64,000 nucleotides of DNA from a candidate division WOR-3 bacterium (lineage in GTDB: Bacteria > Hydrothermota > 32-111), in contig JBBFKX010000002.1 in the NCBI GenBank assembly GCA_037481815.1, positions 169,663 to 233,662 on the forward strand, written 5' to 3'. Under the pieces are notes generated by a model. That model was not told the origin of the DNA. It made no database searches and saw only the letters and a list, made by a program, of their open reading frames with translations. Positions 1 through 64,000 of this stretch are shown here, one piece after another. Numbering within the stretch: position 1 is the first letter of the stretch; the number at the start of each line of letters is the position of its first letter. A program made the position numbers and the translations under genes.

Positions 1-279
1 TTCATTGATATAGAAAGAATTACAACTTTTCGCTTCCTGTTCGATTATATCTTTTGCCTGTTTTTTTGTTCCAACAAAAAGTACCTGACCACCGTTAGCC
101 ACTATTCCTTTAACAAACTCGTTTGCTTTTTTCAACTGTTCAAGTGTTTTTAGAAGATCGATAATATAGATACCGTTTCTTGATGAAAAAATAAACGGCT
201 TCATCTTTGGGTTCCATCTTTCGGTTTTGTGTCCGAAATGAACACCACACTTCAAAAGTTCTTCAATTGTGATCTGCAT
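1..279 (-). CDS. rpsB: 30S ribosomal protein S2, N-terminal part (gene runs off the window start)
   Basis: Minus-strand translation from the ATG at about 277-279 gives [63 protein letters not shown], a canonical S2 N-terminus. A GGAGGA RBS sits about 8 nt upstream. It is absent from the ORF track because the ORF is truncated by the window edge. Confidence 0.85.
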
Positions 280-374
280 AGAAAATCCTCCTTCGGTTAA
301 ATCTTCCACTGATCCTATGGGAACAGATGAACTGCACCGCCCATAGGATTTGACCAGTGTGCTTTTTTGTTAAA

Positions 375-764
375 TTATCTCTTAGAGAATTGGTATCTCT
401 TTCTTGCTTTAGCAAGTCCGTATTTTCTTCTTTCTTTTTCTCTTGGATCCCTTGTCAAAAGTCCATTATCCTTAAGAACAACTTTAAAATCTGGATACTT
501 TCTTGCTATTGATCTTGCGATCCCGAGTTTTATAGCATCCTTTTGACCAGTGATTCCACCACCTGAAACTTTTGCATACACGGAAACTTTTCTTTCAAGG
601 TTACACAAGCGTAAAACGTTCAAAAGTTCCTCTCTGTGATCAAATCTTTTAACATAATCCTCAAGTTTTTTTCCATTTATCAAAAATTTTCCTTTACCTT
701 CAACCAATCTGACTCTTGCAACCGCTTCTTTTCTTCTTCCAACAAAAACATTATTTTCAGCCAA
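375..764 (-). CDS. rpsI: 30S ribosomal protein S9
   Basis: 129 aa ending ..ARKRYQFSKR, the conserved S9 C-terminus. It lies immediately downstream of rplM. Confidence 0.95.
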   Translation of the reverse strand: MAENNVFVGRRKEAVARVRLVEGKGKFLINGKKLEDYVKRFDHREELLNVLRLCNLERKVSVYAKVSGGGITGQKDAIKLGIARSIARKYPDFKVVLKDNGLLTRDPREKERRKYGLAKARKRYQFSKR

Positions 765-773
765 AGTTCCTCC

Positions 774-1202
774 TTATAATTTTATTTCCACTGGATTCTG
801 TGCTTTATGTTTATGGTTTGAATCGTTGTAAATTTTTAATCTCGTTAACATCTTCCTTCCAAGTTTATTTTTGGGAAGCATCCTTTTCACAGCAAGAGTG
901 ATAACTTTTGATGGATTCTTTTCAAGCATCTCCTTAAGAGTGCTCTCTTTTAGATTTCCAATATAACCTGAATGGGAATAATAGATTTTGTTAGAAAGTT
1001 TATTGCCGGTAACTTTTATATCCTTTGCATTTATAACTATAACACCATCACCATTATCCACATCTGGCTGATAGGTAACTTTGTTTTTACCCATAAGAAT
1101 AGTTGAAATCTTTGTTGACAGACGACCCAAGGTTTTTCCTTTTGCATCAACTATGTACCAGTTATGTTTGATCTCGTTCTCTTTTATTCTCGTCGTTTTC
1201 AT
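774..1202 (-). CDS. rplM: 50S ribosomal protein L13
   Basis: 142 aa. MKTTRIKENEIKHNWYIVDAKGKTLGRLST is a typical L13 N-terminus, and rplM-rpsI is a conserved gene pair. Confidence 0.95.
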   Translation of the reverse strand: MKTTRIKENEIKHNWYIVDAKGKTLGRLSTKISTILMGKNKVTYQPDVDNGDGVIVINAKDIKVTGNKLSNKIYYSHSGYIGNLKESTLKEMLEKNPSKVITLAVKRMLPKNKLGRKMLTRLKIYNDSNHKHKAQNPVEIKL

Positions 1203-1211
1203 TTAAACTCC

Positions 1212-2288
1212 TTACTTCCCCTGTTTTTTTAACTCTTCATATTTCTTGTATTCTTCTTTTGCTTTGTCGTTCATTTTCATTCTCGAATAGCAGTCGGCTT
1301 TTATCAGATAAAGATCGCTTATCTCAATTCCACTTTTGGAGATATATTCATCGATAATTTTTATAGCATCAGCATAATTTTGATTTTTGTAATATGCGAA
1401 TCCCAAGTTCAACATCGATTCAAAATCATCCTCTTTAACCTTCAAAGCGTTCTCAAAGTTAACAACTGCTTCTTTGTAGTTCTTTTTTTCATCAAGATAG
1501 ATTTTCCCAAGTTTGAAAGAAACATCATTTTTGTATGTCGAGAGTTTGGATTTCATGGTTGAATCTGAAGATTCATAAATTTTGTTGAAACTGTTAAAAT
1601 TCTTTATTGCCTCATCAAAATTTTTCTTTGAATATGCTATTTCTCCAAGCCAGTATATGATCTGTGGATTTTCAGCATCTATATCTTTTGCTTTATCCAG
1701 ATACTTCTTTGCTTCATCGAACTTTTCGATTCCAATATAATATTTTGCAACATTGAAAAAGAGTGAAAGATTTTTTGGGTTCTTTGAAACAGATTTTTCT
1801 ATAGTTTTTGTCATGTTCGTTTCATCACCAGTTTCAGCGTAAAGTAGTACAAGATAATCATAGTTTATAGAAGTATCTTTAACTTCCTCCGCTTTTAAAA
1901 GATATTTTTCATACTTTGATTTATTCTCTTTACTATCCTTATTTCTCAAGAAACCCGTTCCCGCATTGAAGAGTACTGGCCAGTAAAATTCAACATTCTC
2001 TTTCATCTCTTTTAAAACTTGTCCTGTAGTATCCTTTTCAAGTGCGATAATAAAATACTCTGATGCTTTATCAAACTCACTCTTTGAACCGTATGCCTTA
2101 CCCATCCAAAGATACGCCTGTGGGTTGTTCGGTTCAAGTTTTATCGCTTCGTTGAACTGAACTATCGCTTTATCAAAATCGTTCTGTTGCATATATATTA
2201 TACCTGATGACATATATTGATTGTTACATCCAACCATAAGTATAACTACCATTGCAACGATTAACAACAAATTAAAAAACCTGTACAT
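1212..2288 (-). CDS. TPR-repeat lipoprotein (predicted)
   Basis: Hydrophobic N-terminus ending VGC (a lipobox-like Cys), followed by repeated TPR-like helical units (AYLWMGKAY.., AIKNFN.., YKEAVVNFENALK..). Only a 9-nt gap to rplM, so probably the same transcription unit. Confidence 0.65.
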   Translation of the reverse strand: MYRFFNLLLIVAMVVILMVGCNNQYMSSGIIYMQQNDFDKAIVQFNEAIKLEPNNPQAYLWMGKAYGSKSEFDKASEYFIIALEKDTTGQVLKEMKENVEFYWPVLFNAGTGFLRNKDSKENKSKYEKYLLKAEEVKDTSINYDYLVLLYAETGDETNMTKTIEKSVSKNPKNLSLFFNVAKYYIGIEKFDEAKKYLDKAKDIDAENPQIIYWLGEIAYSKKNFDEAIKNFNSFNKIYESSDSTMKSKLSTYKNDVSFKLGKIYLDEKKNYKEAVVNFENALKVKEDDFESMLNLGFAYYKNQNYADAIKIIDEYISKSGIEISDLYLIKADCYSRMKMNDKAKEEYKKYEELKKQGK

Positions 2289-2327
2289 TTAAAACCTCCT
2301 GAAAAAAGAGCAGAATTTTAGTTTTTC

Positions 2328-2355
2328 ATTTTATCAAAAAAAAGTTTTTTGTCAA
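2328..2355 (-). promoter_or_regulatory. Sigma-70-like promoter: TTGACA, 16-nt spacer, TAAAAT, read on the minus strand
   Basis: Reverse complement of 2328..2355 reads TTGACAaaaaacttttttttgaTAAAAT. It sits in the 108-nt gap upstream of the TPR-lipoprotein/rplM/rpsI/rpsB run. Confidence 0.4.
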
Positions 2356-2396
2356 TAGTAAGAAGAAAGAGGTATACAATAATATCTTTTTAATAA

Positions 2397-2867
2397 TTAC
2401 CGAAACAGGTTATCAATTATGTTGTCAACTTGATTTTTGAAATCTCTGTCAAAAGTTATTTTTTCATCCTCCTCTTCCTTCATAAGTTTAACTATATTCT
2501 CACTTAATTTTTTCATCATCGTTTGAACAACTCCTATTATGGTATCTTTTGAAAAAAGAGAAACTATAATTATCTCATCGTTTACTGCAAGATAAAAAAA
2601 GGAAAATTTTTTTCCTTCCTGAAAGAGTGTAAAAAAATAATCCTCTTTAACAAGTTTTGCGATACTTTTTGTTGCATTGAAAATTCCAGCACATAAGGCA
2701 CCTAACGATTGAGTGTAATAGTTATCCTTTTTCATACCCATCTGAAAAAGCACCTGACCTGCACTATTTATAATAAGAACATTCAGGACCTTTGTATCCT
2801 GAATGAATGTCTTCAAAAACCGTTCAACATCTTTGACGGTTGGCTCATCAAGAACAAGTTTTTTCAT
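2397..2867 (-). CDS. Roadblock/LC7-like (MglB-like) domain protein, divergent, 156 aa
   Basis: Residues 28-52, VLNVLIINSAGQVLFQMGMKKDNYY, then ..SLGALCAGIFNA.., resemble the Roadblock fold pattern. No P-loop. Last gene of the che/Roadblock operon. Confidence 0.45.
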   Translation of the reverse strand: MKKLVLDEPTVKDVERFLKTFIQDTKVLNVLIINSAGQVLFQMGMKKDNYYTQSLGALCAGIFNATKSIAKLVKEDYFFTLFQEGKKFSFFYLAVNDEIIIVSLFSKDTIIGVVQTMMKKLSENIVKLMKEEEDEKITFDRDFKNQVDNIIDNLFR

Positions 2868-2873
2868 AAAATT

Positions 2874-3218
2874 TTATATATTCCCCTGAAGTTGTGCTGC
2901 GATATTTTTTATTTGTATTATCAAAGCCCCAATGTTCACATTCTTTTCAGCAAGAGCAAACAGTATAAACTTTTCTTTTGAAATGAAAAGTACTTCACCT
3001 TTTTCAGTGTATATCGTTGAAAATATTGGAAGGGAGTCGGTACTCTTTCCCAAACTTTTTTCCATCTCACTGTTTATCTTTGCAACCATCGCTCCAAGCA
3101 GTTCCGCCATTTCACTTTCATAGAAAATTTTATCAACGATGAGTCCATCTTTTGTAAGAACAGCAACACCTTTAACTCCAGTTATCTCCATTATCTTCTC
3201 AATTTTCTCTTTTATCAT
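2874..3218 (-). CDS. Roadblock/LC7 domain protein (MglB-like)
   Basis: 114 aa. ITGVKGVAVLTKDGLIVDK...ELLGAMVAKINSEMEKSLG matches the Roadblock/LC7 consensus (xGVxGaxlvdxDGlxx ... laAxxaxl). Its start overlaps the upstream gene by 4 nt. Confidence 0.75.
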   Translation of the reverse strand: MIKEKIEKIMEITGVKGVAVLTKDGLIVDKIFYESEMAELLGAMVAKINSEMEKSLGKSTDSLPIFSTIYTEKGEVLFISKEKFILFALAEKNVNIGALIIQIKNIAAQLQGNI

Positions 3219-3931
3219 TGTTCAAGCACCTGTTTTATATTTTTTAACAACTGTTTCGCTTTTATAAGTATAAGACCTATCTTTACAACCTCTTCAGTGA
3301 AAATCCCCAGTATATATCCATTACCTTTAAAAAGATATATTCTGACTTTTCCAATTTCGATAAAGATCCTGTCTATCAGACCAAGATCGGTTTTACTTAT
3401 AGAATCCTCTGAAACAGAAAAAATCGTCGAAAAAAGTGCAGAGGTGATTTCAGGGTCAAGGTTTTCCAGTATCTTTGCTCTTATAACAAGGCCTGATTCT
3501 TCAATTATGATACTCCCCAAAACTCCATTTATAGAGTTTATCTCTTCAAGCGATCTGTCAAGTAAACTTTCCGCCTCATTTGCGGTTATAACATTGTCCT
3601 TTTCTATCTTTTGCAAATCTTCTTTTTTTATCTCAGAGTTTTTTGAAATCCCACCCTCTTCGACTCTCACAGGTTGTATTAAAGATCTTACCGAAGGATC
3701 ATCGGGAAATTCATTCAAAAGTTGATTCAAAACTTCTGTGGCAGATGGATCGTTCAATTCCTTTAAAGATCTATAAAGCAGAATTTTTGCATCCTTTATA
3801 TCGGGAAATTCTGAAAGAATAAGTTTACAGTAGTTTATAGTTTCGTTGAACGCTTTGTTCTTATAAAGATCCTCAGCGATCATTATAAGTAGTGAAATAC
3901 TATCCCGATCAACTTTCATTCCTTCATTCAA
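3215..3931 (-). CDS. TPR N-terminal region fused to a C-terminal Roadblock/LC7-like domain
   Basis: The N-terminal ~110 aa is TPR-like helical. The C-terminal ~110 aa (INGVLGSIIIEESGLVIRAKI...SALFSTIFSVSED..) is Roadblock-like. Overlaps the upstream gene by 8 nt. Confidence 0.55.
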   Translation of the reverse strand: MNEGMKVDRDSISLLIMIAEDLYKNKAFNETINYCKLILSEFPDIKDAKILLYRSLKELNDPSATEVLNQLLNEFPDDPSVRSLIQPVRVEEGGISKNSEIKKEDLQKIEKDNVITANEAESLLDRSLEEINSINGVLGSIIIEESGLVIRAKILENLDPEITSALFSTIFSVSEDSISKTDLGLIDRIFIEIGKVRIYLFKGNGYILGIFTEEVVKIGLILIKAKQLLKNIKQVLEQ

Positions 3932-5039
3932 ATTTACCTCCTAAAAGTTCATCAAAGATTTTTTGACACTCTTTAAGAGATTCTACAAGTTTTTCAACCT
4001 TACTCATCTGATCCGGTGTTTGGAGATTATCATAAAGAGAAATCAGTTCATCTATACTCTTCTTTACATCTCCCCTTTTAAAGTAAGCAAAAGAATTATA
4101 CTTTTTTATAAAAGGATCATCGATTCCCTCGTTTTTTGCTATCAGAGTGAACTCGTTTATTTTATCAAACTGATTAGTTGCAAAGAATGAATAAATAAGC
4201 ATTCTGTAAGCATCGAGATTTTTTGGATCCTTTTTAACATAATTTTTCAACTCGTTTATAGCTTTATCGAACAATCCATCATTGAAATAATGTTTTGCAA
4301 CATCAAAACTACTTTCCACATCACCTTTTTGAGCGCCTTCGATAATAACTATACCAAGAGTTATCATTCCATATATCAATTTTGCTATTTCAAACTCATC
4401 ACCATATTTTTCGGCGATATCTTTAATCGTGTTTTTACCATTTATCATCGAAAAAATTTCCCACTCTTTTGGTTTAAGATCCAAAAGGTCCATTTTGTCT
4501 GGATTGTCAGAGATTTTTGGAATCACCGATGAGTTTGGAATCTTTGCGGATAACCTTGACCATTCATCTATTCTTCTTGAGCCCTCCATTATCAAAGATT
4601 CGGTTTTGATTTTGAATTTGAACAGGTTGTCGAGAATGAAATTACCTTCCTCAAATTTGAAATATCCTTCTCTCCATTCAAAAAGTTTGTATATGGTATC
4701 TTCGATTCTGAGTTGTAAAAATTTTCTGAACTCGTTTTCAGTCATAATGTTCATCTTTATTATCTCTTTTGCGATTTCAACATCATCGTTTTGAATTTTG
4801 TTCATTATCCTCTGTTCATAAAATTCTTTGGTTATTTTCCCAGCTTTTATCAAAAGCAAAGGCAAAGTTATCCCTTCCATACTAACATACACAACATTCC
4901 CATTTTCAAAATAAACGTTCGCTTTTTCTTCTTTATTTGAATCTATTTTTAATATTCCACTCTTCTGATTGAAAGATAGTATCTGAAACAGATCTATGAG
5001 ATTCAGTTCACTGATTGGTCCTTCAATAGCCACATCCAC
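3924..5039 (-). CDS. DUF4388 (PATAN-like) domain protein with C-terminal TPR repeats
   Basis: N-terminus GPISELNLIDLFQILSFNQKSGILKID...VYFENGNVVYVSMEG matches the DUF4388 signature (LxDlLQxl...ktGxLxv...gxiyFxxGxivhA). The C-terminal ~120 aa are TPR-like. No nucleotide-binding motif. Confidence 0.6.
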   Translation of the reverse strand: MDVAIEGPISELNLIDLFQILSFNQKSGILKIDSNKEEKANVYFENGNVVYVSMEGITLPLLLIKAGKITKEFYEQRIMNKIQNDDVEIAKEIIKMNIMTENEFRKFLQLRIEDTIYKLFEWREGYFKFEEGNFILDNLFKFKIKTESLIMEGSRRIDEWSRLSAKIPNSSVIPKISDNPDKMDLLDLKPKEWEIFSMINGKNTIKDIAEKYGDEFEIAKLIYGMITLGIVIIEGAQKGDVESSFDVAKHYFNDGLFDKAINELKNYVKKDPKNLDAYRMLIYSFFATNQFDKINEFTLIAKNEGIDDPFIKKYNSFAYFKRGDVKKSIDELISLYDNLQTPDQMSKVEKLVESLKECQKIFDELLGGKFE

Positions 5040-5041
5040 TC

Positions 5042-7750
5042 CTATTCAAAAATTGATATCCAGTTTCTTGCTGCTTCTATCGCTTTTGCGCTCTTCTGTG
5101 CAAATTCTGATTCAGGTGAATTCTTTACAACAAAATTCCACCTTTCCATAGCTTCCTTAATATATCCTTCCTTTGCTATTATCTTTGCAAAATTGAAATT
5201 CGCTTCAGGATTTGCGGGATCTATTTTTAGAGCGTTTTGATAAGCATCCTTTGCAACATCAAAATTTTCGATCTCCTGACAGACCGAACCTATTCTTAAA
5301 AATGCTCTGAGGTTGTTTGGATCAATCTGAACAATTCTTGTATAGATCTGAATAGATTTTTCAAAATCCTCGACTAATTCATAGATCGTTGCAAGTTCCC
5401 ACAAATAACCAAGATTCTCTACATCTTTACTTATCAACGATTCAAGAATTTTGATCGATTCATCGTACATTTTCATACTTCTTAAAACTATCGCTTTTTT
5501 GTAAAGGATATCTAGATTCTCTGGATCCTTATTCAGGATTCTTTCGTATATTTCGAGTGCATCCCTATCTCTTCTCTGACTGACATATATTTCAGAGAGA
5601 TTCGTTAGAGTTTCAATATTTTCAGGATCCTTTAAAAGTATCTCACCGATAATTTTTATCGCCTCTTCAAGGTTTCCATTTTTCCAGAGTAACATCGAAT
5701 ATAGATTCAAAACATCTATTTTATTTCTATCCTTTTCAATTATCTTTGAAAGATATTCTATCGGTTCTGAATAGATCCCTTTGTTATAGAGTAGTTTGGA
5801 GAGTTTTAAAACCACTTTTTCGTTAAGAGGAGAGAGCGAAACTATTTTTCGATAATACTCTTCTGCTTCTCCATAGATCTGTTTTATATTGTAAACATCA
5901 GCGATTATTTCAAACATTTCCACATCGCACTCATCTTTTCTTACAACTTCAAAAGCACTCTGTGAAGCAAGATCATATTCACCCTTTTCAAAATATTCTT
6001 TTGCTTTTTTTCTCTTCTCCTCAAGTTGATCGACTTCCTTTAATTTAAGATCCTCTTTTTCAAAAGTATCCTCTGTTTCCTCTTCAAAAACACCTGTAAA
6101 AATATCTGAACTCTTCTCTTCTCCGATTGTGAAACCTTCTAGTTGTTCTGATGATGTAACCTGAACATCCTTTGACAGACTACCACTTATCAAAACATCC
6201 ACTTTATCTGCGTAATAGTCAAGTCCAAGTTTATATCTTGTCTCAACATAATAGGGATTAAGTTTTAATGCTTCTTTCGTATATTTGAGTGCATCCTCAT
6301 ACCTTCCAACTTTTGTTAAGGTGAAAGCAAGGTTGTAGTATGCCTCAGCGAAATTTTCATCATACTGGATCGCTTTTTCAAAAACTTTTATCGCATCCTC
6401 AAATTTTCCTTCCTCTCTATAGATTATTCCAAGATAATTGTATGTTAAAGGATAATCACCTTTTATCTCAAGAACTTTATCGATATATTTTTTCGCCTCT
6501 ATAAAATTTTTATTTTCGATAAAGATTATCGATAGATTCAAAAGAGCATCAACATAATCATCCCTTATCTGTAAAGATTTGTTAAACATTTTTAATGCTT
6601 CATCCGTCTTATTTTTATGAAGCATTGCGATTCCAAGGTTATTGTATGCCATCACATATGATGGATCCATCTTTATAGATTTATTATAACAATCTATCGC
6701 ATTTTCAAGTTCACCTTTTCTGTGAAAAGCGATACCCATATCGTTGTACGCTTTTGCTGCAAACGATTCATCTTTAAGTGCAAGTTTGTATTCCTCTATC
6801 GCTTTATCGTTTTCTCCAAGAAGAAGATAGATCTCACCGATCTGAATGTGAATCAGCGCTCGATCCGGCTCAACAGATTCAGCCTTCTTAAACTCTTTTA
6901 GCGCTTCATTGAAAAGCCCTTTGTTCCGAAAACCAATTCCAAGTGTAAAGTATGTTAAAAAACTGTTCGGTTGAATCGAAACATTCGATTCTTCCTGAAC
7001 AAAACTCTGATACATCCCCTGCTGATAAAAATCTATTCCAAGGTTTGCCTGTGTTTTTCCGTAAGCGGGATTCAACTTAATCGCTTTTTTTGTTTCCTTA
7101 ATCGCGTCATCAAAAAGCCCTTTCTCTCCATAAACAAAGCCCAAAAGAAAATGTGCTTCAGCAAGGTTGGGATCGAGTTCAAGAGCTTTTTGGAATTCTT
7201 TTATAGCAGAATCAAGTATTCCCTTGTTATAGTAAACCTCACCAAGCATCGAGTGTATTTGAGCTGAATCGGGCTGTGTTTTTAAAGCTTTTCGATACTC
7301 TTCGATCGAATCATCATACATACCTAAAGATTTATATATCTTCGCAAGGTTCAACCTCGCATCAACAAATGATGGGTTACTCTTTAAAATCTTCTTATAC
7401 TCAGCGATAGCATCAAGCGATTTTCCCATGTTGTTCAAAGCTTCTGCAAGTTTAAACCTTGTGTTCAAATCTTCGGGATTCTTTTCAAGAACTTCTCTGT
7501 ACTCTTTTATCTTTTCATCATACATCCCTGTTTCTTTGTAGATGAGTTCGAGATTCTTTTTCGCCAGGGTAAATTTCGGATCTATCGCAAGTGCTTTTTC
7601 AAGTTCTTCAATCGCTTCATCATAAAGACCTTTGTTGTAATACACAACAGCAAGATTGTTGTGTGCACCAGCATCCTTTGGATCTATCCTCTGGGCGAAC
7701 GACTTTAAAACTCTCTTTTCTGCTTCAGATATTTGAACCTGTTTTTTCAT
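5042..7750 (-). CDS. Large TPR-repeat protein, 902 aa, two TPR arrays separated by an acidic linker
   Basis: Dozens of 34-aa TPR units (..AHNNLAVVYYNKGLYDEAIEELEKALAIDPK.. and others). An acidic low-complexity linker (..EEETEDTFEKEDLKLKEVDQLEEKRKK..) splits the two arrays. Only 5 nt separate it from cheC upstream. Confidence 0.8.
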   Translation of the reverse strand: MKKQVQISEAEKRVLKSFAQRIDPKDAGAHNNLAVVYYNKGLYDEAIEELEKALAIDPKFTLAKKNLELIYKETGMYDEKIKEYREVLEKNPEDLNTRFKLAEALNNMGKSLDAIAEYKKILKSNPSFVDARLNLAKIYKSLGMYDDSIEEYRKALKTQPDSAQIHSMLGEVYYNKGILDSAIKEFQKALELDPNLAEAHFLLGFVYGEKGLFDDAIKETKKAIKLNPAYGKTQANLGIDFYQQGMYQSFVQEESNVSIQPNSFLTYFTLGIGFRNKGLFNEALKEFKKAESVEPDRALIHIQIGEIYLLLGENDKAIEEYKLALKDESFAAKAYNDMGIAFHRKGELENAIDCYNKSIKMDPSYVMAYNNLGIAMLHKNKTDEALKMFNKSLQIRDDYVDALLNLSIIFIENKNFIEAKKYIDKVLEIKGDYPLTYNYLGIIYREEGKFEDAIKVFEKAIQYDENFAEAYYNLAFTLTKVGRYEDALKYTKEALKLNPYYVETRYKLGLDYYADKVDVLISGSLSKDVQVTSSEQLEGFTIGEEKSSDIFTGVFEEETEDTFEKEDLKLKEVDQLEEKRKKAKEYFEKGEYDLASQSAFEVVRKDECDVEMFEIIADVYNIKQIYGEAEEYYRKIVSLSPLNEKVVLKLSKLLYNKGIYSEPIEYLSKIIEKDRNKIDVLNLYSMLLWKNGNLEEAIKIIGEILLKDPENIETLTNLSEIYVSQRRDRDALEIYERILNKDPENLDILYKKAIVLRSMKMYDESIKILESLISKDVENLGYLWELATIYELVEDFEKSIQIYTRIVQIDPNNLRAFLRIGSVCQEIENFDVAKDAYQNALKIDPANPEANFNFAKIIAKEGYIKEAMERWNFVVKNSPESEFAQKSAKAIEAARNWISIFE

Positions 7751-7755
7751 TCAAC

Positions 7756-8373
7756 CTACCTGTTTAAAAAATCGAGAAGTTTCTTTAAAGATATTGGATC
7801 AGGCAAAAGTATTAGATACCCTTTTAACGGATGTGGATCATCCTCAAAAGTGAACTCTGTTTCAACACAGAAAACAACATCCTTGTTCGCACTGAAATCG
7901 ATGTATGCTGAAGTTACTACAGCTGATCCTATATCAATCACAAGATTTGGAACCGATGGTAAAATCAACATGTTCAAAAAATCACTCATCGCTGTAAGAT
8001 ATGAACTTATAACTATGTTTGCAACTTCTTTGATCGCTGATTGTTCTATCTCACTTAAAATCGTTGTCGTTCCAACAGGTTTTCCCATAACCATATCGAC
8101 AAGAAGCATCGATTCATCTCTTGGAAATATCAAAAGTGTTCTACCTGTTAAATCTCCAAGAAATTTCACAAGAACACCTGTTACGATCTCGTCCTGGTTA
8201 TTGATTATCCTGTATATCTCTTCTGAAGATATTATGTGAACTTTTGGAACCGAGACCATTACTCTTTTGTTCACAAGTTGTGAAAGAACGGTCGCAGCAT
8301 GTCCTCCACCAATGTTGGAGATCTCTTTGATTCCATCCAGATGAAAATCTTTTAAGTTGTTAAAATCTATCAT
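7756..8373 (-). CDS. cheC: CheC-family CheY-P phosphatase
   Basis: 205 aa with two CheC-type motifs: DGIKEISNIGGGHAATVLSQL and SEIEQSAIKEVANIV. 3 nt downstream of cheA. Confidence 0.8.
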   Translation of the reverse strand: MIDFNNLKDFHLDGIKEISNIGGGHAATVLSQLVNKRVMVSVPKVHIISSEEIYRIINNQDEIVTGVLVKFLGDLTGRTLLIFPRDESMLLVDMVMGKPVGTTTILSEIEQSAIKEVANIVISSYLTAMSDFLNMLILPSVPNLVIDIGSAVVTSAYIDFSANKDVVFCVETEFTFEDDPHPLKGYLILLPDPISLKKLLDFLNR

Positions 8374-8376
8374 AAA

Positions 8377-10257
8377 TTACCCCTCTTTAGCCATCGAAAC
8401 AACACCTGGAACATCAACTATGAAAGATGGCATTCCGTTGTTTAAAATTGACACACCTGCAAGCCCATGAATACCTGAAAGTATTCCCTTAAGTGGCTTG
8501 ACAACTACCTCTGATTGTTCTAGGAAATTATCCACAAGTATCCCGTATAAAGAATCCTCCACTTCAACAAGAACTATGGAATATTTGTCCCTATCTTCAA
8601 CTTTTTCACATTTAAAAATTTTTGATAACCTTATAAGCGGTATTATTTGATCTCTCAATACGAAGACCTCTTTTTGCATAACCGTAAATATTTCGTTTTT
8701 GTTTATGTCTATCGTCTCCACGATGTGAGTTAAAGGTATTATATAAACTTCACCACTCACCTCGACTATCAAAGTTTTTATTATGGCGAGTGTCAAAGGA
8801 AGTTTTAAAGTGAAAACTGTTCCTTTATCTTTCTGGGACGAAATTTCAAGTGTTCCACCTATCTGTTTTAAAACATTGTAGACAGCACCAACACCCACAC
8901 CTCTTCCTGAAATATCGTTAACCTCTTCTTTGGTGGAGAAACCTTCATTCATTATCAACGAATAGATATCGTTTTCATTTAGATGTTGTAATTTTTCTTC
9001 ATCTATCAAATTTAATGACAATGCTTTTTCTATAATTTTATTTTTATCAAGTCCTTTACCATCATCTGAAACTGTTATCAAAACTCCATTTTTAACCCTT
9101 TTCGCTTCAAGTATTATCGTTCCGGTTTCATCTTTTTTATTTTTTATCCTTTCCTGTTGAGTTTCTATTCCATGATCCACAGCATTCTTCAGAAGATGAA
9201 GCAATGGATCCGCAAGGGAATTCAGAATCGCTCTATCAAGTTCAATATCTCTTCCCTTTATTATAAAATTTACTTTCTTTTTCAACCTGTTTGAAAGATC
9301 CCTGATATACCTTGGATACCTATCAAAAACCTGTCCAACTGGAACCATCCTTATCTTCATTATTTCATCCTGAATATTTGAGATTATCTTTGAAGTTGAG
9401 TTCAGAGAATTTATCAATTCTTCATTCTGTAAAGAGTATGCTATCTGTTGCAACCTCCCTCTGGCTATAACAAGTTCTGAAGCATAGTTCTGGAGATTGT
9501 CAAGGCGTTCGAGTGAAACCTTTATATCCTTTTTTTCTACAACGATTTCCTGATCACTTTTTGCTTCTTCTTTCACAAGGAAAGCATCTTTTATTTCAGG
9601 TATACCTTTAATCTCATCTATAACCTTTTCAATTTCAGTTGTATCTTTTATGTAAAGGGTGATCTCATCTTTAAAATTTTCCTTCATTATCGAATCAAAG
9701 TCCGGATCACTTTTTATGAAAATATTTCTATCCTGAAGATTTTTAATAACGACGAAAGCTCTCGCTGATTTTAAAACAACATCTTCAGAAAAAATTATTT
9801 TTATCGCTTTTTCTGATGATAGAGAAACTTTCTCTATAGGGATCTTTTTTGTTTTTACTTCCTCTATCTTTTTCGTTTCCTTAACGATCTCAGAACCTGT
9901 TTTTATAGATTCAATCACCTTTAAAAAACTTTTTATAATATTTTCATCTACATCTTTTTTATGGACAAGGGATTGTATATAATCTGTCCCCTTTAAGAGT
10001 AGGTCTATAAGTTCAGTGCTTACCTGTAATTTTTCATTTCGTATAAGATCCATAACATCTTCTATCGAATGGGAAATTTTTGTAATCGAAGAATAGCCCA
10101 TTGAAGCTGCCATACCCTTTATCGTATGCATACCCCTAAAAATCGAGTTTATTGCCTCTATATCGTTCATATCCTTTTCAAGTTTCAAAATGGAATCAGA
10201 AACCTGCTCAAGGTACTCTTCAGCTTCACTTATGAACAATTCTTCATAATTTGTCAT
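8377..10257 (-). CDS. cheA: Chemotaxis histidine kinase CheA
   Basis: 626 aa. Hpt domain (FRGMHTIKGMAASMGY), HATPase_c (LLHLLKNAVDHGIE..GRGVGVGAV) and a C-terminal CheW-like domain. Confidence 0.95.
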   Translation of the reverse strand: MTNYEELFISEAEEYLEQVSDSILKLEKDMNDIEAINSIFRGMHTIKGMAASMGYSSITKISHSIEDVMDLIRNEKLQVSTELIDLLLKGTDYIQSLVHKKDVDENIIKSFLKVIESIKTGSEIVKETKKIEEVKTKKIPIEKVSLSSEKAIKIIFSEDVVLKSARAFVVIKNLQDRNIFIKSDPDFDSIMKENFKDEITLYIKDTTEIEKVIDEIKGIPEIKDAFLVKEEAKSDQEIVVEKKDIKVSLERLDNLQNYASELVIARGRLQQIAYSLQNEELINSLNSTSKIISNIQDEIMKIRMVPVGQVFDRYPRYIRDLSNRLKKKVNFIIKGRDIELDRAILNSLADPLLHLLKNAVDHGIETQQERIKNKKDETGTIILEAKRVKNGVLITVSDDGKGLDKNKIIEKALSLNLIDEEKLQHLNENDIYSLIMNEGFSTKEEVNDISGRGVGVGAVYNVLKQIGGTLEISSQKDKGTVFTLKLPLTLAIIKTLIVEVSGEVYIIPLTHIVETIDINKNEIFTVMQKEVFVLRDQIIPLIRLSKIFKCEKVEDRDKYSIVLVEVEDSLYGILVDNFLEQSEVVVKPLKGILSGIHGLAGVSILNNGMPSFIVDVPGVVSMAKEG

Positions 10258-10260
10258 ACA

Positions 10261-10629
10261 CTATTTCAAATTTAAAACTCTGTTGACAGATTCAAGAACC
10301 CTTGATGGTTGAAAAGGTTTAACGACAAAATCTTTGGCTCCCGCCTGAATCGCCTCTACTACAAGCGATTGTTGTCCCATGGCGGAAACCATCAATATCT
10401 TTGCGTTTGGAAACTCTTTTATAATTTCCCTGACAGCATCTATACCTGACATATCAGGCATTATGATATCCATAGTTACAAGATCCGGCTGCAATTCTCT
10501 GTACATCTGCACAGCCTGAGATCCTGTCCCCGCCTCCCCACAAATTTCAAAACCTTCTTTTTTCAGAATATCTGCGATCATTCTTCTCATAAAAATTGCG
10601 TCATCAACTATAAGCACCCTTGTAGCCAT
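10261..10629 (-). CDS. cheY: Chemotaxis response regulator CheY
   Basis: 122-aa single receiver domain. MATRVLIVDDAIFMRRMI...LVTMDIIMPDMSG...MVSAMGQ...KDFVVKPF carries the conserved D-D/D/T-or-S/K positions. Confidence 0.9.
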   Translation of the reverse strand: MATRVLIVDDAIFMRRMIADILKKEGFEICGEAGTGSQAVQMYRELQPDLVTMDIIMPDMSGIDAVREIIKEFPNAKILMVSAMGQQSLVVEAIQAGAKDFVVKPFQPSRVLESVNRVLNLK

Positions 10630-10640
10630 ATTTTTTCCTC

Positions 10641-11039
10641 CTAATTTTTGTTGATAATATTTTTCAAATTTAATATTATAATCTCTTTACCATCTTTTTC
10701 AACAAAACCTTTTATATATTCACCTTCACTCTCTTCATCTTTTACCTTTGAAACGTTTATTATGCCTTCTATTTCATCTATTAGAAGGCCATACTTTTCT
10801 TTGTTTTTTTCACAGATGATTATATAATTTTCCTCAACCTTTTTCATCATTTTCAGTTTTTTCTTCAACGAGATCAAAACAACAACATCTCCCCTTAAGT
10901 TTATTACACTTTCGATATAATCTTCAGCGTTTGGAATTCTAATACCTTTTATTCTCTCATAAATATCTATTATCTCGGATATCTTTATCCCATATATTTT
11001 ACCTTCGATCTTAAACGTTATATACTGTTCATTTTCCAT
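10641..11039 (-). CDS. cheW: Chemotaxis coupling protein CheW
   Basis: 132-aa single CheW-like domain (YITFKIEGKIYGIKISEIIDI...VINLRGDVVVLISLKK). Confidence 0.85.
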   Translation of the reverse strand: MENEQYITFKIEGKIYGIKISEIIDIYERIKGIRIPNAEDYIESVINLRGDVVVLISLKKKLKMMKKVEENYIIICEKNKEKYGLLIDEIEGIINVSKVKDEESEGEYIKGFVEKDGKEIIILNLKNIINKN

Positions 11040-11043
11040 TCTG

Positions 11044-14000
11044 TTAAATCTCCTTCCATGTGAATTCTATTGGAAGAACACTCAAAGGATGCGCATAGAA
11101 ACCATGAACATCGTCATGTATCGCGATCTGCCGATAGTTGTGAGTTAAAAATACCCAGGGTGCATCATCGACAATTATTCTTTCAATATCCTGATACAAT
11201 TTATTTCTTTCTTCAAAATTAGTTGTCATCCTTGCTTTTAAAATGAGATCGTCCACCTGTTTGTTCGAGTAAAAAGAGTTGTTTCCACCATCACCAAAAC
11301 TTTCACTATGGAAAAGTGGATAAACGAAATTGTCAGGTTCACCTGTATCACCAGCCCAACCCATCATAAAAAGATCACATTTCCCGGAGTGCATCCTGTC
11401 AAGAAGTTCCACCCATTTCAAGGGAACTATTTTTATCCTGATACCTATTTCCTGCCACATACTCTGTAAGAGTTCCGCCCTCTTTATAACCCTTTCAGAA
11501 TTTGAACATATCATTTCAAAACTGTGATTTATACCGTTAGGAAAACCGGCTTTTAACATCATCTCTTTTGCTTTTGATGGATTGTAAGGATAACCTTCAA
11601 GAGATTTGTTGTAACATGGAAGTGCTGGGGGAAATACACCTTTTGAAATGATCCCGAGACCAAACATTGTTTCGTTGATGTACCTTGATTTATCGGTAGC
11701 ATAGTTTATTGCTTTTCTTATCTCTTTTGTTAATGTGATCTCATTTTTTCTTGACATGTTGAAACCAACATACTGAACATCAAGAGATGGTATCGTTAGA
11801 ACTTTTATATCAACTCTGTTCTGTTTTTTTAATTTTTCAAGATCCTCAGCGTTTACAGAACAATAATCTATGTTTTTCGCCAGGAGTTCTTCAAACTCAT
11901 CCTCTTCCCTTTTTATCTTTATTTCAACATTTTCAACAAAAGGTTCTCCTCCAAAATAATGTTTGTTGGATTCCATAAGAATCCTTTCATCATCAACATA
12001 TTTTAAAATGAATGGTCCACAACCGATGCAGTTGTTTTTCATCTTTTCATCGGAAAATTTTACCATATCCTTTTTTATTACCGCAAGACATATCACAGCA
12101 AGATTTGATAGGAATGGAATATAAGGATATTCAAGAGTAAACTTTATCGTATGTTCATCGAGTATTTCAATTCCCTCAATATCACGGGCTCTTCTTTTTA
12201 TGTAATTCTGGGCTCCCTTTATCATATTCACAAAAGGAGCGTTTGGAGTTAAAAGAACATTTTTTATGCTCTCTTTCACATCCTCTGCTGTTACAGGTGT
12301 TCCATCATGAAAGTAAGCGTTTTTTCTTAAAAAGAAAACCCACTCCGTTGCATCAGAGTTGATATGCCAGTATTTTGCAAGTGCTGGGATAACACTTGTA
12401 TCCTTTCCAAATCTCACAAGTCCAACATGGATCTGTTGTAAAACTGTATTACTCGTTGAATCACCAACGAGTGCTGGCTGCCAGTGAACGGGCAGGTTGT
12501 TCATTATGAATTTAAACCTATTCTTTTCAGGATCCCTTTTGATTATGAACTTCTCTGAAAATGTTTCCTGTATACCTGAAACCATCTTTAATGACTCTTC
12601 ACTTTTCAAAATATCATTTTTAAAAATCCTGTTAAGTTCATCAGCCATCTGGTTTATTTTTTCAGATTTTGAAATTATGTTCATGTATAGTTTGACAATC
12701 TCATCCTTTAAAATTTCCTGCTGGGTTATGGTATCGTAAATCTCTTTCAAAAGATTTTTAAAATTCACTGCTGAGTCCTTTACATCCTTTACAACCTTGT
12801 TGCTCGTTTCTATTGAGAAAATAATCTTTTCCGCAGAATCGAGTTCTTTATCAACAATGCTTAAAACATCGTGTAAAAGTTTTTCCATATTTTTTACTAT
12901 ATCTTTTATCTCAAGTGAGGCATCAGTTGCTTTTTTTATGAGTTCTTTTGTCTGTGAAACTATAACAACAAGATTCTGTTGATATTTGCCTGATCTTGCT
13001 GCCTCGATCGAAGCATAGAGAGAAAGCAATTTTGTCTGTTCTGAAAGTTCTTTCAATTCTAAACTCGTTTCAAAAATTGATTTCAAATTTTTTGAAATTT
13101 CGTTGAAATCATCTTTAAGATTGACTATCATCTCAAGTGTTTTTTCGATATCATTTTTCACATTAACTACACTCGTTGAGAACTCGTTTACTGCACCAAG
13201 GAGAAGGTTAAGATTATCCTCTATCTCTCCAACATTTTTTAGCATCAACTGTTCACTTTCCTCTATTGATTCGATGGCACCGAAATAGTTTTTAACAACC
13301 TTTGATTGTTCATCGTTTCTTTCGATGAACTCGTTTATAACTCCCATCGTTTGATCTATAATGTTTTTACTGTTTTCAAGGAAAAATTCTATCTTTTTGA
13401 AAATCTTTATCTCTGTTGCTATAGAATTATCTAATGATTTCTTTTCATAAATAAGATCTGACAGAGGTTCAAGTTGTTGCATAAGATTCGATAGTCCAAC
13501 CTTTACATCGGATTGTGTTTTAACCATTGTCATAAGTTTTTCGGTCGACTGTAAAGAAACATCAATTATATTTTGAACACTTTTGTTAAGGTCGTTGATC
13601 AGATTTTTATTTTTATCCTGTATGTTTATATATTCTTTCATCTTGTCCGACTTCAAAACAATATCAGAAAGGTTCATCTCAACATTTTTTAACCTGAAAT
13701 TCAAAAGATCTATGTTTCTTTTTAATGCATCGATTCTGAACTTAATGTTATCGACAGATTCAATAACATTTTCTGTTTTCACTTTTATGTTCTGAATACT
13801 TTCAGGAATCCTTTTTGTTAGATTGAATGTTTTGTTCGCAAGAAGAAGCATCCTGTCAGCGATAACTTCAAAACCTCTTCCACTCTCTCCAGCATGATAC
13901 GATTTTATCCCTGCGTTTCTTGCTGCCGATTCAGTCATCTGTGCTATACCAATTATGATCTCGGTTATTTGACCTATGTGTTTTGAATACTCGTTAAATG

Positions 14001-14382
14001 GTTTTACAATATCGAGAATCTGGGATGAACCACTCGTAAAAATATTCAACTGGTTTATCACCTGATCAAACTCTTTGACACTATTTTTGATACTTTCCGT
14101 TGAGTTTTTTGAATAATCTATTAAAACATCCGCAGCTTCAGAAACTATCTGTATCGAAGCGTAAAGTTTGTTTCCTTTGTCTTCAATCTTTTCTATTTCA
14201 TCAACCAATCCTTTTTCTTCAAATGAAATCGAAGAGAGTATAGAATGTGCGTTTCTGTTTATCTCAAGAAGTTCATCATCATCTATTTTTATAGTTTTCA
14301 AAGCATAGATCAGGGCTGTTGGATCAAATTCCTCTTCCTGTATTACTCCCTTTCTTTTAAAAAAATTGAAGAAAGACACCAT
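11044..14382 (-). CDS. Soluble MCP-like chemoreceptor (about 600 aa of coiled coil/MA domain) fused to a C-terminal family-5 solute-binding protein domain
   Basis: 1112 aa with no hydrophobic TM stretch. N-terminal half: a long coiled coil with an MCP-signal-like tip (HAGESGRGFEVIADRM; a second degenerate copy, ARSGKYQQNLVVIVSQTKEL). C-terminal ~490 aa: SBP_bac_5 hallmarks (VGDSTSNTVLQQIHVGLVRFGKD..IPALAKYWHINSD..FFLRKNAYFHDGTPVTAEDVKESI...YFGGEP). First gene of the che operon. Confidence 0.75.
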   Translation of the reverse strand: MVSFFNFFKRKGVIQEEEFDPTALIYALKTIKIDDDELLEINRNAHSILSSISFEEKGLVDEIEKIEDKGNKLYASIQIVSEAADVLIDYSKNSTESIKNSVKEFDQVINQLNIFTSGSSQILDIVKPFNEYSKHIGQITEIIIGIAQMTESAARNAGIKSYHAGESGRGFEVIADRMLLLANKTFNLTKRIPESIQNIKVKTENVIESVDNIKFRIDALKRNIDLLNFRLKNVEMNLSDIVLKSDKMKEYINIQDKNKNLINDLNKSVQNIIDVSLQSTEKLMTMVKTQSDVKVGLSNLMQQLEPLSDLIYEKKSLDNSIATEIKIFKKIEFFLENSKNIIDQTMGVINEFIERNDEQSKVVKNYFGAIESIEESEQLMLKNVGEIEDNLNLLLGAVNEFSTSVVNVKNDIEKTLEMIVNLKDDFNEISKNLKSIFETSLELKELSEQTKLLSLYASIEAARSGKYQQNLVVIVSQTKELIKKATDASLEIKDIVKNMEKLLHDVLSIVDKELDSAEKIIFSIETSNKVVKDVKDSAVNFKNLLKEIYDTITQQEILKDEIVKLYMNIISKSEKINQMADELNRIFKNDILKSEESLKMVSGIQETFSEKFIIKRDPEKNRFKFIMNNLPVHWQPALVGDSTSNTVLQQIHVGLVRFGKDTSVIPALAKYWHINSDATEWVFFLRKNAYFHDGTPVTAEDVKESIKNVLLTPNAPFVNMIKGAQNYIKRRARDIEGIEILDEHTIKFTLEYPYIPFLSNLAVICLAVIKKDMVKFSDEKMKNNCIGCGPFILKYVDDERILMESNKHYFGGEPFVENVEIKIKREEDEFEELLAKNIDYCSVNAEDLEKLKKQNRVDIKVLTIPSLDVQYVGFNMSRKNEITLTKEIRKAINYATDKSRYINETMFGLGIISKGVFPPALPCYNKSLEGYPYNPSKAKEMMLKAGFPNGINHSFEMICSNSERVIKRAELLQSMWQEIGIRIKIVPLKWVELLDRMHSGKCDLFMMGWAGDTGEPDNFVYPLFHSESFGDGGNNSFYSNKQVDDLILKARMTTNFEERNKLYQDIERIIVDDAPWVFLTHNYRQIAIHDDVHGFYAHPLSVLPIEFTWKEI

Positions 14383-14452
14383 ATCAAATCCTTTTTAAAA
14401 ATAAAATATAACATAATAATAAAAATAAATCAATATGGTGGATTTTGAAAAA

Positions 14453-15043
14453 TCAATCTATATTCTGTCTTTTTTCAACAGAACATTGAAGTGTAAAATC
14501 ATCTATATATTCAAAATCTGTTCCAAAAGGTATACCTCTCGCTATCGTTGTAATCTTATCAACTCTGTCCTTCAAAAGTTTTGTAAGATAAATGGTTGTC
14601 GTCTCTCCTTCGGTTGAGGGTGATAGAGCTATGATCACCTCTTTTATCTTTCCATCTTCAATTCTTTTAACAAGTTTTTCAAAAGATAATTTTTCAGGTG
14701 TTATACCATCAAGTGGTGATATCAATCCACCGAGTATATGGTAAAGTCCATTGTATCTTTTGGTTCTTTCAAAGATGAATAGATCACGAGGTTTTTCCAA
14801 AACCATCAAAATATTCTCATCCCTTTTGTTGTTCGAGCAGATACTACAGGGATCGGTTTCATCAACACTCCCACAGATTGAACATATTTTTATACTTTCA
14901 GAAAGTTCAAGTATCGATTCTGATAACTCTTTAGAAAACTCTTTACCTTTTGAGATCAAAAAGAATATCAGCCTTTCAGCTGATTTTTCACCTATACCTG
15001 GAAGTTCTTTTAAATTCTTTTTCAACCGATCAAAACTTGTCAT
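14453..15043 (-). CDS. recR: Recombination protein RecR
   Basis: 196 aa. HhH N-terminus (LKELPGIGEKSAERL), C4 zinc finger (CSICGSVDETDPCSICS), and a Toprim region. Confidence 0.95.
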   Translation of the reverse strand: MTSFDRLKKNLKELPGIGEKSAERLIFFLISKGKEFSKELSESILELSESIKICSICGSVDETDPCSICSNNKRDENILMVLEKPRDLFIFERTKRYNGLYHILGGLISPLDGITPEKLSFEKLVKRIEDGKIKEVIIALSPSTEGETTTIYLTKLLKDRVDKITTIARGIPFGTDFEYIDDFTLQCSVEKRQNID

Positions 15044-15044
15044 A

Positions 15045-15359
15045 TCAAAATCCCATCATGTTTGGTAACTGGATTCCACCGGTTATTTTTGCCATCTCTT
15101 CTCTGTTTAAAACATCAACCTTACTTTTTGCTTCATTAAATGCTGATTTCAAAAGATCTGTTATTACCACAGGTTCCTCGTTTTTCAAAATTTCCTCTAA
15201 AATCGTTATATCAACAACCTCATACTTACCATTCATTTTAACATTGACCATTCCTCCACCTACACTCGCTTCTACAACAGTGTTTTTCAATTTTTCTTCC
15301 ATCTCATCCATCATCTTCTGCATCTGTTGTGCCTGCTTCATAAGTTTCTTCATGTCCAT
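15045..15359 (-). CDS. ybaB: Nucleoid-associated protein YbaB/EbfC
   Basis: 104 aa. MMKQAQQMQKMMDEMEEKL..EASVGGGMVNVKMNGKYEVVDITI is the YbaB signature. Conserved dnaX-ybaB-recR order. Confidence 0.9.
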   Translation of the reverse strand: MDMKKLMKQAQQMQKMMDEMEEKLKNTVVEASVGGGMVNVKMNGKYEVVDITILEEILKNEEPVVITDLLKSAFNEAKSKVDVLNREEMAKITGGIQLPNMMGF

Positions 15360-15369
15360 TTTATTCCTC

Positions 15370-16902
15370 CTAATATATTATCTCACCATCAAACCTTTCG
15401 ATTATTTTCAACACATTTTCATTTTTATCTAATCCTGTATTTAAGATTTGATTATCCTTTTTTTCATTTTTAAAAAAAATGATTTCAAGAACTATTTTTT
15501 CATTAAAATCTTTTACAAGACCTTTTATCTTTTGATCCTTTAAAATGTACTCAAGTGATTCGGGAAAAGAAATTTTTATATACTCTTTTTTCCTTTCGAT
15601 AATATTACCGTTTTCAAGTGCAGTTCCAACGACTGGATCTTTCTTCTTACAGAATTCTATAAATTTTTCAAAAACTAAATTCTCTTTCTCCTGTTCAACT
15701 TTTTCTACAGTATTCAACTCAACGTTTTTTGTTGTTGCTTCAACCTTTTTTTCGATCCTTGTATCCGAAAACTTTTTTTCGTTGAGCAATTTTATTATCT
15801 CATCTATATCTCTTCCATCTATCATAAAAGGTATTCTCATCAACTGATTTTCAACTACAATTTTTCTATTCGATGCAAATTTTAATTTGTTTGATAGTTC
15901 GATCAACTCTCTTATTATCTGGTTCAAAGTTGTGTTTGAAAAATGTTTTGCCTGCTCTTTTGCTTTTTCTAATATTTCGGGATGTAGAGATGAGATTTCA
16001 TCAGTTGTTATATCATTTTTTAAAAGCACAAGATAATGAAAGTAAGTTGCAAACTCTGAAACAAAAGTTTCTATATCAAAACCCTTAAGCAAAAGATCTT
16101 CAAAACTCTCAACAATTCCCTTTAAATCCTTATCTATAATCTTTTGAACGAGTTTAACAAAAAAGTATGTATCCAGACGTCCAAAAATCGAATTAACATC
16201 ATCGTATGTTATCTTTTTATGCATAAGTGCTATCTGATCAAGCATCGACAACGCATCCCTCATTCCTCCATCAGCCATCTGGGCGATCAGGTTAAGCCCT
16301 TCAACCTCATATTCTATTTTTTGATCCTCGCATATTATCTTCAATTGTTTAACTATTTCAGATATAGGTAACCTTTTGAAATCGAACCTCTGGCATCTTG
16401 AAAGTATCGTCGGTATAACATTAAAAGGTTCTGTTGTACAGAATATGAATTTAACATGCTCTGGAGGTTCCTCAAGTATTTTCAATAATGCGTTGAATGC
16501 CTCTTTTGTTAACATGTGAACTTCATCGATGATAAAAACTTTGTTCTTCGCTGAAATCGCTACATATCCGGCTTTATCCCTTAGATCCCTTATCTCATCG
16601 ATCCCTCTGTTTGATGCTCCATCTATTTCAACGACATCAACATCTCTTCCATCGATTATATCTTTACACGATTTGCATTTTAAACATGGTTCGCCATTTT
16701 CAACATTTTCACAGTTCAAAGCCATCGCAAGAATCCTTGCTGTTGTGGTTTTTCCGACTCCCCTTGGCCCTGAAAACAGCAAAGCATGCGGTATCCTGTT
16801 GTTTTTTACAGCATTTTTCAAAACTTTTACTATATGATCCTGCCCTATAACATCCTCGAACCTTTGAGGTCGATATTTTCTTGCAAAAACTATATATGTC
16901 AT
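15370..16902 (-). CDS. dnaX: DNA polymerase III subunit gamma/tau
   Basis: 510 aa. N-terminus YRPQRFEDVIGQDHIVKVLKNAV...LFSGPRGVGKTTTARILA, zinc module CxxCxxC (CLKCKSCKD), and a DEVHML box. Confidence 0.95.
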   Translation of the reverse strand: MTYIVFARKYRPQRFEDVIGQDHIVKVLKNAVKNNRIPHALLFSGPRGVGKTTTARILAMALNCENVENGEPCLKCKSCKDIIDGRDVDVVEIDGASNRGIDEIRDLRDKAGYVAISAKNKVFIIDEVHMLTKEAFNALLKILEEPPEHVKFIFCTTEPFNVIPTILSRCQRFDFKRLPISEIVKQLKIICEDQKIEYEVEGLNLIAQMADGGMRDALSMLDQIALMHKKITYDDVNSIFGRLDTYFFVKLVQKIIDKDLKGIVESFEDLLLKGFDIETFVSEFATYFHYLVLLKNDITTDEISSLHPEILEKAKEQAKHFSNTTLNQIIRELIELSNKLKFASNRKIVVENQLMRIPFMIDGRDIDEIIKLLNEKKFSDTRIEKKVEATTKNVELNTVEKVEQEKENLVFEKFIEFCKKKDPVVGTALENGNIIERKKEYIKISFPESLEYILKDQKIKGLVKDFNEKIVLEIIFFKNEKKDNQILNTGLDKNENVLKIIERFDGEIIY

Positions 16903-16917
16903 ATTTTTTCCTTTTTT

Positions 16918-17000
16918 GATATGGCGGCGGAGACAGAGGCCTTTTACTGCTGCTTCCTTTCAGACCTGACAGGGTTCAAGACATATCTCCCCGCGTGTTT
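16918..17000 (-). ncRNA. ffs: Signal recognition particle RNA (small 4.5S-type)
   Basis: Minus strand reads ..CCUGUCAGGUCUGAAAGGAAGCAGCAGUAAAAGGCCU.., matching the universally conserved SRP domain IV (E. coli ..CCAGGUCAGGUCCGGAAGGAAGCAGCCAAGGCAG..). The flanking 5' GCGGGGAGAU and 3' UCUCCGCCGC can pair. Located immediately upstream of dnaX, the conserved position. Exact ends uncertain by about 10 nt. Confidence 0.7.
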
Positions 17001-17037
17001 TTATAATACCATTTATAAAACTATTTTCAAGAAGGAA

Positions 17038-18036
17038 TCAATCCCTGTTTTTTCTCTGTGCTTTTATATGTTCGTTGTAAGTTTTTGTAAAAGTATGTGT
17101 GCCATCCCCGTTAGATACATAAAAAAGAAAATCATGTTTTGATGGATTTAAAGCAGCATCAACGGATACACTTCCAGGTGAACATATCGGTGTTGGTGGA
17201 AGTCCTGCATTTTTATAAGTGTTGTAAGGAGAGTTCACTTCAAGATCCTTATATGAGAGTTTTCCTCCATCTTTTCCAAGAGCATAAAAGACGGTTGCAC
17301 AACATTGTAGATTCATACCTTTTTTCAATCTGTTATAGTAAACTCCAGATATGAGATACTTTTCCTGATCAACTTTTGCTTCCTTCTCTATTATGGAAGC
17401 AAAAATTATATATTCATACCTTGTAAATGAAAACTCATTTGTTTTGAATAAAGACTCTGGATACTTTTCTTCAAAAAGTTCCAACATTTTTAAAACCATC
17501 TCTCTTGCTCCCATATCCTCAGTGAAATAGTATGTTTCCGGTAGAAGAAATCCCTCACAATTTTTTCCCTTTATGTTATACTTTTTCAAAATCTCTTTCG
17601 AAAAACATGTTGAAAAAAATTCTGTTGAATCTATATCAAACTCTTCATTCAGTCGTCTGTATATCTGTTTCAAAGTGAAACCTTCAGGAATAACAACTTT
17701 TTTCTGTAAAACTTTTCCTCTATAAATTTTGTAAAAAGCATCATATTCATTTTGTTTTTTTTCAAGCAGGTAAATCCCCGCCTTCATCTTTCTATCAGCA
17801 TTGTACACTTTTACAAAAAACCTGAAAAGATTGGGATTATTTATTATCGAACTATCAACAAGAATTTTTTCTATCTCCTTTAAACTCATTCCATTTTTTA
17901 TTTCAACTCTGATATACTCTTTAGGTGTGTTCTCTTTTTCAGTTGAAAAACTTCGATAGTTGAGTTTTATAAAAATGATCGAAATCAGTAATAAAAGTAA
18001 AAAACCGAAATATTTATTTTTCTCTTTCAAATTCAA
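17038..18036 (-). CDS. mltG: Endolytic murein transglycosylase MltG (YceG family)
   Basis: 332 aa with an N-terminal TM segment. C-terminal YceG motifs: LQCCATVFYALG, NSPYNTYKNAGLPPTPICSPG. Confidence 0.85.
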   Translation of the reverse strand: MNLKEKNKYFGFLLLLLISIIFIKLNYRSFSTEKENTPKEYIRVEIKNGMSLKEIEKILVDSSIINNPNLFRFFVKVYNADRKMKAGIYLLEKKQNEYDAFYKIYRGKVLQKKVVIPEGFTLKQIYRRLNEEFDIDSTEFFSTCFSKEILKKYNIKGKNCEGFLLPETYYFTEDMGAREMVLKMLELFEEKYPESLFKTNEFSFTRYEYIIFASIIEKEAKVDQEKYLISGVYYNRLKKGMNLQCCATVFYALGKDGGKLSYKDLEVNSPYNTYKNAGLPPTPICSPGSVSVDAALNPSKHDFLFYVSNGDGTHTFTKTYNEHIKAQRKNRD

Positions 18037-18412
18037 GATACTCCTTCATAATTATCATCGCGGATACAGAATCTACGATCTGTTTTTTTTTATCTTTTAA
18101 ACCACTCTCATTAATGAACCTTTCAGATTCTTTTGTAGTTAACCTTTCGTTAAAAAATATTTTTTCGATACCATCAATGTCGATACTGTTGATTAAATTT
18201 TTTATCCATAAAGACATTTCGTTATCGTTATCATTCTTATCAAGGGGAACGCCGATTATTATTTTCTCTATACAATAGTCCTTTAAATATTTTTTCAAAA
18301 CTTTTTCAAGTTCATCGGTTTTCACAGGTTTCTGTGGTAAAAGTATCCCATCGATAGAAAGACATAGGCCTGTTCTTTTTTTCCCAACATCAACCGATAA
18401 AAGGTTTGACAT
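18014..18412 (-). CDS. ruvX: Putative pre-16S rRNA nuclease / Holliday-junction-resolvase-like YqgF (RuvX)
   Basis: 132 aa. LSVDVGKKRTGLCLS..IIIGVPLDKNDN is the YqgF/RNase H-like pattern. Overlaps mltG by 23 nt. Confidence 0.75.
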   Translation of the reverse strand: MSNLLSVDVGKKRTGLCLSIDGILLPQKPVKTDELEKVLKKYLKDYCIEKIIIGVPLDKNDNDNEMSLWIKNLINSIDIDGIEKIFFNERLTTKESERFINESGLKDKKKQIVDSVSAMIIMKEYLEFEREK

Positions 18413-19436
18413 ACTCTTCTATGATTCCATCTATCAATTTTAAAATTTCAAATCTTGAAAACATTTTTGCTTTTCTGTTTCCGAAAACAGAAAACTCAAA
18501 AAGATTTTCCCTTTTTTCGAAAAGTTCATTCAAACCTTTCAAAAGATCATTTAGATTAAAATCAACAATAACTGCACTACCTTTAAAATTTTTTTCTATA
18601 TCGAAACTGCTTGTAGTTAAAACAACACATTTTGAAGCCATCGCTTCAAGTATTGTCCTTCCCTGTTGTTCTTTCCATGAATTTGTATCTTTTGAAAGGT
18701 TGATAAAAATATCAACATCTTTATAAAAGTTATGCATATCCTTATGCTCAACAAATCCCAAAAACTGGTAATCGATTTTCGAACTTTTCAAAAAATCAAG
18801 AAGCAATTTTTCTTCTTTCCCTTTACCAGCAATCTTTATACTATAATTCTGCTTGAGATTCTTCAAAATCTCAACAAGAAGCTTAACACCTTTATTCTCT
18901 TCCAATCTCCCTGCAAAACCAAGAGTCAATTTTTCTTTCGAGAAATTTTTATCTTCACTTAAAAAGAATTCATCAGGTATATGTAATGGGACAATTTTTG
19001 TTTCTTTTCTAAAAATCTCTTCGAGAACCTGTTTTGAACCTTCGCCAACTCCAATAAAAAGATCGACCCTGTTCTTAACAAAATTGTAGAGAGTGTCTCT
19101 AAAAATATCCTTTTTTAAGATGTTTTGTGCACCTCTTAAAATTGATCTTTTATATTTCAAATTTTTCAAGAGAAAGTAGGTTTGTGGAAGATATGGTTCT
19201 TCATCTATCCACAAAAGATCATAGAATTCTTTATCATTTATGATCGGAATATAACCATTTTTTGTAAAAGGAAACTTTATTTTTTTGAAACCATTTTCGT
19301 CAAAATACTTTTCCCCAAATTCCCCTGTCCATGATTCTGGATATATTATTTTCACATCATATTCTTCCATAAGCATCTGAAAAACTTCTCTGTTTTGAGG
19401 ATTAACATGCATATGTCCAACAACCAAAATCTTCAT
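18390..19436 (-). CDS. Glycosyltransferase family 1 (GT4-like, GT-B fold)
   Basis: 348 aa. C-terminal E-x7-E-like region QQGRTILEAMASKCVVLTTSS, and GxGxxE-like AGKGKEEKLL. Confidence 0.7.
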   Translation of the reverse strand: MKILVVGHMHVNPQNREVFQMLMEEYDVKIIYPESWTGEFGEKYFDENGFKKIKFPFTKNGYIPIINDKEFYDLLWIDEEPYLPQTYFLLKNLKYKRSILRGAQNILKKDIFRDTLYNFVKNRVDLFIGVGEGSKQVLEEIFRKETKIVPLHIPDEFFLSEDKNFSKEKLTLGFAGRLEENKGVKLLVEILKNLKQNYSIKIAGKGKEEKLLLDFLKSSKIDYQFLGFVEHKDMHNFYKDVDIFINLSKDTNSWKEQQGRTILEAMASKCVVLTTSSFDIEKNFKGSAVIVDFNLNDLLKGLNELFEKRENLFEFSVFGNRKAKMFSRFEILKLIDGIIEEYVKPFIG

Positions 19437-19439
19437 AGA

Positions 19440-20159
19440 TCACCTCAAAATCTTTACATCTCCTGCAAGAAAACTTTTTTTTCCTGAAGATGTTTCCAAA
19501 ACTATGGAACCATCTTCTTCAAATTTTATAACTTTACCCTCAAAAATCTGTTCAGAAGAGGTTATCCTCACTCTTTTCCCAATCATACCACTTTCGTTTA
19601 AAAATTTTGAAATCTCCTGGTAACCTTTTACCTGAAAGATGTTCATCAAAACCGAAAACAGAAGATCTTCAAGTTTTCTTTTCTTTCCAGTTTGTAGATA
19701 AATTGAAGTTGCTATCTGTTCAAGATTTTGTGGAAAACGATCATTGTTAACATTGATTCCTATACCTGCAACGATAATGTTGTCAAAATATTCAAGAAGT
19801 ATTCCGGAGATTTTTCTATCCTTCACCAGAATATCGTTCGGCCATCTATAGGTTAAATCTTCTATCTCATTTTTTAGATTGTTGTAAACACCCATACAAC
19901 AAACGATTGAAAAAAATTGTGAAGGATATGCTAACCTTTTTGAATCATATGAAAAAGTGAAATAGAGTCCACCCTCTTCTGACTCCCATTTTCTGTTGAA
20001 CCTTCCATAACCTTTTGTTTGTCTTTTAGCCACGATCAAAAAATTTTTTTTACCTGATTTTAAAAGTTCTATCGCTTGTAGATTTGTTGAATCAACACTA
20101 TCAAAATAAATATAATCATCAAAATCAAATTTTTCTTTTATTCTCAAAAAGTCAAACAT
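19440..20159 (-). CDS. birA: Biotin--[acetyl-CoA-carboxylase] ligase, group I (no HTH domain)
   Basis: 239 aa. LIVAKRQTKGYGRFNRKWESEEGGLYFTFSY matches the BirA catalytic GRGRxGRxW motif region. Confidence 0.85.
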   Translation of the reverse strand: MFDFLRIKEKFDFDDYIYFDSVDSTNLQAIELLKSGKKNFLIVAKRQTKGYGRFNRKWESEEGGLYFTFSYDSKRLAYPSQFFSIVCCMGVYNNLKNEIEDLTYRWPNDILVKDRKISGILLEYFDNIIVAGIGINVNNDRFPQNLEQIATSIYLQTGKKRKLEDLLFSVLMNIFQVKGYQEISKFLNESGMIGKRVRITSSEQIFEGKVIKFEEDGSIVLETSSGKKSFLAGDVKILR

Positions 20160-21003
20160 TTTCCACCTTCATACTCATATCAAGAGCTTTTGCTGAATGT
20201 GTTATTTTACCTATCGAGATAAAATCTGGATATTTCTGGGCATAACTTTCTATATTTTTTTCGTCGATGTTTCCAGACACTTCAATCTCACATCTTCTAT
20301 TTATGATTTTTATTGATTTTTCAATTTCTTCAGGTGTCATGTTGTCAAGAAGGATTCTATCAACTGGATAGTTTAAAACCTTTTCAATCTCTTCAATATT
20401 TTTTACTTCAACTATGATCTTTTTATCCGGGTATTTATTTTTCATTCTCTGTGTTACCGTGAAATCATCTTTCAAAAAAGAAATATGATTATCCTTAATC
20501 ATTATCTGATCATAAAGATCAAACCTATGGTTAACTCCACCACCACATAAAACAGCGTACTTTTCAAGTGCTCTCAGGCCAGGTATAGTTTTTCTCGTAT
20601 CAAGAATTTTAACATTATATTTTTCTACAAGTTTTACAAATTTATTTGTGTATGTTGCAACACCTGAAAGATGTTGTACAAAATTAAGTATCGTTCTTTC
20701 AGAAGAGAGTATTCCTCTTAATTTTCCTTTAACTTTTGCAAGTTTTTCACCTTTTTTTATAAAATTTCCATCTTCTGAGAAATACTCTACAACATAGACA
20801 CCAAAATTTTGAAGAACGATTTCCGTAATCTGTATGCCTGAAAGAATACCATTTTCTTTTGCTATTAGGTTTGCAACACCTTCACTTTCTTCAGGTACAC
20901 ACATCTGTGTTGTTATATCCGTGAATGCCTTGTCCTCCTTAATCGCTTCCATAACAATAGATTCGATTGTGGATCTATCGACAATTTTAAAAATGTTCAC
21001 ACA
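20152..21003 (-). CDS. nadC: Nicotinate-nucleotide pyrophosphorylase (quinolinate phosphoribosyltransferase)
   Basis: The ORF track extends this to 21087 (311 aa). A GTG at about 21001-21003, preceded by AAAAGGGGG, gives a typical ~283-aa NadC and cuts the overlap with the upstream gene from 100 to 17 nt. Motifs: ERTILNFVQHLSGVAT, ILDTRKTIPGLRALEKYAVLCGGGVNHR. Confidence 0.85.
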   Translation of the reverse strand, partial: CVNIFKIVDRSTIESIVMEAIKEDKAFTDITTQMCVPEESEGVANLIAKENGILSGIQITEIVLQNFGVYVVEYFSEDGNFIKKGEKLAKVKGKLRGILSSERTILNFVQHLSGVATYTNKFVKLVEKYNVKILDTRKTIPGLRALEKYAVLCGGGVNHRFDLYDQIMIKDNHISFLKDDFTVTQRMKNKYPDKKIIVEVKNIEEIEKVLNYPVDRILLDNMTPEEIEKSIKIINRRCEIEVSGNIDEKNIESYAQKYPDFISIGKITHSAKALDMSMKVENV

Positions 21004-21679
21004 ACACCCCCTTTTCGTCAATCTTAAGATAACTTCCCTTCTTTTTGAAATCTGCCAAAGAATAGATTTTATGATCCTCTGAAACAAAATCTATATGGTA
21101 ATGTGCGACTATAATTTTTTTAAAATCTTTACCAAAATTCTCTCTTACCTTTTTTTCTATCGATTTGACATTTTTTTCCTCTTCCATGACCCTCATATTG
21201 CAAAGGTCTGACACAAAAATACCTAAAATGTATCCCAAACTCTCAGGTAACAGAGAAAACAGAAATCTATCAAAATTGTTCTTTAAAATAGAATATAAAA
21301 TTTTTTTTACAAATCCATCGTTTATGAAAATATGACCATGAGTTAAAAAGATTTTTTGGTCACCATTTTCTATACAGATCTGGTCAACAACCTCTTTACA
21401 ACCTGTATAACTTTTCAACATTTTTCCCATATACATGTCATGGTTTCCTCTTACAAGATATACATCGTATTCTTTTGAAATCTCTTTCAAAAAATTCAAA
21501 AGATTCAAATTTTCTCTCTTATAAAATTTATTTTTGAACTCAAAAAAAAAGTCAAATGTATCTCCAAGGAATATAACATCTTTGAAATTATCTCTCTTCA
21601 AAACTTCCTTTATCATGTCAAAAAGATGATCATCACCCTTTCTATAATGAAGATCAGCAAACACCACTTTTTTGGTCAT
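20987..21679 (-). CDS. Calcineurin-like metallophosphoesterase (LpxH/YbbF-like)
   Basis: 230 aa. Motifs FADLHY..GDD...LGDTFDFFFE...VRGNHDMY. Confidence 0.6.
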   Translation of the reverse strand: MTKKVVFADLHYRKGDDHLFDMIKEVLKRDNFKDVIFLGDTFDFFFEFKNKFYKRENLNLLNFLKEISKEYDVYLVRGNHDMYMGKMLKSYTGCKEVVDQICIENGDQKIFLTHGHIFINDGFVKKILYSILKNNFDRFLFSLLPESLGYILGIFVSDLCNMRVMEEEKNVKSIEKKVRENFGKDFKKIIVAHYHIDFVSEDHKIYSLADFKKKGSYLKIDEKGVLCEHF

Positions 21680-22562
21680 AACTTTCGAATATCCATTTTA
21701 AACTCTCTTCAATTGAGTATCTATTCTTATAACCAGTCAAACTTTTAAAAAGTTCACAACTTCCAAAAAATTCTTCAGGTTCATTTTTTCTTAAAAGGGA
21801 ATCATCGACCTGAAAATGAATCTTTTTTCCTGATATTTTTACAATGTATTCGGCGATATCTCTTAACAGAAAACTTTTTCCTGAACAGATATTATAAACA
21901 CCTTTTTCAAGATCCATTGCAAGAGAGTAAGCATAAACCATATCTCTCACATCTGTAAAATCTCTTTTCAAATCAAGATTTCCAACTTTTACGATTCCAT
22001 CATTCGATTCAATTATCTTTTTTATTAAAGATGGAATAAAAAAATTCTCATTCTGTCCAACACCTATATGGTTGAACGCTCTTATGATAACATAATCGAG
22101 TCCAAACTTATCGTAACTTTTTATCATCTCTTCACATATCTTCTTTGAAATCGAATAGGGGTTCTGAGGGTTCAGTGGATGTTTTTCATCTATCGGTAAA
22201 TATTCAGGTATTCCATAAACATCTGAAGTTGAAACGAATAAAAATTTTGTTTTTCTTCTATTCACCCTTAAAGATTCTATTATGTTTAAAGTTGAATTGA
22301 TGTTTACAAAATATGTAAGATAAGGATCATTTAAAGAAACTTTTGTTGACGACTGACCAGCGAGATGAAAGATGTAATCATACTCATTTTTTTCAAAAAA
22401 TTCGAGTACTCTTTTTTTATCTGTTAAATCGAGTTTATATGATGTGTATTCTAAAAATTTGTCAACAAAGTATGTCCCCTCAACAATATATTTATCTTTT
22501 AACACTTCATAAAGATATGAGGCAACAAACCCTTCAGCACCTGTTATTAGAACTTTTTTCAT
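21654..22562 (-). CDS. NAD-dependent epimerase/dehydratase (SDR family)
   Basis: 302 aa. N-terminal Rossmann motif ITGAEGFVASYL and a YxxxK region (YSISKKICE). Confidence 0.8.
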   Translation of the reverse strand: MKKVLITGAEGFVASYLYEVLKDKYIVEGTYFVDKFLEYTSYKLDLTDKKRVLEFFEKNEYDYIFHLAGQSSTKVSLNDPYLTYFVNINSTLNIIESLRVNRRKTKFLFVSTSDVYGIPEYLPIDEKHPLNPQNPYSISKKICEEMIKSYDKFGLDYVIIRAFNHIGVGQNENFFIPSLIKKIIESNDGIVKVGNLDLKRDFTDVRDMVYAYSLAMDLEKGVYNICSGKSFLLRDIAEYIVKISGKKIHFQVDDSLLRKNEPEEFFGSCELFKSLTGYKNRYSIEESLKWIFESYDQKSGVC

Positions 22563-23290
22563 AATCCCTCTTTCAGTCGATCTGCAAGTATCTTTGGTAA
22601 TCTTTCTTCATTTATCTTTCTCATAGCGCTCTCTATATCATATTCAACCCTATGGAAGTTGATTACCATCTCATCTTTATCAAAAACAACAAAAGATGCT
22701 CTATTATCTCCATCCCTTGGTTGTCCAACAGATCCTACATTTATTATGTATCTTGAATTATCTTCAATTTTTATCGTTTCATTTTGAACCATTTTAACAT
22801 CGCCAAAGATCTTTTTGTAAACAACAGGTATATGTGTGTGTCCTATAAAAAGTATTTTAAACTTCTCATAGTAAAACTCGTCATCAGCCTCATAGATTGA
22901 AGTTATATAGTTCCAGTATGAAGGATTCTGTAAATTAGAATGAGAGAATTTCAAATCAGTTAAAGACAGAGTGTATTCAAGTTTTTTTATTCTTTCTAAA
23001 TGATCTTTTCTTATTACTTTTTTCGTCCAGAGAATAGATTCCTTTGCAGAATAGTTAAAAAATCTGATGTTCGTTTTTCCTATAACACCACATTCATGGT
23101 TTCCCAGCAAAACTTTATCCGTGAGTGAAAATATTTTTTCCAAACATTCGTTTGGTTGTGCACCATAACCTATAACATCTCCAAGACAGATAACTTCTGG
23201 AAAAGGATGATAATTTTTTTCTACAAAATCGATAACCGATTTTAGAGCATCATAGTTTGAATGTATATCAGAAAAAATCAAAAACTTCAT
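22559..23290 (-). CDS. Metallophosphoesterase (calcineurin-like)
   Basis: 243 aa. FSDIHSNYDAL...LGDVIGYGAQP...LGNHE...GHTHIP motifs. Confidence 0.7.
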   Translation of the reverse strand: MKFLIFSDIHSNYDALKSVIDFVEKNYHPFPEVICLGDVIGYGAQPNECLEKIFSLTDKVLLGNHECGVIGKTNIRFFNYSAKESILWTKKVIRKDHLERIKKLEYTLSLTDLKFSHSNLQNPSYWNYITSIYEADDEFYYEKFKILFIGHTHIPVVYKKIFGDVKMVQNETIKIEDNSRYIINVGSVGQPRDGDNRASFVVFDKDEMVINFHRVEYDIESAMRKINEERLPKILADRLKEGL

Positions 23291-23718
23291 TTAAATTCTG
23301 GTAAATATTTTTCTTTGTTCTTTAAAATTTTATCAAGTATGCCGTTGACGAATCCCCCAGAATCTGAAGTTGAATATAGTTTTGCTATCTCTATCGCTTC
23401 ATCTATCGCAACTATATCAGGAACATTATCCTGAAGGAAAATTTCAACGAGGGCAATCCGTAGAATATTTTTATCGATTACAGCCATTCTGTGTATCGAC
23501 CAATTTTTTGTAACACCATCGATCAACTCGTTTAACTTATCAAAAAAGAGTGTCACCTTTTTAATGATGTTTAAACTATAATCTTTTACATCATCAGATA
23601 AATTATCCTCAAGTCTGAAAACTTCATCTATGATATTTTCAAGGTTAGAGAACTCGTTTATCTCGTAGATGTATAAAACTTTTAAAGCGAGAATTCTTGC
23701 TTTTCTTCTTTTACCCAC
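23287..23718 (-). CDS. nusB: Transcription antitermination factor NusB
   Basis: 143 aa. KRRKARILALKVLYIYEI..., an all-helical NusB pattern. Directly downstream of the rib operon, a conserved rib-nusB linkage. Confidence 0.85.
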   Translation of the reverse strand: MGKRRKARILALKVLYIYEINEFSNLENIIDEVFRLEDNLSDDVKDYSLNIIKKVTLFFDKLNELIDGVTKNWSIHRMAVIDKNILRIALVEIFLQDNVPDIVAIDEAIEIAKLYSTSDSGGFVNGILDKILKNKEKYLPEFK

Positions 23719-23720
23719 AC

Positions 23721-24185
23721 TCAGATCCTTTTGTAGAGGTTTGCAAGTTCCAGAACAGTTTCAGCAGCATCATAACCTTTGTTTCCTGATTTGGTGCCAG
23801 CTCTTTCTATTGCCTGATCTGTAGAATCTGCTGTAATTATACCAAAAGAGATAGGAATATCAACATCAAGATTCAATTTTGCTATACCTTTTGAAACCTC
23901 TGCTGCTATATAATCAAAATGGGGAGTTTCACCTCTTATAACAGTACCAAGACATATCACTCCATTTAGATCTTTATTCTTTTTGATAACCATTTTGGTA
24001 ACCTGTGGAATTTCAAAAGCACCTGGTGCCATATAAATTTTTATATCCTTTTCATCAACATTGTGTCTTAAAAGACAATCAACAGCTCCATCGATCAAAT
24101 TTTTTGAAATAAAATTGTTGAACCTTGAACACACTATCGCGAACCTCATCCCCTTTCCATCAAGTTTTCCTTCAAACTTTTCCAT
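23721..24185 (-). CDS. ribH: 6,7-dimethyl-8-ribityllumazine synthase
   Basis: 154 aa. GMRFAIVCSRFNNFISKNLIDGA...ICLGTVIRGETPHFDYIA lumazine synthase signature. Confidence 0.9.
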   Translation of the reverse strand: MEKFEGKLDGKGMRFAIVCSRFNNFISKNLIDGAVDCLLRHNVDEKDIKIYMAPGAFEIPQVTKMVIKKNKDLNGVICLGTVIRGETPHFDYIAAEVSKGIAKLNLDVDIPISFGIITADSTDQAIERAGTKSGNKGYDAAETVLELANLYKRI

Positions 24186-24193
24186 AAAACCTC

Positions 24194-25393
24194 CTATATA
24201 TTTTTTAACAGATGTCCAAGTTTTTTCTTTTTCGTTAAAAGATATTCAAAATTGTTCTCATTCGGTTGTATCTCAATTGGAACCCTTTCGACTATTTTGA
24301 TCCCATAACCTTCAAGTCCAATTATCTTTTTTGGATTGTTTGTTAATAATCTTATCGTTGTAAGTCCAAGATCTTTTAAAATCTGTGCACCTATTCCATA
24401 ATCTCTAAGATCAGCGGGAAATCCAAGTTTTATATTCGCTTCAACAGTGTCATACCCCTTCTCCTGAAGATGGTACGCTTTGATTTTGTTTACAAGTCCA
24501 ATACCTCTTCCCTCCTGTCTTAGATAGAGTAAAACACCCTCTTTCTCTTTTTCAATCATTTCAAGTGAACTCTCAAGTTGTTTCCCACAATCACATTTCT
24601 GAGAATGAAATATATCTCCGGTGAAACATTCAGAGTGAACTCTCACAAGAACATTTTTTTTACCTTTAACATTCCCTTTTATCAAAGCAACATGTATATG
24701 GTTATCGACATCGTTTGAATAGAGCACTATTTTAAATTTTCCAAAATCTGTCGGCAGTTTCGCCTCCACCTCTTTATGAACAAGTTTATCAGTTTTACAC
24801 CTGTAAGAGATAAGGTCCTTTATCGTTATAATCTTCATCTTAAACTTTTTTGCAATTTTTAACAGTTTAGGTAACCTCGCCATCTTCCCATCATCATCCA
24901 TAATCTCACATAGAACACCTGCAGGTTTAAGTCCCGCCATCCTTGCAAGATCTGATACTGCCTCAGTATGCCCTGCTCTTTTCAAAACACCACCTTTTTC
25001 AGCTTTTAGTGGAAACACATGCCCGGGTTTTGCAAAATCTTCTGGCTTTGAATTATCATCTATCAGAAGTTTTATCGTGTGCGCTCTATCGTATGCTGAT
25101 ATTCCTGTATCAATGCCTTCTTTCGCATCAACAGAAACTGTAAACTTTGTTCCATGAAGAGCAGTATTGTTTTCACACATAAGACGCAATCCCAATCTTG
25201 ATAGCATCTCGTCAGTCATTGAAACACATATGAGTCCTCTTCCCTCTTTAGCCATAAAATTGATCTTCTCTGGTGTTACAAGTTCAGCGGCCATGATAAA
25301 ATCACCTTCATTTTCTCTATCCTCATCATCAACGACTATTACTATTTTACCATTTCTGATATCATCAATTGCATCTTCAATCCTGCTAAACAT
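24194..25393 (-). CDS. ribBA: Bifunctional 3,4-dihydroxy-2-butanone-4-phosphate synthase / GTP cyclohydrolase II
   Basis: 399 aa. DHBP synthase N-terminus ([23 protein letters not shown]) and GTP cyclohydrolase II C-terminus ([17 protein letters not shown]). Confidence 0.95.
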
Positions 25394-25991
25394 TTCTTTT
25401 CTCCTTTAAAAATTTGTAAACATCCTTTGTTATCTGATTTATTTCAACATTAACTTTATCTCCAACTTTCAAATTTTTTAAATTTGTTATCTTTATCGTT
25501 TCGGGAATGATGTTTAAAACAAAAGAGTTTTCAAAAACACTTTTTATAGTTAAACTTATTCCGTTAACAGCTATAGAATCGTTTTCAACAAGATATTTTC
25601 CATATTTGGATCCAACATCAACTTCAAACTCAATCTTGTTTTTATTCGGTCTTGTTATCCTTTTCACATAACCTGTTGTATCAACATGTCCAAGGAGAAT
25701 ATGTCCCCCAAGTTTATCCTTTAGTGTCAACGATTTTTCAAGATTGACTTCACTATTTTTTTTATAGAACCTGATGATCGTTCGTTCAGCTGATTCAAAT
25801 AAAGCATAGAACCTCAAAAAATCTTCTCCTATATGTTCAACAGTCAGACAAACTCCATCAACTGAGATCGAATCTCCAGATGTCACATCTTTTAGAAAAT
25901 CTTTTGAAACCTGAACGGTTAAAACATAATCATCAGATTTTCTTTTCAAATCATAAATTTTTCCGGTTTCTTTTATGAGTCCTGTAAACAT
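25386..25991 (-). CDS. ribE: Riboflavin synthase alpha subunit
   Basis: 201 aa starting [12 protein letters not shown], with two lumazine-binding repeats (SVDGVCLTV / AVNGISLTI). Confidence 0.9.
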
Positions 25992-27043
25992 ATATACCTC
26001 TTAAAAATATCTTCTCCAATCTTTTTTTCTTCAACTTGTTTGAATTTTTTATCTTTTAAAATTTCCTCTATATTAAAATTTATACCATCTTTTAATTTTT
26101 TGAAAGATTTATAGATCCACACCTCATCAACAACATCGTTTTTTAAAGAATCAAGAAAAACACTCTTTCCACCTTCAATGATAAGGGAAATTACTTTATA
26201 CTCACACAATCTATTTTTCACAAAATCCCAACTCTCTTTTTTATTATTTACAAAGATATATTTTACATCCTTCCTGTCTTTTAAAACATTTTCAAATTTT
26301 TTTGAAACGATTATTATTTTCAACCTTTTCTTATCTTTAAAAACATTTTTTGAATAATCGAGTTTGTTACTAAAATCAAGGATAATTATTTTTGGTTTAT
26401 AATTTTTTTCAATATTCCTTGTATCAAGTAAAGGATCATCAACATTTATAGTATTTGAACCTACAAGTATACCGTCCACCTGAAACCTTCTTTGATGTAG
26501 ATCTTTTCGTGATTCAAAACATGTTATATATTTTTCAGGTAAATTTTTAGAATATATAAAACCATCACTCGATATTGCAACTTTTAAAATCGTATATGTT
26601 TTTTTACATGTTATATATTTTTGAAAGTATTTATTTAAACTTTTTACCTCTTCTTCACATACACCAACCTGAACATCGTATCCAGCGTCTCTTAAAATTT
26701 TTATCGATTTCCCATTCACAGAAGGATTTGGATCCTTCATTCCGATCACGATCCTTTTGAATGGGATCTGTTTTATAGTTTCAACACATGGAGGTGTTTT
26801 ACCCCATACTGAGCATGGCTCGAGTGTGACATATAGTGTTGAATCAGCAAGTGAAACTGGTGAAGAATTTATCGCTTCTATTTCTGCATGTGGTTTTCCC
26901 GATCCCTTATGGTAACCCTTTGAAACAATTTTTCCATCCTTAACTATTAAAGCACCAACAAGTGGATTTGGGGAAGTTTTCCCTTTTGCTTTCAGTGCTA
27001 ACTTTATAGCTTTTCTTATAAACTTTTCATCTTCTTTTAACAT
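25973..27043 (-). CDS. ribD: Bifunctional riboflavin-biosynthesis deaminase/reductase
   Basis: 356 aa. N-terminal CMP/dCMP deaminase zinc motifs (HAEIEAI..., TLEPCSVWGKTPPC) and a C-terminal RibD_C reductase domain. Confidence 0.9.
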   Translation of the reverse strand: MLKEDEKFIRKAIKLALKAKGKTSPNPLVGALIVKDGKIVSKGYHKGSGKPHAEIEAINSSPVSLADSTLYVTLEPCSVWGKTPPCVETIKQIPFKRIVIGMKDPNPSVNGKSIKILRDAGYDVQVGVCEEEVKSLNKYFQKYITCKKTYTILKVAISSDGFIYSKNLPEKYITCFESRKDLHQRRFQVDGILVGSNTINVDDPLLDTRNIEKNYKPKIIILDFSNKLDYSKNVFKDKKRLKIIIVSKKFENVLKDRKDVKYIFVNNKKESWDFVKNRLCEYKVISLIIEGGKSVFLDSLKNDVVDEVWIYKSFKKLKDGINFNIEEILKDKKFKQVEEKKIGEDIFKRYICLQDS

Positions 27044-27044
27044 A

Positions 27045-27192
27045 AAAAAACCCGATTTTACAATCGGGGCTTATAACTCCTTCTTCCATCCTGACTTTAC
27101 AGTCGGCACCGTAATTTCAACGGTTCTGCTTTCGCTCGCGGGCTTTACCGCCGATCGGGATTTTCACCCAGCCCCGAAGGAAATAGTATTAT
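27045..27192 (-). ncRNA. FMN riboswitch (RFN element) with intrinsic terminator, leader of the rib operon
   Basis: Minus strand reads CCUUCGGGGCUGGGUGAAAAUCCCGAUCGGCGGUAAAGCCCGCGAGCGAAAGCAGAACCGUUGAAAUUACGGUGCCGACUGUAAAGUCAGGAUGGAAGAAGGAG, which matches the RFN consensus (CUUCGGGGCAGGGUGAAAUUCCCGACCGGCGGUA....CCGACAGUgAAAGUCUGGAUGgGAGAAGGA). It is followed by the hairpin CCCCGAUUGUAAAAUCGGGG plus a U-run just before the ribD start. Confidence 0.85.
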
Positions 27193-27798
27193 AGATTAAA
27201 ATTTTTCTTAGTCAATATGATTATATTTTTGAAATTTATATTTTTATCTAAAAATAATAACTTTTATTGTTTTACTTTTCCCTTCCATTTCTAATCTACA
27301 ATAATAAATCCCATTCCTCAATCCATCTCTTAATATATCAGTTTCACCATAACATATCACATTCTAAGAAATTTTAATTGTTAAAATTTATTATCATTAT
27401 TTTAATCTTTCATTCTTCAATTATTTTTATTTTGCACATCTTAATCCTGTTGATTTTCACGAATTATTATCCCATATGTCAAAGGAACTACCCTCATCAT
27501 AGTTACTATCTAAATTATTTAAACAACCATAATAACTACCTCCACTACCTACTTTGTTTTCCTCTGAAAATACTTTTAGGTTAAAGTGTTCACTTATGAA
27601 ATAATAATTTTCTTGATACCTGCAAATCCTATATTCTGCTACATTTCCTGTAATTTTATGACACACATAAAAATTTATACCCTTTTATGGTATTAAAATC
27701 TGTTATAAAAATAATTAAATTTTATCCTCATTTTCAAATTATTCACTTTTTATTCGATAATAATGTGTTAATTTCTTGACTTTTTTTGATATTGAATT

Positions 27799-28962
27799 AT
27801 GATTATTTTACAAATGAAAGAAGATAAAGGGAATATTTTTTACACTGAATTCAACTATGATAAACTCTATTGGCTGATAAATATAAGAACATTACTTTTA
27901 ATCTGTTTAACTATAATTTTTTCAATTTTATCAATATTTAAAATCAAAATAAATAACACATTTTCTCCTGAATATCTACTTTTTTGGCAGATGATAGCAC
28001 TTGTGATCAATTTTTTACTCTATATTGATCTAAAATATCTTCAAAACAATAAACACCTGATTATGAACGAGGAAAATTTTAAATATATTGGAATGATTCA
28101 AATCGATTTTGATATCCTTTATACGATAGTTACAATTTTTCTTTCAGGAGGAATAAAATCTCCACTTCTTTTTCTTTTCATTTATAACATAATCACTTCA
28201 AACTTTTTGATTCAGGATCGAAATACTTTCTTTTACACCCTTATATTAATTGTGCTGATTTTCATCTCTGAATTCAGATTTAGATTCAAGGACACATTCC
28301 CATACATAGAGTATAAAACTTTGGAAAAGTTTGAAAATATGGTCTTGATCTCACTCATATTCTTTTTCCTCTTCTACCTTTCAAAATATGTATCGGAAAA
28401 ACTGAAACAGAAACAGGAAGAGTTGAATAAACTATATCAGGAAACATACAAGTTATCAATAACTGATAGGTTGACAGGCCTTTATGATCAGACATATTTT
28501 AGAGTGAGTGCTTCTGACGCTATTGAGATCGCAAAAATCAACAACAATAAACTTGCAATTGTAATGTTTGATATCGATAATTTTAAGGAGTTCAATGATA
28601 CAAACGGACATCTTATGGGTTCACGCGCATTGGTTCAAATAGCACAGATCATGAAAAAAACTTTTAGAAAAACTGACATCCTTGGTAAATATGGAGGAGA
28701 CGAGTTTATAATACTCTTAAAAGATATAGATGAAAATTATATAACATTTGTTCTTGAGAGATTCAAAAGTCAGATAGAAAATTTTAACTTTAATCCCGAA
28801 ACATCAAGAGTTTCCCATTTGACTATTTCCATAGGTGTTTCGTTTTTTCCCAAAGATGGTGAAAACCTCGATACACTTATCGATAAAACTGATAAGGCAT
28901 TATACACTGCAAAAAATTTAGGAAAAAATAATCTATTCATTTTTGATGATAGTAAAAAGTAG
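27799..28962 (+). CDS. Membrane-anchored diguanylate cyclase (GGDEF domain)
   Basis: 387 aa. The N-terminal ~200 aa hold several hydrophobic helices. The C-terminal GGDEF domain has an intact active site (..RLTGLYDQTYF...FDIDNFKEFNDTNGH...KYGGDEFIIL..). One of only two plus-strand genes. Confidence 0.85.
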   Translation: MIILQMKEDKGNIFYTEFNYDKLYWLINIRTLLLICLTIIFSILSIFKIKINNTFSPEYLLFWQMIALVINFLLYIDLKYLQNNKHLIMNEENFKYIGMIQIDFDILYTIVTIFLSGGIKSPLLFLFIYNIITSNFLIQDRNTFFYTLILIVLIFISEFRFRFKDTFPYIEYKTLEKFENMVLISLIFFFLFYLSKYVSEKLKQKQEELNKLYQETYKLSITDRLTGLYDQTYFRVSASDAIEIAKINNNKLAIVMFDIDNFKEFNDTNGHLMGSRALVQIAQIMKKTFRKTDILGKYGGDEFIILLKDIDENYITFVLERFKSQIENFNFNPETSRVSHLTISIGVSFFPKDGENLDTLIDKTDKALYTAKNLGKNNLFIFDDSKK

Positions 28963-30423
28963 TTTTACAATATCAGGATCATAAATTTTTCCAACATTTT
29001 CGTTGAAAATTCCTTCAATATGTTTTTCAGTCAACTTAAAAATATCTTTAAAAACACAATATTCTCCAGCAACTCTAACTATTCTTGAACCAACTGGAAT
29101 TTTTTTACCGACGAGTTTGTTAAAACCAGTTCCATCATAGTTTTCGTAAAGAAATTTAATAATTTTTTGAGCATCTTCAAGCATCACAAGAGGTGCTATA
29201 ATATCAGCACCTGATACGATCGCCTGTTTTATCTCTAAAGATTTTTCAGGGTCGAAGTATGTTGGTGCATTGAAGATCTCCTTTGGTTTACTCAAAAGTC
29301 CAAGGAGATGCAAAAGAGCCGAATACTGTATATCCCTTATTTCATCTTCAGAAAGTTCCATCCTTTTTGCAATTTTTACAGAAAGTGCTGAAACTTTTTC
29401 ACTGTGTTTTTTTAAACCAGGGAATATCCTATCCTCAAGATATAAAAAGGCGATCAAGGATTCAAGATAACTTCTTCTTGAATCCTCAAAAAATTTTGCA
29501 GATGCAAGAGAATTCGTGATCACGATCCTTGCGATTTCAAAAAGAACCATTTTTTCATCTTTAATTTTCAATGAATCTATTTCAAATATAAAAACTCCTA
29601 TGATCAGTTTTCCTAAAAATATCGGCAAAGTAACCGTTGAGTTGTCCTTTATACCTTTAAGAGAGTACCCGATATTAATTTTGGAAGATTTGAAATATTC
29701 AATAAACTGGTTCCTGTTGATTTTGGTTCCAACTGGAAACTCTTTTTCAAAATTTCTTTCCTTTTTAACAACGAAATCTCCACTTTTTTCATCAAAAAGA
29801 AGAAGAACCAAAGAGTGGGGATTAAAAATCGTATCAAGTTTTTCAAAAATGTTTAAAGCGTTAGATTCAAAAGATTTGATCACAGAGATCATTTCAGAAA
29901 AAGTTTTGAGTTCTTCAATGCTTTTTAAAAGTTCTTTTAGATAATTATCAAGTTTCTCTTTCTGTTCGGATACCAATTGGTTCGTGTTTAACAGTTCCTC
30001 ATTCATTTTTTGAATGTCAGCACTCAATCTTTCTTTATCAAGTAATAATTGCCTCTTCTCATAAGCGTTTCTGATAACAAGTAACATCGTATCTGCTGTG
30101 AATGGCTTTGAGACAAAATCGTAAGCACCACTCCTGATGCATGTCATCGCAAGATTAATATCTATTGTTGCTGAGATAACGATTATAGGTGAAAAAGGAT
30201 TTTCAATCGAAAAATTTGTTATGAAGTCAAAAACATCGGTTCCTGGCAACGACAGATCCACTATTATTAGAGAATATTGATTCAAAGATAACAGATTTTT
30301 AAATTGTACCCCATCGGTTGCAATATCCACATCAACAGCATCTTTCTTTTCATACTCGATGATCTTTTTTAAAAAATTGGCTACTGTGATTTCGCCATCA
30401 GCTACTAAAATTTTTTCTTTCAT
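28933..30423 (-). CDS. Response regulator: REC + GAF-like + degenerate HD-GYP-like output domain
   Basis: 496 aa. N-terminal receiver (KILVADGEITV..LIIVDLSLPG..VISAT..SKPF), a central GAF-like region, and a C-terminal HD-superfamily domain (HSEKVSALSVKIAKRM...LLHLLGLL...YENYDGTGFNKL). Relative to the HD-GYP consensus HD..GYP, it reads H-L and G-F-N. Converges on the GGDEF gene with a 30-nt overlap. Confidence 0.65.
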   Translation of the reverse strand: MKEKILVADGEITVANFLKKIIEYEKKDAVDVDIATDGVQFKNLLSLNQYSLIIVDLSLPGTDVFDFITNFSIENPFSPIIVISATIDINLAMTCIRSGAYDFVSKPFTADTMLLVIRNAYEKRQLLLDKERLSADIQKMNEELLNTNQLVSEQKEKLDNYLKELLKSIEELKTFSEMISVIKSFESNALNIFEKLDTIFNPHSLVLLLFDEKSGDFVVKKERNFEKEFPVGTKINRNQFIEYFKSSKINIGYSLKGIKDNSTVTLPIFLGKLIIGVFIFEIDSLKIKDEKMVLFEIARIVITNSLASAKFFEDSRRSYLESLIAFLYLEDRIFPGLKKHSEKVSALSVKIAKRMELSEDEIRDIQYSALLHLLGLLSKPKEIFNAPTYFDPEKSLEIKQAIVSGADIIAPLVMLEDAQKIIKFLYENYDGTGFNKLVGKKIPVGSRIVRVAGEYCVFKDIFKLTEKHIEGIFNENVGKIYDPDIVKLLFTIIKNE

Positions 30424-30424
30424 T

Positions 30425-33400
30425 TTAACTTTTCAAAGGCAGTTTTATTATAAAAGAGACACCATTTTCTCTGTTAACAGCGAATATTGTCCCATTGTGT
30501 TCTTTTATTATATTAAATGAGATTGCAAGACCAAGACCAGTACCACCGCTTTTTGTTGTAAAAAATGGTGCAAAAATCTTTGAGAGGTTCTCTTCGGGTA
30601 TTCTGGGACCATCGTTATAGATATCTATAACAAGAAAATTATCTTCTTTTTTAATCGAAATCTCAATATGACCATTTTTTACAATCGATTGAATAGCATT
30701 CAAAAGTATATTCATAAAAACTTCTATCATCTGTTCTTCGTCAACCATTATCTCCTGAATATCCTCATTTATATTCACATTCAAAGAAATGTTTGTTTCT
30801 TCAAGTTTATTCTTTACCATCTCAACCGCATGGTTTAATACATCGAGAATGTTCACTTTTGAAAGGAGTACAGTTTTTGCTTTTGCAAAAGATGTCATAT
30901 CGTTCACAAGTCTGTCCAATCTTTTAACCTCTTTAATCACAAGATCTATTGACTCAGTGAGTATATCATCATCCTTAAGCCGCATCTTCAAAAATTCCAT
31001 TCCGGTTAAAATTCCTGACAGAGGATTTTTGATCTCGTGCGCCATACCTGCTGCCATCTGTCCAAGCATCGCAAGATTCTCTTTCGCTTTCAATTCATTC
31101 TGAATCTTTTTGATTTCAGAAAGATCCTGAATTATACATACGAGTTCAAGATCCTTTTCAAACTTTATAGGTGTAATACTTATACCACAGGGAACGTGTC
31201 CTCTCTTTTTACTCTTTAAAATTATCTCATCTCTGAACAAAGGTTTTTCACTTTTAATAACATTATCAATTATTCCATTTTTATCCTCAAAAAGATCAAG
31301 ATAATGCATGTTGAAAATCTCATCGGGTTCGTATTCACCAATTTTTAAAAGTGAATTGTTAAAATGTATAATCTTACCATTTTTATCTATGTAAACTACA
31401 CCAGAAGGTATGTTGTTCAAAATCAGATCGGAAATCTGTAAATCTTTTGAGGATTCTTCGAATCTTGATATGGCAATGATCGCAGTGTTTGCAAGTGTTT
31501 CAAGGAACTGTTTATCCGACTGAGAAAAATATCCACTCTTTTTGTTATCAACACACAATACCCCTAACGTTCTCCCAAGAAACTTTAAAGGAACATTTAT
31601 AAGATTCTCTACCCTATAATATTTTGATAATGATTTTATCGGTTTAAAATATTCACTTTTGGTTACATCGTTTAAAATCAAAGAGTTCCCTGTTTTATAA
31701 ACATATCCAGCAGCACTATCTGACATATCTTTTATCTTTTTCAATTTTTCGATTTCTATGCCCAAAGATGCTTTAAAAACAAGTTTCCCATTCTCCTGAA
31801 AAAGAAGTGAGGCATAGGTTCCATCAACAATTTTAACAGCAGATTCAAGTAGATATTTGAAAAACTCTTCAATGCTTTTCACATATATAAGTTTTTCGGT
31901 CAGATTACTGATAATATTATACTGTTTCAACTTTCTTTCGTTTTCATCAAATAGTAGTGCACTCTCAAATTTGATATAAAGTTCCTGAACTATCGCGTTA
32001 AAAGTATAATCGTAAATTTTTGTTTTAAGGTTACGATCAGAAAAAACGATCAGAAGAAATTTATCCTGTTTGTTAACAAAAATGGGTAAAACGGTTGCAT
32101 ATCGTATCTCTTTTTTGAAAAATTCTTTGCTTATTTTGGGATCATCAAAAAAGTTTGTAACACTCTGATTTATATCTTGTTCAAAATAATATTTTTTCTT
32201 GTTCAAAAGGATATTTTTCAACTGTTCATTTTCGAAGTATGTTTCTTTAATTTGGTAACTTTCATCTTCGTTTTTTTCAAGGAGCAATGTCGCTTTACTT
32301 TTAAGTAAACTTCCAAGAGTCGTTGTAACTATTTTTGATAGAAATTTTAGATTCAAAGAACTTCTTAAACTCGTAAAAATTTTGTACAGAATCGTCAACT
32401 GTTCAATCTTGTTTTCCGAGTCCATCTGTAAAAGGAGAGATTTTATAAAACTTGCTGAATTGTTCGATATTATCTTTACTAGTTCAAAATCTTTATCAGT
32501 AAAAGGAATCTTCCCAAACCTTGTCAACATTAAAACTCCAACGAGTTCTCCTTTAAAAATTATCGGTACACATATTCCCGCCTGTGATTGTTTTTTATAA
32601 CCTTTTGTGTATTCGATATTGGGAAACTTTAAAAGATCATCAAGCATCAAAGGTTCTTTCGTGAGAGCAACTGTTCCAGAAACACCTCTACCGACAATAA
32701 AATCTCTCTCCATCAATTCCTTTTCATCTATACCTATCGCTGAAACAGCTCTTAGTTTCTCCTCTTCTGTTTTTACAAGTATAAAACCCCTATCAGCATT
32801 TATCTCTGACATTAAAAATTCAAGAAGATTTCTGAAACTCTTTTTATAATCTTTATCCTGTGATAATATCTTTGAAACTTTTAATATCACTTCAAGTTTT
32901 TTTAAACTTTCATTCTTCTCTTCATAAAGATAAGATTTATCGAATATGTTTCCAACCTGTTCGTAAAATGTCTGTATAAAATCCTTTTTGAATCGGTCAT
33001 TTGCAACATCTTCATCAAATTCTGTGATTATTTTACCAAAAACCTTTTTGTTGTATATTATAGGTAAATAAACAACATTTTTTACACTTTTATTAACATT
33101 TAATTCATCCAATCTTGAACCATAATAATAAAGTACATTTTCATCTCTTAAATTTTTAAAATGATCCAGATACTTATTTTTTATTTTGTTCAACTCAAAT
33201 GTTGTACCATCAAGTTTAAAATATTCATCTTTTAAAATATCAATATAATAAACATTCTTGGGTTTAAGATTCTTAAAATAGTATTTCAAAACCTGAGGAA
33301 TTAAAATTTTTATATCAATGTTTGAGGAAAAAAGGTTATTCAAATTGTTTACGATTTCTGTTTTCTTTTGAACAAAGTAATACTCTTCTTCTATCATCTT

Positions 33401-34372
33401 TTTCTCTGTAATGTCCTCTATCAGAATAACAACCCCAACACATCTTCCATTCTCTATCAAAGGATAACCATAAAGGTTTTGAACAAGTTCTTTTTTTAAC
33501 CTTGTGGAATACCTCTTAACTCCAAGCATTCTTCTCGTCTTTTTTGTCTCTATTATCTCTGCAAGTATTTTATCGAGTTTCAATTCAAGTAGATCAGGGA
33601 AAAGATCGAAAATATTTTTTCCGATCATTTCAGAGTTGGTGAACTTATATTTTTCCGCTGTGAATTTGTTGAACTTGATTATATTCCCTTCTCTGTCCAG
33701 AACAATTATCCCCTGTGCAATAGCATCAAAGACAAGATTCTGAATCCTTTTTAAACCTTCTATCTCTTTTGTCCATATCTCCTTTTCCTTGAGATCATAA
33801 ATTATTACTATGGAATAATCTTCCCACGGAAAAATACTAACCTTTACAGAGCTGGCATTCCCATTTATATCGTACATTTCTATAAAAAGTTCCTGTTTGG
33901 TCTTCTTTTTCAGCGATACTATCGTTTTTTCAAGATGGTCTGGTAAAACATATTCACTAAAATATGTTGCATTACCTAAATATGTATCTCCATATTTTAT
34001 CTGAAACGATTGGTTTGAAAGTATAACCTTTAAATCTTTATCAAGAAAACATACAGAAGAATCTATACTATCAAGGAGTTCTGCAAGGAGGTATATGTCC
34101 ATTATGGATGAAGTGTTCACTTCACTTTTTAAAAATATGATGATCTTTTCATAGTTTGGAAAATTAAAATAAATATATTCACCAGAAGAATTATATGAGA
34201 AAATATCCTTTTTAAATTTTACCGATGATAAAAATTTTTTTATATCAAAATCTTTTTCAACGAATTTCTCTTTCCGGTAATCGGATACCACTCTTCCATC
34301 ATAGGTTGACAAAATGAATGAAATATTTTTTAATTTTAAAAAATCAAGAAAAGATGTTAAAACATTTCTCAT
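30425..34372 (-). CDS. Large soluble multi-sensor (PAS/GAF) histidine kinase
   Basis: 1315 aa with no evident TM. Several PAS-like and GAF-like segments ([23 protein letters not shown]..). C-terminal HisKA ([15 protein letters not shown]) and HATPase_c ([23 protein letters not shown]). Ends 2 nt from the start of the response-regulator gene. Confidence 0.85.
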
Positions 34373-34380
34373 AATCTTCC

Positions 34381-34638
34381 CTATAAATTTATCAGGTTTT
34401 CTAAATGCTTCTTCGCATCAGTGTTGTTTTTATCAATTTCCAGAACCTTTTTAAAACATTCTTTCGCTTTTTCAATATCGTTTATACTTTCGTAAACTAT
34501 TCCAAGGTTATAATATATATCAGCATCATCGGGAAACAGGGTTAATCCCTCCTCAAAAATTTTTATCGCTTTTTTGAAGTTCTGGTTCTGGAAATAAAAA
34601 AAACCTGCTTCAAGAATTTTTTCTTTATCTGGTTCCAT
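34381..34638 (-). CDS. Small TPR-repeat protein
   Basis: 85 aa with two TPR units (AIKIFEEGLTLFPDDADIYYNLGIVYE.., AKECFKKVLEIDKNN). Confidence 0.5.
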   Translation of the reverse strand: MEPDKEKILEAGFFYFQNQNFKKAIKIFEEGLTLFPDDADIYYNLGIVYESINDIEKAKECFKKVLEIDKNNTDAKKHLENLINL

Positions 34639-34650
34639 TTTTAAATAATA

Positions 34651-35346
34651 TTATAAATTTTCAATCTTTTCAAGATCTTCTTTCAAACCGATCATGACAA
34701 GTATATCCCCTTCTATAATCCTTTCTTTCGGAGATGGTGATATTATCGTATTTTCTTCAAAACTCAGTTTGTATGAATCGGTTGTTGAGGGCTGTTTCCT
34801 TTTGATCGCGATTATGTTTATATCATATCTTTTTCTTATGTCTATCTCCTCTATAGTTTTCCCAACAAAAATTTCAGGAGTTTTTATCTCAACAAGATTA
34901 TATGAAGGTGAAAGTTCGATAATGTCAAAAATTGATGGAGAGATAAGGGTATTTGCAAGCCGATCTGCACTTTCAAGTTCTGGATATATTATTCTGTCGA
35001 CACCGATCTTTTCAAGAACTTTTCCATGTTTTTGATCACTCGCTTTCGCAATAACCTTTCTTATTTTTAAGTCCTCTTTCAAAAACGAGGAAAGAAGTAT
35101 ACTTGTTGCTATATCCTTTATAGCGATAATAGCGACATCAACATCCATAAGACCAACTTCTTTTAATCCTTTTTCATCAAGTGCATTCAACTGTATAGCA
35201 TGTGTAACTTTATTTGAAATATCATCAATTTTACCTTCATCAGAATCTATTGCTATCACCTCATATCCTTTCTCTGAAAGTTTTGTAGCTACATGATATC
35301 CAAAACTGCTAAGCCCTATAACTGCAAAAAACTTTTTATCAGACAT
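34651..35346 (-). CDS. trkA: Trk-system K+ uptake protein TrkA (NAD-binding)
   Basis: 231 aa. N-terminal Rossmann motif FAVIGLSSFGYHVATKL and a C-terminal TrkA_C region. Confidence 0.85.
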   Translation of the reverse strand: MSDKKFFAVIGLSSFGYHVATKLSEKGYEVIAIDSDEGKIDDISNKVTHAIQLNALDEKGLKEVGLMDVDVAIIAIKDIATSILLSSFLKEDLKIRKVIAKASDQKHGKVLEKIGVDRIIYPELESADRLANTLISPSIFDIIELSPSYNLVEIKTPEIFVGKTIEEIDIRKRYDINIIAIKRKQPSTTDSYKLSFEENTIISPSPKERIIEGDILVMIGLKEDLEKIENL

Positions 35347-35355
35347 AAAACCTCC

Positions 35356-36735
35356 TTATCCAACAAGGATCTTTGCCTTTGGATACTGGAATGAATCTCT
35401 CCTATCTTTTGTTAAAAATATGTTCACAGCGGTCAAAACTCCAACTCTTCCGATCAGCATCACAAACATTATAACAAACTTTCCCAAAGGAGTAAAATTC
35501 GCAACAAGTGAAACGTTTGGAAGTTTTCCACCCAAAGATAAACCAACAGTTCCATACGCTGAAATGACTTCAAAAATCACTCTAAATGGCTCATCATTTT
35601 CACTGACAAGAAGGATCAAAATCGCAAAAACAACAATGAATATCGTAATCGTGAATATAAAATATGACTTCATTATCATTTCCTCATCCACCCTTCTTTT
35701 AAAAATGTTGAGATTCCTTCTTCCTCTGAGATTGTTTATCATATAACTGACAACAAGATAAAAAGTTGTTGTTTTTATACCACCACCGGTTCCTCCAGGA
35801 GATGCTCCTATAAACATAAGTATTATCAAAAGAAAGATTGATGAACTATTCAACAGAGCAAAATCAATCGTATTAAAACCTGCTGTTCTTGGAGTTACGA
35901 TTTGAAACAAAGAGTTAAAAATCTTTCCAAAAATATCCAGTTCCTTTAAGGACGAGTTACTTTCAAACATAAAGAATAAAAAGAAAGGAATCACGATAAG
36001 AAGAGAAGTCATTATTATCACTATTTTTGAATGATTCTCAAATCTTTTATAATAAAATCTGTTTTTATATACATCTCTAACAACTATAAATCCAATTCCT
36101 CCTAAAACTATCAATACGATAACTGTTAAAATAATAATCGGATCGTTTCTGAAATCATACAGGTTCGTTGAAAAGGTTGAAAAACCTGCATTACAAAAAG
36201 ATGATATCGAATGAAAAATGGAACAGAATATCGCATCAGGAACATTTTCAATAACCTGAATGAACCTGAAAAACATTATTACACTTCCTAAAAGTTCAAC
36301 TGAGAAAACAAACAATAAAAGTTTTAAAATATAACTTTTAATCTCTTTACTGGAAAACTTTTGAAATTCTTGAAGAGTTTGAAACCTGATGTTTGAATCA
36401 ACCCTTTTCGCTATCGCAAGCGTAAAAAAAGTTGAAATCATAACATATCCGAGGCCACCAATCTGGATCAAAAGTAATATGATAAACTTTCCAAAAGGGG
36501 AGAAAAAAGTTGCAGTATCTTTAACTATCAAACCTGTAACACATACAGCAGAGGTTGAAGTAAAAAGCGCATCTATAAAATTGATATTAACTTTCGGATC
36601 AGCATGAGAAATAGGCAAAGAAAGAAGGAGTGCTCCCGAAATTATAAAAACAATATATCCAAAAATGATCACAAGGGAAGGGTTCACCTTCTTCACTGTA
36701 AAATCATTTTCAAAATAATATTTTTGCTGTTTCAT
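35356..36735 (-). CDS. trkH: Trk-type K+ transporter membrane subunit TrkH/KtrB
   Basis: 459 aa, polytopic. Repeated selectivity-filter-like motifs (VCVTGL, TAGFNT, TVGLSLG). The ORF's first ATG overlaps the lon 3' end by 26 nt. Confidence 0.85.
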   Translation of the reverse strand: MKQQKYYFENDFTVKKVNPSLVIIFGYIVFIISGALLLSLPISHADPKVNINFIDALFTSTSAVCVTGLIVKDTATFFSPFGKFIILLLIQIGGLGYVMISTFFTLAIAKRVDSNIRFQTLQEFQKFSSKEIKSYILKLLLFVFSVELLGSVIMFFRFIQVIENVPDAIFCSIFHSISSFCNAGFSTFSTNLYDFRNDPIIILTVIVLIVLGGIGFIVVRDVYKNRFYYKRFENHSKIVIIMTSLLIVIPFFLFFMFESNSSLKELDIFGKIFNSLFQIVTPRTAGFNTIDFALLNSSSIFLLIILMFIGASPGGTGGGIKTTTFYLVVSYMINNLRGRRNLNIFKRRVDEEMIMKSYFIFTITIFIVVFAILILLVSENDEPFRVIFEVISAYGTVGLSLGGKLPNVSLVANFTPLGKFVIMFVMLIGRVGVLTAVNIFLTKDRRDSFQYPKAKILVG

Positions 36736-39025
36736 AAATGTTTTTCACAAAATAAAATTTTAAATCCTTTTTAACCTTTTTCGGTATTTTTGATAAATTT
36801 GATCTATTCTTTTCCGGAATGATTATATTTTTGATCCCATCTATCTGTGCTGCAACGATTTTTTCAAACAAACCACCAACAGGTAAAACATTCCCTGTTA
36901 AAGTTATCTCCCCTGTCATTGCAAAACCACCTTTTACAGGTTTTTTAGTTAACGCTGAGATCAGCGATACAACAAGCGTTATACCCGCAGATGGTCCATC
37001 TTTAGGTATCGCTCCTTCTGGGATGTGTATATGTGTATCAAATTTTTTATAGAATTCAGGATCTATGTCAAAAAGTTTATAGTTTTTTCTCAAATAACTT
37101 ATCGCTGTAGCAGCAGATTCTTTCATCACATCACCAATCTGTCCTGTTAATTGAACATTTCCATTGCCTTCCAATATAACAGTTTCAACAGTCAAAACTT
37201 TTCCACCATTTGGAGTCCAGGCAAGGCCGTTTACAATTCCAGGTATATTTCTTTTCTCTTTCGTTCTTTCAATATAAAGTTCAGGGCCAAGATATTTTAC
37301 AACCTCTTCTTTTCCAATTTTTTTATTTTTTATCTTTTCACCGATCGCTATCTCTTTTGCTCTCTTTCCCATTATCGCCTGTATATTTTTTTCAAGTCCT
37401 CTTATTCCAGCCTCTGGAGAATAGTTTCGTATTATTTTTACTAACGCTTCATTTTCAAACTGTATATCATTTTTCCTCAAACCTGATCTTTTCATCATTC
37501 TGGGAATCAAGAATTTTTTTGAGATTTCAACCTTTTCAAATTCAAGGTATCCCGGGATCTCGATTATCTCCATTCGATCCCTTAAAGCTGGAGGAATCGT
37601 ATGAACAACATTAGCGGTGCAGATGAAAAGAACCTTTGAAAGATCGTATTCCAATTCAAGATAATTATCTGAAAAACTGTTGTTTATCTGAGGATCGAGG
37701 ATCTCAAGAAAAGCGTTCGAAGGATCACCTCTATAATCCCCACCAAGTTTATCTATCTCATCAAGCATGAATACTGGATTTATGACTCCTGCTCTTTTCA
37801 TCATCTGAATTATTCTGCCTGGCATAGCACCAACATATGTTCTTCTGTGACCCTTTATCTCCGATTCATCTTTAATCCCACCAAGAGAAATCCTTACAAA
37901 CTTTCTTCCCATAGCTTCAGCTATCGATTGACCGAGCGAGGTTTTTCCAACACCTGGAGCCCCAACAAAACATAGTATATGACCTTTACTATCCTTTGAT
38001 AACTTTAAAACTGAAAGATACTCAAGAATCCTTTCTTTCACCTGAGTCAATCCATAATGATTCTTCGTAAGAATCTTTTTTGCAAGTTTAATATCAAAAT
38101 TATCCTGTGTCATCTTTTTCCACGGAAGTGAAAGGAGCCAATCAAGATAGTTCTTAATGATATTATATTCCGGGGAATATGTTGTCAACGATTTCAACCT
38201 GTTCGCTTCTTCAAGTGCTTTTTCTTTTGCGTGTTCAGTTAGATCAGATTTCAAAATTTTATTTTTTATTTTTGAAAATTCATCTTCCTGTTCAAAAGAA
38301 TATCCAAGTTCTCTGTTGATTATTCTCAACTGTTCTTTAAGAAAAGATTTTCTTGCATCCTCTTTACTCTTTTCAATAACCTCATCGTATATTCTCTTCT
38401 CGATTTTTTTCTTTTCGATTTCTTGGCTGATAAATACAAGTAGATTTTTGATACGGGTCTCGACATCGGTTTCAAGTATAAAACTGTTGAAGGATTGTTT
38501 ATCAAGGTCTATCAATGAAATCAACTCTTCGGAAAGTAGAAAAAGATCCTTTTCTGAATTAATTTTGTATAAAGAATCATAATAAGTGTTGTTATAATTT
38601 GATAGTTCTTTAAAGTTCTTTTTTAAAAGATTCAAATACGCTTCAGAGAGATTCTCATCTTTTATTTCCTTAAAATAAACTTTTTCACATTTAACCTTTT
38701 TATAGTTGTTATAATCTATAACCTTTATAATCTTGACATAATCAACAGGAGAAACAAACAATCTTAAAACCCTCTCACCAACATTTTCTTTTTTTAACAC
38801 TTTCAAAATTAAACCTGACAGATGTTCATTATCAAAACATTTTAAAACTATAAATTCCCCTTCCGAGATTTCAATTTTCTGAAAATCGATATCTACCTTA
38901 TCGATAAGATCAATTTTCTTTAGAGTTTTTAGGGAAAATTTTTGATCACTGTTTTTAAAGGAGAGATCTATTAAAAGAAACAATGAATCAAAGGAAAAAT
39001 TTTCTTTTTCAACCATATCAACCAT
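36710..39025 (-). CDS. lon: ATP-dependent protease Lon
   Basis: 771 aa. Walker A ([15 protein letters not shown]), sensor region ([13 protein letters not shown]), and a C-terminal proteolytic domain with the catalytic Ser context DGPSAGITL and [14 protein letters not shown]. Directly downstream of clpX. Confidence 0.9.
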
Positions 39026-40199
39026 TTTTGAAAAACTCTTTGAGATCTTTTTCGGTGACTTTCACCACTTTTATATCATCCCTCTCAGGTATTTCAAACA
39101 TTATATCAAGCATATACGATTCGATTATAGATTTCAAGCCCCTCGCTCCCGTTTTCTTCTCTTCTGCTTGTTTCGCAATAAAATCAAGAGCACCATCTGT
39201 GAACTCAAGTTTCTTTCCATCAAGTAAAAGAAGTTTTTCATATTGTTTTATTATAGAATTTTCAGGTTCATATAAAATCTTTACAAGTTCTTCATGTGTT
39301 AGTTCAAAAAGTGGGGCTATTATTGGAAACCTTCCGATAAATTCAGGTATCATTCCAAAATTGATAAAATCTCTGTGTTCTACTTTTTTCAGAACCATCC
39401 TGTCAAAATCATCTTTATCAACATTATCATTTTTGAAACCTATTGTTGTTTTATCCATTCTTTCTTTGATTATCTGATCGATCGAGTTGAATGCACCCCC
39501 CGCTATAAAAAGAATGTTGGTTGTATCAAGCTGAATATATTTTTGTTCAGGGTGTTTCCTTCCACCATAGGGTGGGATGTTGGCTATCGTTCCTTCAAGT
39601 ATCTTCAAAAGTGCCTGCTGAACACCTTCTCCAGAAACATCTCTTGTGATCGATGGATTTCCAGCATTTTTACTACCTATCTTATCAATCTCATCAATAT
39701 AACATATTCCCACCTTTGCTCTTTCAAGATCAAAATCGGATGATATGATCAATCTGAGAAGTATGTTTTCAACATCCTCTCCAACATATCCTGCTTCAGT
39801 TAAAGATGTAGCATCAGAGATTGAGAAAGGAACATCAAGAATCTGAGCTAAGGTTCTTGCTATCAAGGTTTTTCCAACTCCTGTAGGTCCAAAAAGAAGA
39901 ATGTTTGACTTTTCTATCCCTCCTTTAACTCCTAATTTTATTCTTTTGTAATGGTTATAAACACCAACTGAAACAACCTTTTTGGCATATTCCTGACCTA
40001 CTATGTACTTATCAAGTTCATGCTTTATTTCTTTTGGAGTTGGAAGTTTTTTTATAATCCAATCATTTTCTTTGCTGTCTTGTTCTTTTTGTACAAGAAG
40101 TCCAGCACATTGAAAACAAAATTTTTTGTTATTTAATACTATATAATCAGAAGATATCTCTTTCAAACATCCTTCACATCGATTTTCATTTTTTTTCAT
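39018..40199 (-). CDS. clpX: ATP-dependent Clp protease ATP-binding subunit ClpX
   Basis: 393 aa. N-terminal C4 zinc finger ([15 protein letters not shown]), Walker A ([15 protein letters not shown]) and an IGF-loop region. Confidence 0.95.
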
Positions 40200-40785
40200 T
40201 TATTTTCCTTGATGTTATAACACTATCAATGATTCCATAATCTTTTGCCTCATCAGCACTCATCCAGAAATCTCTATCAGAATCAACCTCTATCTGTTTC
40301 AAATCTTTTCCTGTGTGAAGTGAGATTATCTCGTTGAGTTTCTGTTTTATTCTTAAAATCTCCTTTGCATGTATCTCTATATCTGATGCCTGTCCCTGAA
40401 CTCCTCCCATCGGTTGATGTATCAGTATCCTTGAATTCGGTAAAGCGAACCTTTTTCCCTTTGCTCCAGCCATAAGTATAACAGCTGCCATACTCGCTGC
40501 AACTCCCATACAGATTGTTGATACATCACATTTGATATACTGCATCGTATCGTAGATCGCAAGTCCACTGCTAACTATTCCACCATTCGAGTTGATATAA
40601 AGGTTTATATCTTTATCTGGATTATCGGCTTCAAGAAACAACATCTGTGCTATGATCAGATTCGCTGTCTCATCATCGATCGGTCCACCAAGAAAAATTA
40701 TTCGATCAACAAGAAGTCGAGAGTATATATCGTATCCTCTCTCTCCTCTTCCAGTTCTTTCAACAACCATCGGAATAAGAGTCAT
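40186..40785 (-). CDS. clpP: ATP-dependent Clp protease proteolytic subunit ClpP
   Basis: 199 aa. [17 protein letters not shown]...[18 protein letters not shown] contains the Ser-His-Asp context. Confidence 0.95.
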
Positions 40786-40804
40786 AAAAACTCCTTTTTT
40801 AATT

Positions 40805-42043
40805 TTAAACTATTTCCACTCTGCTGTTTATAAGATCCATCGCTTTATTGTAAATTATTGATTTTTCGATTTCCTCTCTCACACCTTCATCATCTGCCAT
40901 CTCTCTCACTTTTGAGTTTGGATGCTGTTTTATTTTGTTTATTTCATCCTGAATCTCTTCCTCTGTTGCTTTTATATTTTCCTGCAAGGATATTCTTGTT
41001 AAGATTATCTCTCTCTTTGCTCTCCAGACAGCATAGTTAAGGTATAGTTCCTGAAGTTTTTCATCATTTTCAAACTCTTTTCTTCCTGAATTTTTCAAAG
41101 AGTTCAATATCGATTCAAGATGCATCTGAACAAGAGATTTCGGTGGTTCAAAAGGATTCTGTTCTATAATATAGTTTATGATCTTCTCTTCCTTTTCAAG
41201 TTCATAATCTCTGTTAATATCGTTTTCAAGCCGTTTTCTTGTGATATCCTTCAAACTCTGAAAACTTTCAAATCCAAAGTTTTTAGCAAAAACTTCATCA
41301 TCGTTTTCAACAATTTTTCTTTTGACCTGTTTTACATCTATTCCTATCGTTACCTTCTTTCCTTTGAGTAATTCATCCTGGTAATCCTCAGGATACTGAT
41401 AATCGAATTCTACTTTATCTCCCCTCTTTTTACCCTTTAAATTTTCTATGAAAACAGGAAGTATCTCTCCTTCAGTTAATTCGATCGAAAAATCTTTATA
41501 GTTTAAATCCTCGATCTCTTTTCCATCTTGATCTTTAAAACTCAAATCGACTATCGCAATGTCTCCTATCTCTATTTCACCTTCTTTATCCTCAATTTTT
41601 GCATAAAGATTTTTCAAAAGTTTTATATTGTTCTGTATCATTTCATCATCAACATCTTTCTTTTTTATGTTTATTTTTATTTTGTCATAATTTTTGATCT
41701 CGATTTCTGGATAGATATCAAATTCAACAACAAAATTGATTTTTTCAATCCCTTTTTCAACTTTTGAAACTACAGGTCTTGAAAGAATATGGAATTCCCT
41801 TTCTTTCAAAACATTTAAAAAACCTCTCTGAATGAGTTTTTCCTCTGTTTCCTCTTCTATCTGAGTTTTGTATTTACTTTCGATTAGATTCTCTGGAACT
41901 TTACCAGGTCTGAAGCCATCAATTTTAACTTCATTTTTGATTTCCTGTAAAACTCGTTTGTATTCAACAAGAAACTCTTCGTTGGTAAAACTTATGTTTA
42001 AAACAACATGCCAGTTTTCCTTCTGTTCAAAATTGTATTCCAT
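40805..42043 (-). CDS. tig: Trigger factor
   Basis: 412 aa. N-terminal ribosome-binding region (..GFRPGKVP..), a central FKBP-like domain, and a C-terminal helical arm. Conserved tig-clpP-clpX order. Confidence 0.85.
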
Positions 42044-42062
42044 AAATACTCCTTATATTTTA

Positions 42063-42145
42063 TGCGAAAGGGGGGAGTTGAACCCCCACAGTGTTACCTA
42101 CTGGATCCTAAGTCCAGCGCGTCTGCCAATTCCGCCACTTTCGCG
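42063..42145 (-). tRNA. tRNA-Leu, anticodon UAG, long variable arm; CCA not encoded
   Basis: Minus strand reads GCGAAAGUGGCGGAAUUGGCAGACGCGCUGGACUUAGGAUCCAGUAGGUAACACUGUGGGGGUUCAACUCCCCCCUUUCGCA. Acceptor stem GCGAAAG/CUUUCGC, D-arm GGCGGAAUUGGCAGACGC, anticodon stem-loop CUGGA-CUUAGGA-UCCAG (anticodon UAG), long extra arm, T-arm GGGGGUUCAACUCCCCC. Confidence 0.85.
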
Positions 42146-42221
42146 GATTTAATTTTTTATTTTATATAATAAAATTATATCTGTCAATAATGATGGGAAC
42201 TATGTAAAGTAAAAAAATCAG

Positions 42222-43202
42222 TTATTTTACCCTATCAAGATTTTCCTTATATTTTTTTGTATCCTCGTTATTTTCACCATTCTCTTTTTTGGATAGATCG
42301 TAGGCTTTCTGATAATACTTTTTAGCATCCGATTTTTTCCCTAACTTTTCATAAGCAAGACCCATATTGTTATAAGTATTTGCAAGTTCAATGTTATTTT
42401 TCGACTTCTCAAAAACCTCAGTAGCCTTTTTATAATATTCAAGGGCTTTATTGTATTCACCCGTATAATCGTATAACACACCATAGTCGTTGTATGTTAC
42501 ACCTAATTGATTGTTATTGTACCCACCATTAACCTTTAAAACACTTAGAGATTTTTCAAAATATGGTTGTGCACCTTCATAATCATCTGAATTTATATAA
42601 AGCCAGGCAAGTGTTCTATAATCTACACCAACAAGGGTATCATTTTTTCCATAAGTTTTTTCTTCAACCTCTATCATTTTTTTCATATATTTTATAGCGT
42701 TAGGATAATCATAAGCGTATTCATAAATCTGATAAAGATCATAGTAAGGCATAATAAGATTTTCGTTGTAATCACCATAACTGTTGTTTTCCTCAAACCA
42801 GTTTACTGCATCTAAGAGATTTTCAGTTGCAAGATCATCGTAAAAATAATCAAAATAAAGATCTCCAAGATTTGTTTTAACTATCGCAACATTCTTCTTC
42901 TCAGCATCACCACTCGCTTTGAAGGCGGTTATACTTTTATTGAAATATGTTTCAGATTCATCAAACTTATCAAGTTTTTTCGATATGAGTCCAAGGATAT
43001 TGTAAGCATGTCCTGCCTCAACACTTTTTGAATCATACTTATTTAAAGTGTAATCGAGTAATTCTTGCGCTTTTTTATATCCCATCTCATAGTTTCCATT
43101 TGTGTAATAATTGTTTACGGTATCATATTTATCCTGCCATTCATCAGCAAAAGCAAAAAGAGTAAAAATTAACATAATAACCAAAACAAAAAACTTTTTC
43201 AT
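42222..43202 (-). CDS. Secreted TPR-repeat protein
   Basis: 326 aa. Signal peptide MKKFFVLVIMLIFTLFAFA, then TPR-like units (AGHAYNILGLI.., ALEYYKKATEVFEKS.., ANTYNNMGLAYEKLGK..). Confidence 0.65.
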   Translation of the reverse strand: MKKFFVLVIMLIFTLFAFADEWQDKYDTVNNYYTNGNYEMGYKKAQELLDYTLNKYDSKSVEAGHAYNILGLISKKLDKFDESETYFNKSITAFKASGDAEKKNVAIVKTNLGDLYFDYFYDDLATENLLDAVNWFEENNSYGDYNENLIMPYYDLYQIYEYAYDYPNAIKYMKKMIEVEEKTYGKNDTLVGVDYRTLAWLYINSDDYEGAQPYFEKSLSVLKVNGGYNNNQLGVTYNDYGVLYDYTGEYNKALEYYKKATEVFEKSKNNIELANTYNNMGLAYEKLGKKSDAKKYYQKAYDLSKKENGENNEDTKKYKENLDRVK

Positions 43203-43225
43203 TTCTCCTCCTTCTGTTAAAAAAG

Positions 43226-43435
43226 TTATTTTTTGTTACAGGTGTTTATTTTAAAGGGAACATAGAGAAGACAAAAACCTGTTATTGCGGTTATAAGTAA
43301 TATTCCCCCAAAAATGTAAAAGATCCATAATTTTGTAATATAACCTATCACAGTAAAAATTAATGAGAGAACTATCCTGATTATCCTATCGATCTTTCCA
43401 ACATTACATTTCATTTTTCCTCCTTTAAAAATCAT
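43226..43435 (-). CDS. DUF2892 (YgaP-like) small inner-membrane protein
   Basis: 69 aa. NVGKIDRIIRIVLSLIFTVIGY....ITAITGFCLLYVPFKINTC matches the DUF2892 pattern (N.G..DRi.Ri..G..l.....TG.t.fCPlY..lGinTC). Confidence 0.65.
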   Translation of the reverse strand: MIFKGGKMKCNVGKIDRIIRIVLSLIFTVIGYITKLWIFYIFGGILLITAITGFCLLYVPFKINTCNKK

Positions 43436-43770
43436 CCTGGTGGCCAGTTCATCTTTCTTCCACCAAGGATATGGAAATGAAGATGAAAAACTGACTGCCC
43501 CGCTTCTGTTCCAACATTCGAAACGACTCTATAACTTTCAAGACCGACTTTTTTCGCAACTTTTGAAATATTTTCAACCAAAACACTTATCAAGTTTTTG
43601 TCATCCTCATCTATCTTATCGATCGATTCAATATGTTTTTTGGGTATAAGGAGTATGTGAACCGGTGCCTGTGGAGAGATATCCTTAAAAGCTATACACA
43701 GATCATCCTCATAAACGATCTGAGAATTTATCTCCTTTTTTGCGATTTTACAAAAAATACAATCAGTCAT
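43432..43770 (-). CDS. HIT-family (histidine triad) nucleotide hydrolase
   Basis: 112 aa. CIFCKIAKKE..., a PQAPVHILLIPKKHI block and the HxHxHxx motif HLHFHILGG. Confidence 0.85.
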   Translation of the reverse strand: MTDCIFCKIAKKEINSQIVYEDDLCIAFKDISPQAPVHILLIPKKHIESIDKIDEDDKNLISVLVENISKVAKKVGLESYRVVSNVGTEAGQSVFHLHFHILGGRKMNWPPG

Positions 43771-44449
43771 TCTTTGCCCCTTTGAGATAATGTATTATTG
43801 AAAGAAAAGCAACCGCAAAAGTTTCGGTTCTTAATACAGCAACATCAAAGAAGAAAGGTTTTACTCCATTTTTTATCAAGAACTCCTCCTCCTCTTTTGT
43901 GAATCCCGAAGGTGGTCCAATAAAAATATTAACAGATTCGCTTTTAAATTCAATAGTTTTTTTTGTCTTGTTCTCAAGTGAACCAAAAAATGAATCGATA
44001 CTCCTATCAAAATCAAGTTTAAAAAGTTCTACTGGTTCATTGTAAACTGGAACTTTAAACCTTCTTGATTGTTTTACAGCAGATTTCAAGATTGAAAAAA
44101 CTCGATCCTTTTTCAAAGGATATTTTTCACTTTTTTGTGTTATAACAGGATTGAAAGATCTAACACCAAGTTCAGTGCATTTTTCAAAAATAAACTTCAT
44201 CCTGTTTTTATCACATAATCCAAAATAGAGGTTTACAAATTCATTTTCATTCGAATGATCAACCTTGATCAATTCATATATGTTACCATTCTTATCAACA
44301 GTACCAGAATACAGTATTCCATCCCCTGTTGTGAACAATATTTTTGAAGGAACTCTTATCCTGTAAACTGTAAGGTGGTGCAGTTCATCTTCTGGAAGAA
44401 AAAATTTTTCACCTTTTTTTTCTGCAAAAAAAATCGGTTCAACCATCAA
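43763..44449 (-). CDS. rsmE: 16S rRNA (uracil1498-N3)-methyltransferase RsmE-like
   Basis: 228 aa, PUA-like N-terminus and SPOUT C-terminus. The position immediately after dnaJ matches the conserved dnaJ-(prmA)-rsmE neighbourhood of Firmicutes-type dnaK operons. Confidence 0.7.
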
Positions 44450-45567
44450 AGAATCTTTTCAAGTTCTTTCAAAAGATTTTTTACTCTTAAATCGACATTT
44501 TGTGGAACCTCAATGTTGACTTTCACAAGTAAATCTCCAACTTTTTTTGGATTATTCGGATCGGGTAAACCTTTTCCCTTAATAACAAAAGTTTTTCCTG
44601 ATTCGGTCCCCTGTGGGATTTTCAACTTTATCTTTTTACCATCTATTGTATCAATCGTGACTTCACCACCTAAAACCGCTGTTGGGTATTTGATATAAAT
44701 TTCAGTTTTGAGATTATCATCCTCTCGAACAAATCTTTTGTGTGGAACCTCCTGAAAAACGATGATAAGATCACCATATCTGCCACCATTTTTTCCAGCA
44801 TTTCCCTCTCCCTGTATTCTCATATAAGAGTTATCGTAAACCCCGGCAGGTATATCAACTTTCACACTGTGCTCAACTTTAACAACACCTTCTCCAAAAC
44901 AATCTTTACACTTTTTACCAACAACCTTTCCATCTCCTGAACATGTCGGACATGTTGCGACCTGAACTATTGTTCCAAACATCGATTGTTTCTTATATTT
45001 CCTCTGCCCTGTTCCTTTACAATCCGGACAAACCGTGATATCTGTTCCACCTTTACCATCACATGTTTTACACTTCTCATATCTTGTATATTTTAAAGTT
45101 TTTGTGGTTCCAGAATATATCTCTTCAAGAGTTAATCTCAAATTTATTTTTATATCTTTACCTTTTCGCTCCTGTTCATAATATTTTTCACTTCTTCTTT
45201 CGGAAAACCCTCCACCGAACAGATCCTCAAAAATAGACGAACCAAAACCTCCCCTTGAACCAAAGAACTCTTTAAAGATATCTGAAATATCCTCAGCGTG
45301 AGAAAAATCCTGCCAGCTGAAACCACCCTGACTGAACTGACCGGATACTCCTTCATATCCATAGGTATCATAGAGTTTTCTTTTTTCAGGATCGATCAGA
45401 ACCTCATACGCCTCCGATATCTCTTTAAACTTTTTTTCAGCTTCCTCTTTGTTGTCCTTGTTCAGATCAGGATGATATTTTTTCGCAAGCGCCCGATACG
45501 CCTTTTTTATTTCCTCGGGCGTTGCGTTTCTATCAACATTTAAAATTTTATAGTAATCCTTTTCCAT
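44446..45567 (-). CDS. dnaJ: Chaperone DnaJ
   Basis: 373 aa. J-domain ([24 protein letters not shown]), G/F-rich linker, and four CxxCxG zinc motifs ([32 protein letters not shown]). Confidence 0.95.
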
Positions 45568-45573
45568 CTTTTA

Positions 45574-48113
<2,540 letters not shown>

Positions 48114-48169
48114 AGTATTTCCCTATCTTTTTTATGTTAATTTAATTTAAGTTTCCTTCCTGTCAAGGT

Positions 48170-50815
48170 TTAATTTATAAAAGTAAATTTTTTCGTTAGA
48201 ACTCTTTCAGGCAGTTCAACCCTTATGAAATATATTCCATTACGAAGTTCAGGATTCAAAATCAACTCAGTTTTGTCCTTAACAAAATAAGAAGAAGTTA
48301 AATAAACTAACCTTCCGGAACTATCATAAATTTTAATTTTAGCAAACACACTTTTATCGGTTATATAATTTATCTTTACCTTCCCGGAAGTGTAAAATTC
48401 AAGATGAAATTGAAAATCTTTAAATTCGAGTTTTTCATCAAGAGTATAGTAAGGTGAAAACTTTGCAAAGAAAACACCATATTCGTTATCTGAAATAAAA
48501 ACTCTTTTTGAAAGTGTATCTACCAAAACTTTTTCAACTCTGTTATTTGGATAAAAACTTGATATTTCATTAAGTCCTTCAAATGTATATATCCCAAAAC
48601 CTTTTGTGTTGTTATAACCTACAAGACCATTTTCAATAAGAGACAACCTGTTCGTTGTTCCAATATTTTTGCTTTCAACAAAAACGGGATTCAAAGGATC
48701 TGTGATGTTATATCTTACAATTCCTGAATTTACAGCCGCAAGATAAAGATTGTTATCTTTTATTTCACAGAAGGATTCATTATAACTTGTTGAGAATAGT
48801 GATATTTTTGTAACACCATTTGAAGGATAAGATGTTTTCATGATATAGATTCCGTTCAGAAGATCGGTTAGATAAAATATAGAATCCACTATAGCGGTTG
48901 AGGTATAATATTTAAGAGTTCCCTCACTGAAACTTCCAGCATTTTCAAACTTATAATCAGATTTGATATTTAAAACATAGAAAACCGATTGGGTTGTCAG
49001 AAATATAACATTATCTTTAATATCTAAATCTGAAATATTCTGAACAACTTTAAACGAATCTATCAAGGAAGTTGAATTCAGATTAAAAGTGTGTATGGAG
49101 TTGTCGGTTACTAAAACAAAAATCGAATCGTTAATCATTTTAAATCTTTTGTAGTTACGGCCATCATAATATATCTGTGAAACTTCAATAAGAGTTGTGT
49201 CCGAAAGATCAAGTTCATACAAGCCATAAGTTCCTGCACAAACCCATACGTTTCCATTTACAAAATCGATATCGTATGTATTCGATAGATCAAAAGTATA
49301 AGATTTCAAATTGATATTGTTTGTGTCAGAACAATCTATTATGTTCAAAGGATTGTAAACACCATCCGTAGCGATCAAAGAGGATAAAATGTTATAAAAT
49401 TCTGCTGAGATATGGACCTGCCCTGAAATTTCTGGTGTAAAGTATGAGAAAGTATCAAAAGTTTCATTTATAAAATTTTTTGTTGTAAAATTGTTATTCG
49501 TCCAGTAAAGTTTTGTTGAAAAGAGTGAATCAGAGATATTTTTAAAATAAATTTTTCCTTTTAATCCCTTAAAATATTTTCTGCTATTAATATTAAGGTT
49601 ACCTGTTCTAAAACTGTTACCACCTGCAGGTTTAACTTCATAAACACAGGAATAGGATAATTCTCCATTGACATAGGTGTAAAGATTCCAGAAAGGTTCA
49701 GTGTAATCCCATGTGTTATGTACCTGCACAAGAGTATCTGTTCCACCATCATCATAACCTATTCCAACAACAGAGTGACCGATATATTCTCCCTGATAGT
49801 AATAGTTTAAAACAGCCCAATGCACAGGTCTTATCGAATCGATTTCATTTTTTATATATCTATAAAAAAAGGTATCAGAAGTTTGACCATAAACATGTTG
49901 TCCTAAAGTAAACGAATATGGATGGTTTGTGTTCGCAAAAGTTGAATGTGCAGGTTTTATACTGTAAACAGATGTCCCACCTTCGTAAATCGAATCGGTA
50001 TTCATAAGTATTGCAAGTTGTCTCTGTGTAGAGGGAACATTGTATCTATACGAGCCCAAAACATTATCATACCTTGTAAAGTAATAATCTACAAAATCAC
50101 CATATCCTCTGGTATCATAATAGGAAAAGATCATAGCAGAAGATGTTGGAGAACATCCATAGGACCATAGAACAAAAGGAACATCTGGAATATAGTTTGT
50201 CGATTTTTTATCAGAAATTTTATATTCTCCTTTTAACACCTTTTGCCATTTATCACTTATAACATCATTTTTTTTAAAACCAATTTTTTTGTATGTTTTA
50301 TAAGTTGCAAGATCGAGAACACCATCTTTGTTTTCATAAAAGAATCTGCCAAAACCTGCATAGTATAAAGTTTTTCCATCTTCTAAATTGAAATATCGTT
50401 TTAATTTTTTCCAGTTTGTTATGAAATATGGGATCCCTTGTGAATACTCAAGGATCACGTTGTTTTCCTTCCTTGCAGAAATTATGATATAACCAACCCT
50501 ATCTTTAAATGATAAAATTTCTCCATAAAAATTTTTATTTTCAAGATCTTCTATTTGAACTAACAAACTATTAAAATCAACTTTTTCATCATATGAAAAG
50601 AAAAACATGTATGCGTAAAGATGATCATCGAGGTATGAAAGGTATAAAGGTTCTTCATTTAAAATGTACTTTGAATCCAAACTTTTGACTTTTGAAAGAG
50701 CAATATTCATGGCAGTTTGAAGATCCACAAAATTATCTTCGATAACAGGTATTTTAAACTGGGCAAAGATCGATATCGCGATGAGCGGGAACAAAAAAAC
50801 AAAAAATTTTTTCAT
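48170..50815 (-). CDS. Secreted peptidase C10 (streptopain/PrtT)-like cysteine peptidase with a C-terminal T9SS-type sorting domain
   Basis: 881 aa. Signal peptide MKKFFVFLFPLIAISIFA. Catalytic-Cys context WSYGCSPTSSAMIFSYY (compare C10 GCVATAMAQIMKY) and His context GHSVVGIGYDDGG (compare C10 GHAFVVDGY). The C-terminal ~70 aa (KIKIYDSSGRLVYL...NGIYFIRVEL...TKKFTFIN) match the Por/T9SS C-terminal-domain pattern. Confidence 0.6.
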   Translation of the reverse strand: MKKFFVFLFPLIAISIFAQFKIPVIEDNFVDLQTAMNIALSKVKSLDSKYILNEEPLYLSYLDDHLYAYMFFFSYDEKVDFNSLLVQIEDLENKNFYGEILSFKDRVGYIIISARKENNVILEYSQGIPYFITNWKKLKRYFNLEDGKTLYYAGFGRFFYENKDGVLDLATYKTYKKIGFKKNDVISDKWQKVLKGEYKISDKKSTNYIPDVPFVLWSYGCSPTSSAMIFSYYDTRGYGDFVDYYFTRYDNVLGSYRYNVPSTQRQLAILMNTDSIYEGGTSVYSIKPAHSTFANTNHPYSFTLGQHVYGQTSDTFFYRYIKNEIDSIRPVHWAVLNYYYQGEYIGHSVVGIGYDDGGTDTLVQVHNTWDYTEPFWNLYTYVNGELSYSCVYEVKPAGGNSFRTGNLNINSRKYFKGLKGKIYFKNISDSLFSTKLYWTNNNFTTKNFINETFDTFSYFTPEISGQVHISAEFYNILSSLIATDGVYNPLNIIDCSDTNNINLKSYTFDLSNTYDIDFVNGNVWVCAGTYGLYELDLSDTTLIEVSQIYYDGRNYKRFKMINDSIFVLVTDNSIHTFNLNSTSLIDSFKVVQNISDLDIKDNVIFLTTQSVFYVLNIKSDYKFENAGSFSEGTLKYYTSTAIVDSIFYLTDLLNGIYIMKTSYPSNGVTKISLFSTSYNESFCEIKDNNLYLAAVNSGIVRYNITDPLNPVFVESKNIGTTNRLSLIENGLVGYNNTKGFGIYTFEGLNEISSFYPNNRVEKVLVDTLSKRVFISDNEYGVFFAKFSPYYTLDEKLEFKDFQFHLEFYTSGKVKINYITDKSVFAKIKIYDSSGRLVYLTSSYFVKDKTELILNPELRNGIYFIRVELPERVLTKKFTFIN

Positions 50816-50824
50816 ATATCCCTC

Positions 50825-51178
50825 CTATTTGTTGGGGATAACACAGATAAACTTGAAATCCTCTTCAAAAGGATTTTTAAATTGATGTATTTCGTTTGGT
50901 TCAACATAAACAAAATCGCCAACTCCTATTTCCCTTTCCCCCTCAGAGGAAACAACTATACCTTTTCCACTTTCAACTTTTACAAGGTGTTCAAAGTCAT
51001 GAGTATGAAGGGGTGAATGTCCACCGGGTTTTACCGTAAAAAGCCGCATGATTATTCTTGTTGAACCTTCTTTTATTCCTATTGGAATCTGCCTTTCAAC
51101 ATTTTTTACACCATCATCTGTCACTATATCTTTTTTAACATGATCGATATTGTTTATCTTCATATCAATACTCCTCAT
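50825..51178 (-). CDS. Cupin-domain protein
   Basis: 117 aa with two-His cupin motifs (GGHSPLHTHDFEH ... GDFVYVEPNEIHQF). Confidence 0.6.
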   Translation of the reverse strand: MRSIDMKINNIDHVKKDIVTDDGVKNVERQIPIGIKEGSTRIIMRLFTVKPGGHSPLHTHDFEHLVKVESGKGIVVSSEGEREIGVGDFVYVEPNEIHQFKNPFEEDFKFICVIPNK

Positions 51179-51812
51179 GTGGATCTTTTTGTTTTATCAA
51201 CTTCTTGTAATTTTCACCATAATAATCTCTTGCCTTCACAATCTTAATCTCTTTCATGTAATCACCTTTTGAGATTTTGTCTAAAACTTCAATCTTTTCA
51301 ATTACCTGGCCGAAAACCGTATATTTCCCATCAAGATGTGGTGTTGAATCAAGACATATATAGAATTGACTACCTGCAGAGTTTGGATCCTGTGCTCTTG
51401 CCATAGCAACTGTCCCTTTGATATGCTTTATATCGTTAAATTCAGCATCTATAGTATAACCTGGCCCTCCCATGTTTGTATTATCGGGACTACCCGTCTG
51501 GATCACAAATTTTGGTTCCACCCGGAAAATTATCAATCCGTTGTAAAATTTTTTCAACGATAATGTTAGAAAATTTTTAACATGGTTTGGTGCCTTTTCA
51601 GGATAAAATCTTATAACCATCGTATCCTCTTCTTTTCCATCTTTTGATTGCCATACGAATAAGGCAAGGTAATCTTTCTTAAAATCAAAATTTTTTAAAG
51701 GATCTATAGTTTTCGTTTCCATCTTCTCCTCTTTTTTTGTTTCATTTTTATCACATCCATAAAATGAAAAGATTAAAAAAATTATAAGAATGCTATAAAC
51801 GATTCTTTTCAT
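51165..51812 (-). CDS. Cyclophilin-type peptidyl-prolyl cis-trans isomerase, lipoprotein
   Basis: 215 aa. Lipoprotein signal (LIFSFYGC) and a cyclophilin core (HVKNF..FYNGLIFHRV-like region, FVIQTGSP, TVAMARAQDPNSAGSQFYICL, TVFGQVIEKIEVLDKI). Confidence 0.85.
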   Translation of the reverse strand: MKRIVYSILIIFLIFSFYGCDKNETKKEEKMETKTIDPLKNFDFKKDYLALFVWQSKDGKEEDTMVIRFYPEKAPNHVKNFLTLSLKKFYNGLIIFRVEPKFVIQTGSPDNTNMGGPGYTIDAEFNDIKHIKGTVAMARAQDPNSAGSQFYICLDSTPHLDGKYTVFGQVIEKIEVLDKISKGDYMKEIKIVKARDYYGENYKKLIKQKDPHEEY

Positions 51813-51822
51813 TTTTAACCTC

Positions 51823-52803
51823 CTATTTTCTTAAGGTTATAAGATAAAGATAAACAAGATAAGATATAAGCATAAAAAAAGAACCTTTTTTGCCTATAGA
51901 ATGTTTTTTCCCAAGAAACATCAGTCCAAAAAGTAAAAAAGTTGAATACAGTAAAACTAAAATATCAAAGTTGAAAAACTGTTTATAGCCAACATTGTTT
52001 ATCAAACTGGATATTCCAAGAATAAAAAGAATATTAAAAATGTTTGATCCGATGATATTTCCTATTGCAATATCACTATTCTTTTTATATGAAGCAACCG
52101 CAGATGTCACAAGTTCAGGTAGTGAAGTTCCAACAGCAACAACCGTAAGAGAAATGAAAGCTTCTGAAATTTTTAAAAACCTTGCAATAAATATGGCAGA
52201 GGAAACAAAAAATTTTGCTGATACGAAAAGAAATATCATTCCTGCAATTATGAAAAGAATAGATTTTCTAAAACTAAAAATTTTAATATTCTCTTCCACA
52301 ACAGGTTCAACTTTTGCAATCTTTATAATATAGTATAAAAAAAATATAAAAAATATCAAAAACACCATACCTTCACTTCTTGATAGAGAGTTTGAAAAAT
52401 CTGAACCATTTATAAGATCATCGTTTAAAAAAATAAAAAGAATAAAGGCGGCAAAGAAGGAAAAAGGAATCTCTTTATAGGTGGTGTTCTTTTTTACAAC
52501 TATAGGATTTATAAGACCTGAAATACCAAGTATCAAAAGGATATTTGTGATGTTGGATCCGATTATGTTTCCCAAAACTATATCGTTATGTTTTGAAAAA
52601 GAGGAAATAATATTTATAACAAGTTCAGGTAACGATGTCCCCATTGAGACGAGAGTAAGACCGATAACTATCTGTGATACTTTGAAATGTTTCGCTATCG
52701 ATGATGAACCAGCAACAAAAAAATCTGCCGACTTTATCAAAACAAAAAGCGAAACCAAACATATTATTACCTGTAAAAAAAACATAAAAAAATTATATAC
52801 CAA
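51823..52803 (-). CDS. Na+/Ca2+ exchanger family (CaCA, YrbG-like) membrane protein
   Basis: 326 aa with two internal alpha-repeats (GTSLPELVINIISS.. / GTSLPELVTSAVAS.. and GNIIGSNITNIL / GNIIGSNIFNIL). Confidence 0.8.
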   Translation of the reverse strand: MVYNFFMFFLQVIICLVSLFVLIKSADFFVAGSSSIAKHFKVSQIVIGLTLVSMGTSLPELVINIISSFSKHNDIVLGNIIGSNITNILLILGISGLINPIVVKKNTTYKEIPFSFFAAFILFIFLNDDLINGSDFSNSLSRSEGMVFLIFFIFFLYYIIKIAKVEPVVEENIKIFSFRKSILFIIAGMIFLFVSAKFFVSSAIFIARFLKISEAFISLTVVAVGTSLPELVTSAVASYKKNSDIAIGNIIGSNIFNILFILGISSLINNVGYKQFFNFDILVLLYSTFLLFGLMFLGKKHSIGKKGSFFMLISYLVYLYLITLRK

Positions 52804-52827
52804 TAAAATTTAAAGTAAATATGAAAA

Positions 52828-55182
52828 TCAAATCACAATCTTCTCATTTTTATTCAGTTTACCTGAGATTATTATTTCGGAAAGTTTATTTTCAACAAGA
52901 GTTTGGATAACCCTTTTAATAGGTCTTGCACCATATTCTATTGAATAACCCTCTTCAAGTATCTTATTTTTTGTTTTTTCACTTACTTCGAATTCGATTC
53001 CGAACTCCTTCGCTCTCTCTTTAACCTTTGCGAGTTGTATCTCTATTATCTTCTCAATCTCTTCTTTTGTGAGATTTTTGAAAACTATTATGTCGTCAAG
53101 TCGATTTACAAATTCAGGTTTGAAGTGATTTTTTATCTCATACATGATTCTTTCTTTGATCATGTCATAATCATCTGAAAAATTTATCCTGCCTGAACCT
53201 ATATTTGAGGTCATTATTATTATGGTGTTCCTGAAATCAACAAGATGCCCCTGTCCATCGGTCAACCTTCCATCATCAAGCACCTGAAGTAGAATGTTGT
53301 AAATATCGGGATGTGCTTTTTCGATCTCATCGAAAAGAATAACAGAAAAAGGCCTTTTTCTTATAACCTCTGTGAGTTGACCTCCCTCCTCGTAGCCAAC
53401 ATAACCGGGTGGTGCACCGATCAATCTACTGACAGAAAATTTTTCCATATATTCACTCATATCTATTCTGACGAGAGCATCCTCTGTATCAAATAAAAAC
53501 TCTGCTAAAGATTTAGCAACCTCAGTTTTTCCAACCCCAGTTGGACCAACGAAAAGAAATGAACCAATAGGCCTTTTTGGATCAGATAATCCTGCTCTTG
53601 ATCTTCTTATCGCATTTGAAATCTGTCTGATCGCTTCTTCCTGACCAACAACCCTTCTGTGTAATCTTTCTTCCATTTTTAAAAGTTTCTCTTTCTCACT
53701 TTCAACCATTCTCGAAACAGGTATTCCTGTCCATTTGGAAACTATCTGAGCCACCATATCTCCATCAACTTCAGTTTTCAATTTATTCTTTTTGATCCAT
53801 TCATCTTTTTTCTTTTTCAACTCTTCAGATATTTTATCACTCTCTTTTTTCAACTCTGCTGCTTTCTCATAATCTTTTCTGATGACAGCACTCTCACCAT
53901 CCTCCTGGATCTTCTTTAACCTGTTTTCAAGAACCTTAATCTCTTCTGGCATCGAGAAAATCTGAAGTTTTAATCTTGCGGATGCCTCATCTATCAGATC
54001 TATCGCTTTGTCAGGTAACCTTCTGTCAGTTATATACCTGTAGGATAGTTTGGCTGCCTGAACCAAAGCATCATCGGTGATCTTAACTTTGTGATGTTCC
54101 TCATATTTTTTTCTGAGACCTTTTAAGATTTCAATCGTCTGATCCACGGTTGGTTCTTTCACGAGTATCGGCTGGAATCTCCTTTCAAGTGCTCGATCCT
54201 TTTCTATATATTTTCTGTACTCATCGATAGTCGTTGCACCTATAACCTGCATCTCACCTCTTGCAAGTGCTGGCTTTAACATATTTGAAGCATCAAGCGA
54301 ACCTTCTGCTCTTCCAGCACCAACAAGATTATGCAATTCATCTATGAAAAGTATTATTTTACCATTCGATTTAACAATCTCATCAACAAGAAGTTTTAAT
54401 CTTTGCTCAAACTCGCCTCGAAACTGAGTTCCGGCAACAAGAGCACCCATATCGAGTCCCAGTATCTTTCTTGATTTTAAATTATCTGGAACATCACCTT
54501 CAACTATCTTTTGCGCGAGTCCCTCAACGATTGCGGTTTTCCCTACCCCCGCTTCTCCAATAAGAACAGGATTATTTTTTGTCCTTCTTGAAAGTATCTC
54601 TATAGCTCTTTCAACCTCTTCCTCTCTTCCTATAACTGGATCGAGTTTTTTCAACCTTGCAAGTTCAGTAAAATCTCTTGTGTATTTTTTCAACACATTA
54701 TAGTTTTTCTCAGCATTTTCACTTGTGATCCTCTGATTTCCCCTAAGATCCTGTAAAACATCATAAACTTTTTCCTTCGTGATATTGTATCTTGTGAAAA
54801 TATTGTTCACTGTTTTATTTGAAATGTCAAAAAGCCCAAGAAAGAGATGTTCTGAGCCAAGATATTCGTCCTTCATCCTTTCCCTTTCACGATCAGCATT
54901 ATCAAAGAGTTGTTCAGTATCATAAGTGATATAAACCTGATAACCACTACCATGTTCTATATAGGGAAGATTGTTTAACTCTTTATCAACATCATCGATT
55001 ATACTTCTTCTGTTTATTTTCAATTCCTCTATTATCGATGGAACAATCGATTCATCACTGGCAAGGAGACCTCTTAGAATATGGAGAGGGGTGAGTTCAG
55101 TATGTTTTTTTTGTCTTAAAATTTCCTGTGCAACACCTATCGCTGATCTTGCGCCTTCAGTTAATCTATCAAAATTGATCAT
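52828..55182 (-). CDS. Clp/Hsp100 class-I AAA+ ATPase (ClpC/ClpB family)
   Basis: The ORF track starts at 55227 (MTEPLPELYFWWRF..); a start at the second Met (MINFDRLTEGARSAIGVAQ.., a Clp_N repeat) is more likely. Two AAA+ modules (GEAGVGKTAIVEGLA; [15 protein letters not shown]), a short UVR-like middle domain, and the GIPVS motif. Confidence 0.85.
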   Translation of the reverse strand: MINFDRLTEGARSAIGVAQEILRQKKHTELTPLHILRGLLASDESIVPSIIEELKINRRSIIDDVDKELNNLPYIEHGSGYQVYITYDTEQLFDNADRERERMKDEYLGSEHLFLGLFDISNKTVNNIFTRYNITKEKVYDVLQDLRGNQRITSENAEKNYNVLKKYTRDFTELARLKKLDPVIGREEEVERAIEILSRRTKNNPVLIGEAGVGKTAIVEGLAQKIVEGDVPDNLKSRKILGLDMGALVAGTQFRGEFEQRLKLLVDEIVKSNGKIILFIDELHNLVGAGRAEGSLDASNMLKPALARGEMQVIGATTIDEYRKYIEKDRALERRFQPILVKEPTVDQTIEILKGLRKKYEEHHKVKITDDALVQAAKLSYRYITDRRLPDKAIDLIDEASARLKLQIFSMPEEIKVLENRLKKIQEDGESAVIRKDYEKAAELKKESDKISEELKKKKDEWIKKNKLKTEVDGDMVAQIVSKWTGIPVSRMVESEKEKLLKMEERLHRRVVGQEEAIRQISNAIRRSRAGLSDPKRPIGSFLFVGPTGVGKTEVAKSLAEFLFDTEDALVRIDMSEYMEKFSVSRLIGAPPGYVGYEEGGQLTEVIRKRPFSVILFDEIEKAHPDIYNILLQVLDDGRLTDGQGHLVDFRNTIIIMTSNIGSGRINFSDDYDMIKERIMYEIKNHFKPEFVNRLDDIIVFKNLTKEEIEKIIEIQLAKVKERAKEFGIEFEVSEKTKNKILEEGYSIEYGARPIKRVIQTLVENKLSEIIISGKLNKNEKIVI

Positions 55183-55231
55183 AATAAACCTCCACCAAAA
55201 ATATAATTCTGGCAGAGGTTCTGTCAAGATT

Positions 55232-56035
55232 TCATTCTACAATGTAAGGGAAAATTATTCCATAAGTTGAATATCCCACGGAATCATCTTCAAGAGTTTG
55301 TTTTGTGAAACCATCTATAAGCATTCTATATGTTTTTTTGATAAATGGAACCCTGAATGTTTGTGTATAAAGATTTTCTGAAGAGTAAACCATTTCTTTT
55401 CTTTTCAGATAAGAATGAACAAAAAACCTTGATGTTGTATCTGTTGAAAAAACTGATAACTGTATGAGTGTTCCAGATGGAAGAGAAATTATTTCGTTCT
55501 TTCCAAAATAGGATGTATCCATTTTTATCATCGTATCGATGATACCATCAGCGAAAATTTTTATTGAATCAATTTTAATATCTGAAGGATTTTTCGTATA
55601 AATATATGTATCGGTCATTTTAACAAGACGCCATCCGTTATGATAATCGAGGGTTGTATCTTTTTTGAAAAAACAATATTTTACGATTGTATCGATATAA
55701 GGTTTTGCGATGTGAACAGTGTCTGAATCTGAAATATACCAGAGGTTCATATCCCCTGGGAATATGATTTTAACAGTTGCATAAGCAGAATCACCGATAA
55801 CATCAATATCAATATCATAACTTATACTGTCATCTTCCGACTTTGTTCTATACCAGAGGAATGGTTCTATCTGTGTTTTTACTTCAGTCGTCTCCTCATC
55901 AGCATCGTAGGTTAAAAAAATTATATCCTGCAAGGAATATATCAGATCATCAATGGATGCCTCATCACTTTTTTTGTTGAGAGCACAGGAAAGAAAAAGC
56001 ATTATCATTAGAAGAAAAAGAAAAAATTTTTTCAT
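55232..56035 (-). CDS. Hypothetical lipoprotein
   Basis: 267 aa. Signal and lipobox MKKFFLFLLMIMLFLSCA. No recognisable domain. Confidence 0.4.
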   Translation of the reverse strand: MKKFFLFLLMIMLFLSCALNKKSDEASIDDLIYSLQDIIFLTYDADEETTEVKTQIEPFLWYRTKSEDDSISYDIDIDVIGDSAYATVKIIFPGDMNLWYISDSDTVHIAKPYIDTIVKYCFFKKDTTLDYHNGWRLVKMTDTYIYTKNPSDIKIDSIKIFADGIIDTMIKMDTSYFGKNEIISLPSGTLIQLSVFSTDTTSRFFVHSYLKRKEMVYSSENLYTQTFRVPFIKKTYRMLIDGFTKQTLEDDSVGYSTYGIIFPYIVE

Positions 56036-56550
56036 AACCTCTCCTTTTTTAAATTTTTTAAAAATATTCTTTCACCAATAAAGAACTCCTTTGCGATATC
56101 ACTTTTATAATCAGGATAAGTCCAGTCAAGATACTTTATTCCGTCTTTCGTGAAAATGAATGTAACCTCACAATAGATCCCTTCTCCAAGGTATATCCTG
56201 TGGGAATAATTTTTTGTCGTCAGAAGTTGAACATTGTTTAAAGTTATAACACCTGGATCTATATTTATCTTTCTTTTACCATCAATTCTGAATCTGTTTT
56301 CTATATCTATTGAAATCTTTTTCTTTTCAAAAAATGACTCAAGTCCTATAGGTTCATCAAAAGATATCCATTCACGGATAACATGTTCTCCTATCTCATC
56401 ATCATAATAATGGGAAAAATCTGAAAACTCCAGGGTTTTCGAAAAATTTTTTATTTCTCCAAAAGCATCCCTTATATCTGATAACGCTTTATACCTTATA
56501 CTCGTATCACTGTAAAGTAAACCACAGAAAAGAATATTGTTTTCCATCAA
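56032..56550 (-). CDS. DUF4416-family protein (hypothetical)
   Basis: 172 aa. The N-terminal ILFCGLLYSD..IRYKALSDIRDAFGEI pattern resembles DUF4416. Overlaps its neighbours by 4 nt on each side. Confidence 0.45.
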   Translation of the reverse strand: MMENNILFCGLLYSDTSIRYKALSDIRDAFGEIKNFSKTLEFSDFSHYYDDEIGEHVIREWISFDEPIGLESFFEKKKISIDIENRFRIDGKRKINIDPGVITLNNVQLLTTKNYSHRIYLGEGIYCEVTFIFTKDGIKYLDWTYPDYKSDIAKEFFIGERIFLKNLKKERL

Positions 56551-57329
56551 TACAACTTTTTTAAAATGTCAAAAAGAAAAAATACGATAAAGGAAGACAA
56601 TGAAAGAAAAGGAACAAACGGAATCTCTGGATCAGATCTTTTTCTATAATAAAAAAAGTAAGCAATAAGTCCTAAAACTCCCGCTATTATAAAAACATAA
56701 AAAATCAAAGGATAACCGATAAAAAGACCTATAAAAGATGAAACATAAATATCTCCTTCTCCCATCCCTTCCTTTTTCATGACTTTTGAAGCAAGAAATC
56801 TCACGACAAAAATAAATAAACCACCAACAAAACCTCCAATTATCGATTCTTTGAAATCGAGAAACGGCAGTTTGAAAACTTCACTCTCACCTGTAACACT
56901 CAAAAGAAAGATTGAAACATATAATAAATAGATTATCACAGGTATAACAAAAACAGGAACGAATACATTTTTTGTTTTTAGATCTATGAACGAACTTACA
57001 AGAAGTGTTGAAAAGAGCACGATGTAAACTATCGATAAAAGGTTGAATCCAACCTTTATGAAAATTAAAAGGAAGATCAGACCAGTAAGAAGTTCAACTA
57101 TTGGATAAATTATGCTTATCTTTGTCTTACAATGCCTGCATTTCCCTTTGAGTATTATATATGAAAAAAGCGGTATATTGTCGTACCATTTTATACTCGT
57201 TTTACAAACAGGACAAAATGATGACGGTAGCACTATAGATCTTTTTTCTGGAATTCTGTAGATCAGAACATTGAAAAAAGAACCAAAAACAAGACCGAAT
57301 ATGAAAACCATAATATAGTAAAATATCAT
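56547..57329 (-). CDS. pilD: Prepilin peptidase (type IV leader peptidase, A24 family)
   Basis: 260 aa. N-terminal TM followed by a CxxC...CxxC zinc-binding box (CPVCKTSIKWYDNIPLFSYIILKGKCRHCKT), then multiple TM helices. The catalytic Asp context is not checked. Confidence 0.85.
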   Translation of the reverse strand: MIFYYIMVFIFGLVFGSFFNVLIYRIPEKRSIVLPSSFCPVCKTSIKWYDNIPLFSYIILKGKCRHCKTKISIIYPIVELLTGLIFLLIFIKVGFNLLSIVYIVLFSTLLVSSFIDLKTKNVFVPVFVIPVIIYLLYVSIFLLSVTGESEVFKLPFLDFKESIIGGFVGGLFIFVVRFLASKVMKKEGMGEGDIYVSSFIGLFIGYPLIFYVFIIAGVLGLIAYFFYYRKRSDPEIPFVPFLSLSSFIVFFLFDILKKLY

Positions 57330-58108
57330 TCTTTCTCCCTTACTATGACTGTATCTTCAAAAATTTTCACTGCAATTCCAAAAGGTAAAAAATCAAGTTT
57401 TTTCATTTCACCTTTCAGGTAAACATAGATATTTTCCTTATTCTCTTTTAAAACTCTGTTGAAGTGTTCCATCAACAGTACTATTATATTATATTTTGCT
57501 CCATCTTTCTGATACCTGTTATCGGTGTTGTTGTAGATTTCACTCCATAATTTAACTGCTGTGATATAATCACCTTCCTTCTTTTTAGAAGCGGCTGCAA
57601 ATGTTTTACAAAAATATGGTGCATCCTTTTTAGTTGAACTGAAAAGAAACCATCTGTACGCTTTTTCATAATCTTTCAGATAGATGTAATACAAAAAACC
57701 TTTAACAAAAGGACTTTCCCATCTTTCAGGTAAATTTATCATCCCTTTATCAAGAAGTTTAAATCCAAGATCTGGTCTTTTCTGATCATAGGTTACAACG
57801 GTTCCACCAAAAGTATAACATTGTAAAAAATTCGAATCAAGATCTGTTATCACATCAAAAAGTTTATATAAAAATTGAAGATTTTTATCTGTCAACATAT
57901 GTTGACCATAATATTGAACCGTCTGAAACCACATCAGATTCGTGAAAGTTGTTTTATAATCAAGGGATATATCTTTTATAAATTTTCCCGAAGGGAAATA
58001 CAAAAGTTCATTTTCAAATTTTTTCTTATTTTCAGGTAAATTTTGAAGAATGTTTGCAAAAAATGTTATGAGCAAAAAGAGAAGAAAAATTTTAAAAAAT
58101 ACTCTCAT
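57326..58108 (-). CDS. Hypothetical secreted protein
   Basis: 260 aa with signal peptide MRVFFKIFLLFLLITFFANI. Translationally coupled to the ABC-2 permease upstream and the prepilin peptidase downstream. Confidence 0.35.
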   Translation of the reverse strand: MRVFFKIFLLFLLITFFANILQNLPENKKKFENELLYFPSGKFIKDISLDYKTTFTNLMWFQTVQYYGQHMLTDKNLQFLYKLFDVITDLDSNFLQCYTFGGTVVTYDQKRPDLGFKLLDKGMINLPERWESPFVKGFLYYIYLKDYEKAYRWFLFSSTKKDAPYFCKTFAAASKKKEGDYITAVKLWSEIYNNTDNRYQKDGAKYNIIVLLMEHFNRVLKENKENIYVYLKGEMKKLDFLPFGIAVKIFEDTVIVREKE

Positions 58109-58875
58109 AGAAATTCTTTTTTTCTAAAAATTAAAGTTGAAGCATATAAGAGTAAACATGTATAGATAAAAGTATAGGTGACTGAAAATATGATAAAATT
58201 CAACGATACAGGTATATTGTTAACTGCATAAACTTTGATATCAAGGTAGTAAAAGTTTGGAATAACAAGCATTATAAATTTGAGAAAAGTTTTTAGGATA
58301 AAAGTTGGCGCTTTCTGGATCAAATATGATAAGTTGTTTACAAAGAAACCAGCGATATAAGTAAAAAATGTGAATATAGAAGAAAGAACAGGTGTTGAGA
58401 ATGTTGAATAGAATATCGCAATCGCTGAAAGAAGAATCGATTGCAGGAATATGTTGATTATTGAATAAAGAAGAGTGATGTTAAAAGTGATCTTATTTAT
58501 CAAAAGAATAAATATAAAAAACACAGATGTGATAAAAGTGAAACAAAAAATTATCGAAAACAGTCCAAAGAATTTTCCTAAAACTATTTCATCCCGTGAA
58601 ACAGGTTTTGTTATAAGAATAAATATCGTTTTCTTTTCGATTTCCTGAAATATCAACCTTGTTCCAGAAAAAAAGATTATGAACAATGAAAAGAGAGAGA
58701 TCGTTGAAAGACCACTATCTTTAACAAGTCGATTCAATTCACCCAGCGCTAAAGGATTTAAGGTTAACGAAAGAATTATGACAAGGAAAGATAATGAAAG
58801 GGAAAAAATTATTATTCGATGTCTTACCGATTCTTTAAAAACTATCGTTGATATAGAAAATATGTTTTTCATCAT
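58105..58875 (-). CDS. ABC-2 family transporter permease
   Basis: 256 aa with about 6 predicted TM helices. Overlaps the ABC ATPase gene by 4 nt. Confidence 0.6.
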   Translation of the reverse strand: MMKNIFSISTIVFKESVRHRIIIFSLSLSFLVIILSLTLNPLALGELNRLVKDSGLSTISLFSLFIIFFSGTRLIFQEIEKKTIFILITKPVSRDEIVLGKFFGLFSIIFCFTFITSVFFIFILLINKITFNITLLYSIINIFLQSILLSAIAIFYSTFSTPVLSSIFTFFTYIAGFFVNNLSYLIQKAPTFILKTFLKFIMLVIPNFYYLDIKVYAVNNIPVSLNFIIFSVTYTFIYTCLLLYASTLIFRKKEFL

Positions 58876-59798
58876 CTCTCCATAAGTTTCATAAAATAAT
58901 CTTCAAGAGAAAACTCTCTTGGAATAAAGGAAACTATTTTACCACCATTTTCATTTACAATCTTCACAATTTCTGAAGCAACATCTTCTTTTTCAATTGT
59001 GATAAAAACTTTTTTTTCATGAATAGAGAAAAATTTAGAGATCTCTTTAAACTTTTTAATTTTTTCAAGAATTTTTTCGTTTGAAAATATTTCAATATCG
59101 ATCTCTTTGATTTCCCGCTTTATGATCTCATGAACATAACCTGTTCCAACTATCTCTCCTTTGTTGATCACACAAACTTTGTCGGCGATCATTTCAATAT
59201 CGGGGAGAATGTGCGTAGAAAATATGACTGTCTTGCCTCTTTTTTTCGCTGTCAGTATTATATCTTTAATATCTTTTCTTCCTATAGGATCAAGTCCTGA
59301 CATCGGTTCATCGAGTATCAGAAGTTGTGGATCGTTTATCAGAGCAACAGCAATTCCAAGACGCTGAACCATACCTTTTGAAAAAGTTCCAACTTTTGAA
59401 TTCATGCTATTTTCAAGTCCAACAAGTGAAATCAAAGTTTTAATCCTGTCAGATAAAATCTGTTTTTTAATGTTAAACAATGTACCAATATGTTCAAGTG
59501 TCTCATACGCAGTTAAAAAAGGATAGAATGATGGATTTTCAGGCAGAAATCCAATCTTTTCTCTGACACTTTTTTCAAAAATGTTTTTTCCAAATATTGA
59601 AACTGTTCCTTCTGTTGGTTTTAAAATTCCCATGATGATTTTTAAAGTTGTTGACTTCCCCGCACCGTTTGGACCAAGAAATCCAAAAATTTCATTATCA
59701 AGAACATCAAAACTGATACCTTTTAAAGCAAGAAAAGTTTTGAATGGGAACTGTGTTTTATAAATCTTTTTTACATTTGAAATTTCTAAAATTTTCAT
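58872..59798 (-). CDS. ABC transporter ATP-binding protein
   Basis: 308 aa. Walker A (GPNGAGKSTT), ABC signature (FSKGMVQRL), Walker B (LILDEP). Confidence 0.85.
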   Translation of the reverse strand: MKILEISNVKKIYKTQFPFKTFLALKGISFDVLDNEIFGFLGPNGAGKSTTLKIIMGILKPTEGTVSIFGKNIFEKSVREKIGFLPENPSFYPFLTAYETLEHIGTLFNIKKQILSDRIKTLISLVGLENSMNSKVGTFSKGMVQRLGIAVALINDPQLLILDEPMSGLDPIGRKDIKDIILTAKKRGKTVIFSTHILPDIEMIADKVCVINKGEIVGTGYVHEIIKREIKEIDIEIFSNEKILEKIKKFKEISKFFSIHEKKVFITIEKEDVASEIVKIVNENGGKIVSFIPREFSLEDYFMKLMER

Positions 59799-59811
59799 AT
59801 TTTTTATTATA

Positions 59812-59845
59812 GCAAAAAAAAGGGGCTTTGAAAAGCCCCTTTATA
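59812..59845 (-). terminator. Rho-independent terminator downstream of the first pilin gene
   Basis: Perfect hairpin AAAGGGGCUUUUCAAAGCCCCUUU on the minus strand, followed by U8. Located between the pilin stop (59866) and the ABC ATPase start (59798). Confidence 0.65.
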
Positions 59846-59865
59846 CAAAGTTAAAAAATTAATTT

Positions 59866-60288
59866 TTACTCTGTTGTTCCAGGTGTTAAAATAAGATCAA
59901 CCAAAGTATCTTTTCCAAAACCTGTTATCTTGTAATCCTGTCCTGCTGCTGCTCCACCATCAGGGTTTGGTGTTTCATAACCAACAATACCCTGTGCATT
60001 AGCTTCAGCTAACCAAACATATGCTCCCCCATCACCTACTGCCTGTGTATATGGATTTTTGAAGTTCTGTGGGAGGTAACTTGCTGTAACATCTGTCTGT
60101 GGATAAACACCACCTGAATCTACAGAAATTGTCTCAATTGCAACCTGGAAAGTGTGCATGTTTGCTTTGACTGAAGATATTTTTGCTTTGTCAATGATCT
60201 GAACAAAGTTTGGTATCGCTATTGCAGCAAGAATACCAATGATGACCACGACGATCATGAGTTCGATAAGTGTAAAACCTTTTTTCAT
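59866..60288 (-). CDS. Type IV pilin / pseudopilin (prepilin-type N-terminal cleavage/methylation domain)
   Basis: 140 aa. MKKGFTLIELMIVVVIIGILAAIAIPNF is the class-III signal peptide G|FTLIE motif. GGAGGA RBS. Confidence 0.85.
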   Translation of the reverse strand: MKKGFTLIELMIVVVIIGILAAIAIPNFVQIIDKAKISSVKANMHTFQVAIETISVDSGGVYPQTDVTASYLPQNFKNPYTQAVGDGGAYVWLAEANAQGIVGYETPNPDGGAAAGQDYKITGFGKDTLVDLILTPGTTE

Positions 60289-60319
60289 TTTTCCTCCTTG
60301 TTTTAGGTTTACTTATCTT

Positions 60320-60338
60320 GTAAACAAATTTTATACCA
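60320..60338 (-). promoter_or_regulatory. Weak sigma-54-like -24/-12 element upstream of the first pilin gene
   Basis: Minus strand reads TGGtataaaatTTGTt, i.e. TGG-N8-TTGT against the consensus TGGCAC-N5-TTGC. About 35 nt upstream of the ATG. Confidence 0.3.
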
Positions 60339-60388
60339 AATCTAACTTTCAATTTTTTATTGATTTATTAAAAACTCAAAGAACAAAA

Positions 60389-60407
60389 CTTTTGCATTTT
60401 GCAAAAA
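60389..60407 (-). promoter_or_regulatory. Palindromic upstream element, candidate enhancer-binding-protein site
   Basis: cTTTTGCAttTTGCAAAAa, an inverted repeat TTTTGCA/TGCAAAA, about 100 nt upstream of the pilin-1 start. An identical 17-mer recurs upstream of pilin-2 (60888..60909). Confidence 0.45.
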
Positions 60408-60809
60408 TCAAAAAAGATGTGTAGCTGGTGTCAATTCAAGTAAAGTTGAATCGGTATCTTTCCCATAACCAGTAATTCTATAAAAATCAAAAGAACCTTC
60501 ATATTCAACAACACCTTCAATATTAGTTTCCTCCGCATTCTGTATCGCAGGTGAAAGATTACTGTAAGGATTTTTGAAATTCTGTGGTAAAGCATCAACA
60601 AAACCTTCAATGTTTGGGAAATATTCAAGATATGTTTTTTCTGCTGCCTTTGTCTCAACTGTCATCTGAGTTGTATGCATATTTGATACTACACTTGCTG
60701 CCTTTGCCCTGTCAACTAGTTTATAAAAATTGGGGATTGCAATCGCTGTTAATATACCTATTATTACAACAACGATCATCAGTTCAATAAGCGTAAAACC
60801 TTTTTTCAT
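60408..60809 (-). CDS. Type IV pilin / pseudopilin, paralog of 59866..60288
   Basis: 133 aa. MKKGFTLIELMIVVVIIGILTAIAIPNF. The N-terminal 30 aa are nearly identical to the downstream paralog while codon usage differs, so this is an old duplication. Confidence 0.85.
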   Translation of the reverse strand: MKKGFTLIELMIVVVIIGILTAIAIPNFYKLVDRAKAASVVSNMHTTQMTVETKAAEKTYLEYFPNIEGFVDALPQNFKNPYSNLSPAIQNAEETNIEGVVEYEGSFDFYRITGYGKDTDSTLLELTPATHLF

Positions 60810-60821
60810 ACAAAAAATATA

Positions 60822-60837
60822 AGCAAAAAATATTCCA
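60822..60837 (-). promoter_or_regulatory. Sigma-54-type promoter (-24 TGG / -12 TTGC) upstream of the second pilin gene
   Basis: Minus strand reads TGGaatatttttTTGCt, with exact consensus spacing (TGG-N9-TTGC; GG-N10-GC). About 15 nt upstream of the ATG. Confidence 0.5.
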
Positions 60838-60887
60838 AAGATAAGTTATTATTTTTTAATATTTAAATAAAATTCGAAAAGATTTTC

Positions 60888-60909
60888 CTTTTGCATTTTG
60901 CAAAAAAGT
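60888..60909 (-). promoter_or_regulatory. Second copy of the TTTTGCATTTTGCAAAA palindrome (candidate UAS)
   Basis: Identical 17-mer about 80 nt upstream of the pilin-2 start and about 55 nt upstream of its sigma-54 element. Confidence 0.45.
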
Positions 60910-60949
60910 AAAAAATTTTTCTTTCTTTTTTTTCTTTTAATGTTATAAT

Positions 60950-62071
60950 TTGTTTATGAAAAAAATTTTACTCATGACATTTTCTAATATAAAATCGGAT
61001 TCCAGAGTTTTAAGATACATTAAATCTTTCGATGAAACTTACACTGTTTATCTTATCGGTAATGGAGATTTTTTGCCTGAAAACAAAAATCTTATCTATA
61101 TCAACATAAATTATAAATCAAGAAGGAAAAACAAGTCGATTTTTGAGTTTTTGTATTACAATTTCTATTTGAAATTTAAAGCATTTGTACTTATAAAACT
61201 CATCAAGCCAGATTTTATACATTCAAACGATTTTGAAACATTTCTTCCATCATATCTTGCATTTTTGAATAAAAAAAATAAACTGATATATGATTCACAT
61301 GAGATCTGGTGTGAAAGAGCAGGTGTAAAGAAGAATATTATTATAAAAATTCTCAATTATTTTGAATATTTGCTTGAAAAATCTTTTACAAAAAAGATCA
61401 GGTATTTTATTACAGTTTCTGATTCGATCAAACTTTATTTTGAAAAAAGATATAAAATCAAAAATCTTTATGTTATCAGAAATGTCCCAACTTTTTTTGA
61501 TAACAACGAGATTGAAAAAAATATTCTTGATTCTGTTAAAGATGAGAAAAGGTTGAAATTTGTTTATATCGGTCCATTATCTTATGAACGGAATATTCCT
61601 TTTTTGATAGGTATCTTTAAAGATTTTGAAAACGATTTTCATTTAACTTTAATCGGGAAAAATTTTTTAAAATTACCAGATTACCAAAATATAAAAATTT
61701 TTGATAACATAGATGAAAATAAAGTAATTCCAACTTTAAAGTTTTTCGATATCGGTGTTCATCCTTTAAAACTTGATAACCTAAATCATAAATTTTCTTT
61801 ACCGAACAAAATTTTTCAATATATGGCATCATCCCTTGCATTGTTCGTTTATGAAAATCCCGAAACTTTAAAAATTATAGAAAAATATAAAAATGGTTTC
61901 ACTGCCGATTTTTCAGATCATAAAAATGTTGCTGAAAGATTGAAACTCTTCCAGAAGACAGACATCAAAAGAATGAAGGAAAATTCATATAGAGGTTTTT
62001 TAGAAGAGTACAACTGGGATAACGAAAAAAAGGTTTACCAGAAGATACTTAAAAAAATTACAAATCTTTAA
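60950..62071 (+). CDS. Putative GT-B-fold glycosyltransferase
   Basis: 373 aa on the plus strand, the only such gene in this neighbourhood. The C-terminal region (..HKFSLPNKIFQYMASSLALFVYEN..) resembles the E-x7-E region of GT4-like enzymes, but the match is weak. Confidence 0.5.
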   Translation: MFMKKILLMTFSNIKSDSRVLRYIKSFDETYTVYLIGNGDFLPENKNLIYININYKSRRKNKSIFEFLYYNFYLKFKAFVLIKLIKPDFIHSNDFETFLPSYLAFLNKKNKLIYDSHEIWCERAGVKKNIIIKILNYFEYLLEKSFTKKIRYFITVSDSIKLYFEKRYKIKNLYVIRNVPTFFDNNEIEKNILDSVKDEKRLKFVYIGPLSYERNIPFLIGIFKDFENDFHLTLIGKNFLKLPDYQNIKIFDNIDENKVIPTLKFFDIGVHPLKLDNLNHKFSLPNKIFQYMASSLALFVYENPETLKIIEKYKNGFTADFSDHKNVAERLKLFQKTDIKRMKENSYRGFLEEYNWDNEKKVYQKILKKITNL

Positions 62072-63410
62072 TATTGTAATATCTGATTTTTCTATAAAGA
62101 GTTGATAGATTTATTCCAAGTGCCACACTTGCCTGTTTTTTATCGTAGTTAAAATATTTTAAAGTATCCTCAATAAGTTTTTTTTCAACATCTTCGATTT
62201 TCTGTGGAACAAAAACTGCCTGATCGGTTTGAACTTTTAAACTCGAAAGTAGTGGAATATCCGATTTTTTTATTTCAAAATTATCTTTTATCACTATTAT
62301 CCTTTCAACTATATTCATAAGTTCTCTTACATTACCAGGCCAGGAATATTCGGTTAAAACATTATAAACTTCCGGGTCAACCTTTTTTATAGTTTTGCCC
62401 ATCTTTTTTGAATAGTAGTCAACATAGTAATCAAAAATCTTTGGAATATCTTTCTTCCTTTCTCTTAAAGGCGGAAGATCTATCCTTACAACATTCAACC
62501 TGTAAAAAAGATCCAATCTGAATCTATTATTTTTTACTTCTTCATCTATATTTTTATTGGTTGCTGATATTATTCTGACATCAACAGGTATCGGTTCTGT
62601 TGAACCAACTGGAACAACCTCTTTTTCCTGTAAAACTCTCAGAAGTTTTGCCTGAAGAACAAAGTCCATCTCAGATATCTCGTCTAGAAAAAGTGTTCCC
62701 ATATCAGCGACCTTGATTAGTCCATCCTTATTCGTGTATGCACCTGTAAAAGCACCTTTTTTGTAACCGAAAAGTTCACTTTCTATAAGATTCGGATTCA
62801 ATGCAGCACAGTTGAAAGAAACAAAGTTTTTGTCTCTTCTTTTTGAGTTGTTGTGTATCATCCTTGCGATCAACTCTTTTCCTGTTCCACTCTCTCCAGT
62901 TATCAGAACCGTTGAGTCAGTTTTTGAAATATCGTTTAAGTTCTTTAAAATAATTTTGATCTTTTCATCCTCTCCAATAAAATCTGATGGTATTTGAAAA
63001 TTTTCCCTTTCTTTAAGATAGATGTAGTTTAACTTCTCATCCCTATTCTTCAAAGCCCTATCCACAATCTCGACAAGATAATCAGAATCCTCAACCTTTT
63101 CGAGAAAATCGAAAGCACCATTTCTGAGAGCATCGAGCAAAAGTTCCTGTGTTTTTCCAAATGCGGTTATAAGGATAACATTGACGATTGGATCTATCTC
63201 CCTTAGCCGTTTTAAAAGTTCTATTCCCGACATCTCTTTCATCTTTATATCAGATATCACAAGATCGATGTTCTCGTTTTTGAATTTTTCCAAAGCATCC
63301 TCGGGGCTTGTTGTAAATGTGGTTTTGTATCCCAAATTTTTTAGTTTGTAATCAAGAACTTTACATCTGTTCAGATCATCATCAACTATAAGAATATGAT
63401 ACTTATTCAA
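62058..63410 (-). CDS. Sigma-54-dependent response regulator (NtrC/PilR family: REC + AAA+ + HTH)
   Basis: 450 aa. Receiver (ILIVDDD..LVISDIKM), sigma-54 interaction domain (GESGTGKELIARMIHNNS, GAFTGA, ESELFGY) and a C-terminal Fis-type HTH. Confidence 0.9.
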   Translation of the reverse strand: MNKYHILIVDDDLNRCKVLDYKLKNLGYKTTFTTSPEDALEKFKNENIDLVISDIKMKEMSGIELLKRLREIDPIVNVILITAFGKTQELLLDALRNGAFDFLEKVEDSDYLVEIVDRALKNRDEKLNYIYLKERENFQIPSDFIGEDEKIKIILKNLNDISKTDSTVLITGESGTGKELIARMIHNNSKRRDKNFVSFNCAALNPNLIESELFGYKKGAFTGAYTNKDGLIKVADMGTLFLDEISEMDFVLQAKLLRVLQEKEVVPVGSTEPIPVDVRIISATNKNIDEEVKNNRFRLDLFYRLNVVRIDLPPLRERKKDIPKIFDYYVDYYSKKMGKTIKKVDPEVYNVLTEYSWPGNVRELMNIVERIIVIKDNFEIKKSDIPLLSSLKVQTDQAVFVPQKIEDVEKKLIEDTLKYFNYDKKQASVALGINLSTLYRKIRYYNIKDL

Positions 63411-64000
63411 TGTTCCTCCTGAATTTCAAAGTAAATTCAGTATAACCTTTTTCGCTTTTAAAATCAATCTCTCCTGAATGTTCATCTTTCACGATCTTGT
63501 AAACTATCGAAAGTCCAAGTCCAGTTCCTTTCGTCTTGTTCGTTGTAAAAGGTTGAAATATTTTTGCTTTTAAATCTTGATCAATACCTTTTCCATTATC
63601 GATGAACTTTAAAACATCGTATCCATTTTCCCGCTCATACACAACCTTCACAACACCATTTTCAAGACCATCTATTGCATCAAAACTGTTATCAAGAAGG
63701 TTTATAAAAACCTGTTTAAGACCTGTTCTTTCAGCAAAAATCATAGCATTTTCAAAATTTTCAAATCTTACCTTTTTATATTTTTCATCACACAGAAAAA
63801 GTTCTCCTAAAAACTCCTTTAAATTTATAAGTGTTGGTTCGATTTTTCTTACTCGAGCATATTCAAGAAACTGGTTCACAAGTAAGTTCAACCTTTCGAC
63901 CTCTTCGAAAAGAATGTTGAACATCGGATGAGACCTGTATTCATCTTTTAGTTCCCCAAGAAGAATCCTGGCACTCTCTTTTATGTTCGAAACAGGATTT
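63403..64000 (-). CDS. Sensor histidine kinase, C-terminal part (gene runs off the window end)
   Basis: HATPase_c motifs (NLLDNSFDA.., DNGKGID, GTGLGLSIVYKIV). Overlaps the start of the downstream NtrC-like gene by 8 nt. The track gives 63403..63924, but the reading frame stays open to the window end. Confidence 0.7.
   Translation of the reverse strand, partial: NPVSNIKESARILLGELKDEYRSHPMFNILFEEVERLNLLVNQFLEYARVRKIEPTLINLKEFLGELFLCDEKYKKVRFENFENAMIFAERTGLKQVFINLLDNSFDAIDGLENGVVKVVYERENGYDVLKFIDNGKGIDQDLKAKIFQPFTTNKTKGTGLGLSIVYKIVKDEHSGEIDFKSEKGYTEFTLKFRRNIE

Follow-up and report, generated by a model that had tools for sequence, protein, structure and literature searches.

Our analyses of a 64-kb window, the whole stretch of WOR-3 DNA under study, indicate that ten minus-strand genes at positions 2397-14382 correspond, in their content and order, to the upstream half of a larger conserved Che-Mgl supercluster. 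We consider it rather probable that this supercluster encodes a Frz-like chemosensory pathway hard-wired to the MglA/MglB switch that governs type IV pili. The cluster is widely conserved yet apparently undescribed. An earlier note on this DNA had called the arrangement uncharacterised, which seems right, as our literature search yielded no description of a che-PATAN-Roadblock-mglBA cluster; the association of PATAN with Roadblock proteins has been documented since 2006 (as cited in PMC4316618).

All ten open reading frames were verified at their coordinates, in the order MCP-SBP_bac_5, CheW, CheY, CheA, CheC, 902-aa TPR protein, PATAN(DUF4388)-TPR protein, TPR-Roadblock, Roadblock and third Roadblock, with successive gaps of 4, 11, 3, 3, 5, 2, -8, -4 and 6 nt. 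The genes had been described as separated by 10 nt or less or overlapping, which is correct except between cheW and cheY (11 nt). Upstream of the receptor gene lies a 70-nt AT-rich intergenic region (14383..14452, minus strand) in which a promoter-like site (14433..14405) and AAAGGA as ribosome-binding site were recognised, both by consensus match only. The block terminates at a 108-nt spacer (2289..2396) containing the region's strongest promoter-like site, a putative consensus match (TTGACA-16-TAAAAT with TG, 2355..2328) that would serve the downstream TPR-lipoprotein/rplM/rpsI genes; a tblastn search of this spacer found no mglA remnant. The dN/dS values of the ten genes (0.002-0.083) show strong purifying selection on every one. 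Together with the packed or overlapping genes and the synteny between variable flanks, this agrees with the single unit proposed in the earlier note, and Pfam searches back its domain calls for every one of the ten genes, including the Roadblock and DUF4388 assignments within 2397..5039.

The operon starts with a 1112-aa receptor (11044..14382) in which Pfam recognizes two N-terminal MCPsignal stretches (4.4e-29) and a C-terminal SBP_bac_5 domain (5.3e-81), a family-5 solute-binding domain of the DppA/OppA/NikA-like type (NCBIfam DppA-like, 1.3e-66). Since it is without a membrane segment (no transmembrane-like hydropathy window was found in it), the receptor is predicted to be cytoplasmic, which specifies the gene previously called only MCP-like. 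It is followed by the coupling protein CheW (10641..11039; Pfam CheW 3e-25) and by a canonical single-domain CheY (10261..10629; Response_reg 6.8e-31), in the translation of which the acceptor-site residues DD, D54, S82 and K104 can be read and which shares 74% identity with the CheY of a Gemmatimonadales cluster. CheY is the predicted phosphorylatable output of the Che core, and the former statement that no REC output is encoded was wrong. The CheA histidine kinase (8377..10257) comprises five Pfam domains (P1 Hpt, with an HTIKG phosphorylation motif seen in the translation, P2, P3 dimerisation, P4 HATPase and P5 CheW-like) and no fused receiver. The predicted CheY-P phosphatase of the CheC type (7756..8373; Pfam CheC 4.8e-21) matches the NCBIfam Thermotogales-type CheC at 3.7e-52, under the equivalog cut-off. 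With this CheC and a P2-containing CheA, the core looks like the flagellar-type systems of Firmicutes and Thermotogae. No recognisable CheY-binding domain was seen in the proteins encoded 3' of it.

The first of these proteins consists entirely of TPRs (902 aa, 5042..7750; TPR families, up to 1e-99), with an acidic linker between two TPR blocks, and is presumed to be a scaffold or effector. Orthologues of 896-919 aa (TPR900) occupy the same position in Gemmatimonadota and Edwardsbacteria loci, a Gemmatimonadales protein being 31% identical to it over 750 aa, and a 605-aa TPR protein takes this place in a Krumholzibacteriota locus. Its identification as SgmX was rejected, the NCBIfam SgmX model giving 65 bits where its cut-off requires 1800, a score matched by many unrelated TPR families. 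The next protein (3924..5039; Pfam DUF4388/PatA_N 7.6e-27, 94 bits) combines a PATAN domain bearing an alpha-clip insertion, a small helical or winged-helix-like domain and three to four C-terminal TPRs resembling peptide-binding TPR modules, all without a receiver domain (AF2 model, pLDDT 88); 89 homologues of about 375 aa occur in WOR-3, Edwardsbacteria, Gemmatimonadota and Krumholzibacteriota. Its gene overlaps by 8 nt that of a TPR-Roadblock/LC7 fusion (3215..3931; TPR_19 and Robl_LC7 4.8e-08, 33.1 bits for a cut-off of 23), whose closest relatives of known structure are generic Roadblock proteins of archaeal type rather than MglB or MglC. This gene in turn overlaps by 4 nt the one encoding a minimal 114-aa Roadblock/LC7 protein (2874..3218; Robl_LC7 1.9e-07, 31.1 bits), the orthologue profile of which matches generic Roadblock/dynein LC7 at 1e-14 to 1e-9, versus 1e-3 for MglB, with no MglC match. 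Neither protein was accepted as MglC, specific similarity being absent in both.

The third Roadblock protein (2397..2867; Robl_LC7 32.8 bits) is, judging from its sequence, a full-length MglB orthologue that retains the C-terminal helix for docking onto MglA. Its best PDB matches are Myxococcus xanthus MglB structures (6izw_B, 6h5b_B, 6hjm; E ~3e-13), aligned over residues 14-155 including the acidic C-terminal helix, which ends in IDNLF, and the NCBIfam model "GTPase-activating protein MglB" covers its full length at 4.6e-14, below the equivalog cut-off. In M. xanthus MglB, residues 147-157 bind an allosteric pocket of MglA (PMC6785124). The C-terminal motif is conserved in all copies, the gene evolves at dN/dS 0.04-0.08, and its position is directly 5' of mglA in related clusters. 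The Che core therefore sits with an MglB-type Roadblock module, as the joining of the two proposed in the earlier note had anticipated.

The gene-neighbourhood survey that the same note suggested showed that this linkage of the Che core with PATAN and Roadblock genes is conserved across WOR-3-like and Gemmatimonadota loci. The full cluster, found mainly in Gemmatimonadota and also in Edwardsbacteria, reads cheW-cheY-cheA-cheC-TPR900-PATAN/TPR-TPR/Robl-Robl-mglB-mglA-AAA+-PATAN2-cheR-cheD-cheB, where AAA+ is a tandem DnaA-type protein and PATAN2 a second PATAN-TPR protein; dozens of species share this fixed order of about 16 genes. Loci from other phyla encode CheA and CheC upstream in 37/37 cases, MglA and MglB downstream in 53/54, with mglA directly after mglB, and AAA+, PATAN2 and CheR further downstream in 38/39. 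The gene after the third Roadblock is a genuine mglA (E 1e-79 and 1e-86 against M. xanthus MglA), and databases name its homologues MglA. With cheR-cheD-cheB lying beyond mglA, che genes bracket the polarity genes. Krumholzibacteriota, with the order cheA-cheC-cheY-TPR-PATAN, likewise retain the link from che to TPR/PATAN.

Wherever the flanking sequence suffices, all WOR-3/TA06-like loci contain the ten genes in identical order, headed in every WOR-3-like locus by the MCP-SBP fusion, with CheA, CheC and TPR900 upstream in 8/8 and the Roadblocks downstream in 7/7. Because this order recurs at PATAN protein identities of 50-96% and between different flanking genes, it is far beyond chance. Judged by its gene neighbourhoods, the Che-Mgl cluster is split in WOR-3, mglA being elsewhere: WOR-3 metagenome-assembled genomes (MAGs) encode MglA, and relatives carry mglA at a separate locus, adjoining or one gene from a PilT-type ATPase gene. 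The order of this second locus in one clade is accB, PilT-like ATPase, accC, mglA, AAA+, PATAN2, cheR, cheD, cheB, accompanied by a divergent MCP-SBP5 paralogue; the receptor paralogues adjoining the mglA locus show 28-30% identity. Another locus (L115) has the arrangement pilNOPQ...efp-pilT-mglA, with mglA a few genes from pilNOPQ; its product is named as a WOR-3 MglA and is 71.5% identical to MDY6788091.1, the MglA of a WOR-3-labelled MAG that seems, from the proximity of accession numbers, also to contain the first-locus PATAN protein MDY6787913.1. The tetranucleotide correlation of L115 with the window is 0.977, within the same-lineage controls (0.973-0.990), and no other compared locus exceeds 0.945. 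Composition, accession proximity and related lineages thus suggest that mglA is probably present elsewhere in the lineage of the window.

In the pathway that we propose, the solute-binding domain lets the cytoplasmic receptor sense a peptide-like or metal ligand, and the receptor controls CheA through CheW; CheY would then be phosphorylated, and reset by CheC. CheY-P may act on the co-expressed polarity proteins, namely the 900-aa TPR scaffold, the PATAN-TPR protein and a probable TPR-Roadblock/Roadblock pair, which would determine the site of action of MglB, a GAP that also regulates MglA allosterically, and hence the pole where MglA-GTP can accumulate. MglA-GTP, with a PATAN domain contacting the pilus motor, would decide the sites of type IV pilus extension or retraction, giving chemosensory control of twitching direction analogous to that of Frz in Myxococcus, which acts on the MglA/MglB/MglC/RomR module (PMC10329633); SgmX, a TPR protein, acts on pili as an effector of MglA (PMC7519303 and PMC7668184). 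As previously noted, the window carries type IV pilus genes, which we located as a prepilin peptidase (56547-57329) and two N_methyl pilins (59866-60288 and 60408-60809), and to which a PilR-like activator (62058-63410) can be added. A T9SS-sorted protein is also encoded in the window.

It is doubtful, although conceivable, that a functional Che-Mgl unit has another output, such as gliding or T9SS-linked motility, cell division, chromosome-linked polarity or development. Many non-flagellar chemosensory systems regulate non-motility outputs, and the tandem DnaA-type AAA+ protein, consistently present in the full cluster, suggests cell division or chromosome-linked polarity; the T9SS-sorted protein could be counted on the same side, as could the control of predation and other processes by MglA reported for other species. 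By contrast, the proximity of mglA to a PilT-type ATPase gene in both WOR-3 arrangements, and to pilNOPQ in L115, the binding of cyanobacterial PATAN domains to PilB and PilC, and the pilins, prepilin peptidase and PilR-like gene of the window all point to pili.

A pathway leading to type IV pili through MglA has also to be weighed against a GTPase-free module, in which mglA would have been lost in the sublineage of the window and the Roadblock, PATAN and TPR proteins would relay the CheY signal to the pilus motor or another NTPase. This is quite unlikely. It is true that no MglA-like GTPase was found in the window (phmmer, P-loop scan, tblastn) or called in the ~7 kb beyond its start (L001), that mglA adjoins the operon in none of seven WOR-3-like copies, and that orphan MglB homologues are common (328/749), none being characterised according to PMC4316618. 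Likewise, two MglA searches had no protein traceable to GCA_039804205.1 or TA06 32_111 within their best 120 hits, but for GCA_039804205.1 an absence from these top hits proves little. Against such a loss, MglB keeps its docking helix, under purifying selection, across lineages in which PATAN identity is about 50%, and the MglA-encoding WOR-3 MAGs, the one that seems to hold both proteins, and the lineage signature of L115 argue for a GTPase encoded elsewhere, an alternative that the earlier note had raised and that we favour. The absence of a GTPase, presented there as a special feature, is true for the window and, given the relatives with mglA elsewhere, probably not for the system, mglA following the third Roadblock in related clusters. 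Least probable is the chance proximity of an ordinary chemotaxis operon, flagellar or otherwise, and an independent Roadblock/PATAN operon without any signalling link, for although flagellar F1-type systems typically have CheC and a P2-containing CheA, and promoter-like matches occur inside the block, albeit at chance density (58 versus 54.6 expected), the cheC-to-TPR junction has a 5-nt gap and, when scanned, no terminator-like site, the cheA-cheC-TPR900-PATAN junction is kept in the surveyed WOR-3-like and Gemmatimonadota loci and the che-TPR/PATAN link in Krumholzibacteriota, che genes bracket the polarity genes in the full cluster, and the 64-kb window has no flagellar genes.

Among known systems, Frz/Mgl of M. 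xanthus shares a cytoplasmic MCP, CheW, CheA, a CheY-type output, an MglB GAP with an MglA-binding C-terminal helix, extra Roadblock paralogues and, as presumed target, the control of leading-pole type IV pili. However, frz and mglBA occupy separate loci in Myxococcus, linked by genetics, instead of one cluster; no FrzE-type CheA-REC fusion, FrzZ, RomR, RomX or RomY was seen in the Che-Mgl cluster, which has CheC, the 900-aa TPR protein, PATAN-TPR, a TPR-Roadblock fusion and, in its full form, the AAA+ protein, and the two extra Roadblocks of which are not detectably MglC. SgmX and Bdellovibrio Bd2492 are large cytoplasmic all-TPR proteins genetically tied to MglA and pili; with SgmX the 902-aa protein has no specific sequence relationship and the likeness is by role only. 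Actinobacterial conservons (CvnA-D) also encode a sensor kinase pathway with a Roadblock and MglA-family GTPase output (PMC4316618), but they use a histidine kinase of the membrane, DUF742 and an MglA of group 2 and are without Che, PATAN or TPR proteins; Pfam detected no conservon-specific part in the operon of the window. The surveys of Makarova et al. 2006 and Wuichet and Sogaard-Andersen 2014 (PMC4316618), in the portions available, describe PATAN with MglB homologues and group 1/5 MglA, a coupling of some group 1 MglA to two genes of the MglB family, and Gemmatimonadetes as carriers of group 1 MglA; those portions call the association occasional, in contrast to the fixed Che-Mgl order, and do not mention che genes, the 900-aa TPR protein, AAA+ or a conserved multi-gene order. 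Finally, in the cyanobacterial Tax/Pix/Pil systems with PatA-type (PATAN-REC) proteins, PATAN is likewise encoded in a chemosensory cluster controlling type IV pilus movement, and is the output domain that binds PilB1 and PilC. The WOR-3 PATAN domain has a small helical domain and TPRs as fusion partners instead of a receiver, so that the phosphorylation signal must arrive indirectly, and, whereas the PatA-type systems are devoid of Roadblock proteins and MglA/MglB, the PATAN protein of the Che-Mgl cluster is coupled to both.

The ten minus-strand ORFs at 2397-14382 (encoding, in order of transcription, an MCP-SBP_bac_5 receptor, CheW, CheY, CheA, CheC and five proteins with TPR, PATAN or Roadblock domains) are all present exactly as an earlier note, made from the sequence alone, had listed them. 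Its observation of a Che core running into a Roadblock/DUF4388/TPR block is confirmed by both the coordinates and Pfam, which upheld every domain assignment: MCPsignal plus SBP_bac_5 in the receptor (11044-14382, 1112 aa), a CheW domain, a receiver domain in CheY, five domains in CheA, a CheC domain, TPRs in a 902-aa all-TPR protein (hereafter TPR900), an N-terminal PF14332 (DUF4388, or PATAN; 94.2 bits against a cut-off of 25) plus TPR in the PATAN-TPR protein, TPR plus Robl_LC7 in the TPR-Roadblock protein (3215-3931), and Robl_LC7 alone in the next Roadblock protein (2874-3218), both above the Pfam cut-off, and in a third, 156-aa Roadblock (2397-2867; 32.8 bits, the cut-off being 23). CheA lacks a Response_reg domain; the operon's one receiver is the single-domain CheY. 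Both CheY and CheA carry the canonical phospho-sites in their translations, and the earlier note was accordingly mistaken in stating that no REC output is encoded. In a window of ~33% G+C, successive genes of the operon are separated by 4, 11, 3, 3, 5, 2, -8, -4, and 6 nt. The first gene is preceded by 70 nt of AT-rich spacer that include a promoter-like site. The best such site of the region lies in a 108-nt spacer 3' of the last gene and would serve the downstream TPR-lipoprotein/rplM/rpsI genes; no terminator-like site was found at the cheC/TPR junction. Compared with two relatives (~88-90% identity), all ten genes are under strong purifying selection (dN/dS 0.002-0.083, with dS saturated).

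Although its family-5 solute-binding domain is complete and of periplasmic type, the receptor lacks a signal peptide or membrane segment and shows no TM-like window across its 1112 aa, which marks it as a soluble, cytoplasmic MCP with a DppA/OppA/NikA-type binding domain. Pfam splits its MCPsignal region into two separate stretches, and two hairpin-tip-like motifs are readable, at residues ~150-180 (GESGRGFEVIADRM) and ~445-490 (LYASIEAARSG). Among the loci surveyed, such MCP-SBP fusions were seen in WOR-3-like ones only, at both the che locus and a separate mglA locus.

The best PDB sequence matches of the third Roadblock (2397-2867) are to Myxococcus xanthus MglB (6izw_B, 6h5b_B, 6hjm; E ~3e-13, residues 14-155), followed by Thermus thermophilus MglB. 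The NCBI MglB model NF052242 matches it end to end (4.6e-14) with 52.8 bits against a curated equivalog cut-off of 200, a score that fits a distant MglB orthologue rather than a close equivalog. Its C-terminal residues 145-155 (VDNIIDNLF) align with residues 147-157 of M. xanthus MglB, a C-terminal helix that binds an allosteric pocket of MglA in the 6IZW complex and is needed for correct polarity (PMC6785124). This acidic motif is kept in every orthologue examined. Judged by its sequence, the third Roadblock is MglB, a predicted GAP and regulator of MglA. For the other two Roadblock domains, the resemblance is to generic Roadblock proteins of archaeal and dynein type, and the products of 2874-3218 and 3215-3931 have no specific similarity to MglB. 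A structure of MglC is deposited in the PDB; we obtained no support for either product as MglC, as no MglC-named chain appeared among their PDB matches up to E = 1, with single sequences or profile.

Several other features of the window deserve mention. A c-di-GMP and two-component cluster (27799-34372) encodes a GGDEF cyclase (27799-28962, plus strand) whose six-helix membrane domain is PilS-like, a receiver-HD_5 protein, possibly a phosphodiesterase of HD-GYP type (28933-30423, minus strand), and a 1315-aa PAS/GAF histidine kinase (30425-34372, minus strand). An 881-aa protein (48170-50815, minus strand) combines a Peptidase_C39-like domain with Por_Secre_tail, the C-terminal sorting domain of type IX secretion, and implies that this WOR-3 bacterium has a T9SS. 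At 56032-57329 (minus strand), a DUF4416 gene comes directly after the gene for a prepilin peptidase (A24), the two overlapping by 4 nt, and two pilin-like genes and one for a sigma-54 PilR-like activator lie 2.5-6 kb beyond the peptidase. Nearly all genes of the window (1-64000) are on the minus strand and the cumulative GC skew falls monotonically throughout, a pattern consistent with one replichore whose genes are strongly biased in strand.

The PATAN-TPR protein has homologues (~375 aa) in WOR-3, Stahlbacteria, Edwardsbacteria, Gemmatimonadota, and Krumholzibacteriota. A scan with one genome per species gave at least 592 matching stretches; we labeled the ORFs of the best 80 (9 WOR-3/TA06-like loci and 71 others, mostly Gemmatimonadota) with the proteins of the window and of three relatives, and counted them. 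All the following counts refer to these best 80 of at least 592. The ten-gene block is intact in the WOR-3-like loci, with CheA, CheC, and TPR900 upstream in 8/8 and Roadblocks downstream in 7/7, and it is followed by mglA in 0/7 and by cheR, PATAN2 (a second PATAN-TPR protein) or AAA+ genes in 0/6. The flanks vary by lineage, with SufBD, radical-SAM or HAD genes upstream and NHL/ABC, RF-1/AspRS or TPR-lipoprotein/rplM genes downstream. The other loci present a longer cluster, in the order cheW-cheY-cheA-cheC-TPR900-PATAN/TPR-TPR/Robl-Robl-mglB-mglA-(tandem DnaA-type AAA+)-(2xPATAN-TPR)-cheR-cheD-cheB: CheA and CheC are upstream in 37/37, MglA and MglB downstream in 53/54, and AAA+, PATAN2, and CheR follow in 38/39. 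The orthologous mglB thus lies within four genes of an mglA, the coupling used by Wuichet and Sogaard-Andersen, in 53 of 54 non-WOR-3 loci, whereas the MglB gene of the window has no mglA within that distance, there being none in the 64 kb. The gene 3' of the third Roadblock in these clusters of other phyla matches M. xanthus MglA with E values of 1e-79 and 1e-86, and its homologues are named "gliding-motility protein MglA" in databases; it is a bona fide MglA. Comparison of the window with a complete Gemmatimonadales chromosome gave identities (CheY 74%, CheC 44%, CheA 35%, TPR900 31%, PATAN 28%, MglB 27%) that support orthology across phyla.

Other arrangements were also observed. In a Krumholzibacteriota genome (GCA_034520215.1, locus L004, 720-11125), a third layout reads cheR-mcp-cheW-cheD-cheB-cheA-cheC-cheY-TPR(605 aa)-PATAN/TPR, with Roadblock and mglA genes absent from the 10 kb downstream of PATAN/TPR; the TPR/PATAN pair thus stays with the Che core also where Roadblocks are not close by. 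Tandem DnaA-type AAA+ proteins of 570-650 aa with two ATPase domains are encoded at L005 13553-15280, L068 13507-15387 (Bac_DnaA match at 3.9e-107), and L210 10597-12498; the ORF at this position in L173 seems to have a degenerate Walker A. In a sublineage whose PATAN protein is ~62% identical to that of the window, a gene for a 184-aa hydrophobic protein without Pfam match (L226 12585-13139, also L227-L229) has been inserted after mglB and ahead of the TPR-lipoprotein gene, exactly where other phyla have mglA. It was rejected as a GTPase, being a hydrophobic membrane protein unrelated to MglA. In four metagenome contigs, a PATAN-TPR gene either precedes a short MglA paralogue (L093, L116, L191; 204 aa where complete) or follows one of 216 aa (L165), and no MglB was detected near these pairs, a further recurrent association of PATAN with a GTPase.

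Where, then, is the mglA of WOR-3? A search with an Edwardsbacteria query gave no WOR-3 match among the best 120 of thousands of MglAs. As general searches could not be targeted to the lineage, we used the motif DRTLFFDFLP, back-translated with only the preferred codons of the genome, to reach low-GC MglAs in a metagenome collection, surveying 120 matches. This retrieved a clade of 197-aa MglAs, two of them labeled WOR-3 in NCBI. Their locus, a second one that is itself conserved, reads accB, PilT-like T2SSE ATPase, accC, mglA, DnaA-type AAA+, PATAN2-TPR, cheR, cheD, cheB, and a TPR gene, and it holds exactly what the window operon misses relative to the longer cluster. A divergently transcribed MCP-SBP_bac_5 paralogue, 28-30% identical to the window receptor over 1100 aa, adjoins it. 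In one WOR-3 clade (L210 7072-9995, and likewise L215 and L217), the ATPase gene separates accB (biotin carboxyl carrier) from accC (biotin carboxylase), with mglA directly 3' of accC, an odd insertion of motility genes inside a fatty-acid biosynthesis pair. At another locus (L115), with the order pilN-pilO-pilP-pilQ ... efp-pilT-mglA, the gene of an MglA that UniRef names as WOR-3 (P0337) lies directly downstream of pilT and is followed by a degenerate DnaA-like ORF. In WOR-3, mglA is linked to PilT-type genes.

These elements allow us to propose a relay. Ligand binding to the cytoplasmic SBP domain would modulate CheA; CheY-P, reset by CheC, would act on the TPR, PATAN, and Roadblock proteins expressed along with it, and these would position or gate MglB, controlling polar MglA-GTP and pilus extension or retraction. 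Adaptation would be ensured by CheR, CheD, and CheB, encoded with mglA. MglB is known as a GAP and allosteric regulator of MglA and, with MglC and RomR, defines the rear pole, the polarity being inverted by Frz (PMC6785124, PMC10329633). MglA-GTP is reported to stimulate type IV pili via the TPR protein SgmX (PMC7519303, PMC7668184). The 902-aa TPR protein was rejected as an SgmX homologue (65 bits against a cut-off of 1800, below MamA, PilW, and Tgl-type TPR models). In cyanobacterial PatA-type regulators, PATAN serves as the output domain, binding PilB1 and PilC. The AlphaFold2 model of the PATAN-TPR protein (pLDDT 88) combines a PATAN core bearing an alpha-clip with a small helical domain and a module of 3-4 TPRs similar to those that bind peptides, TPR proteins being the only matches in fold searches; this predicted architecture is in keeping with an adaptor role. 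The same window also encodes pilins, a prepilin peptidase, and a PilR-like regulator. An output other than pili, for instance one involving the AAA+ protein, is possible.

An alternative to the relay through MglA would be a truly GTPase-free module in the sublineage of the window. The earlier statement that no GTPase is present holds for the window, which contains no MglA-like ORF or remnant; none was called either in the ~7 kb past the window start covered by an overlapping locus (L001), and a decayed mglA after mglB was rejected, with nothing in the 108-nt spacer or by tblastn. Extended to the system as a whole it probably fails, mglA having been found at the second locus in relatives. The conserved C-terminal helix of MglB speaks against such a module, as do three indirect links that tie mglA to genomes bearing the operon. 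First, a first-locus PATAN protein (MDY6787913.1) and an MglA (MDY6788091.1), both labeled "MAG: candidate division WOR-3", have accession numbers only 178 apart and, from this proximity, presumably come from one assembly. Second, this MglA is 71.5% identical to P0337, encoded beside pilT. Third, the tetranucleotide profile of L115 correlates with that of the window minus the operon at 0.977 (same-lineage controls, 0.973-0.990), whereas the other loci compared (G+C up to 42%, at least 5 kb) never exceeded 0.945. No link through shared samples was obtained, a further protein (P0008) coming from other samples than the second-locus MglAs, and the second-locus assemblies GCA_964392665.1, GCA_030633565.1, and GCA_023132615.1 were not among the species-representative genomes that gave first-locus loci, with no direct accession match. 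We consider a GTPase-free module improbable: mglA likely lies elsewhere in the same genome, and the "missing GTPase" is probably the consequence of a split cluster. The earlier interpretation is upheld in part: the joining of a Che core to an MglB-type module is retained, and the GTPase absence would find its explanation in this split. That two unrelated operons simply lie side by side is unlikely, because the che-to-TPR junction is conserved and che genes flank mglBA on both sides in the longer cluster.

We tentatively propose, as a serious possibility, that the window carries half of an undescribed chemosensory class, found mainly in Gemmatimonadota, WOR-3, and Edwardsbacteria, with a hard-wired MglA/MglB polarity switch as output, and that its constant extra components may be the long-sought physical connectors between Che proteins and the GTPase. 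In Myxococcus, the frz and mglA/mglB gene sets are unlinked, and the route from Frz to MglA/MglB is, after years of genetics, still only partly understood. Here the wiring is written into one cluster, present in dozens of species of at least three phylum-level groups: che genes bracket mglB/mglA and a fixed set of TPR, PATAN, Roadblock, and AAA+ proteins, which therefore provides a short, testable list of candidate connectors. Among its constant components, the ~900-aa TPR protein, the PATAN-TPR protein, the TPR-Roadblock and Roadblock pair, the tandem DnaA-type AAA+ protein, and the second PATAN-TPR protein have no counterpart in the Myxococcus model. Signaling from Che systems to small GTPases would not be a myxobacterial peculiarity, and Gemmatimonas and its relatives offer culturable hosts for testing. 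For WOR-3, of which we know no cultured members, the prediction is that a cytoplasmic receptor, with a domain that binds peptides or metals, drives directed twitching motility. The component parts are familiar; their hard-wired combination with constant extra components is a useful and somewhat surprising lead in bacterial polarity.

Consistent with the earlier view that the arrangement is not characterized, we found no description of a che-PATAN-Roadblock-mglBA cluster in open-access papers and bioRxiv. An association of PATAN with MglB/MglA is already known and is described as only occasional by Makarova 2006 and by Wuichet and Sogaard-Andersen 2014 (PMC4316618). Conservons (CvnABCD) were rejected on content, as the operon has no CvnA-type membrane histidine kinase, DUF742 protein or group 2 MglA. 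The window PATAN protein shares the N-terminal PATAN domain of PatA-type regulators but, having a TPR C-terminus without Response_reg match where these carry a REC domain, it is not one of them. The closest comparison is with Frz (ACF class), which also has a cytoplasmic receptor without membrane segments. Frz, however, possesses a CheA-receiver fusion (FrzE) and the dual-receiver FrzZ, both lacking in the window operon, as are CheR and CheB, which Frz encodes in its cluster (FrzF, FrzG) and which here appear at the far end of the longer cluster and at the second WOR-3 locus. Because the operon has no CheA-REC fusion, FrzZ or cheR/cheB, the system is, on gene content, not a Frz system, yet in its predicted working it resembles Frz combined with MglA/MglB.

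Follow-up and report, generated by a model that had tools for sequence, protein, structure and literature searches.

Three tandem Roadblock genes, one of them an mglB orthologue, close a chemosensory operon in a candidate division WOR-3 bacterium

Which cellular system is served by three tandem Roadblock/LC7 genes and an adjoining DUF4388-TPR gene in a candidate division WOR-3 bacterium, and are they part of an MglA/MglB-type polarity switch? The locus was analyzed in a window of 64,000 nt (JBBFKX010000002.1), the positions of which are used for all coordinates. Four open reading frames on the minus strand occupy positions 2397 to 5039, and Pfam, profile, and model evidence bore out the preliminary description of them as three Roadblock proteins of 156, 114, and 238 aa, one fused to TPR, beside a DUF4388-TPR protein. 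They form the distal, 3' half of a chemosensory operon of the WOR-3/TA06 lineage, which comprises ten translationally packed genes in the order soluble MCP-SBP5, CheW, CheY, CheA, CheC, TPR902, PATAN-TPR, TPR-Roadblock, Roadblock, and MglB (Table 1). The intergenic spacing across the ten genes ranges from -8 to +11 nt, and stop and start codons overlap inside the cluster.

Table 1. Features of the chemosensory operon, in window positions
Feature	Position	Strand	Evidence and remarks
MCP-SBP5, 1112 aa, soluble chemoreceptor-like	11044..14382	-	Operon gene 1; two MCP-signalling stretches and C-terminal family-5 solute-binding domain
CheW	10641..11039	-	Pfam CheW in orthologues; weak NCBIfam CheW match; 4 nt from upstream gene
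CheY-type single-domain response regulator	10261..10629	-	NCBIfam CheY_Halo, 120 bits; Response_reg in orthologues
CheA histidine kinase	8377..10257	-	NCBIfam CheA, 440 bits
CheC-type CheY-P phosphatase	7756..8373	-	Pfam CheC, 74.8 bits; NCBIfam CheC_Thtogales, 177 bits
TPR902, all-TPR, 902 aa	5042..7750	-	Pfam, at least 15 TPR_2 stretches; opens the TPR/PATAN/Roadblock/MglB module
PATAN(DUF4388)-TPR, 371 aa	3924..5039	-	Pfam DUF4388, 94.2 bits; AF2 model
TPR-linker-Roadblock fusion, 238 aa	3215..3931	-	Pfam Robl_LC7; 8-nt overlap with PATAN gene
Stand-alone Roadblock (Robl114), 114 aa	2874..3218	-	Pfam Robl_LC7; 4-nt overlap with upstream gene
MglB orthologue, 156 aa	2397..2867	-	Last operon gene; profile match to solved MglB
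Promoter-like site	2328..2355	-	TTGACA-16-TAAAAT and upstream TG, 11/12 matches; consensus match only

The operon co-encodes a Che pathway set of CheA, CheW, CheY, and an MCP-type receptor. In the 1112-aa receptor-like protein, Pfam detected MCPsignal (102 bits, in two stretches) and SBP_bac_5 (273 bits, residues 664 to 1029), and no hydrophobic segment was found (the highest Kyte-Doolittle score over 19 residues was 1.51). At loci L001, L003 to L006, and L212/L213, the cluster begins with the same fusion. The CheY-type protein carries DD at positions 9-10, D54, S82, and K104, and the precomputed Pfam architecture of the CheA orthologues comprises Hpt, P2, dimerisation, HATPase, and CheW-like domains. 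Genes for CheR and CheB were absent from the operon in the window. A 108-nt gap 3' of the MglB gene holds the promoter-like site, which marks the 3' operon boundary; this boundary is backed independently because the genes downstream of mglB vary among WOR-3 loci. The cluster is flanked by recR/dnaX and ribosomal protein genes.

The ten-gene order was kept at eight other WOR-3-type loci with differing downstream flanks. The tandem order of the Roadblock genes was kept in eight WOR-3-type loci at 43 to 94% identity and also in other phyla, and this arrangement is not chance. That the che genes and the Roadblock and PATAN genes are mere neighbours, packed together in a small genome and functionally uncoupled, is highly improbable. 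Small streamlined genomes do pack unrelated genes tightly, the flanking recR/dnaX and ribosomal protein genes would suit such packing, and the Gemmatimonadota form of the module has no che genes immediately upstream; yet the gene order holds even where identity falls to 43% and both flanks differ, codons overlap inside the cluster, Krumholzibacteriota and Edwardsbacteria independently gained or kept the Che-TPR-PATAN-TPR linkage, and the CheR, CheD, and CheB genes absent from the operon sit at the mglA locus of another WOR-3 lineage (L103).

As a family, Roadblock proteins form homo- or heterodimers through an edge strand and helix alpha2. Against the gathering cut-off of 23 bits of Pfam Robl_LC7 (PF03259), the 156-aa protein scored 32.8 bits (residues 18 to 102), the 114-aa protein 31.1 (residues 3 to 89, a match spanning 3 to 89 of 91 positions), and the 238-aa protein 33.1 (residues 127 to 209). 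[quoted passage not shown] Together with the MglB matches given below, profile matches to solved Roadblock or MglB structures were obtained for all three proteins, in agreement with the fold first assigned to them. In the AF2 model of the 238-aa protein the Roadblock part has the topology a-b-b-a-b-b-b-a at low confidence (pLDDT about 45); the top 50 Foldseek matches of this low-confidence part were all Roadblock, LAMTOR, or dynein-LC7. The protein consists of two TPR repeats (residues about 9 to 82), a variable acidic linker (about 87 to 115), and a very conserved Roadblock domain (about 117 to 238), and in the family alignment the ends are conserved and the length of the linker ranges between about 20 and about 100 residues. 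Pfam TPR scores stayed below the cut-off in the window sequence (TPR_19, 23.9 versus 25; TPR_14, 19.7 versus 23.5). The family profile matched consensus-TPR structures (E 4.9e-13, residues 5 to 90), and four to five helices were modelled there at pLDDT 73 to 89; here, as in the 371-aa protein, the TPR part was confirmed by evidence other than Pfam.

The three proteins had been taken for tandem paralogs, but they are not recent ones. Robl114 aligned with the Roadblock domain of the fusion at an hhalign probability of 89% (E 2.2e-6), and MglB is distant from them (hhalign probability 2 to 14%). By these alignments, Robl114 and the fusion domain are the closest paralogues, a related accessory pair, and MglB lies far from both. 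Among the matches of the 114-aa and 238-aa profiles, with E values up to 10, no PDB chain named MglC was found. Kinship with MglC is beyond what sequence alone can settle, because the identity of MglC even to MglB is below 9% (bioRxiv 10.1101/2020.08.27.270058). By analogy with MglC2:(MglB2)2 and Ragulator (PMC10329633), heteromeric Roadblock assemblies are plausible.

The 156-aa protein had been regarded as the most divergent of the three and possibly degenerate. This was reversed, as it is the sole member with clear full-length similarity to solved MglB. Its family profile matched Myxococcus xanthus MglB (6izw_B, 6h5b_B, and 6hjm_A; E 1.6e-19, residues 3 to 155), with residues 3 to 155 aligned to residues 4 to 157 of 6izw_B, including the N-terminal strand and the C-terminal helix, and it matched Thermus thermophilus MglB at E 1e-12. 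It has the C-terminal motif F..E..IDNLF in common with mglA-coupled MglBs. In other phyla, the same profile matched the reading frame immediately upstream of mglA at 76 of 80 loci. The NCBIfam MglB equivalog NF052242, a model built for a narrow clade, gave 52.8 bits against a cut-off of 200 in a full-length match (6 to 155 versus 8 to 160 of 161). On the grounds of full-length similarity and synteny, the 156-aa protein is an MglB orthologue, and the link to MglA/MglB-type polarity made in the preliminary description lay in the right neighbourhood of ideas.

Conservation of the GAP-relevant surface of MglB had been proposed as a check. Asn37 and Arg98 of M. xanthus MglB, which contact switch I of MglA (PMC11016934), are replaced by Ala36 and Glu98 in the 156-aa protein, and the small interface residues Ala64 and Gly68 by Asn64, which is invariant in WOR-3, and Ser68. 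Asn37 and Arg98 are also missing from the mglA-adjacent MglBs of Gemmatimonadota and Edwardsbacteria; because mglA-coupled MglBs lack both, the two residues are not family-defining and the check does not discriminate. The C-terminal helix motif and the alpha2 surface are strongly conserved in WOR-3, and in M. xanthus the C-terminal helix of MglB binds MglA allosterically (PMC11016934, PMC6785124). In the favoured reading, the WOR-3 MglB would act as a GAP on MglA.

In the 371-aa protein, DUF4388, which is the PATAN domain, was detected as PatA_N (PF14332) over residues 6 to 161. The AF2 model (mean pLDDT 88) comprises the PATAN domain (residues 1 to 163), a small alpha/beta middle domain (173 to 234), and a TPR part of seven helices (241 to 366). 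The PATAN part has a beta core with a helical insert at residues 59 to 120 (pLDDT 83 to 97), such an insertion being a trait of PATAN, and the TPR helices superpose on designed 3-TPR proteins (1na0_A, TM 0.83, rmsd 2.4 A; Foldseek). No Response_reg match was found in the protein, the C terminus of which is the 3-TPR domain. Lacking a receiver, PATAN-TPR has no obvious phospho-acceptor link to CheA except through the stand-alone CheY. Its orthologues are 369 aa long; the true start may for this reason lie two codons downstream of 5039. Edwardsbacteria, Gemmatimonadota, and Krumholzibacteriota have homologues that match it in length and architecture. The association of PATAN with MglB homologues and Che-like systems has already been published (PMC4316618; bioRxiv 10.1101/2021.06.11.447907).

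Beyond WOR-3, the last five genes of the operon (TPR902, PATAN-TPR, TPR-Roadblock, Roadblock, and MglB) form a module, directly followed by mglA in Edwardsbacteria and Gemmatimonadota. At one locus of each (L008, Edwardsbacteria; L009, Gemmatimonadetes), the order is TPR~896, PATAN-TPR, TPR-Robl, Robl, MglB, and MglA. PATAN-TPR was located upstream of mglA at 32 of the 58 loci having enough upstream sequence, and orthologues of the TPR protein, about 900 aa long, lie directly upstream of PATAN-TPR at about 30 loci, with phmmer E values of 2.9e-198 in Edwardsbacteria and 1e-90 to 1e-142 at the roughly 30 Gemmatimonadota loci. Linkage of Che genes to PATAN-TPR recurs in Krumholzibacteriota and Edwardsbacteria. 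In the WOR-3 lineage the module is cut between mglB and mglA and set directly downstream of the genes for MCP, CheW, CheY, CheA, and CheC.

No mglA gene was found anywhere in the 64-kb window, nor at any WOR-3 locus within 10 kb of the cluster. Close relatives encode it elsewhere. Four assemblies of 'candidate division TA06 bacterium 32_111', whose che-mglB cluster shares its order and flanks with that of the window, have a Robl114 that falls in the 90% cluster of the window protein (KUK50762, KUK87272, HAF07594, and HCP16145) and also MglA (KUK51521, KUK87644, HAF07483, and HCP17552). In the MglA of close relatives the P-loop is intact, and both the PGQ motif and the intrinsic Arg (in DRTLFFDF) are kept. 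MglA is also encoded in the other WOR-3 lineage (L103), where its gene lies 3' of pilT and is accompanied by CheR, CheD, CheB, and a second PATAN-TPR gene; in close relatives, it overlaps the end of the gene for a pilT-type type IV pilus ATPase. An overlap of mglA with a PilT-family ATPase gene was seen at L189, where a secretin is encoded nearby. A DnaA-like AAA+ protein of unclear role is conserved beside mglA at L008, L009, and L103.

It is quite unlikely that the Roadblock proteins, the MglB-like one included, work without a small GTPase, either as adaptors or a scaffold of a CheA/CheY complex, comparable to CvnB and its histidine kinase in the Streptomyces conservons, or by acting on pilus ATPases through PATAN. 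Such a role would fit the uncoupling of mglA from the cluster at all WOR-3 loci, the loss of the GAP-assisting residues N37 and R98, the histidine kinase in the cluster, and the count of 328 orphans, none characterised, among 749 MglB homologues (PMC4316618). It agrees poorly with the strong conservation in WOR-3 of the alpha2 surface and of the C-terminal helix motif, the latter of which contacts MglA in M. xanthus, with the intact MglA kept by close relatives, and with the orthologous module of sister phyla, which ends with mglA; moreover, neither DUF742/CvnC nor a membrane kinase is present as in conservons.

The locus is best read, with fair probability, as encoding a chemosensory pathway akin to Frz, by which an MglA/MglB polarity switch serving type IV pili would be steered. 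The soluble receptor with its solute-binding domain would control CheA, and CheY-P, reset by CheC, would act on a scaffold of the Roadblock proteins, PATAN-TPR, and the long TPR protein. This scaffold would set where the MglB dimer acts on MglA, and MglA-GTP together with the PATAN/TPR proteins would choose the pole at which the pilus motor ATPases engage, which would set or reverse the direction of twitching. The data show the gene content, the folds, the conservation, the MglB orthology of the 156-aa protein, and mglA and pilT in relatives; the protein-protein contacts, the GAP activity, the target of CheY, and type IV pili as the output are steps that we infer. Against this reading stand the NF052242 score far under its cut-off, the replacement of N37 and R98, the position of mglA apart from the cluster (seen elsewhere in close relatives), the receiver-less PATAN protein, the presence of CheC, and the low confidence of the Roadblock part of the 238-aa model.

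As to the output, the window contains one prepilin peptidase gene and two pilin genes, and it encodes a T9SS C-terminal-sorting-domain protein; flagellar or gliding-motor genes were absent from the window. Che systems containing CheC are typically flagellar. A regulated MglA/MglB switch with an output other than pilus motility, such as gliding or T9SS-dependent movement, flagellar placement, division, or development, is unlikely. CheC, the T9SS-sorted protein, and the DnaA-like protein conserved beside mglA would be in keeping with it, as would the control of gliding by M. xanthus MglA and the different roles of other MglA-family members (PMC4316618). It is opposed by the PilT-family ATPase gene that mglA overlaps or follows at both WOR-3-type loci found, with a secretin nearby, by the pilin and prepilin peptidase genes of a window free of flagellar and gliding-motor genes, and by the binding of PATAN domains to PilB/PilC where tested (bioRxiv 10.1101/2021.06.11.447907). 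In Synechocystis, a PATAN domain that binds PilB1/PilC is the output of Che-like systems (same source), and in M. xanthus MglA recruits PilB through its effector SgmX, a TPR protein (PMC11580455).

Within the Frz-like reading, TPR~900, PATAN-TPR, TPR-Roadblock, and Roadblock could conceivably be the physical adaptor through which CheY-P flips the MglA/MglB switch, with different Roadblock dimers stacked in layers, as in Ragulator, and tied to the pilus motor by TPR and PATAN domains; we put this forward tentatively, as a possibility with the odds against it. If true, it would provide, across a whole group of FCB-related phyla, the step that couples Che to MglA. The FrzX/FrzZ coupling in Myxococcus is still described as acting by 'unknown mechanisms' (PMC10329633).

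Among known systems, the Streptomyces conservons (CvnA kinase, CvnB Roadblock, CvnC DUF742, and CvnD GTPase) likewise combine a kinase, a Roadblock protein, and an MglA-family GTPase in one signalling unit (PMC4316618). Here, in contrast, CheA with CheW, CheY, and CheC replaces the membrane sensor kinase, three Roadblock genes are present, and the GTPase gene lies elsewhere in relatives. Assignment as a Streptomyces-type conservon was rejected, as DUF742 and an adjacent GTPase are lacking and the kinase is CheA. The PatA-type (PATAN-REC) regulators of cyanobacteria and their Tax/Pix systems share the placement of PATAN inside a che-like operon, but PATAN is fused here to TPR and not to a receiver, which leaves no direct phosphorylation, and Roadblock and MglB genes lie alongside. 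A PatA-type regulator was rejected on the missing Response_reg match and the C-terminal 3-TPR domain. With the eukaryotic Ragulator-Rag system (LAMTOR2/3, LAMTOR4/5, and Rag C-terminal domains), the likeness, several different Roadblock-fold subunits encoded or assembled together as a platform for a small GTPase, is at the level of the fold only (14 to 20% identity); LAMTOR and MP1-p14 structures were among the fold matches.

The polarity module of M. xanthus (MglA, MglB, MglC, RomR/RomX, RomY; Frz; SgmX) resembles the locus in an MglB-type Roadblock protein with a C-terminal helix (PMC11016934), in extra Roadblock paralogues that could stack as in MglC2:(MglB2)2 (PMC10329633), and in a Che-type pathway with CheY-like outputs, a long TPR protein, and type IV pilus ATPases as the likely target (PMC11580455). 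It differs in that frz and mglBA are separate in Myxococcus, whereas che and mglB share an operon here and mglA is uncoupled from mglB, lying behind pilT in relatives. RomR, RomX, and RomY were not seen at this locus, and the accessory Roadblock proteins, one of them TPR-fused, have no detectable similarity to a PDB chain named MglC. PATAN-TPR is a fixed member of the module here, whereas the PATAN proteins of Myxococcus, which are uncharacterised, only co-occur with SgmX (PMC11580455). A further precedent, the PATAN-MglB/MglA neighbourhoods of Makarova et al. 2006 and Wuichet and Sogaard-Andersen 2014, also places PATAN next to MglB homologues and Group 1/5 MglA (PMC4316618). Such neighbourhoods, known since 2006, are occasional, unlike the fixed order from TPR~900 through PATAN-TPR, TPR-Robl, Robl, and MglB to MglA in Edwardsbacteria and Gemmatimonadota; this order and the che-linked, mglA-less form of WOR-3 are documented here.

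The four minus-strand ORFs at 2397-5039 were found exactly as given in the preliminary description and are the last four of ten consecutive minus-strand genes with an intergenic spacing of -8 to +11 nt. The 5' neighbors of this operon are recR, ybaB, and dnaX; 3' of mglB, a near-consensus promoter-like site lies in a 108-nt gap, beyond which are the gene for an unrelated TPR lipoprotein and rplM/rpsI. The identical ten-gene order was observed in eight further WOR-3-type loci, where the TPR-Roadblock fusion protein is 43-94% identical. The genes downstream of mglB vary among these loci (an NHL protein and an ABC transporter in some, ribosomal genes in others), which places the 3' boundary of the operon at mglB. 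The N-terminal half of the 1112-aa receptor contains two MCP-signalling stretches and its C-terminus a complete family-5 solute-binding domain (peptide/opine/nickel type); neither a signal peptide nor a membrane segment was found in the protein. MCP-SBP_bac_5 fusions head the cluster in every WOR-3 locus seen.

Features of the window and of the comparison loci
Locus	Feature	Position	Strand	Remark
Window	Operon gene 1, soluble receptor, 1112 aa	11044-14382	-	MCP signalling segments, C-terminal SBP_bac_5
Window	Genes 2-5, CheW, CheY, CheA, CheC, in order		-	
Window	Gene 6, TPR protein, 902 aa	5042-7750	-	
Window	Gene 7, PATAN-TPR, 371 aa	3924-5039	-	
Window	Gene 8, TPR-Roadblock, 238 aa	3215-3931	-	
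Window	Gene 9, Roadblock (Robl114), 114 aa	2874-3218	-	
Window	Gene 10, MglB, 156 aa	2397-2867	-	
Window	GGDEF cyclase	27799-28962	+	PilS-like six-helix membrane domain
Window	Receiver with HD-type phosphohydrolase	28933-30423	-	
Window	PAS/GAF histidine kinase, 1315 aa	30425-34372	-	
Window	881-aa protein	48170-50815	-	Peptidase_C39-like and T9SS sorting domains
Window	Prepilin peptidase	56547-57329	-	
Window	Pilin	59866-60288	-	N-methyl motif
Window	Pilin	60408-60809	-	N-methyl motif
Window	Sigma-54 response regulator	62058-63410	-	PilR-like
Window	Histidine kinase, C-terminal part	63403-63924	-	
L189 (metagenome contig)	mglA	780-1400	-	Start overlaps pilT stop, 8 nt
L189	PilT/PilU-family ATPase	1393-2496	-	
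L103 (metagenome contig)	DnaA-like AAA+	10788-12695	-	
L103	mglA	12692-13294	-	
L103	PilT/PilU-family ATPase	13493-14584	-	
L008 (Edwardsbacteria)	DnaA-like AAA+	9025-10371		
L009 (Gemmatimonadetes)	DnaA-like AAA+	13553-15280		
L097	MglA, C-terminally extended	3387-4865		
L098	MglA, C-terminally extended	6111-7199		
L119	MglA, C-terminally extended	7554-8966		
L136	MglA, C-terminally extended	1641-2675		
L093	MglA	791-1441		
L007 (Krumholzibacteriota)	che operon	720-11125		
L090	che operon with PATAN head	10001-20560		

The Robl_LC7 scores of the 156-, 114-, and 238-aa proteins all exceeded the Pfam cut-off, and each of the three matched solved Roadblock-fold structures by profile; the refuting outcome named in the preliminary description, non-Roadblock folds for at least two of them, thus did not arise. 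The 238-aa protein, the sole Roadblock protein modelled, gave Foldseek matches only to Roadblock, LAMTOR, or LC7 structures; the Roadblock half of its AF2 model had a pLDDT of about 45, and the topology and the unanimous Foldseek family were used from it, not the coordinates. The 156-aa protein, earlier regarded as the most divergent and possibly degenerate member, proved to be the canonical one: its family profile matched Myxococcus xanthus MglB (6izw_B, 6h5b_B, and 6hjm_A) end to end with E of 1.6e-19 and Thermus thermophilus MglB with E of 1e-12. It carries the C-terminal amphipathic helix motif F..E..IDNLF common to the mglA-adjoining MglBs of Myxococcus, Nitrospirota, and others, and in M. 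xanthus this helix of MglB binds MglA at a site distant from the nucleotide pocket (PMC11016934, PMC6785124). In this family, the surfaces corresponding to the MglA contacts of Myxococcus MglB are under purifying selection. The NCBI MglB model matched over the full length with 52.8 bits versus an equivalog cut-off of 200 bits. Similarity and synteny favor the name MglB orthologue for the protein, with the failed equivalog cut-off and the absence of an adjacent mglA as caveats.

The suggested comparison of MglB GAP-surface residues was run and does not discriminate: M. xanthus Asn37 and Arg98 (PMC11016934) are not kept and correspond to Ala36 and Glu98, and since the mglA-coupled MglBs of Gemmatimonadota and Edwardsbacteria also lack both, their absence is no argument against GAP function. 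The interface residues Ala64 and Gly68 are replaced by Asn64, invariant in WOR-3, and Ser68, and Arg115, which contacts MglC, by Gln115. In hhalign comparisons, Robl114 and the Roadblock domain of the fusion were mutual closest relatives (probability 89%, E of 2.2e-6, 31% identity), and MglB was remote from both (probability 2-14%), so the Roadblock set is an old assembly of distinct lineages. On this basis, a recent origin of the set by tandem duplication from a single Roadblock gene was rejected.

The DUF4388 domain of the 371-aa protein, today PatA_N or PATAN, was recovered by Pfam with 94 bits. The TPR parts of this and of the 238-aa protein fell below the Pfam threshold in the window sequence; the earlier assignment was borne out for the 238-aa protein by its family profile, matching consensus TPR structures with E of 4.9e-13, and for the PATAN protein by the seven helices at the end of its model (mean pLDDT 88), which superpose on designed 3-TPR proteins with TM of about 0.8. 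In the Foldseek search of the PATAN-TPR model against PDB, TPR matches dominated and no solved PATAN-like domain surfaced. A PatA-type regulator was rejected, the receiver domain being absent from the protein. Its gene probably starts two codons downstream of the GTG at 5039, because the orthologues have 369 aa and the aligned methionine is window residue 3. The 238-aa fusion comprises about two TPR repeats (AF2 helices at 9-82, well predicted), an acidic linker of about 20 to about 100 residues across orthologues, and an unusually conserved Roadblock domain. Exhaustive phmmer with this domain retrieved only 129 clusters with E ≤ 1e-3 among 1.84 billion representatives, many of them 220-490-aa proteins with a C-terminal Roadblock domain.

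PATAN-TPR proteins of equal length and architecture with 27-37% identity occur in Edwardsbacteria, Gemmatimonadota/Longimicrobiales, and Krumholzibacteriota. The Edwardsbacteria and Gemmatimonadetes loci L008 and L009 share the order TPR protein of ~896 aa, PATAN-TPR, TPR-Roadblock, Roadblock, MglB-like, and a 198-202-aa protein, which judged by its motifs KIVYYGPGR.GKT, DRTLFFDF, YTVPGQ, and QYNKRD is unmistakably MglA. The module is conserved as six genes in other phyla, and the window therefore holds five of the six, without the last gene mglA. The best 80 mglA loci from an MglA-alignment scan of species-representative genomes all belonged to Gemmatimonadota, Myxococcota, and similar; they contained no WOR-3 locus, are uninformative on WOR-3 mglA, and were used for synteny counts. 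Among them, the ORF directly upstream of mglA matched the 156-aa profile in 76 of the 80, extra Roadblock ORFs lay upstream of mglA in 34 of 80, and among the 58 whose sequence extends beyond 4 kb on the upstream side of mglA, 32 loci, the Gemmatimonadota type, also had PATAN-TPR; Myxococcota loci consisted of mglB-mglA only. In about 30 loci, phmmer placed orthologues of the ~900-aa TPR protein immediately 5' of PATAN-TPR (E of 1e-90 to 1e-198).

PATAN proteins were also observed in other che operons. That of Krumholzibacteriota (L007) encodes CheR, MCP, CheW, CheD, CheB, CheA, CheC, and CheY, then a 605-aa TPR protein and PATAN-TPR; Roadblock genes are absent after PATAN-TPR there, so the che-to-PATAN link can exist without the Roadblock set. 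A different che operon, L090, has a 538-aa PATAN protein at its head, with receiver, CheA, AAA ATPase, two CheW, zinc-ribbon receiver protein, HEAT-repeat protein, CheR, and CheB, and type III CRISPR-Cas genes adjoin. The two most distant PATAN matches, P0128 and P0129, were neither from WOR-3 nor at a locus with mglA; the P0129 locus is another PATAN-che operon.

By tblastn, MglA was absent from the 64-kb window and from all WOR-3 che-mglB loci compared. That the Roadblock proteins are adaptors independent of a GTPase, one way to read a cluster without mglA, is considered quite improbable. WOR-3-type mglA was sought in metagenome contigs with an MglA motif using AGR arginine codons, which favors AT-rich genomes, and the proteins of mglA contigs were matched by exact sequence to public records and their 90% clusters. 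Contig L189 (GC 0.33, the same as the window) encodes a secretin, TPR protein, EF-P, PilT-family ATPase, and MglA. Contig L103 (GC 0.30) encodes a PilT-family ATPase, MglA, DnaA-like AAA+ protein, 534-aa PATAN-TPR, CheR, CheD, CheB, and a TPR protein, and the 90% clusters of six of its genes found by exact sequence include NCBI proteins named candidate division WOR-3 bacterium. CheR, CheD, and CheB, the adaptation genes missing from the window operon, are thus at the mglA locus in L103; in L008 the three come after a second PATAN-TPR gene, on the 3' side of mglA. The mglA gene comes immediately after the PilT/PilU-family ATPase gene in both loci of WOR-3/TA06 type that were found, a pairing other than the classical mglBA operon.

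The L189 MglA is recorded as MglA protein of candidate division TA06 bacterium 32_111 (KUK51521, KUK87644, HAF07483, and HCP17552), and the 90% cluster of Robl114 includes a Roadblock/LC7 family protein of the same name (KUK50762, KUK87272, HAF07594, and HCP16145). Since the four accession series of one list recur in the other, we infer from accession blocks and organism name that the same TA06 32_111 assemblies hold both genes. The che-mglB cluster of a TA06 32_111 relative has the order and flanks of the window. Because such relatives of this MAG carry mglA together with a che-mglB cluster like that of the window, the lineage appears to have an mglA that is separated from mglB and linked to pilT. 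The MglA of the relatives retains the intrinsic arginine and glutamine.

Further features of mglA loci were recorded. In WOR-3, Edwardsbacteria, and Gemmatimonadetes, mglA is separated from a second, longer PATAN-TPR gene (about 535 aa) by a conserved gene for a DnaA-like AAA+ protein of 448-635 aa; the L103 and L009 proteins contain two ATPase-like regions. On several low-GC metagenome contigs, without adjoining mglB, MglA carries long (150-300 aa), acidic, partly repetitive C-terminal extensions. The records of the L093 MglA 90% cluster name Candidatus Desulfofervidus auxilii and 'Methanoperedenaceae archaeon GB37/GB50' MAGs; this mixed naming looks like binning carry-over between syntrophic partners and not archaeal MglA. 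In the window itself, type IV pilus-type genes, all on the minus strand, are located about 50 kb from the che-mglB cluster, and there is a block of second-messenger and sensing genes. The 881-aa protein has a T9SS C-terminal sorting domain, indicating a type IX secretion system in the organism. A literature search on WOR-3, pili, and chemotaxis found nothing on WOR-3 motility.

In the mechanism we propose, the soluble receptor would control CheA, and CheY-P, reset by CheC, would act on the Roadblock/PATAN/TPR scaffold, which may position or gate MglB; MglA-GTP with the PATAN/TPR proteins would then select the pole where the pilus motor works. The whole chain is held with somewhat better than even confidence. 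In published work, che-like systems of Synechocystis use PATAN as their output domain, which binds PilB1 and PilC (bioRxiv 10.1101/2021.06.11.447907), the TPR protein SgmX is an MglA-GTP effector bringing PilB to the pole (PMC11580455), and a second Roadblock protein, MglC, binds MglB in a stacked arrangement and connects it to RomR, a contact broken by MglA-GTP (PMC10329633). The proposed link to the type IV pilus motor comes through the PATAN domain; an output other than the pilus is unlikely.

PATAN-MglB neighborhoods were recorded already in 2006 and again in 2014 (PMC4316618), and the association is therefore not new. New, as far as the literature consulted shows, are the fixed six-gene module across several FCB-related phyla, the TPR-Roadblock fusion as its constant member, and the WOR-3 module split from mglA and placed directly downstream of che genes in one operon. 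In WOR-3, one operon joins the che genes and mglB with a fixed set of four accessory genes, the same four that stand ahead of mglBA in Edwardsbacteria and Gemmatimonadota. None of the 'orphan' MglB genes has been characterized (PMC4316618); an 'orphan' MglB can be orphan by gene position only, with its partner GTPase encoded elsewhere. Every carrier found is uncultured, which sets a practical limit. [quoted passage not shown] A conservon-like system was rejected, with neither a DUF742 protein nor a membrane kinase present. We propose that the system may work like Frz-MglA/MglB/MglC and like the PATAN-based che outputs.

Follow-up and report, generated by a model that had tools for sequence, protein, structure and literature searches.

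The enteric NtrC enhancer at glnAp2 has the sequence TGCACCA-N3-TGGTGCA, and in Pseudomonas aeruginosa, which has a single major pilin, pilSR and pilA are arranged otherwise than in the locus described here. The WOR-3 locus has its closest counterparts among systems in which pilin genes are placed under sigma-54-dependent response regulators: the pilR gene of Geobacter sulfurreducens is situated immediately before an RpoN-dependent pilA promoter (PMC2725144); the PilR sites at P. aeruginosa pilA consist of NifA-like TGT-N11-AGA and GTCT elements (PMC6058289); and in Desulfovibrio vulgaris, the sigma-54-dependent response regulator DVU2114 binds upstream of pilin genes (PMC3333781). In this study, we analyzed a stretch of 64 kb from a candidate-division WOR-3 bacterium, referred to as the window, in which two pilin genes are each preceded by the same palindrome and by a -24/-12 element (Table 1). 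The locus probably represents the cis-acting DNA of a pilin switch of the PilS/PilR/sigma-54 kind, with an enhancer-dependent promoter of its own for each pilin gene. Our literature search returned no description of pilin regulation in WOR-3.

Table 1. Features of the pilin locus and its regulators, with positions counted from the first base of the window
Feature	Position	Strand	Description
Intrinsic terminator	59819..59842	-	GGGGCTTTTCAAAGCCCC, then a T run; closes the pilin unit
pilA1	59866-60288	-	Type IV pilin, 140 aa; N_methyl match
pilA1 Shine-Dalgarno AAGGAGG	60293..60299	-	Inside the predicted leader of ~24 nt
pilA1 sigma-54-type -24/-12 element	60324..60338	-	TGGTATAAAATTTGT; -12 is GT, not GC; predicted start ~60312
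pilA1 upstream palindrome	60390..60406	.	Identical to the pilA2 copy; 1 nt past the pilA2 stop codon; center ~-86 from the predicted start site
pilA2	60408-60809	-	Type IV pilin, 133 aa, MKKG/FTLIELM; N_methyl and TIGR02532 matches
pilA2 sigma-54-type -24/-12 element	60823..60837	-	TGGAATATTTTTTGC, GG-N10-GC; predicted start ~60811, ATG 60809
AT-rich block	60851..60868	-	TTTAAATATTAAAAAAT; midway between palindrome and -24; counterpart in aligned relatives is TTAAGT/TTAAAT
pilA2 upstream palindrome, proposed PilR site	60889..60905	.	Exact match; intergenic between glycosyltransferase gene and pilA2; center ~-86 from the predicted start site
Divergent GT4-family glycosyltransferase	60950..62071	+	Between pilR and pilA2
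pilR	62058..63410	-	NtrC-family response regulator, 450 aa; REC, sigma-54 AAA+ with GAFTGA, HTH_8
pilS, 3' part	63403..64000	-	HisKA and HATPase_c (Pfam); gene leaves the window at 64000

The gene neighborhood suggests the identity of the system. The window is extended by contig L001, which matches it at 100% identity over 14,135 nt and carries pilB, pilB, pilT and pilC directly upstream of pilS-pilR, followed by the divergent glycosyltransferase gene and then by pilA2 and pilA1, with a prepilin peptidase gene downstream; the regulator pair is thus linked to type IV pilin and assembly genes, as is characteristic of PilS/PilR systems. An NtrC-family sigma-54 activator and a partner histidine kinase had been recognized near the pilin genes in an earlier note on this DNA, and Pfam searches bear this out. 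All domains expected of a response regulator that acts as a sigma-54 enhancer-binding protein are present in it, namely, a receiver, an AAA+ domain in which GAFTGA occurs, and an HTH of the Fis type (Response_reg, Sigma54_activat, AAA_lid_14 and HTH_8), and in the alignment with its orthologues the receiver D54 is invariant and GAFTGA is present. Its highest scores were obtained with the NtrC and AtoC models, below the cut-offs of both, and since no NCBIfam equivalog cut-off was reached, the name PilR rests on context. The full kinase, read on contig L001, is a protein of 513 aa with the PilS-type six-helix membrane domain PF25323 (6TM_PilS), and its orthologues are alike. From the intact GAFTGA of the activator, RpoN can be presumed. 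No RpoN box was detected in the ORFs of the window or in 1.49 Mb of related loci, which represent small fractions of their genomes, and the literature search found no paper connecting WOR-3 with rpoN.

The palindrome is rare and strictly positioned. The 17-mer TTTTGCATTTTGCAAAA (TTTTGCA-TTT-TGCAAAA) occurs exactly twice in the window, so that the count given earlier stands, while the ranges given with it were a few bases too wide. When up to two mismatches were allowed, three matches were obtained against 0.21 expected, a number reached in none of 100 shuffles, the third being a shifted copy that overlaps a true one; the core TTGCA-N3-TGCAA has only two occurrences in the window (0.04 expected). 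The distance from the end of the palindrome to the ATG is 101 nt for pilA1 and 80 nt for pilA2, in agreement with the approximately 80 to 100 nt estimated before, and at both genes its center and the T of TGG are exactly 60 nt apart. A combined pattern of palindrome, gap of 48 to 54 nt and TGG-N8-TTG matches twice in the window, where 0.00 matches are expected. Both dyads thus fall within the range of ~80 to 150 bp upstream of the start site that is typical of enhancers, and they are conserved together with the promoter and, in ~190 kb of related DNA, confined to pilin promoters. We propose that the palindrome is an upstream activating site bound by PilR; since it can alternatively be read as two direct TGCAAAA repeats, the mode of binding is ambiguous. 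To our knowledge, the motif TTTGCA-N3-TGCAAA has no earlier description.

Downstream of each palindrome, both -24/-12 elements read TGG-N8-TTG(C/T), which corresponds to the canonical GG-N10-GC spacing. The pattern proposed in the earlier note, TGG-N9-TTGC, has to be replaced by TGG-N8-TTGC, as its literal form has no match at these sites. Taken by itself, TGG-N8-TTGC is unspecific (nine matches in the window, 3.4 expected), and of the two elements, that of pilA2 agrees with the consensus TGGCAC-N5-TTGCW and that of pilA1 does so in part. In relatives, the pilA2 elements read TGGAAC, TGGCAT or TGGCAC, then N5 and TTGC (TTGT in L201), coming as near to the consensus as TGGCACGCTATTTGC. At the -12 of pilA1, L003 and L132 keep TTGT, L116 has ATGT, and both L202 and L005 have ATGC. 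Altogether, 5 of 15 promoters, including pilA1 of the window, have the off-consensus GT in place of GC. The start sites in Table 1 (60811 and 60312) were predicted on the assumption that transcription begins ~12 nt past the -12 C. Between palindrome and -24, the AT-rich block TTTAAATATTAAAAAAT has columns that are partly invariant both in the promoter alignment and in a stack anchored at TGG, and it could serve as a site of DNA bending or of the IHF/HU type. Inspection by eye for the IHF consensus WATCAANNNNTTR in this conserved mid-block gave only matches with one or two mismatches, and we do not claim an IHF site.

The same order of TTTGCA-N3-TGCAAA, spacer and -24/-12 precedes the pilin genes in 15 promoters from nine lineages (the window itself, W; L003/L006; L121; L201; L116; L202; L005; L132; and L098), the flanks of which diverge. 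The center of the palindrome lies 57 to 60 nt from TGG in 13 of the 15 and 67 nt from it in the pilA2 promoters of L202 and L005. Among pilA2-type promoters, the palindrome is kept in W, L003, L121, L201, L116, L202, L005 and L132, and the position of the pilA1 copy directly after the pilA2 stop codon recurs in L003, L116, L202, L005 and L132. In the six lineages whose contig spans both, the regulators are 63 to 86% identical and PilR is encoded 1.2 to 2.5 kb from the palindrome. Palindromes with no or one mismatch are confined to pilin promoters within ~190 kb of related loci.

Wider searches gave few pilin-associated cases. A scan of a genome collection for the palindrome/gap/-24 pattern returned at least 119 matches, mostly due to chance; four of the matches listed were linked to pilins, each with a good -24/-12 and from WOR-3-like loci. 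Scanning metagenome contigs with PilR as a guide recovered L006 as the single close relative, which is the same as L003, along with 71 generic NtrC-family loci of 35 to 53% identity, none of which has pilin genes nearby. Next to more distant PilR orthologues (57 to 62% identity), a Wzy_C protein and then unrelated genes are encoded, with no adjacent pilins, and in L004 (64%) the gap where pilins would be is filled with repeats. None of these loci was of use for footprinting.

Conservation also bears on whether the repeated motif could be a functionless, neutral leftover of the tandem duplication of the pilin genes. The spacers of the pilA1 and pilA2 promoters are 57% identical, compared with 38% by chance, and the two promoters therefore share ancestry, as such a leftover would demand. 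However, identity rises to 71% over the -24/-12 block and to 95% over a 19-nt segment containing the palindrome, all 17 bases of which match while the encoded pilins have diverged to 49% protein identity; moreover, motif and offset persist where regulators are 63 to 86% identical and flanks have diverged. A neutral leftover is thus extremely improbable.

The location of the pilA1 copy, 1 nt past the pilA2 stop codon, allows for another explanation, namely, that the palindrome acts in the RNA as a hairpin, as a weak terminator or stabilizer of the pilA2 3' end, and that the copy upstream of pilA2 is a duplication remnant. A stem of 10 bp followed by a U-rich stretch is possible at this copy (60390-60406), and there is no other terminator between pilA2 and pilA1. 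However, the fold has little stability, at -5 to -9 kcal/mol, and its z-scores are -0.4 to -0.7 in three of four tests (window and L003) and -2.3 in L005, compared with -14.8 kcal/mol and z = -3.2 for the terminator after pilA1; the terminator scan misses the palindrome, which lacks the features of an intrinsic terminator, and the tail behind the hairpin is not U-rich in relatives. Furthermore, the other copy sits between divergent genes, with nothing there to terminate. We consider an RNA function as the main role of the palindrome very unlikely, while the copy next to pilA2 may have a secondary attenuating role. An Rfam search of 59700-61100 gave no family above threshold, and its weak matches fall on the terminator.

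If the palindrome is a DNA site, it could still be bound by another regulator (an enhancer-binding protein, a repressor or a nucleoid protein recognizing TGCA-N3-TGCA), with PilR acting elsewhere or on a different sequence. The only ties between the site and PilR are position and conserved linkage, the P. aeruginosa PilR sites are of a different kind (TGT-N11-AGA and GTCT elements; PMC6058289), and the recognition helix of the PilR HTH is invariant across all orthologues, which makes a covariation test between HTH and motif unusable. Against this, the fixed distance to -24/-12 in 15 promoters is the geometry of an enhancer, and PilR is the sole enhancer-binding protein in the loci examined, encoded close to the palindrome in each of six lineages. 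The 17-bp palindrome also has the 7-N3-7 geometry of the classical NtrC site. Binding by a different protein is accordingly unlikely, and we infer that PilR is the binder.

The two pilin genes differ in how their translation appears to start. Whereas the predicted leader of pilA1 carries a strong Shine-Dalgarno (SD) sequence, the pilA2 start codon, an ATG, lies 13 nt past the -12, leaving no room for a leader, and window pilA2 has neither an SD upstream nor an in-frame upstream start codon; a clear SD is present in about half of the genes in the window. The distance from -12 to the ATG of pilA2 is 13, 13, 14, 13, 13 and 13 nt in six lineages, whose spacers are unrelated and lack an SD. Two other lineages, L116 and L132, are exceptions, in which pilA2 leaders of 25 to 31 nt carry an SD. 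Because pilA2 starts only 13 nt past the -12, a leaderless mRNA or a leader of at most 3 nt is predicted. Going one step further, it is possible, with a chance that we place slightly below even, that the sigma-54 promoter starts pilA2 transcription at or within ~2 nt of the AUG, giving a leaderless mRNA, and that a short indel accounts for the switch between this arrangement in L201 and the SD leader in L116. The SD-bearing segment of L116 is 18 nt long. We know of no description of a sigma-54-driven leaderless transcript, and the literature search for sigma-54-dependent leaderless transcripts found none described. If true, two pilin paralogs would be tuned by different routes of translation initiation under one activator, and the pilA2 promoter would provide a natural test of whether functional leaderless mRNAs arise from sigma-54 holoenzyme, with pilA1 and the SD-led genes of L116 and L132 as controls.

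A start codon this close to the promoter could also mean that pilA2 is transcribed mainly from a sigma-70-type -10 overlapping the -12 region (TATATT, 6 nt, ATG), leaderless like the glycosyltransferase and ABC genes, and that the sigma-54-like element is vestigial or modulatory. TAnnnT-type hexamers lie 6 to 7 nt 5' of the pilA2 ATG in four of the six lineages (W, L201, L202 and L005), and TATAAT is found 6 to 9 nt from the start codons of the nearby glycosyltransferase and ABC genes, a feature kept in relatives. The palindrome of pilA2 lies in the stretch that separates this gene from the glycosyltransferase gene; the TATAAT of the latter (60943-60948) is located 7 nt 5' of the ATG at 60956, and an ATTATA block is invariant in the promoter alignment. 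However, a good hexamer is missing from L003 and L121, there is no -35 element or TG extension, and the sigma-70 promoter scan predicted none upstream of pilA1 or pilA2. In addition, every pilA2-type promoter, the two long-leader cases among them, has kept GG-N10-GC and the palindrome. Hence, a mainly sigma-70-driven pilA2 is improbable.

Since layout, offset and conservation across lineages all agree with it, the PilS/PilR/sigma-54 reading is well supported by comparison, and the textbook PilS/PilR-RpoN control of pilins suggested in the earlier note gains further support from 6TM_PilS and gene context. In the promoter plan, a 17-bp inverted repeat centered at about -86 from the predicted start is followed by AT-rich DNA containing a conserved TTAAGT-like block and then by GG-N10-G(C/T). 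Activation could proceed as follows: (i) PilS, a six-helix membrane sensor, would phosphorylate PilR at D54; (ii) PilR dimers would bind the palindrome through their Fis-type HTH and form the active AAA+ ring; (iii) the DNA between palindrome and promoter would bend; and (iv) upon ATP hydrolysis, the sigma-54 holoenzyme at -24/-12 would be remodeled through the GAFTGA loop. Translation of pilA1 would then start from the leader of ~24 nt with its SD, and the pilA2 mRNA would most likely be leaderless or have a leader of no more than 3 nt.

To conclude, as judged from its sequence, the locus is of the usual PilS/PilR pilin switch type, and what is new is the DNA motif. As in the pilB-pilT-pilC-pilS-pilR-pilA clusters of G. 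sulfurreducens and Myxococcus xanthus, ATPases, platform protein, PilS, PilR and pilin follow in order, the activator gene lies upstream of its target and the pilin has a -24/-12 promoter; unlike these clusters, the locus, from an uncultivated lineage, has two pilin paralogs that both come with a promoter and a proposed enhancer of their own, its pilR is separated from the pilin genes by a divergently oriented glycosyltransferase gene, and one promoter abuts the start codon. The likeness to enteric NtrC at glnAp2 lies in a 17-bp 7-N3-7 inverted repeat upstream of a sigma-54 promoter, which in WOR-3 would likewise be bound by a dimer of an activator with a Fis-type HTH, but half-site sequence and regulon differ, and most WOR-3 promoters have one site, at ~-86, instead of several at -100 to -140. 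With PilS/PilR of P. aeruginosa, the system shares a six-helix membrane kinase paired with an activator of the NtrC family, as well as a sigma-54-type promoter of the pilin gene with activator sites upstream (PMC6058289), whereas the WOR-3 site is a TGCA-based palindrome. As with DVU2114, whose motif was mapped experimentally (PMC3333781), an enhancer-binding response regulator goes along with a species-restricted motif before pilin genes, in WOR-3 delineated by sequence; in contrast to the Flp/Tad-type pili of that system, type IVa-like pilins with PilB/T/C would be controlled here. Our results provide a concrete regulatory motif and a promoter layout, both supported by comparison, in a phylum where experimental genetics is all but lacking, making the WOR-3 pilin regulon predictable directly from metagenome-assembled genomes. 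They would also extend the control of pilins by PilS/PilR/sigma-54, which is familiar mainly from Proteobacteria and their relatives, to the FCB-related WOR-3 with a different recognition sequence.

The best-supported interpretation of this locus is that the 17-mer palindrome TTTTGCATTTTGCAAAA upstream of each of the tandem type IV pilin genes, pilA1 and pilA2, is an enhancer bound by PilR, which would thereby activate the sigma-54 holoenzyme at both promoters. As the earlier note had observed, the palindrome occurs exactly twice in the 64-kb window, once upstream of each pilin gene, where 0.21 matches with up to two mismatches are expected; the core TTGCA-N3-TGCAA is found at the same two sites only (0.04 expected). 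Each copy is centred exactly 60 nt away from the T in TGG, at about -86 when the -12 base is set as position -12. The palindrome can be read equally well as two direct TGCAAAA repeats, and in some promoters (contigs L003 and L098) the 7-bp periodicity extends to a third TGCA core.

The sigma-54-type element that had been proposed before each pilin gene is present in both cases with canonical spacing, while the pattern TGG-N9-TTGC given for it was a miscount and has no match at the pilin promoters. On its own, TGG-N8-TTGC is frequent (window: 9 matches versus 3.4 expected); the palindrome followed by a 48- to 54-nt gap and TGG-N8-TTG is restricted in the window to the two pilin genes (0.00 expected). 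Opposite the pilA1 coding strand (plus strand, 60137-60225) there is also a degenerate palindrome, ATTGCAACCTGGAAA, followed 67 nt downstream by TGGTATCGCTATTGC, which is the antisense of the codons for the conserved pilin N terminus; contigs L005 and L202 showed no such pair, and the window pair is probably due to chance.

Coordinates of the pilin genes, their putative regulatory elements and the regulator gene in the window
Feature	Position	Strand	Remark
pilA1	59866-60288	minus	140 aa
pilA1 -24/-12 element TGGTATAAAATTTGT	60338-60324	minus	canonical GG-N10-G(C/T) sigma-54 spacing
Palindrome, pilA1 copy	60390-60406		
pilA2	60408-60809	minus	133 aa
pilA2 -24/-12 element TGGAATATTTTTTGC	60837-60823	minus	canonical GG-N10-G(C/T) sigma-54 spacing
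Palindrome, pilA2 copy	60889-60905		
pilR	62058-63410		450 aa

Contigs encoding PilR orthologues at 57 to 95% identity were compared, and the layout pattern was also scanned once over the genome collection. The same layout precedes pilin genes at 15 promoters in nine lineages (the window, L003 [the same as L006], L121 [WOR-3 UBA6260], L201, L116, L202, L005, L132, and L098), comparative evidence that supports the PilS/PilR-RpoN control suggested in the earlier note. Across these promoters the palindrome consensus is TTTGCA-N3-TGCAAA, with nearly invariant TGCA cores, and its centre lies 57 to 60 nt from the TGG in 13 of 15; the distance is 67 nt in pilA2 of L202 and L005. An additional overlapping half-site occurs at 66 nt in L003 pilA2, and a second palindrome lies 18 bp upstream of the main one in L132 pilA1. 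The -24/-12 elements span TGGAAT/TGGAAC up to the full consensus TGGCACGCTATTTGC (L005), and the -12 dinucleotide is GT, not GC, in five promoters, window pilA1 included. When six pilA2 upstream regions were aligned, invariant columns fell in five places: (i) the palindrome, (ii) a block resembling TTAAGT some 30 nt before the TGG, (iii) the promoter TGG and TTG, (iv) the ATG, and (v) the -10 box serving the divergently oriented glycosyltransferase gene; elsewhere the regions differ in sequence.

Identity between the two window promoters is 95% across the 19-nt palindrome segment (17/17 palindrome bases matching), 71% in the -24/-12 block and 57% in the spacer, versus 38% by chance. They share ancestry, yet the palindrome stayed constant as PilA1 and PilA2 diverged to 49% protein identity. 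Palindromes with no or one mismatch are confined to pilin promoters in the roughly 190 kb of related DNA examined. The genome-collection scan gave at least 119 matches; among the matches listed, four have a pilin downstream, all in WOR-3-like loci, and the remainder are chance matches scattered over unrelated taxa. The PilR HTH is too conserved among orthologues for covariation with the motif. A PilR orthologue locus without pilins (L004, 7400-7680) has a 540-nt gap after pilR that holds two 7-nt repeat arrays (CATACGG/CACACGG) around a G+C-rich stretch. The L116 record (DYMB01000007.1) bears the name Acetofilamentum sp., a genus of the Bacteroidaceae; its locus has 24% G+C, with pilin and promoter near-identical to those of WOR-3-type L201, and it is probably a taxonomic mislabel or mis-binned contig.

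The earlier note rightly placed promoter elements before the pilins and missed how close the pilA2 -12 region is to the start codon: only 13 nt separate the -12 C (60823) from the ATG (60809), with neither a Shine-Dalgarno (SD) sequence nor an in-frame upstream start codon. With a predicted transcription start about 12 nt past the -12 base, the pilA2 leader would be about 2 nt. The 13- to 14-nt distance without SD recurs at pilA2 in six lineages with unrelated spacers; the exceptions among pilA2-type genes, L116 and L132, have 25- to 31-nt leaders carrying an SD. L201 (3792-3822) and L116 (about 715-745), from the same cave-sample series, have near-identical promoter regions separated by an SD-containing indel of about 18 nt, which turns the 13-nt SD-less arrangement of L201 into a 31-nt leader with AAGGA in L116; the -12 base differs too (TTGT and TTGC, respectively). 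The pilA1-type genes always have predicted leaders of about 22 to 40 nt with a strong SD (33 to 51 nt from -12 base to ATG), and SD sequences are found at about half of the window organism's genes. A close start without an SD, or a longer leader with one: such alternatives would be expected if the pilA2 mRNA were leaderless. A sigma-70-type -10 element overlapping the pilA2 -12 region is a possible alternative; no sigma-70-like promoter was predicted upstream of pilA1 or pilA2. Since, in addition, the sole canonical terminator detected at the pilin genes follows pilA1, pilA2 transcripts may read into pilA1. The palindrome itself is unlikely to act as a terminator: its hairpin (-5 to -9 kcal/mol) is mostly no better than shuffled sequence, against -14.8 kcal/mol for the real terminator, and one copy sits between divergent genes, where there is nothing to terminate.

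The flanking glycosyltransferase and ABC transporter genes have TATAAT 6 to 9 nt before their start codons without SD, conserved in relatives; leaderless initiation thus seems to operate locally. At the ABC gene that follows the pilA1 terminator, an extended -10 box, TGCTATAAT, is invariant in four lineages (window, at 59798-59814 on the minus strand, L003, L005, and L202), 6 to 9 nt before the ATG and without SD, which resembles the arrangement of a conserved leaderless transcript of the sigma-70 type. At the divergent GT4 glycosyltransferase gene, TATAAT lies 6 to 7 nt before the start (60943-60958, plus strand), as in L003, L121, L201, and L202; L003 and L121 have GTG as the start codon, the others ATG. 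Because this -10 box and the pilA2 palindrome are a nearly constant distance apart, the gene could likewise be influenced by PilR binding, and its location between pilR and the pilin genes hints at a function in glycosylating the pilins. WOR-3 lineages that are more distant (L078-L081, L203, and L080; about 6330-8190 each) have an O-antigen-ligase-like Wzy_C protein of about 607 aa directly after pilR in place of GT4, and L132 (71-1882) encodes a similarly sized 603-aa ORF, then two pilins with the same promoters; these proteins may be TfpO/PilO-like pilin glycosylases.

The window (G+C of about 31%) has all but two of its roughly 55 genes on the minus strand and negative GC skew throughout (-0.08 to -0.29). 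Both pilins carry the prepilin N-terminal methylation motif. The NtrC-family activator and partner kinase noted nearby are borne out by their domains: the regulator comprises a receiver domain, sigma-54-interaction AAA+, AAA lid, and HTH_8, with D54 and the GAFTGA loop intact, and the kinase, which runs off the window end, is a 513-aa protein with a 6TM_PilS domain in L001, a contig 100% identical to the window across 14,135 nt that continues beyond it. The nearest relatives of the regulator are annotated as WOR-3 candidate division; as it falls below all NCBIfam equivalog cut-offs, the name PilR rests on context. A search for the RpoN box, covering the ORFs of the window and 1.49 Mb of retrieved loci, found none. 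In L001, two PilB-like ATPases, PilT, and PilC precede the kinase gene, and an ABC transporter pair and prepilin peptidase lie downstream of the pilins, giving the order pilB-pilB-pilT-pilC-pilS-pilR, divergent GT4 glycosyltransferase, pilA2, pilA1. Except for the glycosyltransferase and second pilin, this is the arrangement of Geobacter and Myxococcus; in Geobacter, an RpoN-dependent pilA promoter lies directly downstream of pilR (PMC2725144).

With the putative enhancer only about 60 bp from the -24 element, activation would need a sharp DNA bend; a bending protein might bind at the conserved AT-rich TTAAGT-like block, which has no clean match to the IHF consensus. The locus would place the well-known PilS/PilR/sigma-54 control of pilins in an uncultivated phylum, with a TTTGCA-N3-TGCAAA-type recognition motif that, to our knowledge, is previously undescribed, and an unusual, testable twist is the start codon that lies right next to a predicted sigma-54 promoter. 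The classical NtrC site is a 17-bp 7-N3-7 dyad, and the window palindrome has the same geometry. In sequence, it differs from the sites reported for PilR of Pseudomonas aeruginosa, TGT-N11-AGA plus GTCT elements (PMC6058289).
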